DNA of 64,000 bases from Mytilus trossulus. Taxonomy: Eukaryota. Shown one piece after another: positions 1-64,000 of this stretch (within the stretch, counting starts at the first letter, position 1; each line of letters opens with the position of its first letter). The translations under genes and the position numbers were made by a program. The stretch lies in NCBI RefSeq assembly GCF_036588685.1, contig NC_086379.1:76694001-76758000 (forward strand). The letters are read 5' to 3'. The notes below the pieces were generated by a model. That model was not told the origin of the DNA and did not search any database. It worked only from the letters and a program-made list of their open reading frames with translations.

Positions 1-309
1 ATTATTTTATTGGGAAATTGTGGTCACCTAAGAAATAATCAGACTTGAGAAGCTTTCTTTTTTAAGGATTTCATAACCTTTTTGTGTGGGATGTTCATAC
101 TTTTTCATCTTATTGCCCCTACTCCTTACTTCTACTGTTTTAGAAACCTAATTAATTTTGACTTTTTCATGGTATAAATCTACTTTTGTTTTTGTAGAGA
201 TATTCTAAATGTATGTATGATGGATGTATCCAACATTTATCACCACATGACTAGATTGTGATATGTAAAGAAGTTCAAAGGGGTAATTTCTTTTGGATAC
301 GTTTCAATT

Positions 310-750
310 GGCCTGAGAACACAGTTATTTCGTAGTGCATTTCTTTTAGACAATACATTCAAATAAAAAAAAAATCCCGCCTGCACTTTCTCAAAAAGAT
401 TTTGACAGTGTAGTGTAATACCAGTGAGACAAATAATATCAAAATTATAGAAACTTCTACCAGCTCTTACTCAAAATATTGACAATTCTGTGTTAAGGGG
501 GTGTAAAATTCAGTTTGACAGCTTCAGACGTGATAAAATTTGACCTTTTTGAACTGGACCAAATAAAGATTCAGCACCCAAATTTTTTTAACATGTAAAT
601 ACATACCCCTCCTTAATATTTCATGCATTTAATATCAAGCAATAAATTGGAAAAGTGTATCAAATAAAACATGCAAGTTATACACTGTTACACTAGGGAC
701 TATATTCGTAGACAACGTAAACCAAAGGATGATAACTGTGTCCTTGGACC
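310..750. mobile_element. Non-autonomous DNA transposon (MITE) with imperfect TIRs and AATT flanks
   Basis: Left end GGCCTGAGAACACAGTTAT. The reverse complement of the right end is GGTCCAAGGACACAGTTAT. AATT lies directly outside both ends, a putative 4-bp TSD (AWWT is typical of Sola1). Confidence 0.6.
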
Positions 751-3526
751 AATTCAGGAACATTTTTATGAAAATCATTATAATTCACAGTATCAAGTTA
801 ATTCATGTATGTACTTTGAGTTTAAAACAGTTATAATGTGAATGAGCAAGTCACATTTTTTTTCAAATTACTCAAAAATTCAATTTTGATAGATAATTAT
901 CTTTATAAATATTAAATTGAAAATATAGAAAAAAAATAAGGGGTCAATCTATATAACAAAGGTAATAATTTAATGGAAGTCTTTTCAATTCTGACACGGA
1001 TGTCCTATTTACAACTTTCTTCAAAATGTCTTTATTAAGGCTAAATTCTAGTGCTAAATATTGTTTTAACATGTAAGTCATGTTAGTTAAATTATTGAAA
1101 ATCCTTTGAATACATCCAAATAAGAAATTTAAAAAGTAAAAGTCACACAGTCACATATATTACTGTTTTATGCTGAAATGTGGTACCTACTGATTTGGGT
1201 TTCAAATAAAGAATTAGAGAGGATCCTTGTATATTGTACTGTGTACAGTACTTAGTATAACTTATTCATTTACTATTTTTGTTGGATAGTAAAAGAAATT
1301 TAAAATTATAAAAAACACCTTCTAACTGAATAAAAATCTTAAAAGATAGAATAACAGATTGTGTGACAAGAAAGTGCAGTATCTGATCGATGTTAAAATA
1401 CACATGGCGATAAGTTGTTCTTGTTCCTGTTTGTTTTACATTCTGTAAGTTGAAACCAAACTTTGAAAGTAAAATCTTTTCTCTAGGAAAACTTTATGAA
1501 TGAATGATTTCCTTATACGCTTTCAACAAGGGAAATGAAATGGTTGATATATCGTGTAAAAGTAACTAAATAACTGTTTTCAATTGTCTTTCACAGAATT
1601 TTTCAGATTTCTTTAACTTATTTTAAATGATTCTGTATCCTTTATATTTAGAAATGTTTCTGACATGTATCCTTTATATGAGGGTTGTGATTTTTTTGAT
1701 TTTTTTTTTCTCAGTTTTATATTTTAGATTATAAAGTAGGATAATATGAAAGCTTTCTTTTATTTATGCGTATTATAAATATCAAGGTCTGTCCTTAGAT
1801 TTAAGCGTGCTTTGCTTTCAACTTATAAAGATTGTAATTTAAAATGCTTTGTCACACTCTATGTTAGAGTCTTAAGTTATCAGTCAAGATATTAAAATAT
1901 TGTTTTAATTAGCATACTTTATGCAGTCAACTTCATGTGTATTCAAGAAATAAGTGGCCAATGAAATCAATTTAAATGATATGCTTTCAGGACATGTTTT
2001 TCTTTATCTTTTCACTTAGCAGTAAAAGGTCTCATTCTTGAGAAGCCATAAACCTTAGGGGCAGGTCAGTCATTTAGAAAAAGGAGGGGGTCCAACCCCC
2101 GTTATCCTACCCCTGAATATGCCTCTAAAACCTAAGTTCAGTTAAAAACTGTACCACTGTTGATATGTGTATGTTAAAAAACAGGTTAAAGAAATAAACC
2201 ATGTGTTTGTTATTTATCATGTATTATAAAAATTGTTTCTGCAAGGGAAAAATTATTTCTTTGAAATGACATTTTTTTACATAAGATCTATCTGGTTACA
2301 AACAAACTTATTATTAGAAGCTACACATATGTAATGTCATAATTTTTAACTGAAGTCCACCAAATTCTTAGGAATGATAATGGGGTCACTGGGCTCAAGG
2401 TTAAAATAGTTTTATGATTATGAAGATTTTATTATCAGCTCCCTCAAATTTTAATAACATTAATAAAACTGACTGTTGTAAAGCTATTACTAAAATAAGG
2501 TGTTATCTAAGTGACATCCTTATTAAAATGCTATTTAATTTTAAGTTGTACGTTCCCCTTAAAGTTTAACTCTATGTCCACTTTCAAATGCATTGATCAA
2601 CCAAAAATAGGGGGTTTCCAACCCCTGAACCCCCTTGGATCCGCCACTGACTGGGCATAATTTTATTCTGCCTTTTATATATATCAAGATCATGATTGAA
2701 TGGATTAATTAGTTTGCAACAGAATAATATTGATTATGTGGGACATAGGCCATAGTAAATTGCAGCCATTTCATTTTATGATAACTTTTTTTTTCATGTG
2801 TAAGGAAAATCACTGTTTAGCTAACCATAAACAGATTACAAACACAAATAGTGGTATATTACTATAGCCAAAAAAAATTAATAAGGAAAAATTGACTTAG
2901 TATATATAGTTGAAGTTTGAATTTACAAACATTTGCCAAAACAAGTACTTTTTCAATTGAAATCATTTGAATAATTAGAGTTCATTATTGTAATATATTA
3001 TTGTTATTATTATTCATTGAAATATTAAAATCATCTTGATTACACTGTAGTTCTATGAATTTCTGTTGTAAACCTGCATAATTACTGTGACCTTCAGTTG
3101 CTTACATACCAGTTATTCTGACCCTGTTGAAATTATCTCCTTATTGTCTTGCATTGATGGCTTCAAAAAGGGAGGCATAGGCAGTGTCTGGCGTGGGTGG
3201 ATGATCAACAATGTATTAGTTTGTGATAAGGTCCCGTTAATGATGAACCACTAAAGGTCATTATTGTATAAGCTTTTGGCAGATCCTATTTCCATGGATA
3301 TTATTTGTCCCTTCTCCTCCTTCAGGGGTACCTTCAGTTCATTGAATTTGAATATTTGGATATCTTACATGATAAAGTATTGCTATTTTAATTTCAGTAT
3401 TTGCATTATCAACAATAAATAAAGAAGAAGCATATCTCTTATTCAACAGGTCATTTTTATGTGATCTAGAGTTAATATTTGTGACACCATGATAACCCTG
3501 ACAGCACCTTAATATGAAATTTGAAA

Positions 3527-4829
3527 TGCCTTTCAAGCACTGTACCTTTATAGGAAAGAATAGGCCTATTAAATTCTGTACCTTCATTGGAAATAATGAG
3601 CCCATCAAGCACTGAACAAATTTTGGAAAGAACGGGTCAATCAAGCACTGTACTTTTATAGGAAAAACATGGGCCAATCAATAGATACAGGTATTCAAAG
3701 ACGTGGTATGAGTGCCAATGAGACAACTCTCCATCCAAGTCACAATTTATAAAAGTAAACTATTAAGCCATCAAGCACTGTACCTTTTAGGAAAGAATAA
3801 GCTCCTCCAACACTGTACTTTTATTTGTAAGGATGGTCCAATCAAGTGTCGTACATTTGTAGGAAATAATGGGCCCATCAAACAATTTACCTGTATTTGA
3901 CAAATTGGGCCATCAAGTACTGTACCTGTTGTTTGAAAGAATGGTACATCAAGCACTGTATCTTTATTTGAAAGAATAGGCCCATCAAGCACCGAAATTT
4001 TACAGGAAAGGATAGGCCCATCAAGTACTGTACCTTTATTTGAAAGAATTGGCCCATCAAACACTGTACCACGTGAAAGAATAGGCCCTTCAAACACATC
4101 ACCTTTATAGGAAAGAATCAAGCTTTGTGCCATTATTTAAAAGATATGTCTTTCAAGCACTGAACCTTAAAAAAAGAATTGGCCCATCAAGCACTGTATC
4201 TTTATCAGAAACAATGGGCCCTTTTATCAGGGTACCTTTAATGGAAACAATGGGCCCACCAAGCACTGTGCCTTTATAGGAAAGACTGAACTCATCAAGC
4301 AGTTTATCTTTCATTGGTAAGAATGGACCCATAAATCACTACCTTTACAGGAAATAATGGACCCATTAAACACTTTACCTGTGTTTGACAAAATTGGCCC
4401 ATCGAGTACTGTACCTGTTATTTGTTAGAATGGCCCATCAAGTACTGTACCTATTATTTGATAGAATGGCCCATCAAGTACTGTACCTGTTATTTGATAG
4501 AATGGCCCATCAAGTACTGTACCTGTTATTTGATAGAATGGGCCATCAAACACTGTATTTTAATGGAAGTAATGCACTTTACCTTTATTTGAATGAATTG
4601 GCCCATCTAACACTGAAACTTTATAAGAAAGAAAAGGCCCTGCAAGCTCTGATCCTTTATTGGAAAGAAATTGTTCTTCAATCAATGAACCTTTAAAGGA
4701 AATGATAGGCCCATCAGTCACTGTACCTTTATGGGAGAGAAAAGGCCAATCACACACTGTATCTTTATTTGAAAGAATTGGCGCATCAAGCACTGAACTT
4801 TTATAGGAGTGAATAGGTCCATCAAGCAT
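3527..4829. repeat. 36-bp minisatellite array, roughly 34 degenerate copies
   Basis: Unit is approximately GGCCCATCAAGCACTGTACCTTTATTTGAAAGAAT(N). TGGCCCATCA recurs at 4431, 4467 and 4503 (period 36). A short interspersed-repeat 3' end interrupts the array at about 3685-3765. Confidence 0.9.
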
Positions 4830-4977
4830 AAAACTATAATAAATAGATAGGCAAACACGGTAATTGCATGATCATTTTTGTTGTTTAGAAAAGAAAAGCT
4901 TATTAAAATTATGTCATGAATATGTCATTGAAACTATCAGGAGTTATTAATGACAAGTTTTGAATACTTTTCCTTTT

Positions 4978-7003
4978 TAAGGTCTTTCCCCTACGTGAGG
5001 AAAGACCTTATTGTTTTTCTAATGTTTTTTCTTTCTTTTTTTTTTACTTCCAGCATTTGTTTGGCACACCCTCCTACCGCTTCTATTGGAGTTATCAATA
5101 TCAAAATTGAACCATCGATAGACCTCATTATGAACTGCTACCTGATGAACTTTTGTAGAATTTCATCATCCCCTTAAGAAGTTATCTCCCTTTTATTGAT
5201 TTTTTTCAACATGGCCCCCCTCGTGGTTTTTAAAGATATCATGACCTTATTTGGACAAAATGTACATCTCATCATTATGTGTTACCATATGAGGCTGCAT
5301 AGGATTTCATCGTCCCCAATGAGAGTTATATCCCCTTGAATCAATTTCTTTCCTTTGTATTTTTTTCAAAAAGTAAAAGAGATAGAATCGATTTGAAAAC
5401 AGCAACATGTACAGGAACAGATAACAATGTTAATGGACATGTACAATCATTTTGTTATTAACCCTTATAAGGAGTTATTTCCCTTGAAAAAATGAACATA
5501 TTTTTTGAAAAATTCTATTTCGAGAACCGGAAGTCATAGAGACCTGGAACCTTCACCAATATTCTTTAATTCATGTGACCTTTAATATGCACCCAAGGTC
5601 AAAGGTCACAGAGTGCAAAAAAAAATTACGCTGCAATTTCAAGCTCACATATTAGGAAAACGATAAGACTTTGCTGCATACATACAGCGTATAAAATGTT
5701 CCTCTCGACGAGCTCTACATTTCATAGAGTAAGACCAAAAATGTCTGACTGTCTGTTAAAAAGTTACATCTGGATGATTCTTAAAAGTATAGTATTTTGT
5801 GTATATCTTTTTAAAAGTAACAGATATCAACCTACTATAAACTGCAAAGATAATCAGTAATTCAAGACCTTCAATTTGAGGTCAATGTCAGGTCATGACA
5901 AAATTTCACCTTGACCTTCACAGTATACAATGACCTTGACCTTGTGATATTTAAAAGGTTAAGTGGTCCTGAGTTGAATGGCGCTAGTCCCATGTCTCTA
6001 CGACTTCCGGTTCTTAAGTTTGTTATTGCATCATAAATTTGATGACTAATTGTGACCTTGGTGATTTTTTAAATTGTCCCAATTCTTTTTCTATAATGTT
6101 GTCCTTCAACTGTAGATCATTTATCATTTAACAGATTTGAGATATCTATTGTCGTTTTAGAGATAATGCAATTTGCAGTTTTGCGAGCGGCAGCATGTAT
6201 TTCCGAATCAACAACAGCTTACCCCTTAAAATGTTTAAGAAATTGAAGAGGTTAACATACTTATATCTTTGACCAAATACCAAAAACATTCCATTGAAAA
6301 AAACACCAAAAAATTCATTTTGAAATTTTCATGTTTTGCATTGACTTTGTAAGTTTCATAACTTCTATTTATATAATTGATATTGCATCATTTTTTGCAC
6401 TTTGTCAAATTGGGTCATCTGATATATCAAATTGAAGGTCTTAATAAACTCTACTTAAAAACGAAAATTTTAAACCTCTTTTTTCATCCCAGGTGGAAGG
6501 GTGGGGTCATTTAGTGCAAAAATTCAAACTTCTTAGATGGTAAGGTTGTCGCATATCAAATTAAAGAACATAAAACGTACATTTCAAATTTCAAATTAAC
6601 GTCTCCCGAAAATTGGTAAGATGGGGTCATTGAGTGCAAACAATAAATTTTCTTTACAATAGGGTTGTTGTATATCAAATGAAAGGTCATGATGAGAACA
6701 TTTGAAATATCGAATTCCCAACCTCAAAAATTGGTTGGATGGGGTTATTAAGTGCAAAAATCAAACTTTGTAGAACACGGCGTTGTCGCATATCAAATGA
6801 AAGCTCATCTACCCTGTGTTACATGTATCATACTTCCGATCTCAAAAAGGTAGGGCGAATAAGGTCATTAAGTGTAAAAATCGAAAAGTTTCAGAAGGTA
6901 TGCTTGTCGTATATCAAACGAAAGGTCGTACAAAGTACATTACGAAAACATCACTTTTACAGGAAAGACCTTTCAATTGTTTTACAAACAATTGAGATAC
7001 TAG
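4978..7003 (+). mobile_element. Helentron/DINE-like non-autonomous element
   Basis: 5' inverted repeat AAGGTCTTTCC..GGAAAGACCTT. The sub-terminal motif GGAAAGACCTT recurs at about 6962, followed by the hairpin TCAATTGTTT..AAACAATTGA and CTAG into a T-run. Degenerate internal repeats at 6400-6950. Confidence 0.6.
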
Positions 7004-7454
7004 TTTTTTGTTTATTATTTTTAAAACGTTAATAGATAAACAGAAATTGCAGCCATGAGAATTGATGAACTATATCAAGATTTACAAAATAACTAATATG
7101 ACAGTTATTGCCCTTAAATGACGATTTCCACAATCAGTCATGGTCTAGACTAGTACTACTGACGTAATTTCTTGCAAAGATAACATACTACTAGGGGTAT
7201 TCAACGACCTTGACTATCCACGAGGGTCTCGTACTGTCACGTAAGGTTAAGTTGATAAGGTTACGATTAAAGTACCAATGGAATTAAAGTCAATGACATT
7301 TGGTATTCAGTTGTATTACCATTAGTACATATCATTTACTTGTAGATTCTATACCCTGCCTTCTCAGTATTGATGCGTTACCTTTGGAATTTTTACATAG
7401 TTATGTCAGTTTAGGTTTGGTGTCACTGATATTTGGTGTATTATGTTACGAAGT

Positions 7455-8380
7455 TTCCGTCAGTCACATGTCCAATGTCCTTGACCTCATTTTCATGGTT
7501 CAGTGACTACTTGAAAAAAAAGTTAAGATTTTTTGTAATGTTAAATTCTCTCTTATTATAAGTAATAGGATAAGTATATTTGGTATGTGCGTACCTTGCA
7601 TGGTCCTCTTGCCCGTCAGACAGTTTTCACTTGACCTCGACCTCATTTCATGGATCAGTGAACAAGGTTAAGTTTTGGTGGTCAAGTCCATATCTGAGAT
7701 ACTATAAGCAATAGGTCTAGTATATTCGGTGTATGGAAGCACTGTAAGGTGTACATGTCCAACTGGCAGGTGTCATTTGACCTTGACCTCATTTTCATGG
7801 TTCAGTGGTTATAGTTAAGTTTTTGTGTTTTGGTCAGGTTTTCTTATACTGTATGCAATAGGTCTTCTATATTTTGTGTATGGAATGGTTGTAAGGTGTA
7901 CAGGTCTACCTGGCAGGTGTCATATGACCTTGACCTCATTTTCATGGTTCAGTGGTCAAAGTTAAGTTTTCAAGTTTTGGCCTTTTTTTCTAATACTATA
8001 TGCAATAGGTCAAGTATATTTGGTGTATGGAAATATTTCATGATCTACATGTCATTTGGGCAGGGTTTTTTTTACCTTGACCTCATTTTTTACGGTTCAT
8101 TGCTCAGTGTTAAGCTTTTGCGTTTTGGTCTGTTTTTCTTAAACAATAAGCAATAAGTCAATTTTATTTGTTGTATGGAAGAATTGTTAGCTGTACATGC
8201 CTACCTGGCATGGTTCATCTGACATTGACCTCATTTTTATGGTTCAAAAGTCAATGTTTAGTTTTCTTGGTTTATGTTAAGTTTATGTGACAGTTGTAAT
8301 AAAGCTTTATTATTAGGACTATCAACATAATACCACTGATTAGTAAAGAAGGCGAGACATTTCAGTGTGTGCACTCTTGT
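7455..8380 (+). mobile_element. Helentron-like element remnant with internal tandem repeats of about 130-150 bp
   Basis: CCTTGACCTCATTTTCATGGTTCAGTG variants recur at about 7480, 7640, 7782, 7928, 8075 and 8225. The element ends in the hairpin AGTGTGTGCACT, then CTTG and a T-run. Confidence 0.6.
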
Positions 8381-8795
8381 TTTTACTGATAAATAATACG
8401 CTCGGGTGTTATCAAACTAGGAAGGTAGAAAGTTTGAGTCATTAAACATAAGTAGACAACATGACAAACAAAAACCCCAGTTTACGTAGTTTATTTACAG
8501 TGCATTTATTTCTTTACTTTATCTTTATTTCTTTCGGTTATCATGACGATGTTATCAATTTTCTAAATTAAAAATAATTGCATTTTTATTAGGAAAATAA
8601 ATGTTTAATCAGCTTAAAGTCGTTACCAGGCACTAGATATATTAAGACCGATAAGGCGCATCACATTTTTGACTAATTAGGTAACTATGATTTATACATC
8701 TTATCCTTCCTGTATCTATCAAACAGTTCAATCTAAATTTAGTTTATCTGTATATGTAATAATTGAACAATTAATGTTATCTGGTCGAAACAAAG

Positions 8796-11700
8796 ATGGA
8801 CGGGCGTGTTCTTGTGGTCTTCACATTCATGTGTGTTAGTGTTTATAGTAGTCAAGTGTTGTTAGTATCTATGGATGGCTTCAGATGGGACTATTTGACG
8901 AAAGTTTCCACTCCAAACTTTGATCGCCTTGCTCGAGATGGGACTAAAGCCAGTTACATTAATAACACCTTTATAACGAAGACTTTCCCCTGTCATTATA
9001 CTATAGTCACTGGTAAGTAGTATTGAAACCTTTGCTTTCGTCAGGGTTATATAGGATATATTAAGTGTAGACTGTAACTAAGGACATATTGTTCATAAAT
9101 TTGCATGTTAATTTATTACAGTTTTCAGTAGGAAATTGAAAAAAATACTGAATAAAAATCTATTATTTTTTTTATTAATTTACTGGTTTCGAAACAAATA
9201 TTGGTAATACAAATGTTTAAGAAATAAAAGGATGTTTAAAAACACTTTTTTCTGAGTCAAAACGATGTAGGTCGGGTCTGGTTTGTGGTCAAGATTGGTG
9301 TAGTCATCTTATTTTTATTTATTTTTAATTAAGCCTAAATTCATATAAAACTTCAAATTGAAAATAAGCTTGAATGCGTTTGAAAGTACTACTAAACAAA
9401 TGAACGTGAACTTGCATGTAAAAGTAAATTCTTTTAGGTTAGAATATCAAAATCTTCGCAAGTGTAAGCTATTGCATTATTGTGTTCACGTACACTAATT
9501 CACCGACATTTTCCCGTATGGAGTGAAACTACGAAACAATACGTTAGAACTTCGACCACCGCAAAGAGCAAGTCTAACGGGAAACCCGGTTTGAAAGAAT
9601 GTAAACAAACGTGCATTAGCAGGGGAAAACAATTGTAAAGAAGACATTTAATAGCCAAATCATATAACAACTGTTTAAGGGAAAGTTGAATAAAAAAAAA
9701 AGATGGGAATGCATGGAAAGTTACATCTCAAATAATACACGATGGTCTTGATGTATAGATTCTGCGTACTGATGTTGTTTATCATCTTAACAACATGTTT
9801 TACTGTTCTTTCATTTGTCTTTGTTCTATTATTAATATTACTTTTACTGTTGAATGGTTTTATGTAATTCCGTTTGACGTGGCTCGGTACTTATACATCT
9901 CGTCAATGTGTGTGTATTGGCTTTTATTTTTTGGTGGTTTGTTTTGTATATGCGACTCTTTGTATTTCTTTTGTTCTTATTACGTGACTCTGTACTTTAA
10001 AAGATCCCGTCAGTATTATTTTGGTCTATTATATGTCATTATGATATATTTCTATTATGAATTACTATATACGTTGAACCACAAACGTCAAAATCATTTA
10101 ATCGCGTAGTGGAATTAACTATTTTTGGATTCTCGTAAATTCTACCTAACGTAAGGGTACCCAAATTGCACCGAGTACCCAAAATGCACCTATTTAGAAA
10201 AAATAGCAACGGAAATCGTACAAGATTTCGTAGAGACAAAACAATTTGTATTTTTATGATTTGATACTATGCACGTCTTTCAACATAGGTAAACATATTT
10301 AGATATACACAAAACGTTCACAGTATTTATCAACAGCTGGACTGTTTTACTGAAAAAGCAAAATGTACGAAAACGTCATCATGCGACGTCATCAAAACGT
10401 CATCTTTTTAAAATTGGCAAATACAATATATTATAAGTATCCATTTCGTAAAATATGAAGAGTAAGCATGGACTAACATCCAATTGTTCAAAATATTTGA
10501 AGAAATTAAACAAAAGCTCGGTTATTAGACTTTTGACGATGTAAATTTAAGCATGGATGCAATTTGGGTACTCCTCATCACAGAATCATGGATAATTTGG
10601 AGGTTGATTCAAACCCATTTTTTTATGACATCAAATTGAATTAAAAATTAAATTGGTGTACCTATAAAATAAAGAAGGATAGGGCTACAAAATAAACACA
10701 TTAAGGACATTTATTTCTTGATCATAAAAAAACGTCAGTGAAAAAACTGTCAAAATAGGTGCAATTTGGGTACCGTCACGTTATAACTTTTGGACTAGTT
10801 TAAATCTCGGTCTATTTCTGTAATTTGTTCTTACATACTTTTGATTTTTTAACTCTGTATGCTTACATTGCCTATGTAAATTTTAAAACTGTTTGTATGC
10901 ACATTGAACGACAAATTTATGTGACGTATACAAATTTTATGACGTCAGACACTCAAGTCAATCCATGTGTTCGTAGATAAATGTTTTTGTGTTCTGTTAA
11001 ATTTTCCCTTTTCAAATTGTTATGCAATGATGACTGATGTACCCATATTGTGACTATTTTATTAATTGTGACTGTTTATTTAACGCATCATGTAAATATA
11101 ACGGAATTTGATGAGACTGTTATTAAAGGGAGAGGGTTAGCGTTATAGAACCAGGTTTAATCCACCATTTTTTACATTTGAAAATGCCTGTACCAAGTCA
11201 GGAATATGACAGTTCTTGTCTATTCGTTTTTGATGCGTTTTGTTTATTTGATTTTGCCATGTGATTATGGACTTTCCGTATTGATTTTCCTCTGAGTTCA
11301 GTATTTTTGTGATTTTACTTTTTATTGATTGTTTTTTTAATGTCAAGATCCAGTTAACTGCGGCATAATACTAAAAAGTTAAGTAACTTGTGTTCAACCA
11401 TTAATTGTCGATAATTCGTTTTAGATTTGAAATAAATGTAAAAATGCATGCAGTACTAAGTTTTATGTAGATGCATGCATTTCCAATAACAGTTTTAATT
11501 CAAGAAACTCTTTTCAAATTCAAGTGGCTTAATTACTTTACAAATTGTGACTTGGATGGAGAGTTGTCTCATTGGTACTCATACCACATCTTCCTATATC
11601 TATTTGCACCTTTTCTTGTGATTGAAAAAACATTTTATGGTTGAATTGTAGGTCTATATGAAGAAAGTCATGGCATCATTGGGAATAAAATGTATGATCC

Positions 11701-14262
11701 AGTATTCAACAGCACGTTTAACATGCGAAATAACGAAACGAGATGGTGGAATGGTGGTGAACCACTATGGGTAACGGCTCGTAGACAAAACCTAACAAGT
11801 GCCACGTATTTCTGGCCTGGAAGTGAGGCAGAAATCAGAGGTTACAGACCAAACATCTGGAAACATTATAACGAATCAGTTCCTTTCAAAAATCGTATTG
11901 ATACGGTTATAACATGGTTGACAGATGAACAAATAGATCTTGTAACTCTGTATTTCCAGGAACCAGACGCCACTGGACATGCCTTTGGTCCAGATTCGCC
12001 TCAGATTATTGACAAGGTTAAAGCTATGGATAAGATTTTAGGATATCTTTTGGATCAATTTGACTCGAATTATCTCACGAGCAAGGTGAATTTGATATTG
12101 ACCAGCGATCATGGAATGACAACTATAGATACTGCCAACAAAGTAGTGGACATTACGGATCATGTGGATATGAGCAAAATACAGTTTACTGTGGATAACG
12201 GACCAATCATGCAGATCCAACCTTCTTTGGGACAGATAGATGATGTTGTCCAGAGTTTCCAGAATGTTTCACATATTTCAGTTTTCAAGAAGGAAGAAAT
12301 ACCCGATCACTGGCACTACAGAAACAATAGACGCATCATGCCAGTATTTCTGCTTGCCGAAGAAGGCTGGTCTATTACAACAGTAAGTGAAACTAATTTT
12401 TTTATGAAACCTGGATTTGTATGCTCTTAATCTATTTATGACTTTTGAACAGCGGTAATCTACTGTTGACTTTATTTATAAGTTATCTATAGTTAACATA
12501 CAATTAAAAGTTAATTTCTCAAAAAAAGTACTTCAACTGGGCCAGCCGTTATCAATTGAAAATAAACGGTTTGTAGTTAATTTGATAAATGTTCTGTCAG
12601 GAACTGTTGACGATCGATCACGCATCTATCAATCTATTGCGAACGAATGAAACTTGTTATTTTGAAAAATTCACAGAAAATAACATTATCAAGATGGTTA
12701 ATTCTTAATTAACATCTTTTTTACGTTTATGGTCTGGGTTTTTTTCAACAAACAATCGGCATTCCAATGAGAAAAATGTGCTCCTTTTCTTGCTTACTTT
12801 TGGGTGAATGTGTTGAAATCATCTATCCTTTTGAACTTGAAATAACGTATAAAACAGGTACCGTTATGTCTGCTTCTTTCTCAACCTACATTTAATGAAA
12901 ATAGATCAATTGACAAAGAGGGTCGGTGGTGAAAAAAAATTACGACAAAAAGATGATTGTAGTTGTCCAATTGTAAATATTCCTTTTTATGTAACAACAT
13001 TCCAGCAGTGCCAGCATATAGAGTTTTTCCTTGGTATAGTTTTGCTGCTCACAAGGAAGCTATTAATCTAAGAGTTCTAAGTGATGAAGTTGAAATCATC
13101 CCTTCGAATACTTTACTTTACCTTCACGAGTTGGTTGACCTTTATTGAATAAAAGTTTCACATACTCGACAGATATGTTCCAATTGTCGTTACCACAATC
13201 CAATATCCTTTTTTTATGATGTACCGTGTTAGACTAATCACTGGATTTGTACCTTCATGAATGACTTGACGGGTTCCACATATGTAGCAGGATCTGCTAA
13301 CCCTTCCGTGGCACCTGGGTTTTGATGTGGTTTGCGTTGCTCGGTATTTAATATTCTATGTTGTTTTTGTTATAGTGTTGTTTGTCTCTTAGTCCTTCAC
13401 CATGTCATTAAATGTCGGCTGATGAGTTTGAATGGTCCTTCTGTATCTGTTGCCTCTCATTTGGCAGAAATAGTTTTTGCACTGCACACGATAATGTCAC
13501 AATGTTCTAGGTATGACGTTGATATATACTGTTCAAAGCAAACTTTCAGATACATACAACTTGCTTATATAGTAGCTCTATATGCGTTACTGTTTGTTTT
13601 TGTTGTCAATTATTCCGTTATTATAGGCTTGAACGCTTTTCTTGTTGTGCATTTTAATGCTTGTTTAGTTTGTATGTTTTATAATTCCTCGTATATGTCA
13701 AACCTACATCCTCGGCGACTATTTACATACACTTTTAAACGGTTTCACACCCCAAACAGAAAGAAAGAAATATTTGTATCCAATAAACTACATGAAATTA
13801 TAAATTCATCAATTTAAACAATATTTGAATACAAATTGAAGCGTTTGGTAGACATCTGACAAACTATGTATCAGTATATTGCGTTGTAATTTTTCGGTAC
13901 TGTAACACCAGATTTCACAATAATGAAATTTATATGTTGTTTCCTTTTTATTTCAGAACAAACGTAAAGCAGCATTGTATCATGGGAAAGGCGCCCACGG
14001 TTATGACAACCGTCTAAATAGTATGAAACCAATATTTCTGGCTAGAGGTCCAAATATCAAAGAAAATTATATAACAAACACATTCAGAAGTATTGATATC
14101 TATCCCATGGTCTGCCATCTACTGGGAATACAACCGGCACCAAACAATGGCAGTCTAACAGCTACTTCAAGTTTTCTTGTAAAGAGTGGTACTAATGACG
14201 CATCAGCAAATATTGTTTCATTCTTGACATTTATTTTATGCACGCTACTAGTAATAATGTAA
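8796..14262 (+). CDS. Ectonucleotide pyrophosphatase/phosphodiesterase (ENPP4/5/6/7-type, single catalytic domain), copy A, 417 aa, 3 exons
   Basis: Exons 8796-9012, 11652-12382 and 13957-14262, all with GT-AG introns and consistent phases (1, 0). Signal peptide; SMDGFRWDY; catalytic Thr motif TKTFPCHY; EPDATGH, SDHG and HGYDN metal ligands; hydrophobic C-terminal tail (GPI or TM anchor). Confidence 0.95.
10149..10781. mobile_element. TIR MITE with TA target duplication, nested in a longer repeat in ENPP-A intron 1
   Basis: TA-ACGTAAGGGTACCCAAATTGCACC ... GGTGCAATTTGGGTACCGTCACGT-TA: 24-bp TIR with 2 mismatches. Confidence 0.75.
11114..11214 (+). ncRNA. Twister-ribozyme-like motif (P5-permuted) in an interspersed repeat
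   Basis: GGA-GA-GGG ... T|AA-TCC-ACC, P3 CATTTT/AAAATG, CCTG-TACCAAGT-CAGG, closing stem CTGTTAT/ATGACAG. One T1 mismatch. Confidence 0.65.
12690..13330 (+). mobile_element. Decayed Penelope-like (PLE) reverse transcriptase fragment
   Basis: Frameshifted remnants FQQTIGIPM, IYPFELEI, YDK-DD and FLCNNIPAVPAY match the better-preserved PLE RT at 49500-50370. Confidence 0.65.
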
Positions 14263-14829
14263 AACAAATTAAGTATCTTTACACAAATGATAAGAAAATA
14301 ACTATTTATTTCCATAATTTTTAATTGTAATATTCATTTTCATCTGAATGCAAGTGCTTACCATGGATAACATACTTTGCAGAGAGCAATGCTGATTCAA
14401 TAAAGGCACAGTATATTTACCAGGTTCATTTAAAAGAATTGATGCATTGTGAGAAAATTAGCTAACATCAAAGCAGTATTGAATTCCATGCAATATGTAA
14501 ACTATGGAAAAAGTGTAACAAAAATACTCCAAGTCAAATTGAGAAGGAGAAGTTAATAAAAACTAACAAAATCAAACACTATCAATTTTTAAAACAAGGA
14601 AGTGAAAAACAACTTCCATATATCTCACTTGTAACAGGCATTTTCTGAAGAATGGGCTAGTGAAACCTGGTTTTATAGCTAGCTAAATCGTAGGAATAGC
14701 CTAAAATTTTATAAGCTTTAAGATCAGAAGCATTTTTGCTATAACATTGTTAATCAGATTGATAGTGTCAGTTGTGAATGCATGTCTTTCAACATACAGT
14801 ACATTGGTCGAACTAAGGCATTGGTAGAT

Positions 14830-14956
14830 TAGTTGTTGTGTTTTATGTCTGGTGTTGTATTGCCGAATGTGCTGGCTATTAAGTAAAGGCACAAAGTATT
14901 CCTCGGCTTGGCATACTATAATTTTGTGTCTATCCTCCAATAAATTACGCTCAGTT
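14830..14956 (-). pseudogene. Orphan, decayed copy of the last exon of the small secreted-protein gene
   Basis: CQAEEYFVPLLNSQHIRQYN here versus CQAGEYSGPLFNNQCRRQDN at 25365-25511. The acceptor AG is retained but is followed by AAC TGA and a deletion. I saw no copies of exons 1-2. Confidence 0.75.
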
Positions 14957-15261
14957 CTGGGAATACGAAAAACCCACCCATACATACACACACACGACAT
15001 TTAAACTTGTCTGTCTCATTTAAGGTAGGACCCTTTATCCAGTTGTTGTAGTAGTATTCTGTCTGGGTTTTCCCCTTCATTGTAGTAGCAATCATCTGTT
15101 CGATTGTCTTCTTATTTAACTTGTTTCTCATTGCTTCTTTCATGGGCCTTTTATGCTGTAAATGTTTAGTTCATTGTCGAAGGTCATACGGCCCTGCAGC
15201 AAATCAAATGGGATATAGGCAACATAAGATAAGTTTTTTTTAAACCATACATTTCTTTGTT

Positions 15262-15460
15262 TTAAAAAAATAAGGATTGAGGGGTAAAGCATTTCTTATA
15301 CCTTTTGTTTTTGGGCAAGAGCCTTAAAATATGAGAAGGTAAACAATTATCAAAATCTCTTAGTTTTTTGTGTATTTTACATTCAAGGAGGAAGTGATTT
15401 TCATCCTCCAGCAATTGTTTTTTTCTTATTCTTATTCTATTTCTAGATCTACACATCTTA
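15262..15460 (-). mobile_element. Short decayed non-LTR retrotransposon 3' fragment
   Basis: EDENHFLLEC resembles the EDETHFRFNC zinc-knuckle motif of the element at 19671-21387. Confidence 0.5.
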
Positions 15461-15879
15461 TCTATTAGCTTTTAGACATTGCTATTTATTTATGTAGGAG
15501 ATTCACATTGCATTTCTTTTGTTAATCAGGACGTTATTGGCGATATTGGTGACGTTTTGGTTATTTTGAAATAACCAAAGATTTTTTTTACCTATTTTCT
15601 ATAAATTTCTAACTTTTGGACAATGACGTTGAAAATTTCAATGAAGAAAATATCTGCATAATAGGTAAATTTGAAGACAGGAATTTCGTTTCCACACATC
15701 ATTAAAACCTTTTTAAGTTATAAACTTCTATGTCGTTTGGTCTCTGAAAGAGAGTTGTCTCATTTGTAATCATATTAAACACATACTAGTAAAGCATATG
15801 GCGGGATTAAACTTTTACATCAGTCCTCAACCCTCCAATAATCAGGAGCAGACGGAGTTTAGTAAATAGTTAACAAAGA

Positions 15880-16335
15880 AAACAGGCTTATAATTTGATA
15901 CGCCAGACGCGCGTTTCGTCTACATGAGACTCATCAGTGACGCTCAGATAAAAAAAATAGTAGACCCAAACAAGTACAAAGTTGAAGAGCATTGAGGAAT
16001 CAAAACTCTAAAAAGTTGTGCCAAATACGGCTTAGGAAATATATGCCTGGGATAAGAAAATCACCGAAGTGCTGACAACTGGACCGGTGATACCCTCGGG
16101 GAACGAAACGTCCACCAGCACTGGTATTGACCCAGTGGTGAAAATAGATATCATAGGTACAAGGCTGATAATTTAAAACTCCAAACGCGCTTTTGATCTA
16201 CTTAAAACTCATCAGTAACGCTTATATCAAAATAGTTATGAAGCCAAACAAGTACAAAGTTGAAAATCAGTGAGGACCTAAAATTCCAACTTGAAGAAGT
16301 TGTGCGAAATACGGCTAAGGTAAGTTATGCCTGTA
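15880..16335 (-). mobile_element. Non-LTR retrozyme-like tandem repeat (about 278-bp period) with type I hammerhead motifs
   Basis: Two tandem units start at about 15882 and 16160. The first hammerhead is intact; the second has a mutated GAAA and cleavage triplet. Confidence 0.8.
15900..15943 (-). ncRNA. Minimal type I hammerhead ribozyme
   Basis: Minus strand reads GCGTCA-CTGATGA-GTCT(CATGT)AGAC-GAA-AC(GCGC)GT-C-TGGCGT. It has the full catalytic core, stems I, II and III, a GUC cleavage triplet and a palindromic GCGC loop 3. Confidence 0.9.
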
Positions 16336-18042
16336 CATGTGACGGTTGTGTTCCGATGTTAGAATCTCTTAAATTCAGTTACGAAGCTTTCAAATAAAAC
16401 CTGATAGACAATAACAACTAAGAAACCGGATGGAATGGGCTTTTATACATTTTTGTTCGGATGGAGAGTTGTCTCATTGACACTCATACCACATCTTCCT
16501 ATATCTTTTGACTCATTAGATTGGAAAGAAAAATGATTATTAAAAAACGAAAGACACATAATATCGATGAATACTTGCAGTTTCTGAATCTCATAACAAC
16601 TTTATAAATAAATCATGTTTTCGAAGAAAGTCTCTATAAAATCAACCAGTACACGTCCAAAGAATTTAATGTAAAGACGTCAATATCATTATCCGTCTCA
16701 GATAAAGAATGGCTTTCGTGAACAAGCATACATACTGTTTTTCTCCATACATTTTAAATCTTAAACATTTAAATTATCTCACTCAATTGCGTGACAATAC
16801 AACAAGTGATTTCAAAGTAAATAGGGATCACCGCTTCTGCTTTTAACTTTTTCTTGTCATAAATGGGAAGTTTGGCATGCCCTAAAACCAGGTTCATTTT
16901 TTCTGTAAATGTCCTGTATCAAGTCAGGAATATGGCAGTTATTATCATATAGTTTGTTTCTATTTGTGTTGACTTTTGTTTCTAATGTTCCTTTGCTTTT
17001 CTCGTATAGTTGAAGTGTTTCTCACGGTTTTGGTATGTAAGGGATGATATAGGTTCAATGTAGGAATAAAAAAAACCTTGATTGATCAATATGGATATAT
17101 AATTACAATTAGGTCAATGTGAACACAGCCTTTTACATGTGTGGATTAGAATCTGCTTACCTTTCCGGAGCACCTGAGATCACCCCTAGTTTTTGGTGGG
17201 GTTCGTGTTGTTTATTCTTTAGTTTTCTATGTTGTGTCATGTGTACTATTGTTTGTCTGTTTGTCTTTTTCATTTTAGCCATTGCGTTGTCAGTTTATTT
17301 TCGATTTATGAGTTTGACTGCTCCTCTTGAATCTTTCGTCCCTCTTTTATATTGTCATTTTAATGTTAAAATTAACATTGCTTTTAAAGTGTGAGGTTTT
17401 ACATGCTACAAAACCAGATTCAATCCACCATTTTTATCTTAAAATGCCCTGTACCAAATTAGGGAAATGGTCATTCTTATATTATAGTTCGTTTCTGTGT
17501 GTGTTACATTTTAATGTTGTGTTTCGGTTGTGTCGTAGTTCTCTTATATTTGATGCGTTTCCCTCAGTTTTTGTTTGTAACTCGGATTTGTTTTCTTCTA
17601 TAGATTTATGAATTTCGAACAGCGGTATACTACTGTTGCCTTTATTTAGTGTATTTTATTGGTAGTGTACTTTACTTCATTTTAGAAGGTGAACGATTTA
17701 AAAAAAAATTTAATTGCCTCCTTGTAATAGTAAATGAGAATGTTTAATAAGTTAAAAGATTTTTCCGGCACTGGAAACACTTAGTCATGTATATATACTT
17801 AATTTAGTCCTGGTATCTATAATGAGTTTATTTAGTCATGTAAAGCGAATCACATTTCTACTTTGCATAACTATGCAAAAGAGGCGAAAACTACAAGAGA
17901 TGATATCCTTCCTGTATGTATAATATGTATGGAACCGAACAGTTTAATCTGAATTAAGTGTATATGTTTATAGGATATGTAATGATTGTTTATAGTATGT
18001 AATGAATGTAAAAGCTACATAACGTGTATACTAGAAACAAAG

Positions 18043-21000
18043 ATGGACAAACTTTTGCTTTTAGTAATTGTGTCCATTTTAGTCATTAATATTAACTGTA
18101 TTCAAGTGTTGTTAGTTTCTATGGATGGCTTCAGATGGGATTATTTGACGAAAGTGTCCACTCCAAACTTTGATCGCCTTGCTCGACATGGAACTAAAGC
18201 CAAATACATTAATAATACCTTTATAACGAAGACATTCCCTAGCCATTATTCTATAGTTACAGGTATGTTATATTGAGAACAATCTTTGCTTTTTCAAAGG
18301 ATTATTTTGGAAAAACTGGGCTAGAAGGTAAGTCATCGAACTTTCATCAATTGTGTACATGGATTTTTTTTTTGGTAAATTGAATTATTAAATCCTTAAT
18401 TAATCAAAAAGAGTTTCAGAAGTAAAATTTGTAAAATTTGTGTTTGTGTGGATAATATTTGAGAGAACTGAAACAACACTAATATCATTCAAAGACGTGT
18501 TTTTTTATGGTATTTAAAAGATAAGTTTGTTTTTCTAATTAGGTTGATATTTGTTTAGAAGACTGTTTAAGATAATAGATCGCATGGGGTATAGTTGGGA
18601 GATTGATTTTTTTTCCATTTTTTATTTTTTTCAATTTATGTTTCAGTCTTTATATGATCATACACGCCATGCAGGAAACAAGCCAACTGCATGTTGAAAA
18701 CATAAAATGTATACTAGGGTACGCTTCTATAATAAAAATAATTCTATACTGGACTATTAATTTACGTTTTTTGATTGAGTTAGGTCTGCTCATTGATATT
18801 TTATCGTGTGTTTTTCTATGATGTGATGTCATGCTATTGTTTCAGAAAAAGGGAAAAGGTTTGGGTCCATTAAAACGTTTAATCCCGCTGCAAATGTTTG
18901 CACCTGTCCTAAGTAAGGAATCTGATGTACAGTAGTTCGTCTTTTGTTTATGTAATTTATACGTGTTTCTCGTTTCTCGTTTTTTTTATTTAGATTAGAC
19001 CGTTGATTTTCCCGTTTGAATGGGTTTACACAAGTAATTTTGGGGCCCTTCATAGCTTGTTGTTCGGTGTGATCCAAGGCTCCGTGTTGAATGCCGTACA
19101 TTGACCTATAATGGTTTACTTTTTTAAAATTGTTATTTGGATGGAGAGTTGTCTCATTGGCACTCACACCACATCTTCCTATATCTATATAATTGTTTAC
19201 TTTTTTAAATTGTGACTTGGATGGAGGGTTGTCTCATTGGCCTTCATACCACATCTTCCTATATCTATAACTTCTTCAGCTTTCTATCGAAGTTTTTTAA
19301 TCGCAGATTATGGCAAGTCAGCATATGTAAAGAAACACCACATAGATATTTAATACAGAAGAAATTACTGTTATTTAACAGTCCAGCTGTTTTTTTATAT
19401 ACACAAATGATTTAATATTCGCCTCAACCTAATTTTACTTGATCCGATGTTGATAGTTATGATTGAGGTGTTTATATATACGTGGGGTTGAAATGACGTA
19501 CCTGAAAAGGAGCTTCATTACTTATCAATAAAATTGAGAATGGAAATGGGGAATGTGTCAAAGAGACAACAACCCGACCAAATAAAAAACAACAGCAGAA
19601 GGTCACTAACAGGTCTTCAATGTAGCGAGAAATTCCCGCACCCTGAGGCGTCCTTCAGCTGGCCCCTATAGACATTAGACATTATTTTATTTTTCCAATC
19701 ATGGGCCCTTGTCAGGCAAGATACAAAAACATCATAATACAATGATTATATAAACATTAGTGAAATACACAATAAGTAATACACAAACAATAAATTGATA
19801 ATACGAGCAATGTAGGATATAATTATAGTAAGAGACATTGAGTGCAATGAGGCCGATTTAATATTAAAAGGATATGATATTAAGTTTATTTTAAAATACG
19901 GAAACTAAAAAATAGCAAAAATAGAACCGGGAATATAGTATCTCAATCTGCAGTAGTTCTCCTCATGACCAGTGCACAGTAGTGAGGGACTTCATCACAA
20001 CAATGCAAAGGTCATCAAGGGGGGATCCTTCAGAACTAGCTACAGATACATGAGATTACTCCAATAGTGATTCTCCTCATGACTAATGCACAATAGCAAG
20101 GGTTAACATTGCTACTGGACAATATTCATCAAGTGACGGTGCTCTAGAACTCACTATGGAGAAAATATAAAGTTCAAATTACAAGTAGTAGAGGGAAATA
20201 AATCCCATTAAAACTTTTCATATTTCTTAATGAACATGCATAATTCTGATAATAAATTCTCATCTTCATTATTCATTAACCATATCAGTTTTTGTTAAGG
20301 GTCAAGATATTGAAAATTCTTGCAGCAATTATTTATCATTGTTATCATGTCTTTCCTTTGATCTGATAAACTATCACAGTTAAAACGAAAATGTGTTTCA
20401 TCTTCGACCTCATTACTACAACATCTCTTACATATTCTATTGTGTCGGGGAGTATTACTATATCTACCTCTCTCTATAAGTAAATGGTGAGCAGATATGC
20501 GAAATCTTGTTAGACTCCGTCTATCTTCAAATTTTTTAACAATATCAAGATATTTTTCACAACCAGAATTTGCTTTTAACGTAACATATGTGCAAAGTTT
20601 TCCTTCTAAGTGAGTTTTGAGATTCTTTTCCCAATCTTTTAACATGGCAATTCTTAGTTTTCTGTTGTCAATTGGTTTAGCCATGTCTGAGGATATTTGA
20701 TAATTATTAATCAGGGAAAGAAGTTTTTTCAGATGACATATACCATGATGGTTTCTTTGACTCATACAATTTCTTTGATTCTATAAATGCATTATATAAC
20801 AATGGAAAGTTAGTGTCTGACTTTTCTAATCTGTAATAGTATTTAGTCATTGCTTTAATCATGTTAAAATATATTGGTAGTCTTCCCAACTCAGTTAATA
20901 CTGCAAAATTGGTGCTTTTTTTTGGAGCTCCAAGAATAAATTTACAGAATTTAGTATGAAGTTTTTCAGCAGGTAATTTAGAATAAATATGGTCAAATGA

Positions 21001-24000
21001 AAAAATTCCATTTCTATATTTAGACGACATAGGATTAAAGGCACCCCATATCTCACAGCTGTATAGCAAGATGGGTTTGATGGTATGATCAAAAACATGC
21101 ATGCTTGTTTTGACTGAAGGATGCAAGGATAAAAAATCTTTAGATACCTTAAAATAGGCTTTTAGAGCCTTTTTATACAATTCATCCTGGGCTACTGTAA
21201 AGGAGCCAGATGCACAAAAATGTATACCCAAATATTTATATGTTTTAACACACTCTAGTTTTACACCATTTAGCATAAAATCATATTTGTTAATCAATCT
21301 ACCTGCCTTGTTGAATATAAGAACCTTTGTTTTGTTTGTATTCACACTTAAGCACCAGTCATTGCAGTAAGTGGAGGTGTTATTCATACAAATATATACT
21401 AGTCTAGTGATAATGTCTTTTTTAGCTTATCTTTTTTTTAGCTTATTTGGTTCCGCAACTAATACTCTTCCAACCCCGATTATCAATTTTTGATTCATTA
21501 TTTTTTCATTTCACCTTATATTACGCCCGTAATTAGCAATATTCCAGAGGATTAATTTTGATTAAGGAATCAAGTTTAAGGCAAAGCACAACAAATAATT
21601 TATGTGGAAATTAGCGATCACAGTTCACTTCCAATGATGATGTCACGAAACAGAAGCTCAAACTGATACTAATTCATTTTTGAAACTTTCACATGTTTAC
21701 GTGCAAGAGCGGTTAATTTAATGTAAGGATGAAGAGTCATTTGAAGTTAAAAAGCAAGAAACAACATACGGATCCGAATGATGCAATAGTTCTTTGACGC
21801 GAAAATAACGAAATTAATCAAATCTCCTTCATTAAATTGGTTTATCTTCTTATTGACATAAACCGTATTAAATGTGAAATTTCATTCACAGGCGTTTGTC
21901 TCATTTTTCTTCTTCTTATATACCTTTATTGTATATCAAGGTATATATGATTTTTTTCTGAGACAAGTCCCGGTGCCTATTAATAAATGAACGATGAAAC
22001 ACCTTTAAAATTGTTATATATTACATCAAAAAAGATTGCAAACACATGCCTTTCATACTAATCAAAAAATGTAAACTAAATAAAAAGTCGTTTGAATTTT
22101 CCTAATGAAGCTTAGCGAGAACACTTTAATCTGTAGAGTATAGGTCTTTGTGGGTTATTGGAATTACAATGGTTATCTGTAGTTGTACTGACATTCATGT
22201 TCCTGTATTTAAGATGTTTTGAAATGTTTGAAAAAAGTAAACTAAAAAAAATACCGCATTCCAAAAAAACCTGAAAAATGAAAGTCCATAATCAAATGAC
22301 AAAACCATATGCTCAAACACTTTAATCGAATGAATAACAACTGTCATATTTTTGACTTAGTACATGCATTTTCTTAGTAGCAAATGGCTGGTTGTATAGC
22401 TAGTTAAACTTCTCACTTGTATGACAGACTTTTAGCAAAGTTCTGTGATTGAAACAATGCTATTGTTAAATTGTAGGTCTATATGAAGAAAGCCATGGGA
22501 TCATTGGGAATAAAATGTATGATCCAGTTTTCAACAGCACTTTCAACTTGAGAAATCACGAAACCAGATGGTGGAATGGAGGAGAACCATTATGGGTAAC
22601 TGCACGTCGACAAAACCTTACAAGTGCCACGTATTTCTGGGCAGGAAGTGAGGCCGAAATCAGGGGTTACAGACCAAACATTTGGATGCCGTATAAAAAA
22701 TCAGTGCCTTTCAAAAATCGTATTGATACTGTTATAAAATGGTTGACAGAAAAACAAATAGATCTTGTACTTCTATATTTCCATGAACCAGATGCCACTG
22801 GACATGCATATGGTCCCGATTCACCACAGACAAGGGACAAGGTTAAAGATATGGATGAGATTTTAGGATATCTTTTGGATAAGTTTGAGTCACTCAATCT
22901 TTGGAACAACGTGAATATGATAGTTACTAGCGATCATGGAATGACAACTATAGATACGACTAGTAAAGTAGTTGACATTACAGATCATGTGGACATGAGC
23001 AAAATACAGTTTACTGTGGACAAAGGTCCAATAATGCAAGTCCAACCTATTTTAGGACAGATAGATAATGTTGTCCGAAGTCTGCGGAAAGTTTCACATA
23101 TTTCAGTTTTCAAGAAGGAAGAAATACCAGACCACTGGCACTACAGAAACAATAGACGCATCATGCCAGTATTTCTGCTTGCCGAAGAAGGATGGTCAAT
23201 CACAAAAGTGAGTAAAACTATTGTATGGGTACATATGTCATTTACAAAAAAGCAATTAAAAAGTCATTTCCTTGAGAAAAAAAAATAGGGACTACCTGTA
23301 CTGCTTCTACATGCCACTCGGTCTCACAATGAGCTCAATATAGTATCGACTGGTAAAAAAGACACCTTAGTGGTGTTAAAGTCAATGTTATCCAGTTTTT
23401 TCATAATACGTCCTGTCCCAAGTCAAGAAAATTAAAATTGATATCTTATAGTTCGTTTCTGTGTGTGTAAAATAATAATCATAGATACCAGGATTTAATT
23501 TTGTATTAACGCCAGATGCGCGTTTTTTCTACAAAAGACTCATTAATGACGCTCGAATAAAAAAAAAGTTTAAAAGGCCAAATAAAGTTGGAAGTTGAAG
23601 AGCATTGAGGACCAAAATTCCTAAAAATTTGTAAAATAAGGCTAAGATAATGTTGCGTTGTCAGTTGTTTTTTGTTTCACGTCATTGTTTCTGTTGTTTC
23701 ATTGTTTTCCTCTTATAGTTGATGTGTTTCCCTCGGTTTAAGTTTTTAACCCTGATTTGTTTTCTCTCAATTGATTTATGACATTCGAACAGCGGTATAC
23801 TTCTGTTGACTTTATTTACCAAACAAATATTTAAGAGTAATTCCTCGATTGGATCTTAGATATGGCTTATTCTCTAACAGCAAAAAAAGTCTTACAATTA
23901 TATAAATCAAGCTTTCATACAGTATTTGATTACAATTTGAAACGTATAGAAGACAAAACGTTTATATACAGTTCATTAAAACAATATGTATTTTAATGCC

Positions 24001-24924
24001 TAAAATAGACGTGGCGCGCGACTAACGTAATAAATGTTTAACCAGGTACCTATTGTTGGCTATTAATTGTTTGTTTCTCTATCCTATATTTTCTCCCATT
24101 TATTTGTATTGTAGTCCTGTCATGTAATATAGTCATTTTAATGTTAAAATCAATATTGTCATTAAAGCGGGAGGTTTTGCATGCCACTAAACCAGGTTTA
24201 ACCTATCTTTTTTTTTTTTTTTTTTATCTTACAATGCCCTGTACCAAGTCAGGGAAATGGCCATTGTTATGTTATGGTTCGTTTCTTTGTGTGCTACATT
24301 TTAATATTGTGTTTCTGTTGTGTCATGGTTCTCTTGTATTTGATGCGTTTCCCTCAGTTTTAGCTGGTAACTCGGTTTTTTTTCTCTATAGATTTATGAA
24401 TTGCGAACAGCGGTATACTACTGCTGCCTTTATCTATAACAAATAAGATCAGTCACAAAGTATCACAACTTAGATAGTTCTTTTCTAAATTAAAGTTATA
24501 ATAATATGAATACAAAACACTATATATAGTCCTGCCTTGTTCCGGTACTGCAATCCCAGATAATATGATAATGAATGTTGCATGTTGTTTCCAATTTCAG
24601 AACAAAACATTAGCATCCTTGTATCGTGGGAGAGGCGCACATGGTTATGACAACCGTCTAAATAGTATGAAACCAATATTTCTGGCTAGAGGTCCAAATA
24701 TCAAAGAAAATTATATATCAGACACATTCAGAAGTATCGATATCTATTCAACGATCTGTCACATACTGGGAATAAAACCAGCACCAAACAATGGCAGTCT
24801 AACAGTAACTTCAAGTTTTCTTGTAGCGACGAAAGGTAGTAATGCTGCGAATGTGAACATTGTTTCATTCTTGACATTAATTTTGTGTACACTACTAAAA
24901 ATATTAGGAGCTTTTAGTTGTTAG
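18043..24924 (+). CDS. Ectonucleotide pyrophosphatase/phosphodiesterase (ENPP4/5/6/7-type), copy B, 424 aa, 3 exons
   Basis: Exons 18043-18262, 22477-23207 and 24601-24924. Intron positions and phases match copy A (exon 2 is 731 bp in both). Motifs SMDGFRWDY, TKTFPSHY, EPDATGH, SDHG and HGYDN; signal peptide and hydrophobic tail. Confidence 0.95.
18770..19270 (+). mobile_element. Interspersed retroposon-like repeat with a twister-like motif (18842-18925) and a duplicated 3' end
   Basis: GGGA-AA-AGG ... T|AA-TCCC-GCT-GCAAATGTTTGC-A-CCTG-TCCTAAGT-AAGG, closed by TCAGA/TCTGA. The 3' end GGATGGAGAGTTGTCTCATTGGCACTCA(T/C)ACCACATCTTCC is duplicated here and also occurs alone at about 3700(-), 11555, 16460 and 43760. 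Confidence 0.7.
19671..21387 (-). mobile_element. 5'-truncated, frameshifted non-LTR retrotransposon (RTE-X/Crack-like C-terminus) in ENPP-B intron 1
   Basis: RT thumb region (KTKVLIF, YKYLG, PILLYSCEIWG) followed by RFRISAHHLLIERGRY..RICKRC..VEDETHF..C. Frameshift near 20710-20760. 3' tail is AATAAA plus (AATGTCT)2. Confidence 0.85.
23478..23650 (-). mobile_element. Retrozyme-like repeat fragment with an inactivated hammerhead
   Basis: Homologous to 15880-16040. The core reads TTAATGA and AAAA instead of CTGATGA and GAAA. Confidence 0.7.
24155..24265 (+). ncRNA. Twister-ribozyme-like motif (P5-permuted), degenerate
   Basis: GA-GGT at 24171 can pair with loop ACC of CCCTG-TACCAAGT-CAGGG. 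T|AA site present. Confidence 0.55.
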
Positions 24925-25364
24925 ACAATGATTAGGAATTACCTGTTGTTTCCATATTTTACAATATTTTTTTTTGTTATCTGAACTGCGAGACATAATT
25001 ATTGCTTGCATAACTTGTATAAAGAGCAGCGTCGAAATCAAGGAACAAAATATATCTACACGGTTCCTTGAAGTCAATTCATAATTTCTAGGAAAGTCTG
25101 CAAATCTACGTTTATTGTTTGAAATACATAGCCTTTAATTTTGTAAGGTTTTTCATCAGAAGCATATTGAACGTTTGGTGTAAAACTCTATTTAAAATTC
25201 AAAAACATATTTTTTGAAACGTATGAGTTTTGGTTAAATTCAATATCGTTTGTATAAACATTTAATATATTTAAAGTAAAACGAGGACTACATAAAGATA
25301 GATTGTTAGAAAATTTCACATTGTCAGTTGTGTATATTTCTACGTATATAGTAAACTGATGGAT

Positions 25365-28300
25365 TTAAGGTGTTGGTGGGTCAGTGCTTGGGTTGTCTTG
25401 TCTCCTGCACTGGTTATTAAACAAAGGTCCAGAGTATTCTCCAGCTTGACATACTCTAAGTTGTGTCCTTCCAAAATTTACACAGCGCCCTCCAATTCGT
25501 CGTGTTCGGTACTGTAAATACGACAGACAGCAATGTGAATAAAAAAAACTAACGATACAATCAATACACACATAATTAAGACTTCAAGACAGAAACTTGT
25601 AATCCGGACGTTATCGTTGATTGTTGTTTACCATAAATGAGTTTTGTTTATTGTTTTAATTTTCGTCTGATCGTTGGTTTTTGATGAGACCGTCGTAAAA
25701 CTGAGAGGTTTAGCGCTATTAAACCAGGTTAAATCCACCATTTTCTACATTAGAAACTGCCTGTACCAAGTCAGGAATATGACAGTTGTTGTCCATTCGT
25801 TTGATGTGTTTTGTCATTTGATTTTGTCATGTGATTAGGGACTTTTCGATTGAATTTTATTCGGAGATCAGTATTTTTGTGATTTTACTTTTTTTCTATT
25901 TTGAATTGTTTCACATACTGTCATACCTGATATTATAGGTTATTATACAGTAAAAGTTTTGTTTTATTCTTGAAATCCGTACGCGACAATATGTTGTTTT
26001 CATCGTTGTCCTTTATGTCTATGAATACATGTCTCGTTTGCAATCATATTGCATCTCCTTATTTTATTTTTTATATTTGCAACACATGTAATTTAATTTA
26101 ATTTTGGATGTAACGCGTCTTTTGATTGGCTGACGCTATTTTGTTATCAGCCCATAGACATTACTTAGTCATGTGACCATGACGTCATCAACGCTTTTTC
26201 ATGGTTTTCTATGGTTTAAAATGAAATTTAGAATTAAAGTATAAGAAATGACTGTAATATTTTTTCTGTCTATTCGAAATAACATAAAAAATGTAGTGCA
26301 CACTGTTAAATAAACCGCTACGCGTGTTATTCAGTGTGCAGCAATTATTTTATGTTATTTCTTCATAGACAGAACAAATATTACAGTCATTCCTTAAATA
26401 ATATAAATAGAGTGCATTTTTAGCTACATTCTTAAATTTGACAGATATAACGTTTAGTTTTTTCGTTCAAATTGTTTTACCTGGTCATTTATGGGCCTTT
26501 TATAGCTTACAATGCAGTATGTGCTTTGTTCATTGTTGAAGGCCGTACGGTGACCTATAGTTGATAATTTCTGTGTCATTGTGGTCTCTTGTGGAGAATT
26601 ATCTCATTGGCTATCATACCACATCTTTTTTTATATATATAGATCCGGTTTTAATCAGAGCCTAATTATCTCTTTTGTACCTCAGCAGAAGTTTTTAGAT
26701 ATGTTACTGACGTTTTTTTCATATCCAGTTAAGGTGTTGTCTATGCTTTTCTATCATTCACATATTGGTTGTTTCATATGTTATTCTTGTTAATAAAGAA
26801 CCATAATTTTTTTCATTTAGTGATTGTAAATTCCAGCAATTTATCATGTACATTCGAGCCAATGCATCGGGGTTTGCGATGGTCTAGTTTCATATCAAAT
26901 AATTCATTGAAAGACGTTTTTTGTGTGTACCTAACATTAAGCAGCCCCTCCTAAAAAACAACGAAAAAATATAAAAAGGGGAAAAAACAAAATATGAGTA
27001 TCACAGAAAATTTATATTTCAAGAATTATAAGATTCATTTGCCTTTATTGTTTTTTTTTATATTGTGTTTTGTGTGCTGTTATTTGTTTGTCTGTGTTTT
27101 TCTTTTTTAGTCCTGGCGTTGTCATTTTTTTTTCGATTTGTGTCCCTTTATTAAATGTATCCTGGTCTCTCTTTTGTGAAAGAGGGACGAAAGATACCAA
27201 AGGGACAGTCAAACTCATAAATCTAAAAAAAACTGACAACGCCATGACTAAAAATGAAAAAAGACAGACAGACAAACAATAGTACACATGACACAACATA
27301 GAAACCAAAGAATGCACAACACGACCCCATCAATACTTACCGTTTCAACTTCTACATAACATTCCACATCATTAGGAGATGGTGTGTCAGGTGCAAATCT
27401 CTGAATCTCATCTCTACTGAGGAAACCATCACTGGCCGCGTCTAGTAAAGCTTGATAACTGGGATTTGATAATGTCTGTAAATATTTAAAGTATAAAAAC
27501 GTATTTTGGATGGTAAATATAGGTATCGTTTACACATAAAAATTATTTCATTTCATAAGAACAATCTGTCAAGTTAATGGATAAAGGCAACAGTATTATA
27601 CCGCTGTTCAAATGGAAGAGGAATTGGAATTTGGAAAAAAACATACTTTTGTTTATTTATCAAAAACACTGAATTGAGAGTTTTGTTGTTTACACATGAC
27701 TTAAAATGATTATTTTCTAATTCCAATTGCAGTTTATTCACATGAAGATTATCAGCCTTTAATTTTAAATACACACCAAACATGTGTATCTTATGTTAAG
27801 TCATGGAAGTATAATTTTGATAAAATACTGCCATGGAAAATTGAACTACATCTTTTATAAATATGCAATCTAATTCACAACGTTTTGTGCAGTGACTAAG
27901 ATAAAGTTAACGTTATTATTACCACTGCATGGGTGGGTAATAGTACCTCTGCTGGTAGACTTTTTAATGGATACTGGTTTTTTTTAAATTTGGGGTTATA
28001 CAATTTTAGAAAACATTTTAAAATTAAGTCAGGGAATGGACCCCCATCGTGTATAGCTATGAATCCTTGGCAAATTTGGTTTTGGTCTATTTTTGATTTA
28101 TCTCTTCTTCAACGTTTGAAATAAATTCGTTTTAATATTTTGAGCGAGCATCCCAAAAGAGACATTAATTGTCGAAATGCGCATCTGGTGCAGTGAAATA
28201 AAATTAAACTGTTGACGTGAGTATATACCTAGTCAGAATTGATTCGAGTCAACCTAGCCATATAAAAAGTAAAATCACAAAAATACTGAACTCAGAGGAA

Positions 28301-31300
28301 AATCAATACGGAAAGTCCATAATCACATGACAAAATCAAATAACAAAACGCATCAAAAACGAATAGACAAGAACTGTCATATTCCTGACTTGGTACAGGC
28401 ATTTTCAATTGTAGAAAATGGTGGATAACATAATTCCTCAGTGCATAATTCATAAGTGGAATTGTAGTAAAGGCTGACTCTTTCCTTTAATAATCTTTAT
28501 GACTTATTGAATATATATTTTGATATGCAAAACACATGACTAAACTTAGAATATATCTTTTTGATTTGATAACTTTTTTTATGCATGGAATTCGCAGTGA
28601 CGAAGTACAGGGACTTATAGTTTAAGTGTTACTCTATGTGCAAGTAAAGACGGATATGCAGCCTTTCTGTGTAGTTTTCCACCCTCCAAGACTTCGGGCT
28701 TATAGTTGTTAAAAGTATTTAAATTGTGCATTTTCTAACCTGTTTCAAAAAATATTGCAAGATATTGCCAATGTGAAAAATGCAATCGTATTTGAAAAAA
28801 TGTTCCACTTTTTTGTTGCTGGTAAGATGGTCATTTAAAATTGTAGCTGTAATAACTATAAGTATTAGAGAGAAAAAACAGGATTCAGGAAAACAATAAA
28901 TGTTCTTGAAATACTTTGATTATCATTTCTTTCAGCTTTTTTAATTTCAAGATAAATTTGCAAGAAAAAAAGAAATAACAAAAATACCGATTCCAAGGAA
29001 AATTCAAAACAGAAATCCCTTTATCAAATGCCAAAAGGAAAAGCTCAAATAGTTATCAGAGGTACCAGGCTAATAATTATATACGCCAGACGCGCGTTTT
29101 GGTTACACAAGACTCATCAGTGAGGCTCAGATCAAAATAGTTATAAAGCCAAACACGTACAAGTTGAAGAGTATTGAGGCCCCAAAATTCCAAAAAGTTG
29201 TGCCATATACGACTAAGTTAATCCATGCCTGGGATAAGAAAATCCTTAGTATTTCGAAAAAATCATACTTTTATAAACAGGAATTTATAAAAATGACCAT
29301 ATAATAGACCACTTTCGAGTTCATCCGTCACCGGCAAAAATTAGTCAATTATACACGCCTTTATGACGTCATTTACCAGATAGAGGGGCTCGCCTGTATC
29401 CCTGCACTATTTACGTTCATCAAGCGTCTTAGTGATCGTCTTTGTGCAGGATAAACTAGAAATAATGGTTGCTCTGTAGGTACTTACTGACATTTCCCTA
29501 ATGACAGCAGTGTTGATTGTCAATTTTGAGAATTCAATTTGCCAAATAATTCGTACAATATAGAATTATAGTTTTCCAACCACTCGCTCAACATTGGAAG
29601 GAAATGACGACGCCCCTAAACGCACAAATGACGATGATAAAGGCGCGTATAATTGACGAGTTTTTTCCGGTGACGGATGAACTCGAAAGTGGTCTATTGA
29701 TATTCATGTCAACACTGAAGTGCTAACAACTAGGCTGGTGATACCTCGGGGACAAAACGTCCACCAGCAGTGGCATCGACCCAGTGGTGTAAATTGTTAA
29801 CAAAGGTATCAAGCACATCAAACAAATAGAAAACAACGCTACTACATATCAGTGTAGTCTAGTCGTATCAACAGAAATAGAAATAATTTAAATCGCCAAA
29901 TTATTAAAGATTGAAAATAGAAGTTGTGTGAAAACCTCAAAATATGATTTTGTTAAGAATAAATTTTCTCGTCATTAATAGAACAATCTAATACATGTAT
30001 TTTACCATTCTCACTTGACGATTGATTTCTCTTCCAACTCGGAACAAACCAATTGATTTAAGACTCCTATGCATTTAACTACAAAAATGTTCGTTCCCAG
30101 TAAAACGCAGAAGATTATTCTAGAAATAAATCACGTTACATGAACTTGCATGACATATAAGGGATTTAAATTGACTATTTGCGAAAACATAAACCTATAC
30201 AGTTTTCAATGTATTGAAAAAAGAACGTGAATTGTAATTCAATGTCTCATGATTTTTATATTTATTTCAAAAACCAAACTCATGAAACGAGTCCTAATAT
30301 GACTGATGATTTGGTTATCAAGAGTGTTTGTTATTTTCTGTAATAGGGAGTTATTTTCACCCATTAAATGTATAAAAAGTAAAAAATCACAAATATACTG
30401 AACTCCGATGAAAATTCCAAACAGAAAATCCCTAATCAAATGGCAAAATCAAAAGCTCCAAAACAACAAACGAATGGAAAACAACTGCAGGCCCAGATCC
30501 AGAGGAAGATTCCGGGAGTTGGAACCCCCCCCCCCCTGCTTTTTTTGGACGATCAATGCATTTGAATGTGGACATGTAATTGGAACCCCCTTTTTTCCTG
30601 GGTTAGGACCCCCTTTTAAAATGGCTGGATCCGCTCCTGAACTGTCATATTCCTGACTTGGTACAAGCATTTTCTTATGCAGAAAATGATTTATTAAACA
30701 AACCTGAGTATATAGCTAGCTTGTATATTTATAATGATTGTAACAAATAAGCTGTCATAGATATTCATGTTATAATTTAATGAGTTGCTTCACTATGGTT
30801 TTGGGCATTCTTGGTTTTAAACGAAGTATGAATTTACCCCAAAAATTACAAGCTCATTGCAAATAATTATATACCTGGCATTTACTTTTGACACTTAACT
30901 ACCATTTGAGAATATTTCATTTTTACTGTTTTCTGTTTTAGTGAAGTTGATTTTGCTTTCATTAATACGAAAAGTATATCTGAACTTGTCGGGTAAATGT
31001 TATTTATATGTGAACCAACTTAAATATCAGTAACCAAATTTTGAAACCAATCGACAGAAATAAATCGTTTTCTTGCTTCTTTCACATTAAAGCAGAATTT
31101 TGCAAGATGTCAAAAACAAAAGAAGAGCAAAAGACACCAAAGGGACAGTCAAACTCATACAAATTATCTTATAAAAAGACAAACCGAGCATAAATAAAGG
31201 CAACAGTAGTATACCGCTGTTCGAAAAATCGATAGAAAAAAAAACCGGGTTATACAAACTAAAACTGAGGGAAACGCATTAAACATAAGACAACAACGAC

Positions 31301-32091
31301 ACAACATTAAAATGTAACACTAAAAGAAACGAACTAAGCATTAGACAAAATCCGATTAGAAAAACAAATATAACATCAAAACTAAAAACCGTGACACGTA
31401 GTAATGTGAATTCACACTCAAATATAAGAGGAAACAAACGACACAACAGAAACAAAACGTTAAAATGTAAAACACACAGGAACGAACTATGATATAACAA
31501 TGGCCATATTCCTGACTTGGTACATGACATTTTTAAGCAAAAAATGGTGGGTTGAACCTGGTTTTGTGGTATGCCAAACCGCCTACTTAATGGCAATGTA
31601 AAATATAACATTAAAATGACAACTTTACATTACAGGACTACAATACAAATAAATAGGAGAACATATTGGACAAAGAAACACACGAATAATAGTTAACAAA
31701 AGGCACCAGGTTTAAAATTATACCCCAGAAGTGCATTTTGTCCACACAAGACTAACTAGTGACGCCCAGATACAAAAGTTCGAAAGCCAAAGGCACTGAG
31801 GACCAAAAGTTCAAAAAAGTTGTGCCCAATACGGCTAGGGTTTTCTGCTAGGGATAAGAAAATCCTTATTATTTGCAATAATTCATACACTTGCAAACAG
31901 TAAATTTTATAAAATGACTATATAATAGATATATGATAAAACTCAAGTATTAACCAATTACAAAAACTTACCTGACTGTTGCCCATCTGCGAAGCAGCAA
32001 CCATTCTTTTACCCGATATCCGTATTCCCTCACGGCAGAGGTAACCAAAAACTAAACTCAAAATAACGGATAGCCGAAACATGTATTCCAT
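25365..32091 (-). CDS. Small putative secreted protein, 133 aa, 3 exons, 4-Cys C-terminal domain; uncharacterised
   Basis: Exons 32091-31972 (MEYMFRLSVILSLVFGYLC..GNSQ|GTAAGT), 27475-27341 (TLSNPSYQALLDAASDGFLSRDEIQRFAPDTPSPNDVECYVEVET|GTAAGT) and 25511-25365 (YRTRRIGGRCVNFGRTQLRVCQAGEYSGPLFNNQC..TP*). Both acceptors are TTTACAG, all introns are phase 0 and the frame is open throughout. Confidence 0.8.
25687..25787 (+). ncRNA. Twister-ribozyme-like motif (P5-permuted)
   Basis: GA-GGT (25705-25709) pairs with ACC in CCTG-TACCAAGT-CAGG (25760-25775). T2 is AC/GT. P2 is weak. Confidence 0.6.
26095..26397. mobile_element. Approximately 300-bp interspersed element; the inverted second copy at 40053-42135 is split by an insertion
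   Basis: AATTTTGGATGTAACGCGTC...TTACAGTCATTCCTTAA. Internal inverted repeat AATGACTGTAATATTT/AAATATTACAGTCATT. Confidence 0.7.
29050..29815 (-). mobile_element. Full retrozyme-like monomer (about 355 bp) interrupted by a MITE
   Basis: The hammerhead at about 29082-29126 has CTGATGA intact but GAAA mutated. The body resumes after 29697. Terminal redundancy TTATCAGAGGTACCAGGC / TTAACAAAGGTATCAAGC. Confidence 0.75.
29306..29695. mobile_element. 390-bp MITE with long TIRs, AT target (PIF/ISL2EU-like)
   Basis: AT-AGACCACTTTCGAGTTCATCCGTCACCGG...CCGGTGACGGATGAACTCGAAAGTGGTCT-AT. A near-identical inverted copy lies at 56739-57128. Confidence 0.9.
30488..30639. mobile_element. Short GC-rich MITE (CAGG..GATCC / GGATCC..CCTG) with a 5-bp TSD
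   Basis: AACTG is duplicated on both sides, and the host repeat normally reads AACAACTGTCATATT. Relatives at about 54970-55116, 2610-2649 and 2057-2125. Confidence 0.75.
31700..31960 (-). mobile_element. Decayed retrozyme-like repeat
   Basis: Homologous to 29060-29300. The hammerhead core is degenerate. Confidence 0.6.
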
Positions 32092-33399
32092 ATTGCTTAC
32101 GGCGACAAGTTGAGCAAAATGTGTTTCTTTTTCAATCGGACACAAAATAGTCATATTAACGATCCCTACGACCACGCATTATTGTCTGAGAATAATTTAT
32201 AATTGTCAAGCACCCTTGATATGGCATACTTTGATGTACCAACTGATAAGGGCCCTAATGTCATTCAACAGTTCTTTGATAATTAGTAAATTGCGGAACA
32301 GATCAAGGCGATATACAAAAAATACTGCAATTACACCTCAATTGATAAAACAAAAACCAATTCCCGATTATAAACCGGAAACATCGGCACCAGCAGTTCT
32401 TTTACGGAGCTTTTAACTGCAGAAAAATACAGCTAAAAGTAAATCTGATTCAATACAGATAATCAAGTTGTTCGAAGTACCACCCTAAGCTGTCTCTTTT
32501 TAATAAAGTACGCATAATCAAATTGACTGAATATCGATAATGTTCAAATTACTTTAACCTTTTAGGACGATGTGTATGAGGCAAACATATTAAATTTGTA
32601 TCACAGGCACTTGTCTCTGGGATTAAAAGACAAGTGTCTGTCCTTCATATGAAGTTGTTTAAAAATGTTGAATCAGATATTTGAATGAAGAATACATGGT
32701 CGTAGAAAAAAGGCAGAATACAAAGTGGCATTTTATTTTTATATTTTCATTAAAAATGTATCATCTATTCATACTTGTGTGGAAATTTCTGTTCCTTCTC
32801 TAGAATTATCTTTAGGTCATTAAAGAACAGACTGCCTGAAAAAGTCTCCCGCTATGATCACAGGTTCCAAGTCAGGATCCTGTAATCCAGTGGTTTTCTT
32901 TAATTGTTGCTGTGTTAATGTATTTGTTTTTCGAACGTTATTTAATTCATAAAACGTAAAATCACAAACTCCGAGGATAATTCAAAACGAAAAGTCCCTT
33001 ATCAAATGTCAAAATCTACACATCAAACGAATGGATAACAAAAAGTAAAATCACAAAAATACTGACCTCCGAGGAAAATTCGAAACGAAAAGCACCAAAT
33101 CAAATGGCAAAATCAAATAATAAAACACAACAAACGAATGGACACCTGTCATATTCCTGGCTTGGTACAGACATTTTTCCAATGTAGAAAATGGTACATT
33201 AAAACCTGGTTTTATTGCTAGATAAATTTCTCACTTGTGTGACAGTCGCGTCAAATTTCATTATATTGACAACGATGTGTGAACAAAACAATCAGACATA
33301 AAAGGTAAAACATTCAAATTAGACCTTTAGTTTATCGTTTGAATTGGTTTACATTTTATGTAACATATAGAGACACACACACATGAATGACAAAACACC

Positions 33400-33880
33400 C
33401 AAATTACAAAAATAGTACAAGTATGACTGTGGGACACATTCGGAATGCACTTCCGGGCCAGAAAGAAAAAAAAACTAATTTTGTAAGCCACTTCATATAT
33501 GGATGTCTAAAAACATCAGCAAGAACCTCAAAATTATGATATATAATAGCTGTTTACTATCAGTGGTGCTGTATAGGGAAGAATGATGAAGAATGACAGA
33601 TTAGACATCAACATGCTCTAACAGTTTTCTCAACAGCTGCCTCAAAGGTTAAACAAAATACTCCTTGAAACAACACTACTTACGCAAAAACGATGGATAT
33701 AGATTGGACATGTTAAAATTTCTGCGAAGACCAGCTGAGGACTTTAGATGGACACCAGAAATAAACAGGAAAACATGGGACAAAATAGAAAAGACAGACA
33801 AGAACAGAGATGCGTTGAAAGATCTAACCATTTCCCTACATGTCTCAGGGTATAACAAGGACTAGGTAGGCAGGTAACTG
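33400..33880 (+). mobile_element. Decayed RTE-type LINE 3' fragment
   Basis: Remnant KRWI*IGHV and LRWTPE-like peptides, typical of RTE C-termini, followed by a short repeat tail. Confidence 0.45.
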
Positions 33881-36800
33881 CTTGTTTTGTTTATAACTTC
33901 TGTATATGTATCTGTTGCCATTCGGTGATATATTATCTATATTATTATTCATCAGTCGATTACAGAGCTTTTGAAACATCGGGTTGTATTCTTATGTGTA
34001 TATACTACTCAACTAAAGTGTAGCAAACACAACATCTGACAGAAAACATAATAAAAACATCAATTTTGTCTTTAAAAGTTTGTGTTTTCTTAATCATGTT
34101 AATCTTCAATCATTTTTGTATTCAATAGGACTATAGTTTTGCTGGACAAACTTCAGACAGCTACACTCTATGCAAATTTTGAGGAAGTGGTCGAAATTTC
34201 ATCAAAATTAAAGGATACAACGAGCAAAATTGAGGGAATCGGTGAATAAAACGTGAAAAAAAAAATGCAGAACTCAAATGAAAAATAAAGCAGAAAGTGT
34301 CTTATCATATGGAAAATCAAAAGCTCAATTACATCAAACAAATAGAATATGATGGCATGATTAAACATATGTTTCCCTCGTCCCAAAATTGTTTGTCATA
34401 GGTTTGTAGTATGCATTTGTAACATATCCAACATCCTTTAAAACAGGAATGCTATTAATTTAAGATCATTGTCTTCAAAGATATAAGTTCTCAAAGTTTG
34501 ACCCCCATTTATCTCAATTTAAGTCTTGCAAAACGTTATTTGTGTAGTATATATGAAAACCCGACTTTGAATAAAGATAAGTTATCTTTACTTCACTGCT
34601 GTTAAAATAGTAAGGTTGAGGTCTGGTCGTTCGTTTTGGATAGACATGTACATAACAATGATTATAAAGATTATATATATAGTTAAGTTAAATCTCTGAC
34701 ATGATTATCAAGAATTAGAACTTTTATTTAAACATTTATAACTGAATCATGAAAAGTAAGCAAAGATGAAGATCAATTGTATGCAACTTTAGAAAACAAA
34801 ATGCAGTTGGACTCATACAAGTCTTTTTAAATGCATCAACTTGTCAAGTCTATATCTTGTACCAATGAAAGCAACATCATAAACTATGAACTGAAGGTAG
34901 GAATTAACTTTCTTTAACTGAGGAACGAATATGCATATGGCTCTGAAGTTAATTCACAAGATGTGACTACACGACAAAGATACAAAACAATCAACAAAAA
35001 TATTTTCCAATTTCGAGATAAAGATAATAATCTGTGAAATGGAGGTTTTTACGACCAATATACTTCCTACTACATTGTTCTAGGTGAAAGATTATGAAAA
35101 CTTTACTCCAATGACATTACCAGAAATGATTTCTGAGCAAGGAGAAATCTGCAATCATTTTTAATTTTTGTTTGAAAACTAAGATTACTATAACCCATTG
35201 AATGAAAGTTTTATAGAATGGTACATGGGGTTATTAGATAAGAAATAAATAAAGCTGATGAGAAAGCTTACAGATTTAACAAATAAATTATATTTTGACC
35301 AACCGAATATAAACACTATTCAAACAGATAAAAATATTAGTAATTGGCAATAACTGTGAAATGTTGCAGAGTCAGCCAGACACATTTAAATATATTCAAT
35401 TCAAATGGCACCTGGACTTAAGCCTTAATTAAGTGATACAAGATTAAGGTAGTACAAAGAATTAAAACCGCCATCAATTGCATTACTATTACCGAGATCT
35501 AGGTATGTAACTGATGAGGTCAAACTTTCTAATTCATATATTGGCTCTGTCATTGTAATCACAGACATGTACATTGGACAATGCCATTTATAATCTTGAG
35601 TACTAGTTTTGTACAATAATTGTATAAAGTATCACTAAGACTCTTAGTACAAAATAAGAATGTGTCCATAGTACATGGATGCCCCACTTGCACTATCATT
35701 GTCTATGTTCAGTGGACTGTGAAATTTGGGTCATCAAAAAATCTATCTAGGAATTAAAATTTGAAAGATCATAGCATAGAGAACATGTATACTAAGTATC
35801 AACTTGATTGGACACTTCAACTTTGTCAGAAACTACCCTGACAAAAAATCTTTAACATTTGACGGACAGATGGACTAAAGGACGGATGTCGTGGTCTATT
35901 ATACCTGTATAACAGAAAAGTGTTTGGTTTTTTTTCTTGTTCATTTTGTAATTTTTTGTATTCCACTTTTAACGGTAAGTAAGCAAGTAATGAATGAAAT
36001 GAAGACCTGTAAAAGTAGATACAAGTTTAAAGATTTTGAAGGTGATATTAAAAAGAGTCAAGGTTCAGATACACTTTTGAGCATAACACTTAACTGAAAC
36101 ATGCCTTTCATTTTTTCAGACGATTTGAAATGGATATGACAAAAATCATAATTGTTGAGAAAGCACAAATGCTTAAAAGACTTTAGAGCATACATGAGTG
36201 TTCATGGACAGAACTTTCATATGCAGTCAATATAATTTGGTTTCCTTACCATGCAAGTAAAAACTAAAACAAAATATAAATTAAAATAAATAATTTATTA
36301 AATATTCAATCACAGATCTCACCATTCATAGACAATCAACACACTGTGTATTTACAAAAAAAAAGACCAATGTGCTGCAAGTGAAGAAAATAACATTCAT
36401 CTTCATTCATAAATTGTTTTGTATGATAGAAGGCTCATCAATAACACATATTAAATATTAATAGGTTTTGAGGTATCTTTGATATCTTGAGTTTAAGAAA
36501 TTCTGTCATTTTTAGACAGAGTGCACCAGTACAATCTCAATAAAATATCAAATTTCGAACATGAGTTTAACACATCCATATGAATGTATGAATACATGTA
36601 TATATAAATAAATGTACCAAGTTAATAGTCATCTTCCAAAAAACACAATCTTACTCAGACATTAAGCCACATCCAGAATTTTGCCCCTCCCCAAACCCTT
36701 TTTCTGTCAAATTGTTGAATTGATTCAGATTTTTTACCAGACACAAAATGTGAATATGATTTTTATTTACCTTTATAGACTTAGATTAGTCAATATGTAT

Positions 36801-36959
36801 ACCCATATAATGCCCCGGAAAAATGAAATGATTGGCATGGGTTGGCCACATTTTTAGCTCTGACCACTAAGAGTGGTGCTTAAAAATCACTTTGTGTTAA
36901 GTGATTAGTTTTAAAAAAATTATTAAAATTTGAAAATGTGATCCCAATATATATATATA

Positions 36960-37564
36960 GAGAGCCCAGGTGGTCGTGTGGTCTAGCGGGACGGCTGCAG
37001 TGCAGGCGATTTGGTGTCACGATATCACAGTAGCATGGGTTCGAATCCCGGCGAGGGAAGAACCAAAAATTTGCGAAAGCAAATTTACAGATCTAACATT
37101 GTTGGGTTGATGTTTAGACGAGTTGTATATATATATACATATCACCATCATTGATGGCGATCCGATGGATACATCTGTTGTAGGGTTGTCACTGACTCAG
37201 ACGTACTTATGAATATAATTATTTTCTGTGACTGTATCTTACATTAATTTGTAGGATCCTTTACTATAGATAATTTAGCTGATCTGTAACAATAACATCT
37301 TCATGCCTTATATATCATGTACTGTAGTACGCCGCTAGATTAAAACTGACGTGGAAAGGTAACATATGGCCACCGAAAGCTCTTTTTTTGAGAGCCCAGG
37401 TGGTCGTGTGGTCTAGCGGGACGGCTGCAGTGCAGGCGATTTGGTGTCACGATATCACAGTAGCATGGGTTCGAATCCCGGCGAGGGAAGAACCAAAAAT
37501 TTGCGAAAGCAAATTTACAGATCTAACATTGTTGGGTTGATGTTTAGACGAGTTGTATATATAT
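36960..37564 (+). repeat. tRNA-derived unit duplicated at a 430-bp period (two identical copies of about 175 bp) with (TA)n flanks
   Basis: 36960-37134 is identical to 37390-37564. A box TGGTCGTGTGG and B box GGTTCGAATCC are present, but the acceptor stem does not pair. A T7 run precedes the second copy. Confidence 0.85.
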
Positions 37565-39549
37565 TATATTGCCCTCACTCTTAGAATAATGTATAAAATT
37601 CTTAACTTGGATAAAAAATAATTTTGTGTTATGCCATTCAAGTTTTAAATCCTTGAAACTGAGAGAACCTTCAATGAAATTAAATCTAGTTGAAAAACAT
37701 AAGGAATTTGAAGATTTTTAAAGCCAATTAAGCCATATTTATCTTTGAATCATGGTTAACCCCTGGTTACCCAGACTGTATCATAAACTTCAACATGTAA
37801 AGTTGTAAACTAACAAAAGCTTCCATCAGTAGCATGAGTAGTGTAAAGAACCAGGAAAAAAATCCATGAAATGAGATGTGCCAAGTCTCATCCATTTCCT
37901 AAAAATTAGACAATAACAAACTTAACAATTTGTTAGCACTGCCATAAAAAACAAAAGCTTCCATGACTTTTTAAAGGCGAGACAAAATCCATTCCCAATA
38001 AAATTAATCAAAAGTAAGGTGAGTATGTCAAAAACAACGTAATGCTTTATACACAAACAAATAACAGAACACAATATGAAGAATAAACTAGTGATGTCAT
38101 AACAATTTAAAGCACCAAAACAATGTTCAGCTATTTTCAAAATTAGAATATTATATATCTACTTCAAGCAAAATTTCTTAATGGAGCAAGCAAGCAAGCA
38201 ATAGGTAAATTAATCTATATGACACATAAAGAATAACCAATCTTAATCACCTTTTTGCATAGAAAAACTATGGTTTCATCAGTTTCACCAAAAAATGAAT
38301 TTCCAACTAAATGAGGCCCAAAAATAAATTGAAGGAGGCTTGCAGGTATAAATCCTTTTTTTTTAAATGTAGGATTTCCCTATTTGTTTCTACAAATAAA
38401 CTTCACTCTGCTATACTAGTTCACTAGACCAATGCCCCAGACTAGTAAAATTTCATTCCAACTATTAAGTTTTGCAAAACATTTTTTTCCTGTTGAACTT
38501 ATAGGAGAATATAAAAGGTAATATCGAATAAGAAAGAACTAAATTACAGAAATCACTAAAATTTACAAAAGTTCAGTTTAAGAAGTTTATTTATAGAAAA
38601 AAAAATAAAAAATATAGGTCACCAATGAGTTAAACGAGTAAATTGAACATGCAAAAGAATGGCATTTATTCACCAAAGGGAGATAACTTGGAGCCTTTTC
38701 AATAAAACATTTTAAAGTCATCTGGGGCCAAAACGAATAGATTTTTTGGGTTGATTTTTGTACCTTATCACAACTAGTTAGTGTAATAAATAAAATTTGT
38801 AATGAAAAAAGAAATGATTTAATTTTTGCTGAATTTTTGTACCCTCGAGTCTCCTTAAGCACAATTGAGTACAAGAACAAGTCTGACCTTGTTGGTCTTG
38901 GTTAATACATTCAACAATGCCGCAAAACTTCTTGTAAAACTGTGATAGATGAACACATATAAAGCAATAATTAAAATTAACATAAATCTTACAAATTAAC
39001 AGCTTTTGCATCAAATTCATATACTACCAGTTGTCCAATATTTTTAATAAAATAAATGCATGCATAAAAACCTAAAATACAGTAAACTATTTAACTTATT
39101 ATCCACTTATTCTTTTTCATAAGATAATAGACATTTTCTTAAGCTTAAATCTGTTTAACAGCTAATCTTGAAAAAGCTTTCTGTAGAAATTTATTGTAAT
39201 ATAAGTCCTTTAAACTTAGATTTTAATGGATTTATTACTATGATGGAGGAAATGCTCAACATTTATTTCTATAAAGATAAACTATTAAAGTCTCCTCAGA
39301 ATTTCGATTTTCAAATGATTCAAATGCAGTTTGTTTTGGGATGAGTTATAATTTCCAATACTTCATCTTAAGGGGAATCATTAGTATTGTCTGAGCCAAG
39401 TAAGTAACCTTGGTATATCTGCTTAAAGTTTTTGCAGCATTATCACATATGTAACAATTCAAATTGACCAGTGTGACCTGTTTCCGGTTACATCATATTA
39501 GAATGGTCAAGTTTGAAACAATTCCAGTAATTCTATCATATTAGAATGG

Positions 39550-42500
39550 TCAAGTTTGAAACAATTCCAGTAATTCACTATGTCCAAAATCTCTAGCTAT
39601 ATCCACAGCGGTAAGGTCTCCCATCTTTAAACTGAGGTCTGCATTTGCCAGAATTAACAGCTTAACTACATCCTTGTGACCTAAAACATAAATATTGTAA
39701 CTTTTAAAGAAGATCTCCGAAAAAATGTTTCATATACAATGTTTATACATGTATGTCTACATTATTTTATAAAGTAATACATATAAAAATATTCAATGGT
39801 TTCATTTTAAGCACCCCTTATGTCTAACTTCTTACAAATACACAGTAACTTACTCATTTAAACGACTAAATGATCTTTAATGTGAAGTTAAAAATTATAC
39901 ATGATAAGTCTATGAATAACAAAACAAAGAGTAATAGCTAGTAATTCGTGGTCAAATAATGGTCATGCATAAATGTACATTTACTTTATAAAAAAAAATC
40001 ATTCAATATGAAAATTTATCAAATTACAAAACCTGACTTTTATCTTGTCTATTTAAGGAATGACTGTAATATTTTTCTGTCTATGAAGAAAAAACTTAAA
40101 AAATTTGGTGCACACTGAATAACGCACGTAGCGGGTTATTTAACAGTGTGCACCACATTTTTAGCTCACCAGGCCCGAAGGGCCAAGTGAGCTTTTCTCA
40201 TCACTTGGCGTCTGTCGTCGTCCGTCGTCCAGCGTTAACTTTTACAAAAATCTTCTCCTCTAAAACTACTTGGCCAAATTCAACCAAACTTGGCCACAAT
40301 CATCATTGATGTATCTAGTTAAAAGTTTGTGTTTTTTAATCCGGCCAACCATCCAAGACGGCCGCCATGGCTAAAAAAAGAACATAGGGGTAAAATGCAG
40401 TTTTTGGCTTATAACTCAAAAACCAAAGCATTACGAGCAAATCTGACATGGGGTAAAATTGTTTATCAGGTCAAGATCTATCTGCCCTAAAATTTTCAGA
40501 TGAATCAGACAACCCATTGTTGGGTTGCTGCCCCTAAATTGGTAATTTTAAGGAAATTTTACTGTTTTTGGTTATTATCTTGAATATAATTATAGATGGA
40601 GATAAATTGTAAACAGCAATAATGTTCAGCAAACTAAGATTTACAAATAAGTCAACATGACCAAAATGGTTAGTTGACCCCTTTAGGAGTTATTGCCCTT
40701 TATAGTCAATTTTTAACCATTTTTCGTAAATATCAATGATCTTTTACAAAAATCTTCTCCTCTGAAACTACTGGGCCAAATTAATCCAAACTTGGCCACA
40801 ATCATCATTGATGTATGTATTTTAAAGTTTGTGTTTTTTAACCCGGCCAACCAACCAAGATGGCCGCCATGGCTAAAAATAGAACAAAGGGGTAAAATGC
40901 AGTTTTTGGCTTATAACTCAAAAACCAAAGCATTTAGAGCAAATCTGACATGGGGTTAAATTGTTTATCAGGTCAAGATCTATCTGCCCTGAAATTTTCA
41001 GATGAATCAGACAAACCATTGTTGGGTTGCTGCCCCTAAATTGGTAATTTTAAGGAAATTTTACTGTTTTTGGTTATTATCTTGAATATTATTATAGATG
41101 GAGATAAATTGTAAACAGCAATAATGTTCAGCAAAGTAAGATTTACAAATAAGTCAACATGACCAAAATGGTCAGTTGACCCCTTTAGGAGTTATTGCCC
41201 TTTATAGTCAATTTTTAACCATTTTACGTAAATCTTAGTAATCTTTTACAAAAATCTTCTCCTCTGAAACTACTGGGCCAAATTAATTCAAACTTGGCCA
41301 CAATCATCATTGATGTATCTAGTCTAAAGTTTGTGTTTTTTTACCGGGCCAACCATCTAAGATGGCCGCCATGGCTAAAAATATAACATAGGGGTAAAAT
41401 GCAGTTTTTGGCTTATAACTCAAAAACCAAAACATTTAGAGCAAATTTGACAAAGGTAAAATTGTTTATCAGGTCAAGATCTATCTGCCCTGAAATTTTA
41501 AGATGAATGGGACAACTCGTTGTTAGAGTGCTGCCCCTAAATTGGTAATTTTAAGGAAATTTTGCTGTTTTGGGTTATTATCTTGAATATTATTATAGAT
41601 AGAGATAAACTGTAAACAGCAATAATGTACAGCAATTTAAGACTCAAAAATAAGTCAAAATGACCAAAATGTTTAATTGACCCCCTAAGAAGTTATTGTC
41701 CTTTATAATCAATTTTTAACAATTTTCATAAAATTTGTAAATTTTTACTAACATTTTCCACTGAAACTACACGGACAAGTTCATTATAGATAGAGATAAT
41801 TGTAAGCAGCAAGAATTTTCAGTAAAGTAAGATGTACAAACACATCACAATCACCTAAACACAATTTTGTCATGAACTGTCTGCTTCCTTTGTTTAATTC
41901 ACATATACCTAGGTGAGCGACACAGGCTCTTTAGAGCCTCTAGTTTTATGTTATTCGAATAGACAGAAAAAATATTACAGTCATGTCTTATAATTTTATT
42001 CTAAATTCCTTTTTAAACCGTAGAAAACCATGAAAAAACGTTGATGACGTCACAGTCACATGACTAAATTATGTCTATGGGCTCATAACAAAATAATGTC
42101 AACCAATCAGAAGACACGTTACATCCAAAATTAAATTGTATAGATATCATCATATAAATCAAGGTATAAGATAACCATCAAGATACATGTAGATGAACGA
42201 AGTGAAATACAATGTTTATGGGCAGAATCAATTTGCGCCAATTGCAGTTTTGAAAAGGTATTAACTGCGCCACTCTCTTTTAATTTGATGGTATTAATTG
42301 CGCCAATAAATGAAATGAAATTGCGCCACATTTACCTGTTAATTTTTTTTACCTATATCATACCTGTACATGTTTTACCTATATCAAGACAAGACAAGAC
42401 AAGACAAATACCTTATGAAAGTCTCACCACTTGTTACATATAAAATATACAGCTTTTTAAAACACAAGATAACAACAAGAACCACTCTATAAAGAGTTTT

Positions 42501-45029
42501 CAGAGGCTATAAAACATTTGTTCTTAAAATTATAATACAAATACAAAAAGACAACTATCACAAGAATAAAATACATTTTCCTTTACGAAATTTCACAGCA
42601 GAATTTTGTAGTAAAAATACGACATTTGTATTTGTAAAAAAGAAATATTATTATTACCTTATCAGTCTCTAGAAATAAGAACGAGAAATTTTGCGATCTG
42701 CTTCCAGCTTAACTTAAAAAAATCAAGCAGAATTTTAGAATATTGGATGTTGTTGTTGTTACAAACAAATATGATGACTTTGTATTGTGCAACAATCCAC
42801 AAAGGGGAATAATTTTATAAGGATGCGAGGCTATTTTCTGTGTACAATGTCAGAGGAATATTTTGCTGATGGAACCTAGTCAATCATTTAGTTGTTAAAT
42901 AAAACTCAATAAAATTGGTGCAATTAGAGGATTATTTTGTTGGCGCAAATGATACCTATAGTTTTGAAAATTAGGTGGCGCAAAAGAAGTATTGGCGCAA
43001 TTAAGTTGTGGCGCAAATGAGTTACTTGTTGGCGCAAAAAGATATCGCCCATGTATATAGTATTCAGAAATTTTCTCAGGGTAATCATACATTACATTAG
43101 ACACTAATCATCAGAAACACAATAATAAACCAACCATGCATAACAGCCAGGTGTATTGCAGTAGCATTTTCACACTGTGGGTTTGTAATGTTGACATTGA
43201 TATCAGGACTTTTGACCAGTATTGTGACCATTTCTGTGTTGCCATTGTTAGCTGCTGCATGGAGTGGACTGTTTCCTGTATCAGCTGCTTGGTTCACATT
43301 GATTTTTGGGTTCACCTGAAAATAAAGAAACATTTCATGTTGGAATTATATTTTAGCTCTTAAAATCAAATGCTTTAATTTTTCAAAATATGCATGTACA
43401 TGCATGACAAGTATCATGCATACATAAGAGTAATAGTTTGTGCAACTATAATAGCAAAAGATTTATATGAAAAAGATATCATATTTAACATTACAAATAG
43501 ATTTCGTCAGTGTCAGTAAAGTTAAATTCGTTCTCATTTTTATTATAAAATGTATCAGGAAATCTAATGTTCGGTAGTTGTAGGTTGTTGATGTGGTTCA
43601 TAAGTGTTGTTCTTGTTTCTTGTTTTTTTTTAAAAATTTTAATGGTCTCAAACTAGTAATTTTTGGGCCCTTTATAGCTTGGTGTTCAGTGTGAGACAAG
43701 GCTCAATGTTGAAGACTGTACTTTGACCTATAATGGTTTACTTAAATAAATTGGAACTTGGATGGAGAGTTGTCTCATTGAAACTCATACCACATCTTCG
43801 TACAGTTATCAGAAATGACCAAAATAGTTTTAATATAACCTTACCCTATTTATAAGGTATTGCAGAACATCAGGTTGATTGTGCATTACAGCAGTAAAGA
43901 TGGTTGTCCTGTCATGAGAATCTATGCTCTTTAGAGAAACATGGCCACTAACATTATAATAATGTACAACATCAACATAACCTAATCTAATAGCCTGAGA
44001 AAGTCTCACATGATGAATGTCTTCATTGTCCTGGTTACTGCTGTGTGATATTGGATTGCTGTGGTGAAGTCGGTCTATTAAATTACGGTAGAAGTTTACA
44101 ATAGCTGACCAACAGCTTACAATAGCAAATGAGCGAATGGCTAGTAGCCACTGTGCATACTGTTTATTTCTGGTTGAACACTTTACATCAGACAACATTT
44201 TCTTATATTCTTCTTTTTTACCAGAAGTAAGAACTCCAAGGTAGTCTAGAAATATGTGAGATCCCTTTGAACTGAGCAGCCTACCTGGGTACTCCCTGAA
44301 CACAGCTTTAGATAAATCTAGTACATCTCTGTAATTTATCTTTCTTTGCTCACGCCCCACAGTAAAAGCAAAAGAAAGTTCTTCAGTAAGAATTCCATTT
44401 TCTAATTCAAATATCTCCTGTTTCTCAACACCTGGGAAATCAGACAACCAAAAATGAGCAAAGCGAACAAAATTATCACCAATGTTACAGAAATTTGAAA
44501 GTTTTTCCACACTTTCATTGGCACGGCTTAACCATGCTGAAACCACTGTTGCATCCATATAACACATCATGTTGTCAAAGTTTGTTTGCTGAGGAGATTC
44601 TGAGACACCAATTGGTTGAGATGATGAATCTACATCAAAACTGGAGGATGGTCGCAAAGGTGGTAGTGGCATATGTTTTTGTGGCAAATCATGTCTATAC
44701 GGAACAGTATGTAAAGCCTTTTGCCTTTTCTTTCTTTTACGTTTTGGTTTCGAGTCACTTACTGACAAATCTAATGAAGTTGATAACGGTAATTCTAATG
44801 AATTGGACACTTCAGGTGGTGTTTCTCCATTAGTAACGCAACCAGAATCGGGAGAAAAACGTTTCCCTAATCCATTACGGCTATCACATGAATCTGTACT
44901 GCCTAAGGACAGACGATCAAAATCATTGGTCACATTATCGTCATCTGATATAAACTCTTCATCACTATCTCTTACTGTCAAACGAGACACACAAATTAAG
45001 TCACGTAAGTCCCTTACACCACGACTCAT
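39550..45029 (-). CDS. FAM220/SIPAR-domain protein with C-terminal ankyrin repeats, 498 aa, 3 coding exons
   Basis: Exons 45029-43845, 43315-43135 and 39680-39550 (GT-AG, phases 0 and 1); in-frame stop 4 codons upstream of the ATG. The segment YPGRLLS..IFLDYL..S..EYKKML..ST..LLAIRSF resembles the conserved C-terminus of human FAM220A as I recall it. Basic NLS-like KPKRKRKKRQK. Ankyrin motifs GNSPLHAAANNGN, TAIHLAVMHGH and TAVDIARDFGH. Confidence 0.85.
40161..41943 (+). mobile_element. Helentron-type non-autonomous element (HINE-like) with about 3.3 internal repeats of roughly 501 bp
   Basis: TT-AGCTCACC..GTGAGCT 5' inverted repeat and (CGTC)n microsatellite. Units start at 40240, 40741 and 41243. 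3' AGGTGAGC, hairpin AGGCTCT-TT-AGAGCCT, then CTAG-TT. Confidence 0.85.
42220..43050. mobile_element. TIR element with inverted sub-terminal TTGCGCCA repeats and AT flanks
   Basis: AT-GGGCAGAATCAATTTGCGCCA (four TGCGCCA copies) ... (multiple TGGCGCAA copies) TGGCGCAAAAAGATATCGCCC-AT. Confidence 0.7.
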
Positions 45030-45083
45030 TGTTTTTGATCACAGATATTAGCTAAAACTGGTTATTATTTTGATCCTACATTT

Positions 45084-45263
45084 TCAAGCAAAATCAATTT
45101 CTGCTTGGATTCTCATATCTGTAGCAAGTTGGAAACTTACAATCAAAACTGGTAAGCGAACTCTTGACTGCCAAGCTAGGTTGAAGAAAAATAGTAGAAT
45201 TGATGACAATTTACAGGAAAAAACTGTGTAACGTCCGAACAGGTACCGAATTATTTCACACAT
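45084..45263 (-). CDS. 59-aa upstream ORF, SMIM10 (DUF4560)-like small membrane protein, in the leader exon of the FAM220-ankyrin gene
   Basis: MCEIIRYLFGRYTVFSCKLSSILLFFFNLAWQSRVRLPVLIVSFQLATDMRIQAEIDFA*. It lies between the splice acceptor at 45301 (TTTTCTTTATTCTCATTCAG) and the main ATG at 45029. It shows ungapped similarity to the recalled SMIM10 pattern YxVFxxxLSxxLLxFFxLAWQxRxxxP. Confidence 0.8.
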   Translation of the reverse strand: MCEIIRYLFGRYTVFSCKLSSILLFFFNLAWQSRVRLPVLIVSFQLATDMRIQAEIDFA

Positions 45264-48200
45264 TAGTCACATGTCTTCATGTATCCAATTTCTTCTAAAT
45301 CTGAATGAGAATAAAGAAAACATTATCAACAGCTGACTTAAATGCTTAGCTACAATCCATCCAACATAGAATAGGACATTAAAAACAAGTTTACAAAGTT
45401 AAAATGGTTAAGTGGTGAGAAAAAGTTGTATTTCAATTAGGAATAAATGAGTAGGTAAGTATGCAAGGCTTTATAGTTTACAACTGGCTGCTTTTTGCAG
45501 TATAAACAATGATAACAGTTGAATATTTCAGGTGTGATTTTTTTTTAATTTTGATACAGTTACACACTTTTTGCACATCTCTATATTTATCTATTGGTCC
45601 CTGTAAAAGAGGAAGCTTGGGGAAACAATGAGATAGAAACAAAACAAATAAAACTGAAATGGGGGATGTGTCAAAGAGACAGCAACCAAACCAAAGAGAA
45701 AAAAAACCAAAGACCACTAATTGGTCTTCAACACAGCGATAAAATCCCACACCCAAAGGTGTTTCAGCTGTCCCTTAAACAAGAATGTGCTCAGTGATAT
45801 GGAGGCCATGCTTAGTAGCCTAACTACATGTACATGTTAACAAAACAAAATCTATATATACATGTATTGTAAGGAATGATGCATAAAAAATCTTTCTAGC
45901 AAAAAAGTATCAAAATTGCCTTTAAAGTTTCTGAATGATCAATTACCTGTTAATATGTTAGGATGCTAAGAATGTTCTATATGAAGAAGATTTCTGGTTT
46001 TTAACAATTAATGGTTCTGGTTAAAGTCCAAATGACTATGATTTCATGAAAGGCTATTATAACAGTGTATCCCAACCTCTGTCTGTCCGACAAAATGTTT
46101 GACAAAAAATCATTCAGTCTGACAGACAGAAATTTAAAAAATATTTGGGTTGAATATATAGTAGAAAAATCCAAATTTCTGTTTCGGTCAGAAAACCCTA
46201 TCTTAACAGTTTGGCACAGACTCAGACTGTTATACTTTTTTTCTTTGATGCCTTACAGTGACATGCTGTGTGGATATGCAGTAGAATGTGTCCCTGTGTC
46301 TGTGGCTATGCCATTATATTTTTACAGTTTGAGTTTTTTCTTGTGAGAGAGCTGTCTACATGTCGATGTAAGGTGTCAAAGAAAAATAGTATAATAGCCT
46401 TTCAAGACGTAATAATTATTTGGACTATAAATCTATAATAAACAAAAATGCAACCATTCAAGCATTCAATTTCAGAAAAGTCAACGAATGTTGTAAACTT
46501 GTTGCCTTTCATGGGATCACCTGAACTTAGCCACCACAATATTTGTATACCAGTATTGTCAACAGTACTCATATACAATGTATAATTAATGTTTGTAAGC
46601 ATTGTATACAAGTATTGTCCTAGTATCATGAGTATTGTTTATATAAAATTAAGAAGAATGTTACTATTACTGCTGCTGCATATATTCAAAAGTAATGTAT
46701 TTACTTGAAAAATATATATATTTCTTGAAACATTTATTCATTTTATAATAATGCATCTGAAAAATATAAATTATAGTTTATTTTGATATAAATGTTCTTT
46801 TTCATGATTAGGAGAAGTTTATAAGCCCAAGGATATTTTAATTGATGTTAAACAATTTCAGACAATTTCAGACTCTTTATCTACCATTTAGTTATCCCTT
46901 AATAGGACTGTTTGGCCACTGTGGGACTTTTCAGTACAAAAATGTATATTAACTATTTAGACTGGATACTGTTCAGTGATGTGGATACACAAGTTGTTGA
47001 ATGCATCTTATATATTCTTCCCCAATCATTCTTGTCACTTTCTTTCATCTAGATAGGAATCAAGTGCTTCACTTTAAACCCTTTTTACTATCTTTAATTT
47101 TCTGTTTTGTTTTGGCCCAGCAGGATTCAATAATATTATATTATGAATAAATTTAAACATGTTTCTTTGTACATGTTGTATAACATACTAAACAAATCCT
47201 TGATGAAAATGACAAACCCTATTGATTTTTTAGATTTTTTTTTTCAATAATACTTGTACAAATGTACATTAATAGGCTATTTGTCAATTCCTGTAATTGA
47301 CCCTATAATTAGAGATCCCTAATTTGGTTGTCTCCCTTGTGACGGACATAATTTTTTATTTACAATGGAGAGCTAGCAGACAGAGCAAATCTACCTGTGC
47401 ATAATGTGAGTAATCTATAAGGTTTTTAAATCTTTTAATTACATTAATTTGTTGTTTAGCTAAATACTTTTGACATCAGAAATTATTTTTCATGAAAAAT
47501 TAGTTAAACCGCCGATACATCACTTTCAATTCATCATGCTTTGCATTGGCAAAAGGGAATCTTATACAGTTTGGAACTAAACTGGCCCCCTGTTTTGTTC
47601 ACTTATCGCTACACTGACAACAGGTATGGCCTTAATCCTGTGGTCAGAATTCTGACCACAGGATTTCATAATTTGACGAGACTAGTGCACCATGTGCTAT
47701 GTTTATTATGTGTTATACTGATAGGAAATCAAACAAGAAATTAGCACATTTATAACCCTACTGAGTTCTTAAGGGAATAAAAGATACAGGCTCAGTATGT
47801 CAAGAACACGTTAAGATCTGTTTACACGCTCGTTGGTCATTTATTTGCGCTACCACCATGGGATTAATTAACAGATACTTATTTATTTTGCGGCATCACA
47901 GTATTAACATTTGAGGTCAATTTCCTATCACTATTATTGGTCAATTTTGTTAGCAATTCGTTGAATTTGTCAAACTTGTCCAATTAATGCCAATGTGACA
48001 ATGGCAATAACCCGTTCTTTCGGTGCAAAGCTATAGATAGAAGGGCGGACTAGTTTAGTATGGAACCAGTCTACGATTGACAAAGGGACGTAATTTTTTG
48101 AAAAAGTGTGTAATAATAGAATCAAATCAGTAATTAGCAAATGGACTATTATATACATTTGTACAAGTATATTGTTGACAATACTAATATACAAGTATTG

Positions 48201-48635
48201 TGTTCGCTAAGTTCAGTTGATCACTTTCATGTTATCATTTGCATTTTGCAATTAAAGTCCTTGAAACTCCATACAAAGAGTTTGTTAGCATATAGTGATT
48301 TCATATCCCCGACATAGCTGTGAAAGTGTGTAAAATACACACTTCGGAACTTCCCCCTTTCTTTCGATTGCAAATAGAGCAATTTCTTTATTTTTATGTT
48401 GGGGTTGGGCACTTCAGATAGTCATTTTTGATTGGTAAAAATACTATCATTATATAAATGCGTCATCATTAACATTTAAAAGTATCTTCACACTTATTTT
48501 GCTCGATTTACTAACTTTGGTTGTCATTCGTTAGACTGCAGTTTGTTATTTCTTCGGTGTCACAAAGACGCATTATACAGATAACCTACTTTCCGTTGTC
48601 CAGATCACGAAAACGTTTTACAAAGTGGGAGGAGG

Positions 48636-51600
48636 ATGGAAATAAAATTTGATGGAAAGAAAGCTTTAGTGACAGGGGCCGGGAAAGGTATCAATATATA
48701 TACATTTCACATAGCTCTAGACCACACTTTACTATATCTTTTCTCGCTGTTTGATGAAAGTTGCAAACGTGGTTTTATAAATCAGATATTGATGTATCTG
48801 AATACCCAAAAGACATGGAAAATGACTATTGGTCAAACGGTCATTTTTGGCTACTATTTTAGCTTTAATTTAGTTGAAATTTTACCAGAATTCCTCAAAC
48901 GGGTTAGATGATGAAATAATAAACATTAACATTATTTTTGGGTCTGAAGAATGGGTGTTTCATAACGAATAACGGTAAACATTATTTCCAAATAAAGTTA
49001 ATTCGTGATTTAACTTTTTTTTCATATAACTGTTTGTATTCACCACTTCTTATTTTTGTTCACATTTGTGCTGTGTTGATTTAAATTTTAATTATCATTA
49101 ACTAATTGATTAAAATATTTCAATGATTGTTAAATTATTTTCCTTCTTTAGGGAAAAAAAAAACAGAAAAAATAGCTACACTATGAAAAATTGTCCCTTA
49201 TGATATATTTTTATAAAACTTCCATGAAATTATGTCCAAGTACTAGGGACAACTTTTCACAACAGGAGACACTATTTTATAATTTACAAATGTGATGTTC
49301 TGTCCCTTGAACGAAATTTCACAGATGAACTGTGAAATATAGTTCAAGACACAATTTCATGGGACACTTTTTTGGCTTACACATCATGACATGTATGAAG
49401 ATAAAATGTACAATTTCTTCAAGACAAAAAAAAATCACACTTGTGTGTGTTTTCATAATATCGCAAAATGTTGCTATAATCATCAAAAAGTCATGTAATG
49501 GATACTATATATGCCCTTGAATTTTTACTACTGATAACATTTTTGTACGCTTTGGGGATTCCGTATATCGTCAGATTATCGGAATTCCAATGGGGACTAA
49601 CTGTGCACCACTTATTGCGGACCTCTTTTTGTATTGTTATGAGTTACAATTTATGACAAAAATAAGCAAAGACCCATCAAAACAACATCTGATAAACAAA
49701 TTTAATAATACTTTTAGATATTTGGATGATATTTCTGCTCTCAATAATGACGACTTCAGTATGTATATTAATGAAATTTATCCTGCTGAACTTACTTTAA
49801 ATAAAGCTAATACTAATAATGACCACTGCCCTTTCCTCGATCTTGATATCTATATCACTAACGGAAAGCTGAATACTAAAATTTATGATAAAAGGGATGA
49901 TTTTTCATTTCCTATCGTTAATTATCCGTTTTTAGATGGTGACGTTCCCTTGTCACCATCTTACGGTGTTTATATATCTCAACATGTACGATTCGCTCGT
50001 GTTTGTAACAATGTTTTAGATTTTAACGAGAAAAATTTATGTATTACTGAAAAATTATTACACCAGGGTTTTTCGATATCACAAACTAGTCAAAACTTTT
50101 ACTAAATTTTATCATCGGTATAAAGACATCATTCGTAAATATAGCTCAACATGCAGACTTTTTATACGTTCAGGTATTTCACATCCAATTTTTTATGGAA
50201 ATATTCTTTATAAAGCACAAAGGTGTCAGTATTCACCTCAGAAACTTACAAAACCTTTAAATAGACTGATTAAGAAGGGATATAATTATGATACTGTTGT
50301 CAAGTCATTAAAGATTGCATATTTTGGCGTTAATATTGAGTCACTGATAAGGTCTTTGCGTCGGAACTAAAGACATTTATTCTAAAAACAGTTGTTGGCA
50401 TGACACGGGTTATGTTCTTCTCATATATGTTATGATGGTATGATACTAAACCCCTAAAGGGAAGGATTGTGCCTGATGTTCATATGATGAAATCATAATC
50501 TTTCAGTCAGTTTAATTGAAGTCTGGAGCTGGCATGTCAGTTAACTGCTAGTAGTCTGTTGTAATTTATGTATTATTGTCATTTTGTTTATTTTCTTTGG
50601 TTACATCTTCTGACATCAGACTCGGACTTCTCTTGAACTGAATTTTAATGTGCGTATTGTTATGCGTTTATTTTTCTACAGTGGTTAGAGGTATAGGGGG
50701 AGGGTTGAGATCTCACAAACATGTTTAACCCCGCCGCATTTTTGCGCCTGTCCCAAGTCAGGAGCCTCTGGCCTTTGTTAGTCTTGTATTATTTTAATTT
50801 TAGTTTCTTGTGTACAATTTGGAAATTAGTATGGCGTTCATTATCACTGAACTAGTATTTATTTGTTTAGGGGCCAGCTGAAGGACGCCAACGGGTGCAG
50901 GAATTTCTCGCTACATTGAAGACCTGTTGGTGACCTTCTGCTGTTGTTTTTTATTTGGTCGGGTTGTTGTCTCTTTTTGACACATTCCCCATTTCCATTC
51001 TCAATTTTAATGATATTAGTACCAAAAATTTTAAAATACCAGAAATCAATCTCTAGATCTTTGATAAAATGTGCAAATTTTGAGAGTAGTAGGTAATTAA
51101 TGTGTAAGAATTTGCATTTTATTATAAAAATAAACATGTTTTAGCATATTTTTGGTTTTTTTTACAAAAAAAAAGAATACTTTTGTTTGAATCAATTTTT
51201 TCCAACATTGCCACATAAGGGGGAGGCAACTCAAATGTAGGGGTAGATAATTCAGATAAAGATCCTTTTTAAAATCGAATGTGTTATGAATTTACCTATT
51301 TAATTTTTTCTTTTTCTTATCTGAAAGCATAATATTAGAGCTATCTTTTCACATATCATCTCAAAACTCTATGTAGTGTAGTTTTTTCGTTTTATGGCAC
51401 ATAATTGGGTTTTCCATACAAAATTTATAATATCTGTCAATTTTGCACAACCCTTAGAGTGAAAAAAAGCCCTGTGACCCATCTTTATATGACCACAAAA
51501 ATGTTTTTGGGATCTTATTATGGTATGTTCTCTTTTTCGTCTGCCTTGTCAGTGTCGCCTGAAGACACATTTGTTTTTTTTTGGACAAAAACTTTACGCG

Positions 51601-54600
51601 AATGGATCTCTGAAATTTTATAAGAAGGTTCAATACCACAAAAGGAAGGTTGGGATTGAATGTTTGGGGATGATGATCCCACTGATTTAGGAATTAGGGG
51701 CCCAAAAGGGCCCAAAACAAGCATTTATTTTAATTTTCAGGATAATAACTTATGTATAAGTCATGTAAGTATTTCAATTGCTTTATAATCGTACCACAAT
51801 GTTTAATTCCACAAGTGAAAGGTTTCGATTCATATTGGGGCCTATGGTGTCAACATTTTAGAAATTAAGAGCTGAAAAGGGGCCAAAAACAAGCATTTTT
51901 GTAGTTTCTGGACAATAACTTGTGTGTAAGTGTATGGGTATCTCTGACATTGTACTGTAACGTTCCATATCATAACAGGAAGGCTGGGATTGAGTTAAGG
52001 GGGTATTGCACCATTTAAGCAGGAATTAGGGGCCATAAAAGAGCCAAAAACAAGCATTTTTCTAGTTTCCAGACAAAAACTTGTGTTTAAGCGTATGGAT
52101 CTCTCTGAAACTGTACTACAAGTTTCCATACTATTAAGGAATGCTGGGATCAAGTGTTGGAGTAATTGCTCTTAAGGAGGCGGGGTTCTAAAAGTTGGGG
52201 GGGGGGGGGGTGTCAAAATTTTGAAGGGTTTTAACTTTTTTTCAAAATTTTATTAAACTTCAAAATTGAAGTTTCAAGAAGAAATCTTTAATTGCACAGT
52301 TTTGTGCAATAGATTTGTAGGATCTTTACATTTGAGTTGTGTCAGAAACCTTTATGTCAAAAATTTGATCACAATCCAAATTCAGACAGTATCTATCAAG
52401 CTTGAATATTGTGTCCAAATTTGCCCCAACTGTTCAGGGTGCATTCAACCTCTGTGGTAGTATCAGATTGCACTCAGTGAAGCAATTTATTTTTCTTTTT
52501 TTCTTTTAAACAGCCTGTTATAAACTACATTTTGGCAAATTATAAGAAAATTCTATGGATTATAATTTAGACTACCTTAAAAAAAAGCAAAAGGTTATTT
52601 TTTTTCAATTTTCCTAATGATAAGATTTAATCTATACCTTTGTGTTTATAATTTTAGTAAAACTACAAAATCTAAATTGTGATAAAATTTCGAATTTGCT
52701 ACTTAAATTAGTGATTTTTTAAAGTGATTTAAAAATCACTTATTTCAGCAATTCCCCTGACTAATAAGGTGAAATAATTCATTAATCACTGACTGATACT
52801 TAATGTATCATTGTCCATACATTTTCAGGGATTGGTCGTGCCATTGCTAAGAAATTGGTAGAATGTGGTGCTGAGACTTACGCTCTTAGTCGAACACAGT
52901 CTGATCTTGACACTTTAAAAAAAGAGGTAAATATTCATACAATAATTTATTTCCTATCTAAGAGAGAGTTGTATTGTTTTAATCTTTTTGTCTGTCACAT
53001 CAGTAAGCTTGAAGTGAAATTTTGTTTAGCTTTAAAGATCTTTAACAAGAAATAATTAGAAATTTGGGAAGTCGATAAGAAATTAGATTACTATAGTCCA
53101 GTGGTTTCACCATTTTTTGGAAGTTAATATGAATATTCATAGTAAAAATATTGGTCATGCTGTTACATGTATTTGTATGTAACAAATAACTGATTAATAT
53201 ATTGCAAAATCAGAGATTTATGATAATGAAGGGGAGGGACTATGGGGTCTCAACACAGTGTTCTGTCCTCAGGCATCTGTGCATTTAGCTTTTTATCATA
53301 ATCTTATCTTACATTCATGACATTCCCCCATAATTTTTTCAAGATAACATTTTTTATGCCCCACCTACAATAGTAGAGGGGCATTATGTTTTCTGGTCTG
53401 TGGCTCTGTTCATTCGTCCGTTTGTTCGTTCGTCCGTTTGTTCGTTGGTCCGCAGGTTAAAGTTTTTGGTCAAGGTAGTTTTTGATGAAGCTGAAGTTCA
53501 ACCAACTTGGAACTTTGTACACTTGTTGCTTATGATATGATCTTTCTAATTTTAAAGCCAAATTAGACTTTTGACCCCAATTTCACGGTCAACTGAACAT
53601 AGAAAATGAAAGTGGGAGTTTCAGGTTAAAGTTTTTGGTCAAAGTAGTTTTTGATGAAGCTGAAGTCCAATCAACTTGAAACTTAGTACACTTGATGCTT
53701 ATGATATGACCTTATTAATTTTAAAGCTAAATTAGACTTTTGATCCAATTTCACGGCCTATGGAACATGGAAAATGATAGTGACAGTGGGGCATCCATGT
53801 ACTTTGGACACATTCTTGTTTATATATATAACCTTAAAGGGCTTTTAACTCATTTTATAATACTTTCCTATTTCCTATTATCTTATTTGCTAAGAATAAC
53901 AATATTTAAGTCATAAATATAAAAAAAAAAAGGTTGTTGCATTATAAAAATTAAAGGTAAAGGTAAATTTACCTGGATTGAAAAGTGAGAGTAGTACTAA
54001 AATGAAATTATAAATGTTAACAATGACAATTAGGCAAAAATTAATAAAGTTCTCAAATTATATAGGGGATGAAAACAGCACAGCAAGTCTTTAAAATCCT
54101 TTCATACAAGAAGTACAAATATATTAAAGATATAAAAGGAATTTTTACAACCTTCTGAAAGCACATGTAGTAAAATTAAGCAATATTTGAAGACCTGTTA
54201 TTTTTGAGTGTATCTGGGTAAAAAATTATATCATTGTAGTGCACCAAGGATCCTCGAGTTACACTGATAAAATATATATTCTTTAGCTATATTATGATCT
54301 ATGATCATGTATATTGAAATTACATGTGCTAATTTCTGTACAAATTATCTCCCCTTTTATTGCCAGAACTGAGTTCTTTTTTTTTGTAGGTTCATTGATG
54401 TGTTAAACTGTAGATCCTTTATAAGCACATTTTGTTATGATTTTAAAAATGTGTGCACAGTATATGCTTTCATGCGTCAATAAAACTGCAAAAAATAATC
54501 ATTGATTTCTTAAAAATTTATAAAATAAAAAATAGTTATCTAAAACTAACTCCAAGAACAATTCAAAACGGAAAAACCTTCATAAAATGTCAAAATCAAA

Positions 54601-57600
54601 AGCTTAAACACACCTAAGTATAGAAAACAACTGTCATATTCATGACTTAGGAACAGGCATTTCCTTCTGTAGAAAATTGCCGTTTAAACCTGCCTTTATA
54701 GCTAGCTTAACCTCTCACTAGGATAACAGTCTCATTGAATTCAATTAAATTGACAACACTGTGTCAGAAAAACAAGAAAACATTATAGGTTAAAAGTTAA
54801 AACATAAAAAATTGGGAAATTACAGATTTCAAAGCATGTGTGCAAGTTTAATTGTTTAATCTTACGAATAATTCAATTCATAAAACATAATTGACCAATC
54901 AGAATGTTAGAATTTGTAATATCATGAGTATTATACTCTTCCAATCTACAAAAATCATCTTCAATAACCATTGGCGGATCCAGGGGGGAAGGTTCCGGGG
55001 ATCGGAACTCCCCTTTTTTTGACCGATCAATGTATTTGAATGGGGACATATAGCTGGAACCCTCCTTTATCCTGGGTTGGGAACCCCTCCTTTTTAAAAT
55101 GTCTGGATCCGCCCCTGTTAACAGTTATATGTGTATCTTTTACAGGTACCCTCAATCAATGTTGTCCAAATTGACCTTCAAGAATGGGATAAAACAAGGG
55201 AGACAATTGCCAAAATAGGACCAGTTGATTTACTCATCAATAATGCTGGTGTAGCAAAGTTGGCGAAGTTTACAGAAATGAAAAAAGAAGATCTGGATTA
55301 GTGAGCCTCAGCATTATGATTTTTTTTACTGTATGGTCTGTTTGCCACTTTGAAAAAAAAGCAGATTTTGAAATAAAAAAAGGGGAAAAAATACAATGGG
55401 GCAAACAATTTACCAGGTATTGAAAAAAGACATAAATCAGCATTGATAATAGAAAAAAATGACAACATTGAAACAATAGTCCACAAAGCACTGAAATAGA
55501 ATGTAAGACAAGACAACATGTACTCCATCAAAATCTCATGTGCATACTGTTAGAATGTTGAGCATTTCCTGCCCACCAGTGGCAGCCATGTGTTTCCCAA
55601 TGACATAACAATTCTCATGAAAATGTAGTGAAAAGTTGATAGCAGTTTGCTGGTATTTAGGAAGAAACATGTATTTTGTTCATATTTCATACATTTGTAC
55701 ATACTTATACTTAAAGAACAGTTATATTTAATTATTTGATCATATTTTACAGTGTGATGGATGTGAATTTCAATGCTGTTTTCAATGTATCACAGGTGAG
55801 TGTTTTTGAATTTTTTAAGGACTTTTTGTATGAATAAACTCCTGCTTATCTGATCAAAACTTTTTAGCTCACCTGCAACCCACCCCTCCCCCTTTGAGCA
55901 CTGTTATGATGGAGTATAACAACTGTTTTATTGGTTTAGAAATAACACTGTCTTTCAGAGATAAAAAAAAAAAAGCTGTAAAGGAAGTAATCATTAAACA
56001 CTGCAGATTGTCATCCTTAAATTTATTTATGACTACATGTTTTCTAAATTATGATTTTGAAAAATAACCTATACGGTTTCAGAAATTGTCTTTCTTATAA
56101 CCAAGGTACCATTCTATTCTGTAGGTAGTAGCCAAAGCAATGGTTGAGAGAGGAGAAGGAGGAAGCATAGTTAACATATCGAGTGCTGCCTCACAAGATG
56201 CGTTGATGGATCATGCTGCTTACTGTCCAAGTAAAGCAGCTGTTGATATGCTTACTAAATGTATGGCCTTGGAACTTGGGCCTCATAAAGTAATCTTTGT
56301 TATAAATGTGTTTTTGAAAATTTTGTTATTACTGGATGTAGTCTGCATTCTGTGCAGTTATTCATTCTTTAATTCCTGATCATGTTTACCGATCTTCTTA
56401 TGGTCAGATTCTCACCTAATTTTCTATGATGTTATTTTTGAAATTGTTGAATGTAACAGTATTTGGTGTCATACTTGTCAAATAGTATCAATAATAAGTT
56501 TACAGATGTGATGTTTTATTTCTAAGAAATGGCTTTTTTAAATTTTAAAATTTTTGTATTTAATGGTAAGCTATCGCATTATTTCAAGTGTACTTTTGTC
56601 TGTTAATTTTCGTTAATGTTTTTTCTTCATCTGTTAAGGCTCAAACATATAATACTTTTTGTCATAACAATTATACTGTCTATCACAAAAGTTTGTGAAT
56701 GTCAAAAATATCCTAAAATATCTTTTATTGATATCAATAGACCACTTTCGAGTTCATCCATCACTGGAAAAAACTCGTCAATTATACGCTCCTTTATCAT
56801 CGTCATTTGTGAGTTTAGGGGCGCCGTCACTTCCTTCCAATGTTGAGCGAGTGGTTGGAAAACTATAATTCTATATTGTACGAATTATTCGGCAAATTGA
56901 ATTCTCAAAATTGACAATCAACACTGCTGTCATTAGGGAAATGTCAGTAAGTACCTACAGAGCAACCATTATTTCTAGTTTATCCTGCACAAAGACGATC
57001 ACTAAGACGCTTGATGAACGTAAATAGTGCAGGGATACAGGCGATCCCCTCTATCTGGTATATGACGTCATAAATGCGTGTATAATTGACGATTTTTTGC
57101 CGGTGACGGATGAACTCAAAAGTGGTCTATTGATTTTGAATCCAAAAACACCAACTGATGTTATATAAACTTTTTCTACTTTCTTTTTAGATCCGAGTTA
57201 ATAGTGTTAATCCAACAGTAACATGGACAGATATGGCAAAAATGAACTGGAGTGACCCTGCAAAAAGTGAACCAATGCGGGCTAGGATACCTTTAGGCAA
57301 ATTCATAGGTAAACATTTAATTCTTTTTGAAGACTGATCAAATTTAAACAATCTGTTTTTAATCTTTTGGAAACTCAGTACACTTGATTCATATCTACTC
57401 CATGACTAGAAAACACTCTTGAAACATATACTTATACATGACTTTAACTTAAGTGTTATGAGCAAACTGGATCCTAGGATTTTTGAAATGATGAATTTGT
57501 CAAAGTGATTGTGGCTTGAAGTTGTAAAAGCATTTTGTATATTTTGCTTATAATGCCCTACCTACAGAAATGTGGTAATTTGATCTTTCAAGATATTTAT

Positions 57601-57861
57601 CTCTGTCCAAACTAAGATATTATTCTAATTAAAATATTCACCCTTCTACTCTAAATAATTAGGTAGTTTTCATGTGACAGTTGCACAACAAATGCACTTA
57701 AATGAAGTTTAAAAAATGATCTTATGTTAATCAGAAGTAAACCTTTCTTTTTTTCAGGGGTTGAAGATGTAGTGAACAGTGTAATTTTCCTTCTAAGTAA
57801 TAAGAGTGCAATGACAACTGGGGAATGTGTTAGAATAGATGGAGGCTTGGGAGTACACTGA
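48636..57861 (+). CDS. DCXR: L-xylulose reductase / dicarbonyl reductase (SDR family), 244 aa, 7 exons
   Basis: Exons 48636-48687, 52829-52926, 55146-55300, 55753-55795, 56125-56289, 57191-57308 and 57758-57861 (735 nt, all GT-AG, in frame). Motifs TGAGKGIG, NNAG, catalytic S and [26 protein letters not shown] and RIPLGKF are characteristic of DCXR. Confidence 0.93.
50421..50487 (+). promoter_or_regulatory. SECIS element (form 2)
   Basis: Helix I TCATAT/ATATGA. Core ATGAT(50432)/TGAT(50474). Helix II GGTATGAT/ATTGTGCC is fully paired and extended by CT/AG. AAA sits 11 nt above the core. Apical mini-stem CCCT/AGGG. Confidence 0.8.
50683..50773 (+). ncRNA. Twister ribozyme, type P5 permutation (best-preserved copy)
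   Basis: P5 GGTTAGAGGT/GCCTCTGGCC (10 bp including GU); P2 GGGG/CCCC; L1 GA-GGG; T|AA at 50726/50727; T2 GC/GT; P3 GCA..TGC; P4 CCTG/CAGG enclosing TCCCAAGT. P1 is non-canonical. Confidence 0.8.
53352..53818 (+). mobile_element. Helentron-like non-autonomous element with an internal repeat of about 169 bp
   Basis: ATGCCCC..GGGGCAT 5' inverted repeat and (TCGT/TCCG)n microsatellite. GGTTAAAGTTTTTGGTCAA occurs at 53455 and 53624. 3' GTGGGGCAT, hairpin and CTTG-TT. An inverted partial relative lies at about 35655-35890. Confidence 0.75.
56739..57128. mobile_element. 390-bp MITE, inverted copy of 29306-29695, in DCXR intron 5
   Basis: Same TIRs and interior. Inserted in the palindromic target ATCAAT/ATTGAT. 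Confidence 0.9.
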
Positions 57862-58502
57862 AATTGAGTACTTGAATAAATGCAAACAGTATTAAAAAGA
57901 TAATTATATTCCAGAGATAAATATTAATTATGACATTGATCGAGTGGTGGAGGAGTAACAGTTAAAGTTACCAATGATTAAGACGGATTTGTCCATCACA
58001 AAGGAAGAATAGGGACAGTTATATACTTTAGTTATAAAGATTGTAATTTGGTGTTTAAAGTTTAATTCTCTTTGATTTTATGTTAATCAATAATTTAATT
58101 GTTAATTTCTCTACACGGTACTTCTTAGTTATTGGAGAGCAAGTCGATAAAGTAATCATGTCTTATCAATTAAATATTTTAAGCAATTTGATCATGTACA
58201 TGTATGTATCTTACAAAAGGAAACAATTGTTGTGCAGGAACATGACAAGAAAAATAATAAAGAATTATATATAAACTTTGATATTCCTCTTTTTTTAGTT
58301 ATGTGCACAAAAATAAATCATGTTTTTAATGTGATATGCAAAATGGCAAATATTCTACTTCTCTGCCAGTGCTGAAAGAAACTCGAAACAAGAAGAAATT
58401 CGGCACTGCCAATCAGCCAATGTATGATACATTGTACTAAAATCACACATTTTGTGTCCTCAGTGCTCTTCAACTTCATTCTTTATTTGGCCTTTTAACT
58501 TT

Positions 58503-59800
58503 TTAGCTCACCTGGCCCGAAGGGCCAAGTGAGCTTTTCCCATCACTTTGCGTCCGTCGTCCGTCGTCTGTCGTCGTCCGTCGTCGTTAACTTTTACAAA
58601 AATCTTCTCCTCTGAAACTACTGGGCCAAATCACCCAAACTTGGCCACAATCATCATTGGGGTATCTAGTTTAAAAAATGTGTGGCGTGACCCGGTCATC
58701 CAACCAAGATGGCCGCCACGCCTAAAAATAGAACATAGGGGTAAAATGCAGTTTTTGGCTTATAACTCAAAAACCAAAGCATTTAAAGGAAATCTGACAT
58801 GGGGTAAAAATGTTTATCAGGTCAAGATCTATCTGCCCTGAAATTTTCAGATGAATCGGTTAACCTGTTGTTGGGTTGCTGCCCCTGAATTGGTAATTTT
58901 GAGGAAATTTTGCTGTTTTTGGTTATTATCTTGAATATTATTATAGATAGAGATAAACTGTAAACAGTAATAATGTTCAGCAAAGTTAGATTTACAAATA
59001 AGTCAACATGACCGAAATGGTCAGTTGACCCCTTTAGGAGTTATTGCCCTTTATAGTCAATTTTTAACCATTTTTCATAAATCTAAGTAATCTTTTACTA
59101 AAATCTTCTCCTCTGAAACTACTGAGCCAAATTAATCCAAACTTGGCCACAATCATCTTTGGGGTATCTAGTTTAAAAATTGTGTGGCGTGACCCAGTCA
59201 ACCAACCAAGATGGCTGCCATGGCTAAACATAGAACATAGGGGTAAAATGCAGTTTTTGGCTTATAACTCAAAAACCAAAGCATTTTGAGGAAATTTGAC
59301 ATGGGATAAAAATGTTTATCAGGTCAATATCTATCTGCCCTGAAATTTTCAGATGAATTGGACAATCGATTGTTGGCTTGCTGCCCTCCAATTGGTAATT
59401 TTTAAAGAAATTTTGCCGTTTTTGGTTATTATCTTGAATACTATTATAGATAGAGATAAACTGTAAACAGCAATAATGTTCAGCAAAGTAAGATCTACAA
59501 ATAAGTCAACATGACCTAAATGGTCAATTGACCCCTTAAGGAGTTATTGCCCTTTATAGTCAATTTTTAACAATTTTCATTAATTCGGTAAATTTATGTA
59601 AATTTTTACCAAATATTTTTCTCTGTTACTAATGGGCAAGGTTCATTATAGATATAATTGTAAGAAGCAAGAACGTTCAGAAAAGTAAGAACTTCCAACA
59701 CATCACCATCACCAAAATACAATTTTGTCATGAATCCATTTGTGTCCTTTAATATGCACATAGACCAAGGTGAGCGACACAGGCTCTTTAGAGCCTCTAG
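58503..59800 (+). mobile_element. Helentron-type element, same family as 40161-41943, with about 2.3 internal 501-bp repeats
   Basis: Same termini. Units start at 58591 and 59092. It splits a retrozyme fragment (58455-58500 and 59801-59830). Confidence 0.85.
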
Positions 59801-60354
59801 TTTGATTCAAGCTTCACTGATGAGTCTTTAATATTTGCAAGTGCTATTCGTTTTCTTAAACATCTTACTGGTACAAAATGTATATTCATTTGATTTCCAT
59901 ACAACAATGTATTGCTCAATTAATGGGAATTACAGGGCGGCCTATGTTGACTTTTGTCTTTACAATGTTATTTTTAAATTTCTGTTTATGGCTTAGGTAT
60001 ATACGTTTTTTTTTTGGTTTGTTTTGTCATTTCATAGACAGATTGGAACTTGTTCGAAATCTTTCCTGAGGCACTGTCCTATCTAACAACACGTAGCGTT
60101 TGTAAGTCTGGTAATTGAAGGGGAGTGCTCATTCTTGTACTTTTTAAATTTTAATAGTGTTTGCCTTGCTGCAGAAATGCCTGGGAAATGAGCAGAAATT
60201 TAATTCAACATAATGAAGGAGTGGTAAATTGTAAATCTTCCCATTTTGATTTAGTAGTTTCCAAGTCTTTTTAATACATTAAGTTGTACAGATGCGTTTT
60301 TTGGTAGATGTTGGAGATGTTTGTGTTGAAATTAAGTTCAAAATCAATACCTAA

Positions 60355-61470
60355 TTACTTATCGTCTTCATCCCCAGTGGGACATAAGGCCACAACAAGC
60401 TGCTTCCACTTTTCTCTGTCCTTAGACATGTACTTGGACTCAGGTGTTATCCATTGCTCCTAATTCGGGTGTAACAGTTCTTTGCTAGATTATTCTAGGT
60501 CTCCCTGGTTTCCTGTTTGTTTTTTTGTGTCCAATATAGAGCTGTTTAAGGTGTGCGGTGTTTTGGCATTTTCAGTACATGTCTAAACCATCTAAATCTT
60601 CGCTCTTTGATTTCTGCTGGTATGCACTTTTTGGCTGATCTTATTTGGCCAGAATATTTTATTGATCTTTCTTAGGCAGCTAGTATGGAATGCATCTACT
60701 TATTAAAGGTCAGTAACTAAAACACGCCAAGTGTTTGAACCATACAGGAGGACAAATTTTACATTTTCACAGTTTGGTTCTTGAACTGTACTGGTTTGAT
60801 TTCCATGTTGTACGAAGTCTTGCAAATGTTGAATGTGCCTTAGCTATTCCCTTTTTTTACATCCTTTCCTGTCCAATTATCTTTATGATGCTTCCAAGGA
60901 AAGTGAAATCTTCAACACTGTCTACTGGCGGATCCTTGATTGTGATTTGTGTTGTATTTCTAGTGTTTATTGACATTATCTTGATCTGGCATTTACGTTG
61001 AGACCAGTTTGTTTTGCCTAGTTGTTAAGTATGTTGGTCTTCTTTTTGAAGTGTTCGCTTGTTGTTGGTAATATGGCAATGTCATTAGCAAACTCGACGT
61101 CCTTTAGCTGATTAAACATGGTCCACTGTACACATAACTTCTTGTCTAATGTTGTATGTCTCTGTATCCAGTCAATAGCAAATAAAAAAAGGATTGGTGG
61201 CAGAATAAATCCCCGACTTATACCAGATTTAACTTCAAATGAGTCTGACATAGAGGTATCAAGGATGACACTGCATCCAAATCTGCTATAGAAGACCTTT
61301 ATTAGCATCAGCATTTTAGATGGAATTCGTTATGATTTAACAATTTCCCCAATTTTTTCTCTATGTATACTGTCAAAAACCTGTTTGAAGTCGATGAAAT
61401 TAATGAAAAGTGGTGTGGGCCATTCTATGCATTGCCTAAAGATGTTTTTGAGAGTGGAAATATGGTCAAT
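60355..61470 (-). mobile_element. Decayed RTE-clade LINE reverse transcriptase fragment
   Basis: Remnants FIDFKQVFDSIHRE, F-VKSG..G-ILPPILF and FANDIA (degenerate YADD), plus RWFRHV, with multiple stops and frameshifts. Confidence 0.8.
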
Positions 61471-63784
61471 CTCTAAGCTTTTCAATCACAATTTTATTAA
61501 TTTTTTTTAGAGGAAGTTTGCAAAATACTAATTAGTAACTAGGGACGGAATGTAATGTTATCCCTCTGCATTTTTCACAGTTGAGTAGATTTGCTTCATG
61601 ATGACAAGGGCAAAATTGTGTATCGTCAGGCCAAGGTCTGTTTCATATGAAATTTTCAGAAAACAGATTATTCGTAGAGGAAATTGACATGAACAATTAA
61701 GGCTACAAATACGTTTTACATTGTAAAAATCGTAAATTTCATTTAAACTTTGATAGTGGATAGTTCTCCCAATAGCAATCATACAACATCTCCTTATTTA
61801 CATGAGGATCTACAAAAATTGTATTTTAATAGTTTACAAATAAACAAGCATGACTGATTGTAATAAAAGTAATATGAATATATCAATGACATTTTTATTA
61901 TTAGGTAAGCAATTCAGGAATCTCGTGAGCCTTCTTTGTTTCTTTTGACCATGGCGTTGTCTGTTTTTCTTTGACTTTGACTTTAAGATATTCATGAAAA
62001 AATAGACGAATGGATATTAGTTTTGGATGATCACTGGTTGATTATTCATTCATACCAAAACTCGTCTTATATACCATCAAAGGCTCATAATTTATTTCAT
62101 CTTCACAAGACACATCGATACAGCTCCAATCAGTTTGCAGGTCAAATAAAACGTGAATTTGAAGAGCATTTACACTTGAGAATTAACAAAGGTTGTGTCA
62201 AATACATATACATTATATACAAGTAAGGAGATGTAATATGACTTCCAATGAGACAACTGTGCACTAAAGTTCAAGTGAAGTGGATGTAAAAAGTAAAATA
62301 GCTAACTCCAAGGAAAATTCAAAACGAAAATTCCCTTAACATATGTCAAAATCAAAAGCTCAAACACATTAAACTAATGGAAAACAACTGTGACAGGGTC
62401 ATATTGATGTAGGCAAATATGACAGACATGAACCAATGACTAAAGTAAAATCACAAAAATACTGAACTCCGAGGACAATTAAAACCGGGAAGTCCCTATT
62501 CAAATGGCAAAATCAAAAGCTCAAACACATCAAAAGACTGGACAATAACTGTCATATTTCTGACTTGGTTCAGGCATTCTCGTAAAAAAGTAGAAAATAG
62601 CGAATTAAACCTAGTTTTAATGCTAGCTTATCCTCTCACTTGTATCCCAGTCGCACTTGTATGAGAACCAATGAACTACAGGATACTGGATTTGGAAATG
62701 GACGTACAGAATGTGGCGGGGTTTGATATTTTTGTAGGCGCCAACCCTCTCCTAACATGGGACTGTGGTGTAACAGTATAACATTCATACAAACTATCAA
62801 ACAGTTGAAAAGTGGTTTACTCATTAGATCGATACAAAGCTTGAAAAAAAACCAATAACCCTACAAAAAACACAGACCGGACGTGATAAGGAGTTTTTAC
62901 AAACAAAAAAAATACACATAATAACGATCCGAGAGTTTTAACACTTACTGACTGACAGTTCAACGACAACTAATAAATAAATCATGTAACTATAATTAAA
63001 TATCCTAGTCATTTCACTGAAGTACCTGTTAACCTTTGTTTCACTTTCTATGTTGATATTCTCGTGATGTTTAAATTCCTTTTGACTGCTGGACATGACT
63101 AATACATGCGTAATCAATTTCTAGGTAAATACGGACTTTCCGTTTTGAAATTTCCTCTTTTTTTGGAATTAAAGGTCAAATGAGTACGGATCAAATGAGG
63201 TCTAATTATTTACTTGCAAGTGAATACTTAATCCCCGATTTTTCTTTTCATGATTTGAAAGTATTGAACCAAATTGGCAGCGATTTATTAATTCATTTTA
63301 AATTAATGATTGAAATAAACAACATCATATTTTATATTTATTTCATATTAGGTAGCTAGTGCCCCTTTAACGAATAAAAGTCTTCTTTGTTTTAACCATG
63401 CGATGTTTTAATAACAGCAGTGAATATATGAAGGTCTCATAGGCACTTTTCTCTGAAAAATATACCTATATACCTTAATTAAATGATATACCGTAGTTTT
63501 TTTACAGAGATAATTAAGTGCTTGTGAACTTCAGTAAGATGTAAGCAAACAACATCTCCCAATATATCTACTAACAACTGTAATTCATCAAAACTAGTCA
63601 ACAGTTGTTTATTTACAATTGGATGGATATATTTCGTATGATGACAATTCTTTGATTGTTTACAATTGGATGGATATTTTTCGTATGATGATACTTCTTT
63701 GATTATTTACATTTTTGGGGAGCAAATTTCATTACCGTTAAAAAGAGAGTTTGAGCACCTTTAGTAAATTTGTAAATTTTGTTT

Positions 63785-64000
63785 ACACCCACTGGGTCAA
63801 TGCCACTGCTGGTGGAGATTTTTTCCCCCGAGGGTATCACCAGCCTAGAAGTCGGCACTTTTGTGCTGACATGAATTATCATCGATATGGTTATATTTGT
63901 GAATTTTGAAATTCTAAGGGTTCCTACCTCAGGCATAGAATACCTTAGCTGTATTTGGCAAAACTTTGAGGAACTTTGGTCCGTACTGCTCTTCAACTTC
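63785..64000 (+). mobile_element. Retrozyme-like repeat body running off the window end
   Basis: Reverse complement of the body at 15980-16140 (CACTGGGTCAATGCCACTGCTGGTGGA...TGCTCTTCAACTT). A hammerhead is expected just beyond 64000. Confidence 0.7.

Follow-up and report, generated by a model that had tools for sequence, protein, structure and literature searches.

A truncated Naiad copy in an intron of a DCXR-like gene

The window, i.e., the whole stretch of 64,000 nucleotides from the Mytilus trossulus contig NC_086379.1 that was analyzed here, carries a short-chain dehydrogenase gene (DCXR-like gene, Table 1); among PDB entries, this gene matches L-xylulose reductase best. Its first intron holds, in sense orientation, a 5'-truncated copy of a Penelope-like retroelement from a family that we termed Naiad family A. 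Both the intronic location of this copy and the TGA stop codon of the host gene agree with the original prediction, which was made from the sequence of the window. The frame of the reverse transcriptase (RT) remnant is broken twice, by a 2-nt insertion at 49531-49532 and a 1-nt insertion at 50073, and its surviving frames contain no in-frame TGA, as had been noted before. A putative target-site duplication at the copy would comprise 3-5 letters at most. The originally described order of RT, SECIS, twister, and terminal repeat holds in part: the succession of RT, SECIS-like hairpin, and twister-like motif recurs in three families, whereas the 'terminal repeat' is unrepeated in the window copy and acts as a pseudo-LTR in tandem copies.

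Table 1. Features of the DCXR-like gene and of the Naiad copy in its first intron (window coordinates).
Feature	Position	Strand	Basis and remarks
First coding exon, DCXR-like gene	48636..48687	+	GT and AG read; short-chain dehydrogenase exons
Intron 1, DCXR-like gene	48688..52828	+	Splice signals GT/AG read; the element lies here in sense
5'-truncated copy of Naiad family A (unit positions 2512-4015 of 4016 nt)	49501..51009	+	98.2% identity, over 1509 nt, with a full-length copy
Dead remnant of the C-terminal RT and thumb (aa 722-1002)	49501..50370	+	Stop TAA 50368-50370
SECIS-like hairpin, form 2	50422..50486	+	Rfam SECIS_1 match and cross-family pair changes
Twister-like motif, P5 permutation	50683..50773	+	Fold, pattern matches, and compensatory changes; cleavage predicted
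Element 3' end, pseudo-LTR in tandem copies	50774..51009	+	Loci L031-L036, with 4016-nt units in tandem and 3' pieces upstream
Last coding exon, DCXR-like gene	57758..57861	+	TGA stop 57859-57861, 7.4 kb downstream of the SECIS

A form 2 SECIS-like hairpin downstream of the RT stop codon

The hairpin begins with a helix I read from the sequence (50422-50426 paired with 50482-50486). Sequence and Rfam alignment place A50432 and then the core UGAU (50433-50436) opposite UGAU (50474-50477); a spacing of 11 nt (50437-50447) separates this core from the AAA at 50448-50450, and helix II is paired at 9 of 10 positions. The apical 3-bp stem (50451-50453/50459-50461) appears in both the Rfam alignment and the minimum free energy fold. 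Thus, each part of the SECIS geometry originally claimed (UGA quartet, 11-nt spacing, AAA, and apical mini-stem) was found, and the hairpin, expected about 50 nt past the RT stop, starts with helix I 51 nt and with AUGA 61 nt after the TAA codon.

In an Rfam scan of 1.7 kb, the hairpin matched SECIS_1 (RF00031) along its full extent with 32.2 bits (E 5e-4). A scan of the whole window at gathering cut-offs returned neither SECIS nor twister; the hairpin is missing there because its score lies below the RF00031 gathering score of 35, which is a library threshold and not a biological feature. The SECIS_1 match in the full-length family A locus L047 reaches 32.8 bits, still below this value. Folding of the hairpin gave z = -1.15, with 32 of 200 shuffles equally stable, and a loose SECIS descriptor found four distinct matches in the window, where 20 shuffles gave a mean of 1.95. 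Taken alone, the hairpin goes modestly beyond chance and is weak evidence by itself; what makes the case is where the hairpin lies and that it recurs in sister families.

Genome-wide counts of a 31-letter segment from the family A SECIS gave 2,992 occurrences, against none in the control. The 5' core is invariant in 64 of 64 family A copies, and position 50458 in the apical loop is a private change of the window copy, all 64 other copies having C. Conservation within family A gave no SECIS signal, with 1.61% non-majority bases in the hairpin and 1.35-2.0% in its flanks. The Mytilus hairpin shares the UGAN/KGAW core, the apical adenines, and the extra apical helix with the eukaryotic type II SECIS (RF00031; accessible part of PMC3753652), but it differs in its score below the cut-off and in its setting, with about 3,000 mobile copies instead of a single host gene.

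Four fixed TGA codons in the reading frame of family A

Naiad family A is young and very common in this genome. The search with the window copy produced 5598 candidates, among which 40 scored copies are 97-98% identical. The full unit measures 4016 nt, and longer copies stand as partial tandems. The unit contains a frame of 1002 codons, with the endonuclease first and the RT last, that is interrupted by TGA at codons 55, 86, 97, and 522. We compared these codons in 42 long loci. Eight of them extend 1.5 kb or more upstream, and 34 come from the 40 loci that best match a stretch free of the TGA sites. Among covering copies, TGA occupies codon 55 in 32 of 37 (the others have TTA in three cases, ATA in one, and TCA in one), codon 86 in 38 of 39, codon 97 in all 39, and codon 522 in 38 of 39. 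Neither TGT nor TGC was observed at the four sites in any covering copy, and stops elsewhere in the frame occur in at most two copies per codon. The frame is intact with all four TGA codons in 11 of the 42 loci, and one further locus has three TGA codons. In one of the copies with TTA at codon 55, the tandem L031 (G000:C8:27109470-27117500), Leu replaces the first TGA in an otherwise intact frame. Since the family A copies are near-identical kin, some of them in tandem, these counts show the ancestral state of one family and not independent events.

The original prediction had placed any selenocysteine (Sec) codons in the lost 5' region and expected full-length members to encode a GIY-YIG domain at the N-terminus, with conserved in-frame TGA aligned to Cys. 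The long copies carry exactly such codons: the three N-terminal TGA codons align to Cys of Cys-type relatives, and the fourth aligns to a Cys located eight residues past the DKA motif (hereafter DKA+8).

Among the listed sequences that hold the element, none is recorded as RNA. Reads of four raw RNA runs, possibly of another species, cover the unit over its full length on both strands and are strongly 3'-biased, which would fit an origin of most reads in truncated copies that lie within host transcripts; a sense excess in one run is given no weight here. The three endonuclease TGA sites are mostly kept as TGA in these reads: TTA was found at codon 55 in 4 of 33, 0 of 64, and 3 of 49 reads, codon 86 differs in 5 of 69 reads of one run, and codon 97 has no change among the matches listed.

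Protein domains and relation to published Naiads

The GIY-YIG motif was located at residues 92-108 by alignment with relatives, with invariant R, H, E, and N. Pfam recognizes GIY-YIG in 11 of 26 aligned relatives and not in the query itself; it named neither the endonuclease nor the RT of the family A query, and searches of the PDB by sequence brought no useful match. A structural model of the N-terminal domain (pLDDT 81) has the I-TevI catalytic domain as its best fold (probability 0.99, E 0.03), a predicted resemblance that is weak by itself. The frame further contains a zinc-finger-like CX2-5CxxC motif (C50-U55-C58), a CCHH motif formed by U97, C102, and conserved His, a CxC motif (C385-x-C387), and DKA at 512-514, and it encodes Trp by TGG. 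By the criteria in the accessible part of PMC8557442 (Craig et al., 2021), the GIY-YIG domain together with the CxC and DKA motifs identifies family A as a Naiad. Other Naiad traits are also present, namely 5' truncation, partial tandems (pseudo-LTR), and a body within 3.4-4.4 kb. No hammerhead was found by Rfam in the window copy or in the full-length locus L047; canonical hammerheads are not reported in Naiads in the accessible part of PMC8557442.

Four consensus sequences of predicted selenoprotein Naiads have been published, Naiad_Scon and Naiad_Mmer from clams and Naiad_Sdum and Naiad_Smim from spiders, with a claim of independent origins (Craig et al., 2021; accessible part of PMC8557442). 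They share with family A the N-terminal GIY-YIG domain, CxC, DKA, C-terminal RT, a unit of about 4 kb, 5' truncation, tandems, and a SECIS in the 3' UTR. Three of the four TGA sites of family A coincide with sites of the clam Naiads (one preceding the GIY-YIG motif, one at the first Cys of CCHH, and one at DKA+8), whereas the other, at the second Cys of CX2-5CxxC, corresponds to a site of the spider Naiad_Sdum and is given only for a spider in the accessible part of that paper. The distance of the SECIS from the stop codon also differs, being 51 nt in family A, and 143 nt to AUGA in the sister family D described below, against 1-21 nt in the same source. The family A SECIS is of form 2 and the published ones are termed 'type I'; this difference is soft because the clam SECIS, inspected by eye, can also form a short apical stem. 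Naiad_Mgal and Naiad_Mcor belong to the same clade and probably to the same host genus as family A; however, they are of Cys type, with no UGA or SECIS noted in the accessible part of PMC8557442, and have a 5-aa mussel insert in the zinc finger that family A lacks.

Sister families and conservation of the TGA sites

Two sister families, termed C and D, have about 62% protein identity to family A each. Among the 20 family D loci fetched, three have intact frames with five TGA codons, the fifth of which replaces the first Cys of the CxC motif (UxC). The family D loci L185-L204 (e.g., G000:C3:48570500-48575200) are very young, with copies 99-100% identical. TGA is present at every matched site in this family (6/6, 6/6, 6/6, 10/10, and 13/13, sites with changed flanks not counted). 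Family C is more decayed; in its 19 loci, TGA occupies DKA+8 in all five loci reaching there and the CxC site in two of two, and the three N-terminal TGA codons are present in the only tandem unit seen. The UGA at the first Cys of CxC in families C and D is not among the sites in the accessible part of PMC8557442. Identity between families A and D is 71% at first, 80% at second, and 45% at third codon positions, with the same pattern on either side of the last TGA. Families A and D share TGA codons while third positions are near-saturated and the frame remains under purifying selection on both sides.

In families A, C, and D alike, a SECIS-shaped hairpin stands between the stop codon and the twister-like motif; the hairpins differ in sequence but have the same geometry, and in family D, the 3' core is CGAU. 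Mean pairing of helix II is 8.86 of 10 in family A (78 matches, overlapping loci counted twice), 8.65 of 10 in family C (26 matches), and 10 of 10 in family D (21 matches). Compared across these families, helix II pairs at 9, 9, and 10 of 10 positions, respectively, and at 5 of the 10 pairs both partners have changed between families; these cross-family pairs were counted on anchors, since MAFFT misregistered helix II. The SECIS_1 model matched family C at three loci (24.5-27.2 bits) and had no match at three others, and it did not match the family D hairpin. A Cys-type family similar to Naiad_Mgal is also present in the genome (3283 pattern matches), and no SECIS was found in five of its five loci by Rfam or the descriptor, a control that is modest because Rfam also misses the family D hairpin. 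The genome contains two tRNA-Sec genes. Long tandem arrays at G000:C10:63843916-64589390, with a period of about 890-900 nt, are tRNA-like and score 45.9-47.6 bits, near the tRNA-Sec cut-off; they are probably another tRNA type.

A twister-like motif in the Naiad 3' ends

The first pattern search followed the general layout of twister ribozymes. A relaxed pattern matched 8127 times in the genome and not at all in the reversed control, and a variant pattern matched 3283 times against 2 in the control. The Rfam model RF02684 has no match in the genome, but none in 14 control genomes either, so that this negative is uninformative; no Rfam match was obtained in the window copy. Elements P2, P3, P4, and P5, two pseudoknots, and the U-A cut site of type P5 twister ribozymes (RF02684; accessible part of PMC5408937) can be drawn in the Mytilus motif, with the cut predicted between 50726 and 50727. 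Compensatory changes between Naiad families affect P2 (CCCC/GGGG and UCCC/GGGA), P3, and pseudoknot T1 (CCC/GGG in families A and C, CCU/AGG in family D, and ACC/GGU in the Mgal-like family), and P3 and P5 differ in sequence yet pair. In contrast to type P5 twisters, the Mytilus motif has no Rfam match, its cleavage is a prediction only, and its P1 is weak (-2.7 kcal/mol within one strand, -15.4 kcal/mol as a dimer), with two palindromes (50707-50714 and 50717-50726) sitting where P1 would be; such palindromes were seen in four families. Ordinary RNA-seq showed no pile of read ends at the predicted cut among the matches listed, a result that is uninformative as to cleavage.

Twister-like variants were recognized by eye in five published bivalve consensi, Naiad_Mgal, Bpla, Mphi, Scon, and Mmer (accessible part of the PMC8557442 supplement), although a search of the same part with four exact twister words gave no clear match in a Naiad 3' end. 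Given its occurrence in these consensi, the motif is not tied to Sec. The word 'twister' does not occur in the accessible text of PMC8557442, and twister variants are described in Schistosoma non-LTR elements in the accessible part of PMC8501958.

Public relatives and switches between Sec and Cys

We collected 70 public relatives through a length filter of 233-742 aa, which hides full-length Cys-type proteins, so that proportions among them mean nothing. At DKA+8, 38 of them end exactly before the site, 19 have Cys, one has W, and 12 do not reach it; of the latter, seven stop exactly before the CxC site and two others have W there. In total, 45 public protein clusters end exactly at one of these two sites, presumably at a TGA codon, and the W residues most likely reflect the code used by the gene caller. 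In a tree of 51 rows, which omits eight short Cys rows and the 12 rows not reaching DKA+8, all stop and W rows fall into one group with one Cys row (support 100/98). A quicker tree of 41 rows, which lacks one Cys row on a long branch as well as 20 of the 38 stop rows, unites 23 Sec-type and five Cys-type rows in one group (SH-aLRT 99) and requires at least four changes at DKA+8. Cys is found at this site in the relatives closest to family A (76-80% identity). The published clam and spider proteins are absent from the trees and were compared by eye. Both trees are midpoint-rooted only and give no direction of change; the simplest reading would be a gain of Sec followed by reversions to Cys.

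A gene model for a Mytilus edulis sulfotransferase (protein P0064) contains 55 residues that are 84% identical to the Naiad endonuclease, representing either an annotation artefact or an exonised insertion.

Proposed selenocysteine insertion and alternative explanations

In the established eukaryotic pathway, Sec is inserted by SBP2 and eEFSec with Sec-tRNA. We propose, with a probability of roughly 0.9, that the hairpin is a 3'-UTR element of a high-copy Naiad with four fixed TGA codons at Cys sites and serves as a SECIS for Sec insertion; the SECIS family is very likely functional. Host SBP2 would bind the tandem G-A core and recruit eEFSec with Sec-tRNA. All UGA codons lie upstream of the RT core, so a full-length RT needs each of them to be read through. 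Three Sec residues would replace Cys in putative zinc-binding motifs of the endonuclease region, and the fourth would sit eight residues after DKA. The twister-like motif, about 240 nt downstream of the SECIS, is predicted to cut tandem transcripts to unit length and to leave the SECIS on the coding piece. Reverse transcription, which in Naiads is known to start at the 3' end and often to stop early, would scatter SECIS-bearing tails like that of the window copy, which is dead and whose SECIS would be spliced out together with intron 1.

Were the TGA codons true stops, the family would be non-autonomous and depend on a Cys-type Naiad for its movement in trans; the hairpin would then be either a relic or a look-alike that arose by chance. 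A candidate helper exists in the Mgal-like family, and chance yields loose SECIS shapes at a rate of about two per 128 kb. This explanation is nevertheless highly improbable given that the same TGA codons are kept between families at near-saturated third positions, with the frame under purifying selection on both sides, that intact frames occur in two families, A and D, and that three different hairpin sequences hold one geometry. It is likewise very unlikely that the UGA codons are passed independently of a SECIS, by leaky reading as Trp or Cys or by internal initiation of the RT, with the hairpin having a role in packaging or priming of the RNA. With four or five leaky stops one after another, very little full-length protein would be expected; moreover, the sites are Cys columns, Trp is encoded by TGG in this frame, and the conserved letters are exactly those of the SECIS core and AAA. 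Nothing direct speaks for leaky read-through, the W in two public proteins at TGA sites being most likely a product of the gene-caller code.

The sense orientation of the element and the TGA at the end of the DCXR-like gene might suggest that the window copy donated a SECIS that recodes this stop. A eukaryotic SECIS acts from the 3' UTR (accessible part of PMC8557442), whereas the window SECIS lies in intron 1, upstream of the host TGA by the distance given in Table 1, and so cannot recode it; the chance of such a donation is practically nil, as already suspected in the original prediction.

A further and rather speculative possibility is that a large bivalve Naiad clade has made its transposition selenium-dependent. 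The four to five serial UGA codons upstream of the RT, one SECIS, and a pairing-gated twister would then form a throttle, retuned in individual lineages by Sec/Cys switches at single sites, and the thousands of SECIS tails might be the main pool for SECIS gain by host genes or a sink for SBP2.

New in this analysis are the mussel-type host, the fifth (CxC) site, the nearly 3,000 SECIS copies, the public clusters ending at the sites, and the repeated Sec/Cys switches; the breadth of the Sec clade, and intact copies that make a test possible, add to their value. Related literature includes the accessible parts of PMC6765202 and bioRxiv 10.64898/2026.07.22.740005; beyond PMC8557442, titles and abstract openings outside subscription journals and bioRxiv supplements returned no paper on a mussel Sec-Naiad, on SECIS exaptation, or on twister in Penelope-like elements. 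Two families are represented in this genome by intact copies, Sec- and Cys-type forms at 76-80% identity make natural pairs, and one family has no fewer than 2,992 SECIS copies; for comparison, an oyster has about 32 selenoprotein genes (a figure quoted in the accessible part of PMC8557442). Two questions raised in that part of the paper are testable here, the role of Sec in a retroelement protein and the seeding of host selenoproteins by truncated insertions. For annotators, the many public proteins cut at exactly these codons are a warning.

Other elements in the window

Four Naiad families have left short 3' fragments, over 20 in all, between positions 3677 and 62832 of the window. These include 426 nt of family D at 18763-19188, two minus-strand ends resembling family A (19529-19668 and 45656-45812), and twister-like motifs at 11132-11197 and 25705-25770. 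Intron 1 of the host gene also contains an imperfect tandem repeat whose period is close to 170 nt (51578-52150, plus strand). A 402-codon frame at 43830-45038 on the minus strand, head to head with the DCXR-like gene, matches FAM220 (E 5e-64). At 15900-15943 on the minus strand, Rfam identified a type I hammerhead ribozyme whose score of 34.1 bits lies at the cut-off; near-identical hammerheads occur at L138:1154-1197 and L152:498-541, and the window hammerhead probably belongs to a retrozyme or to another Penelope-like family.
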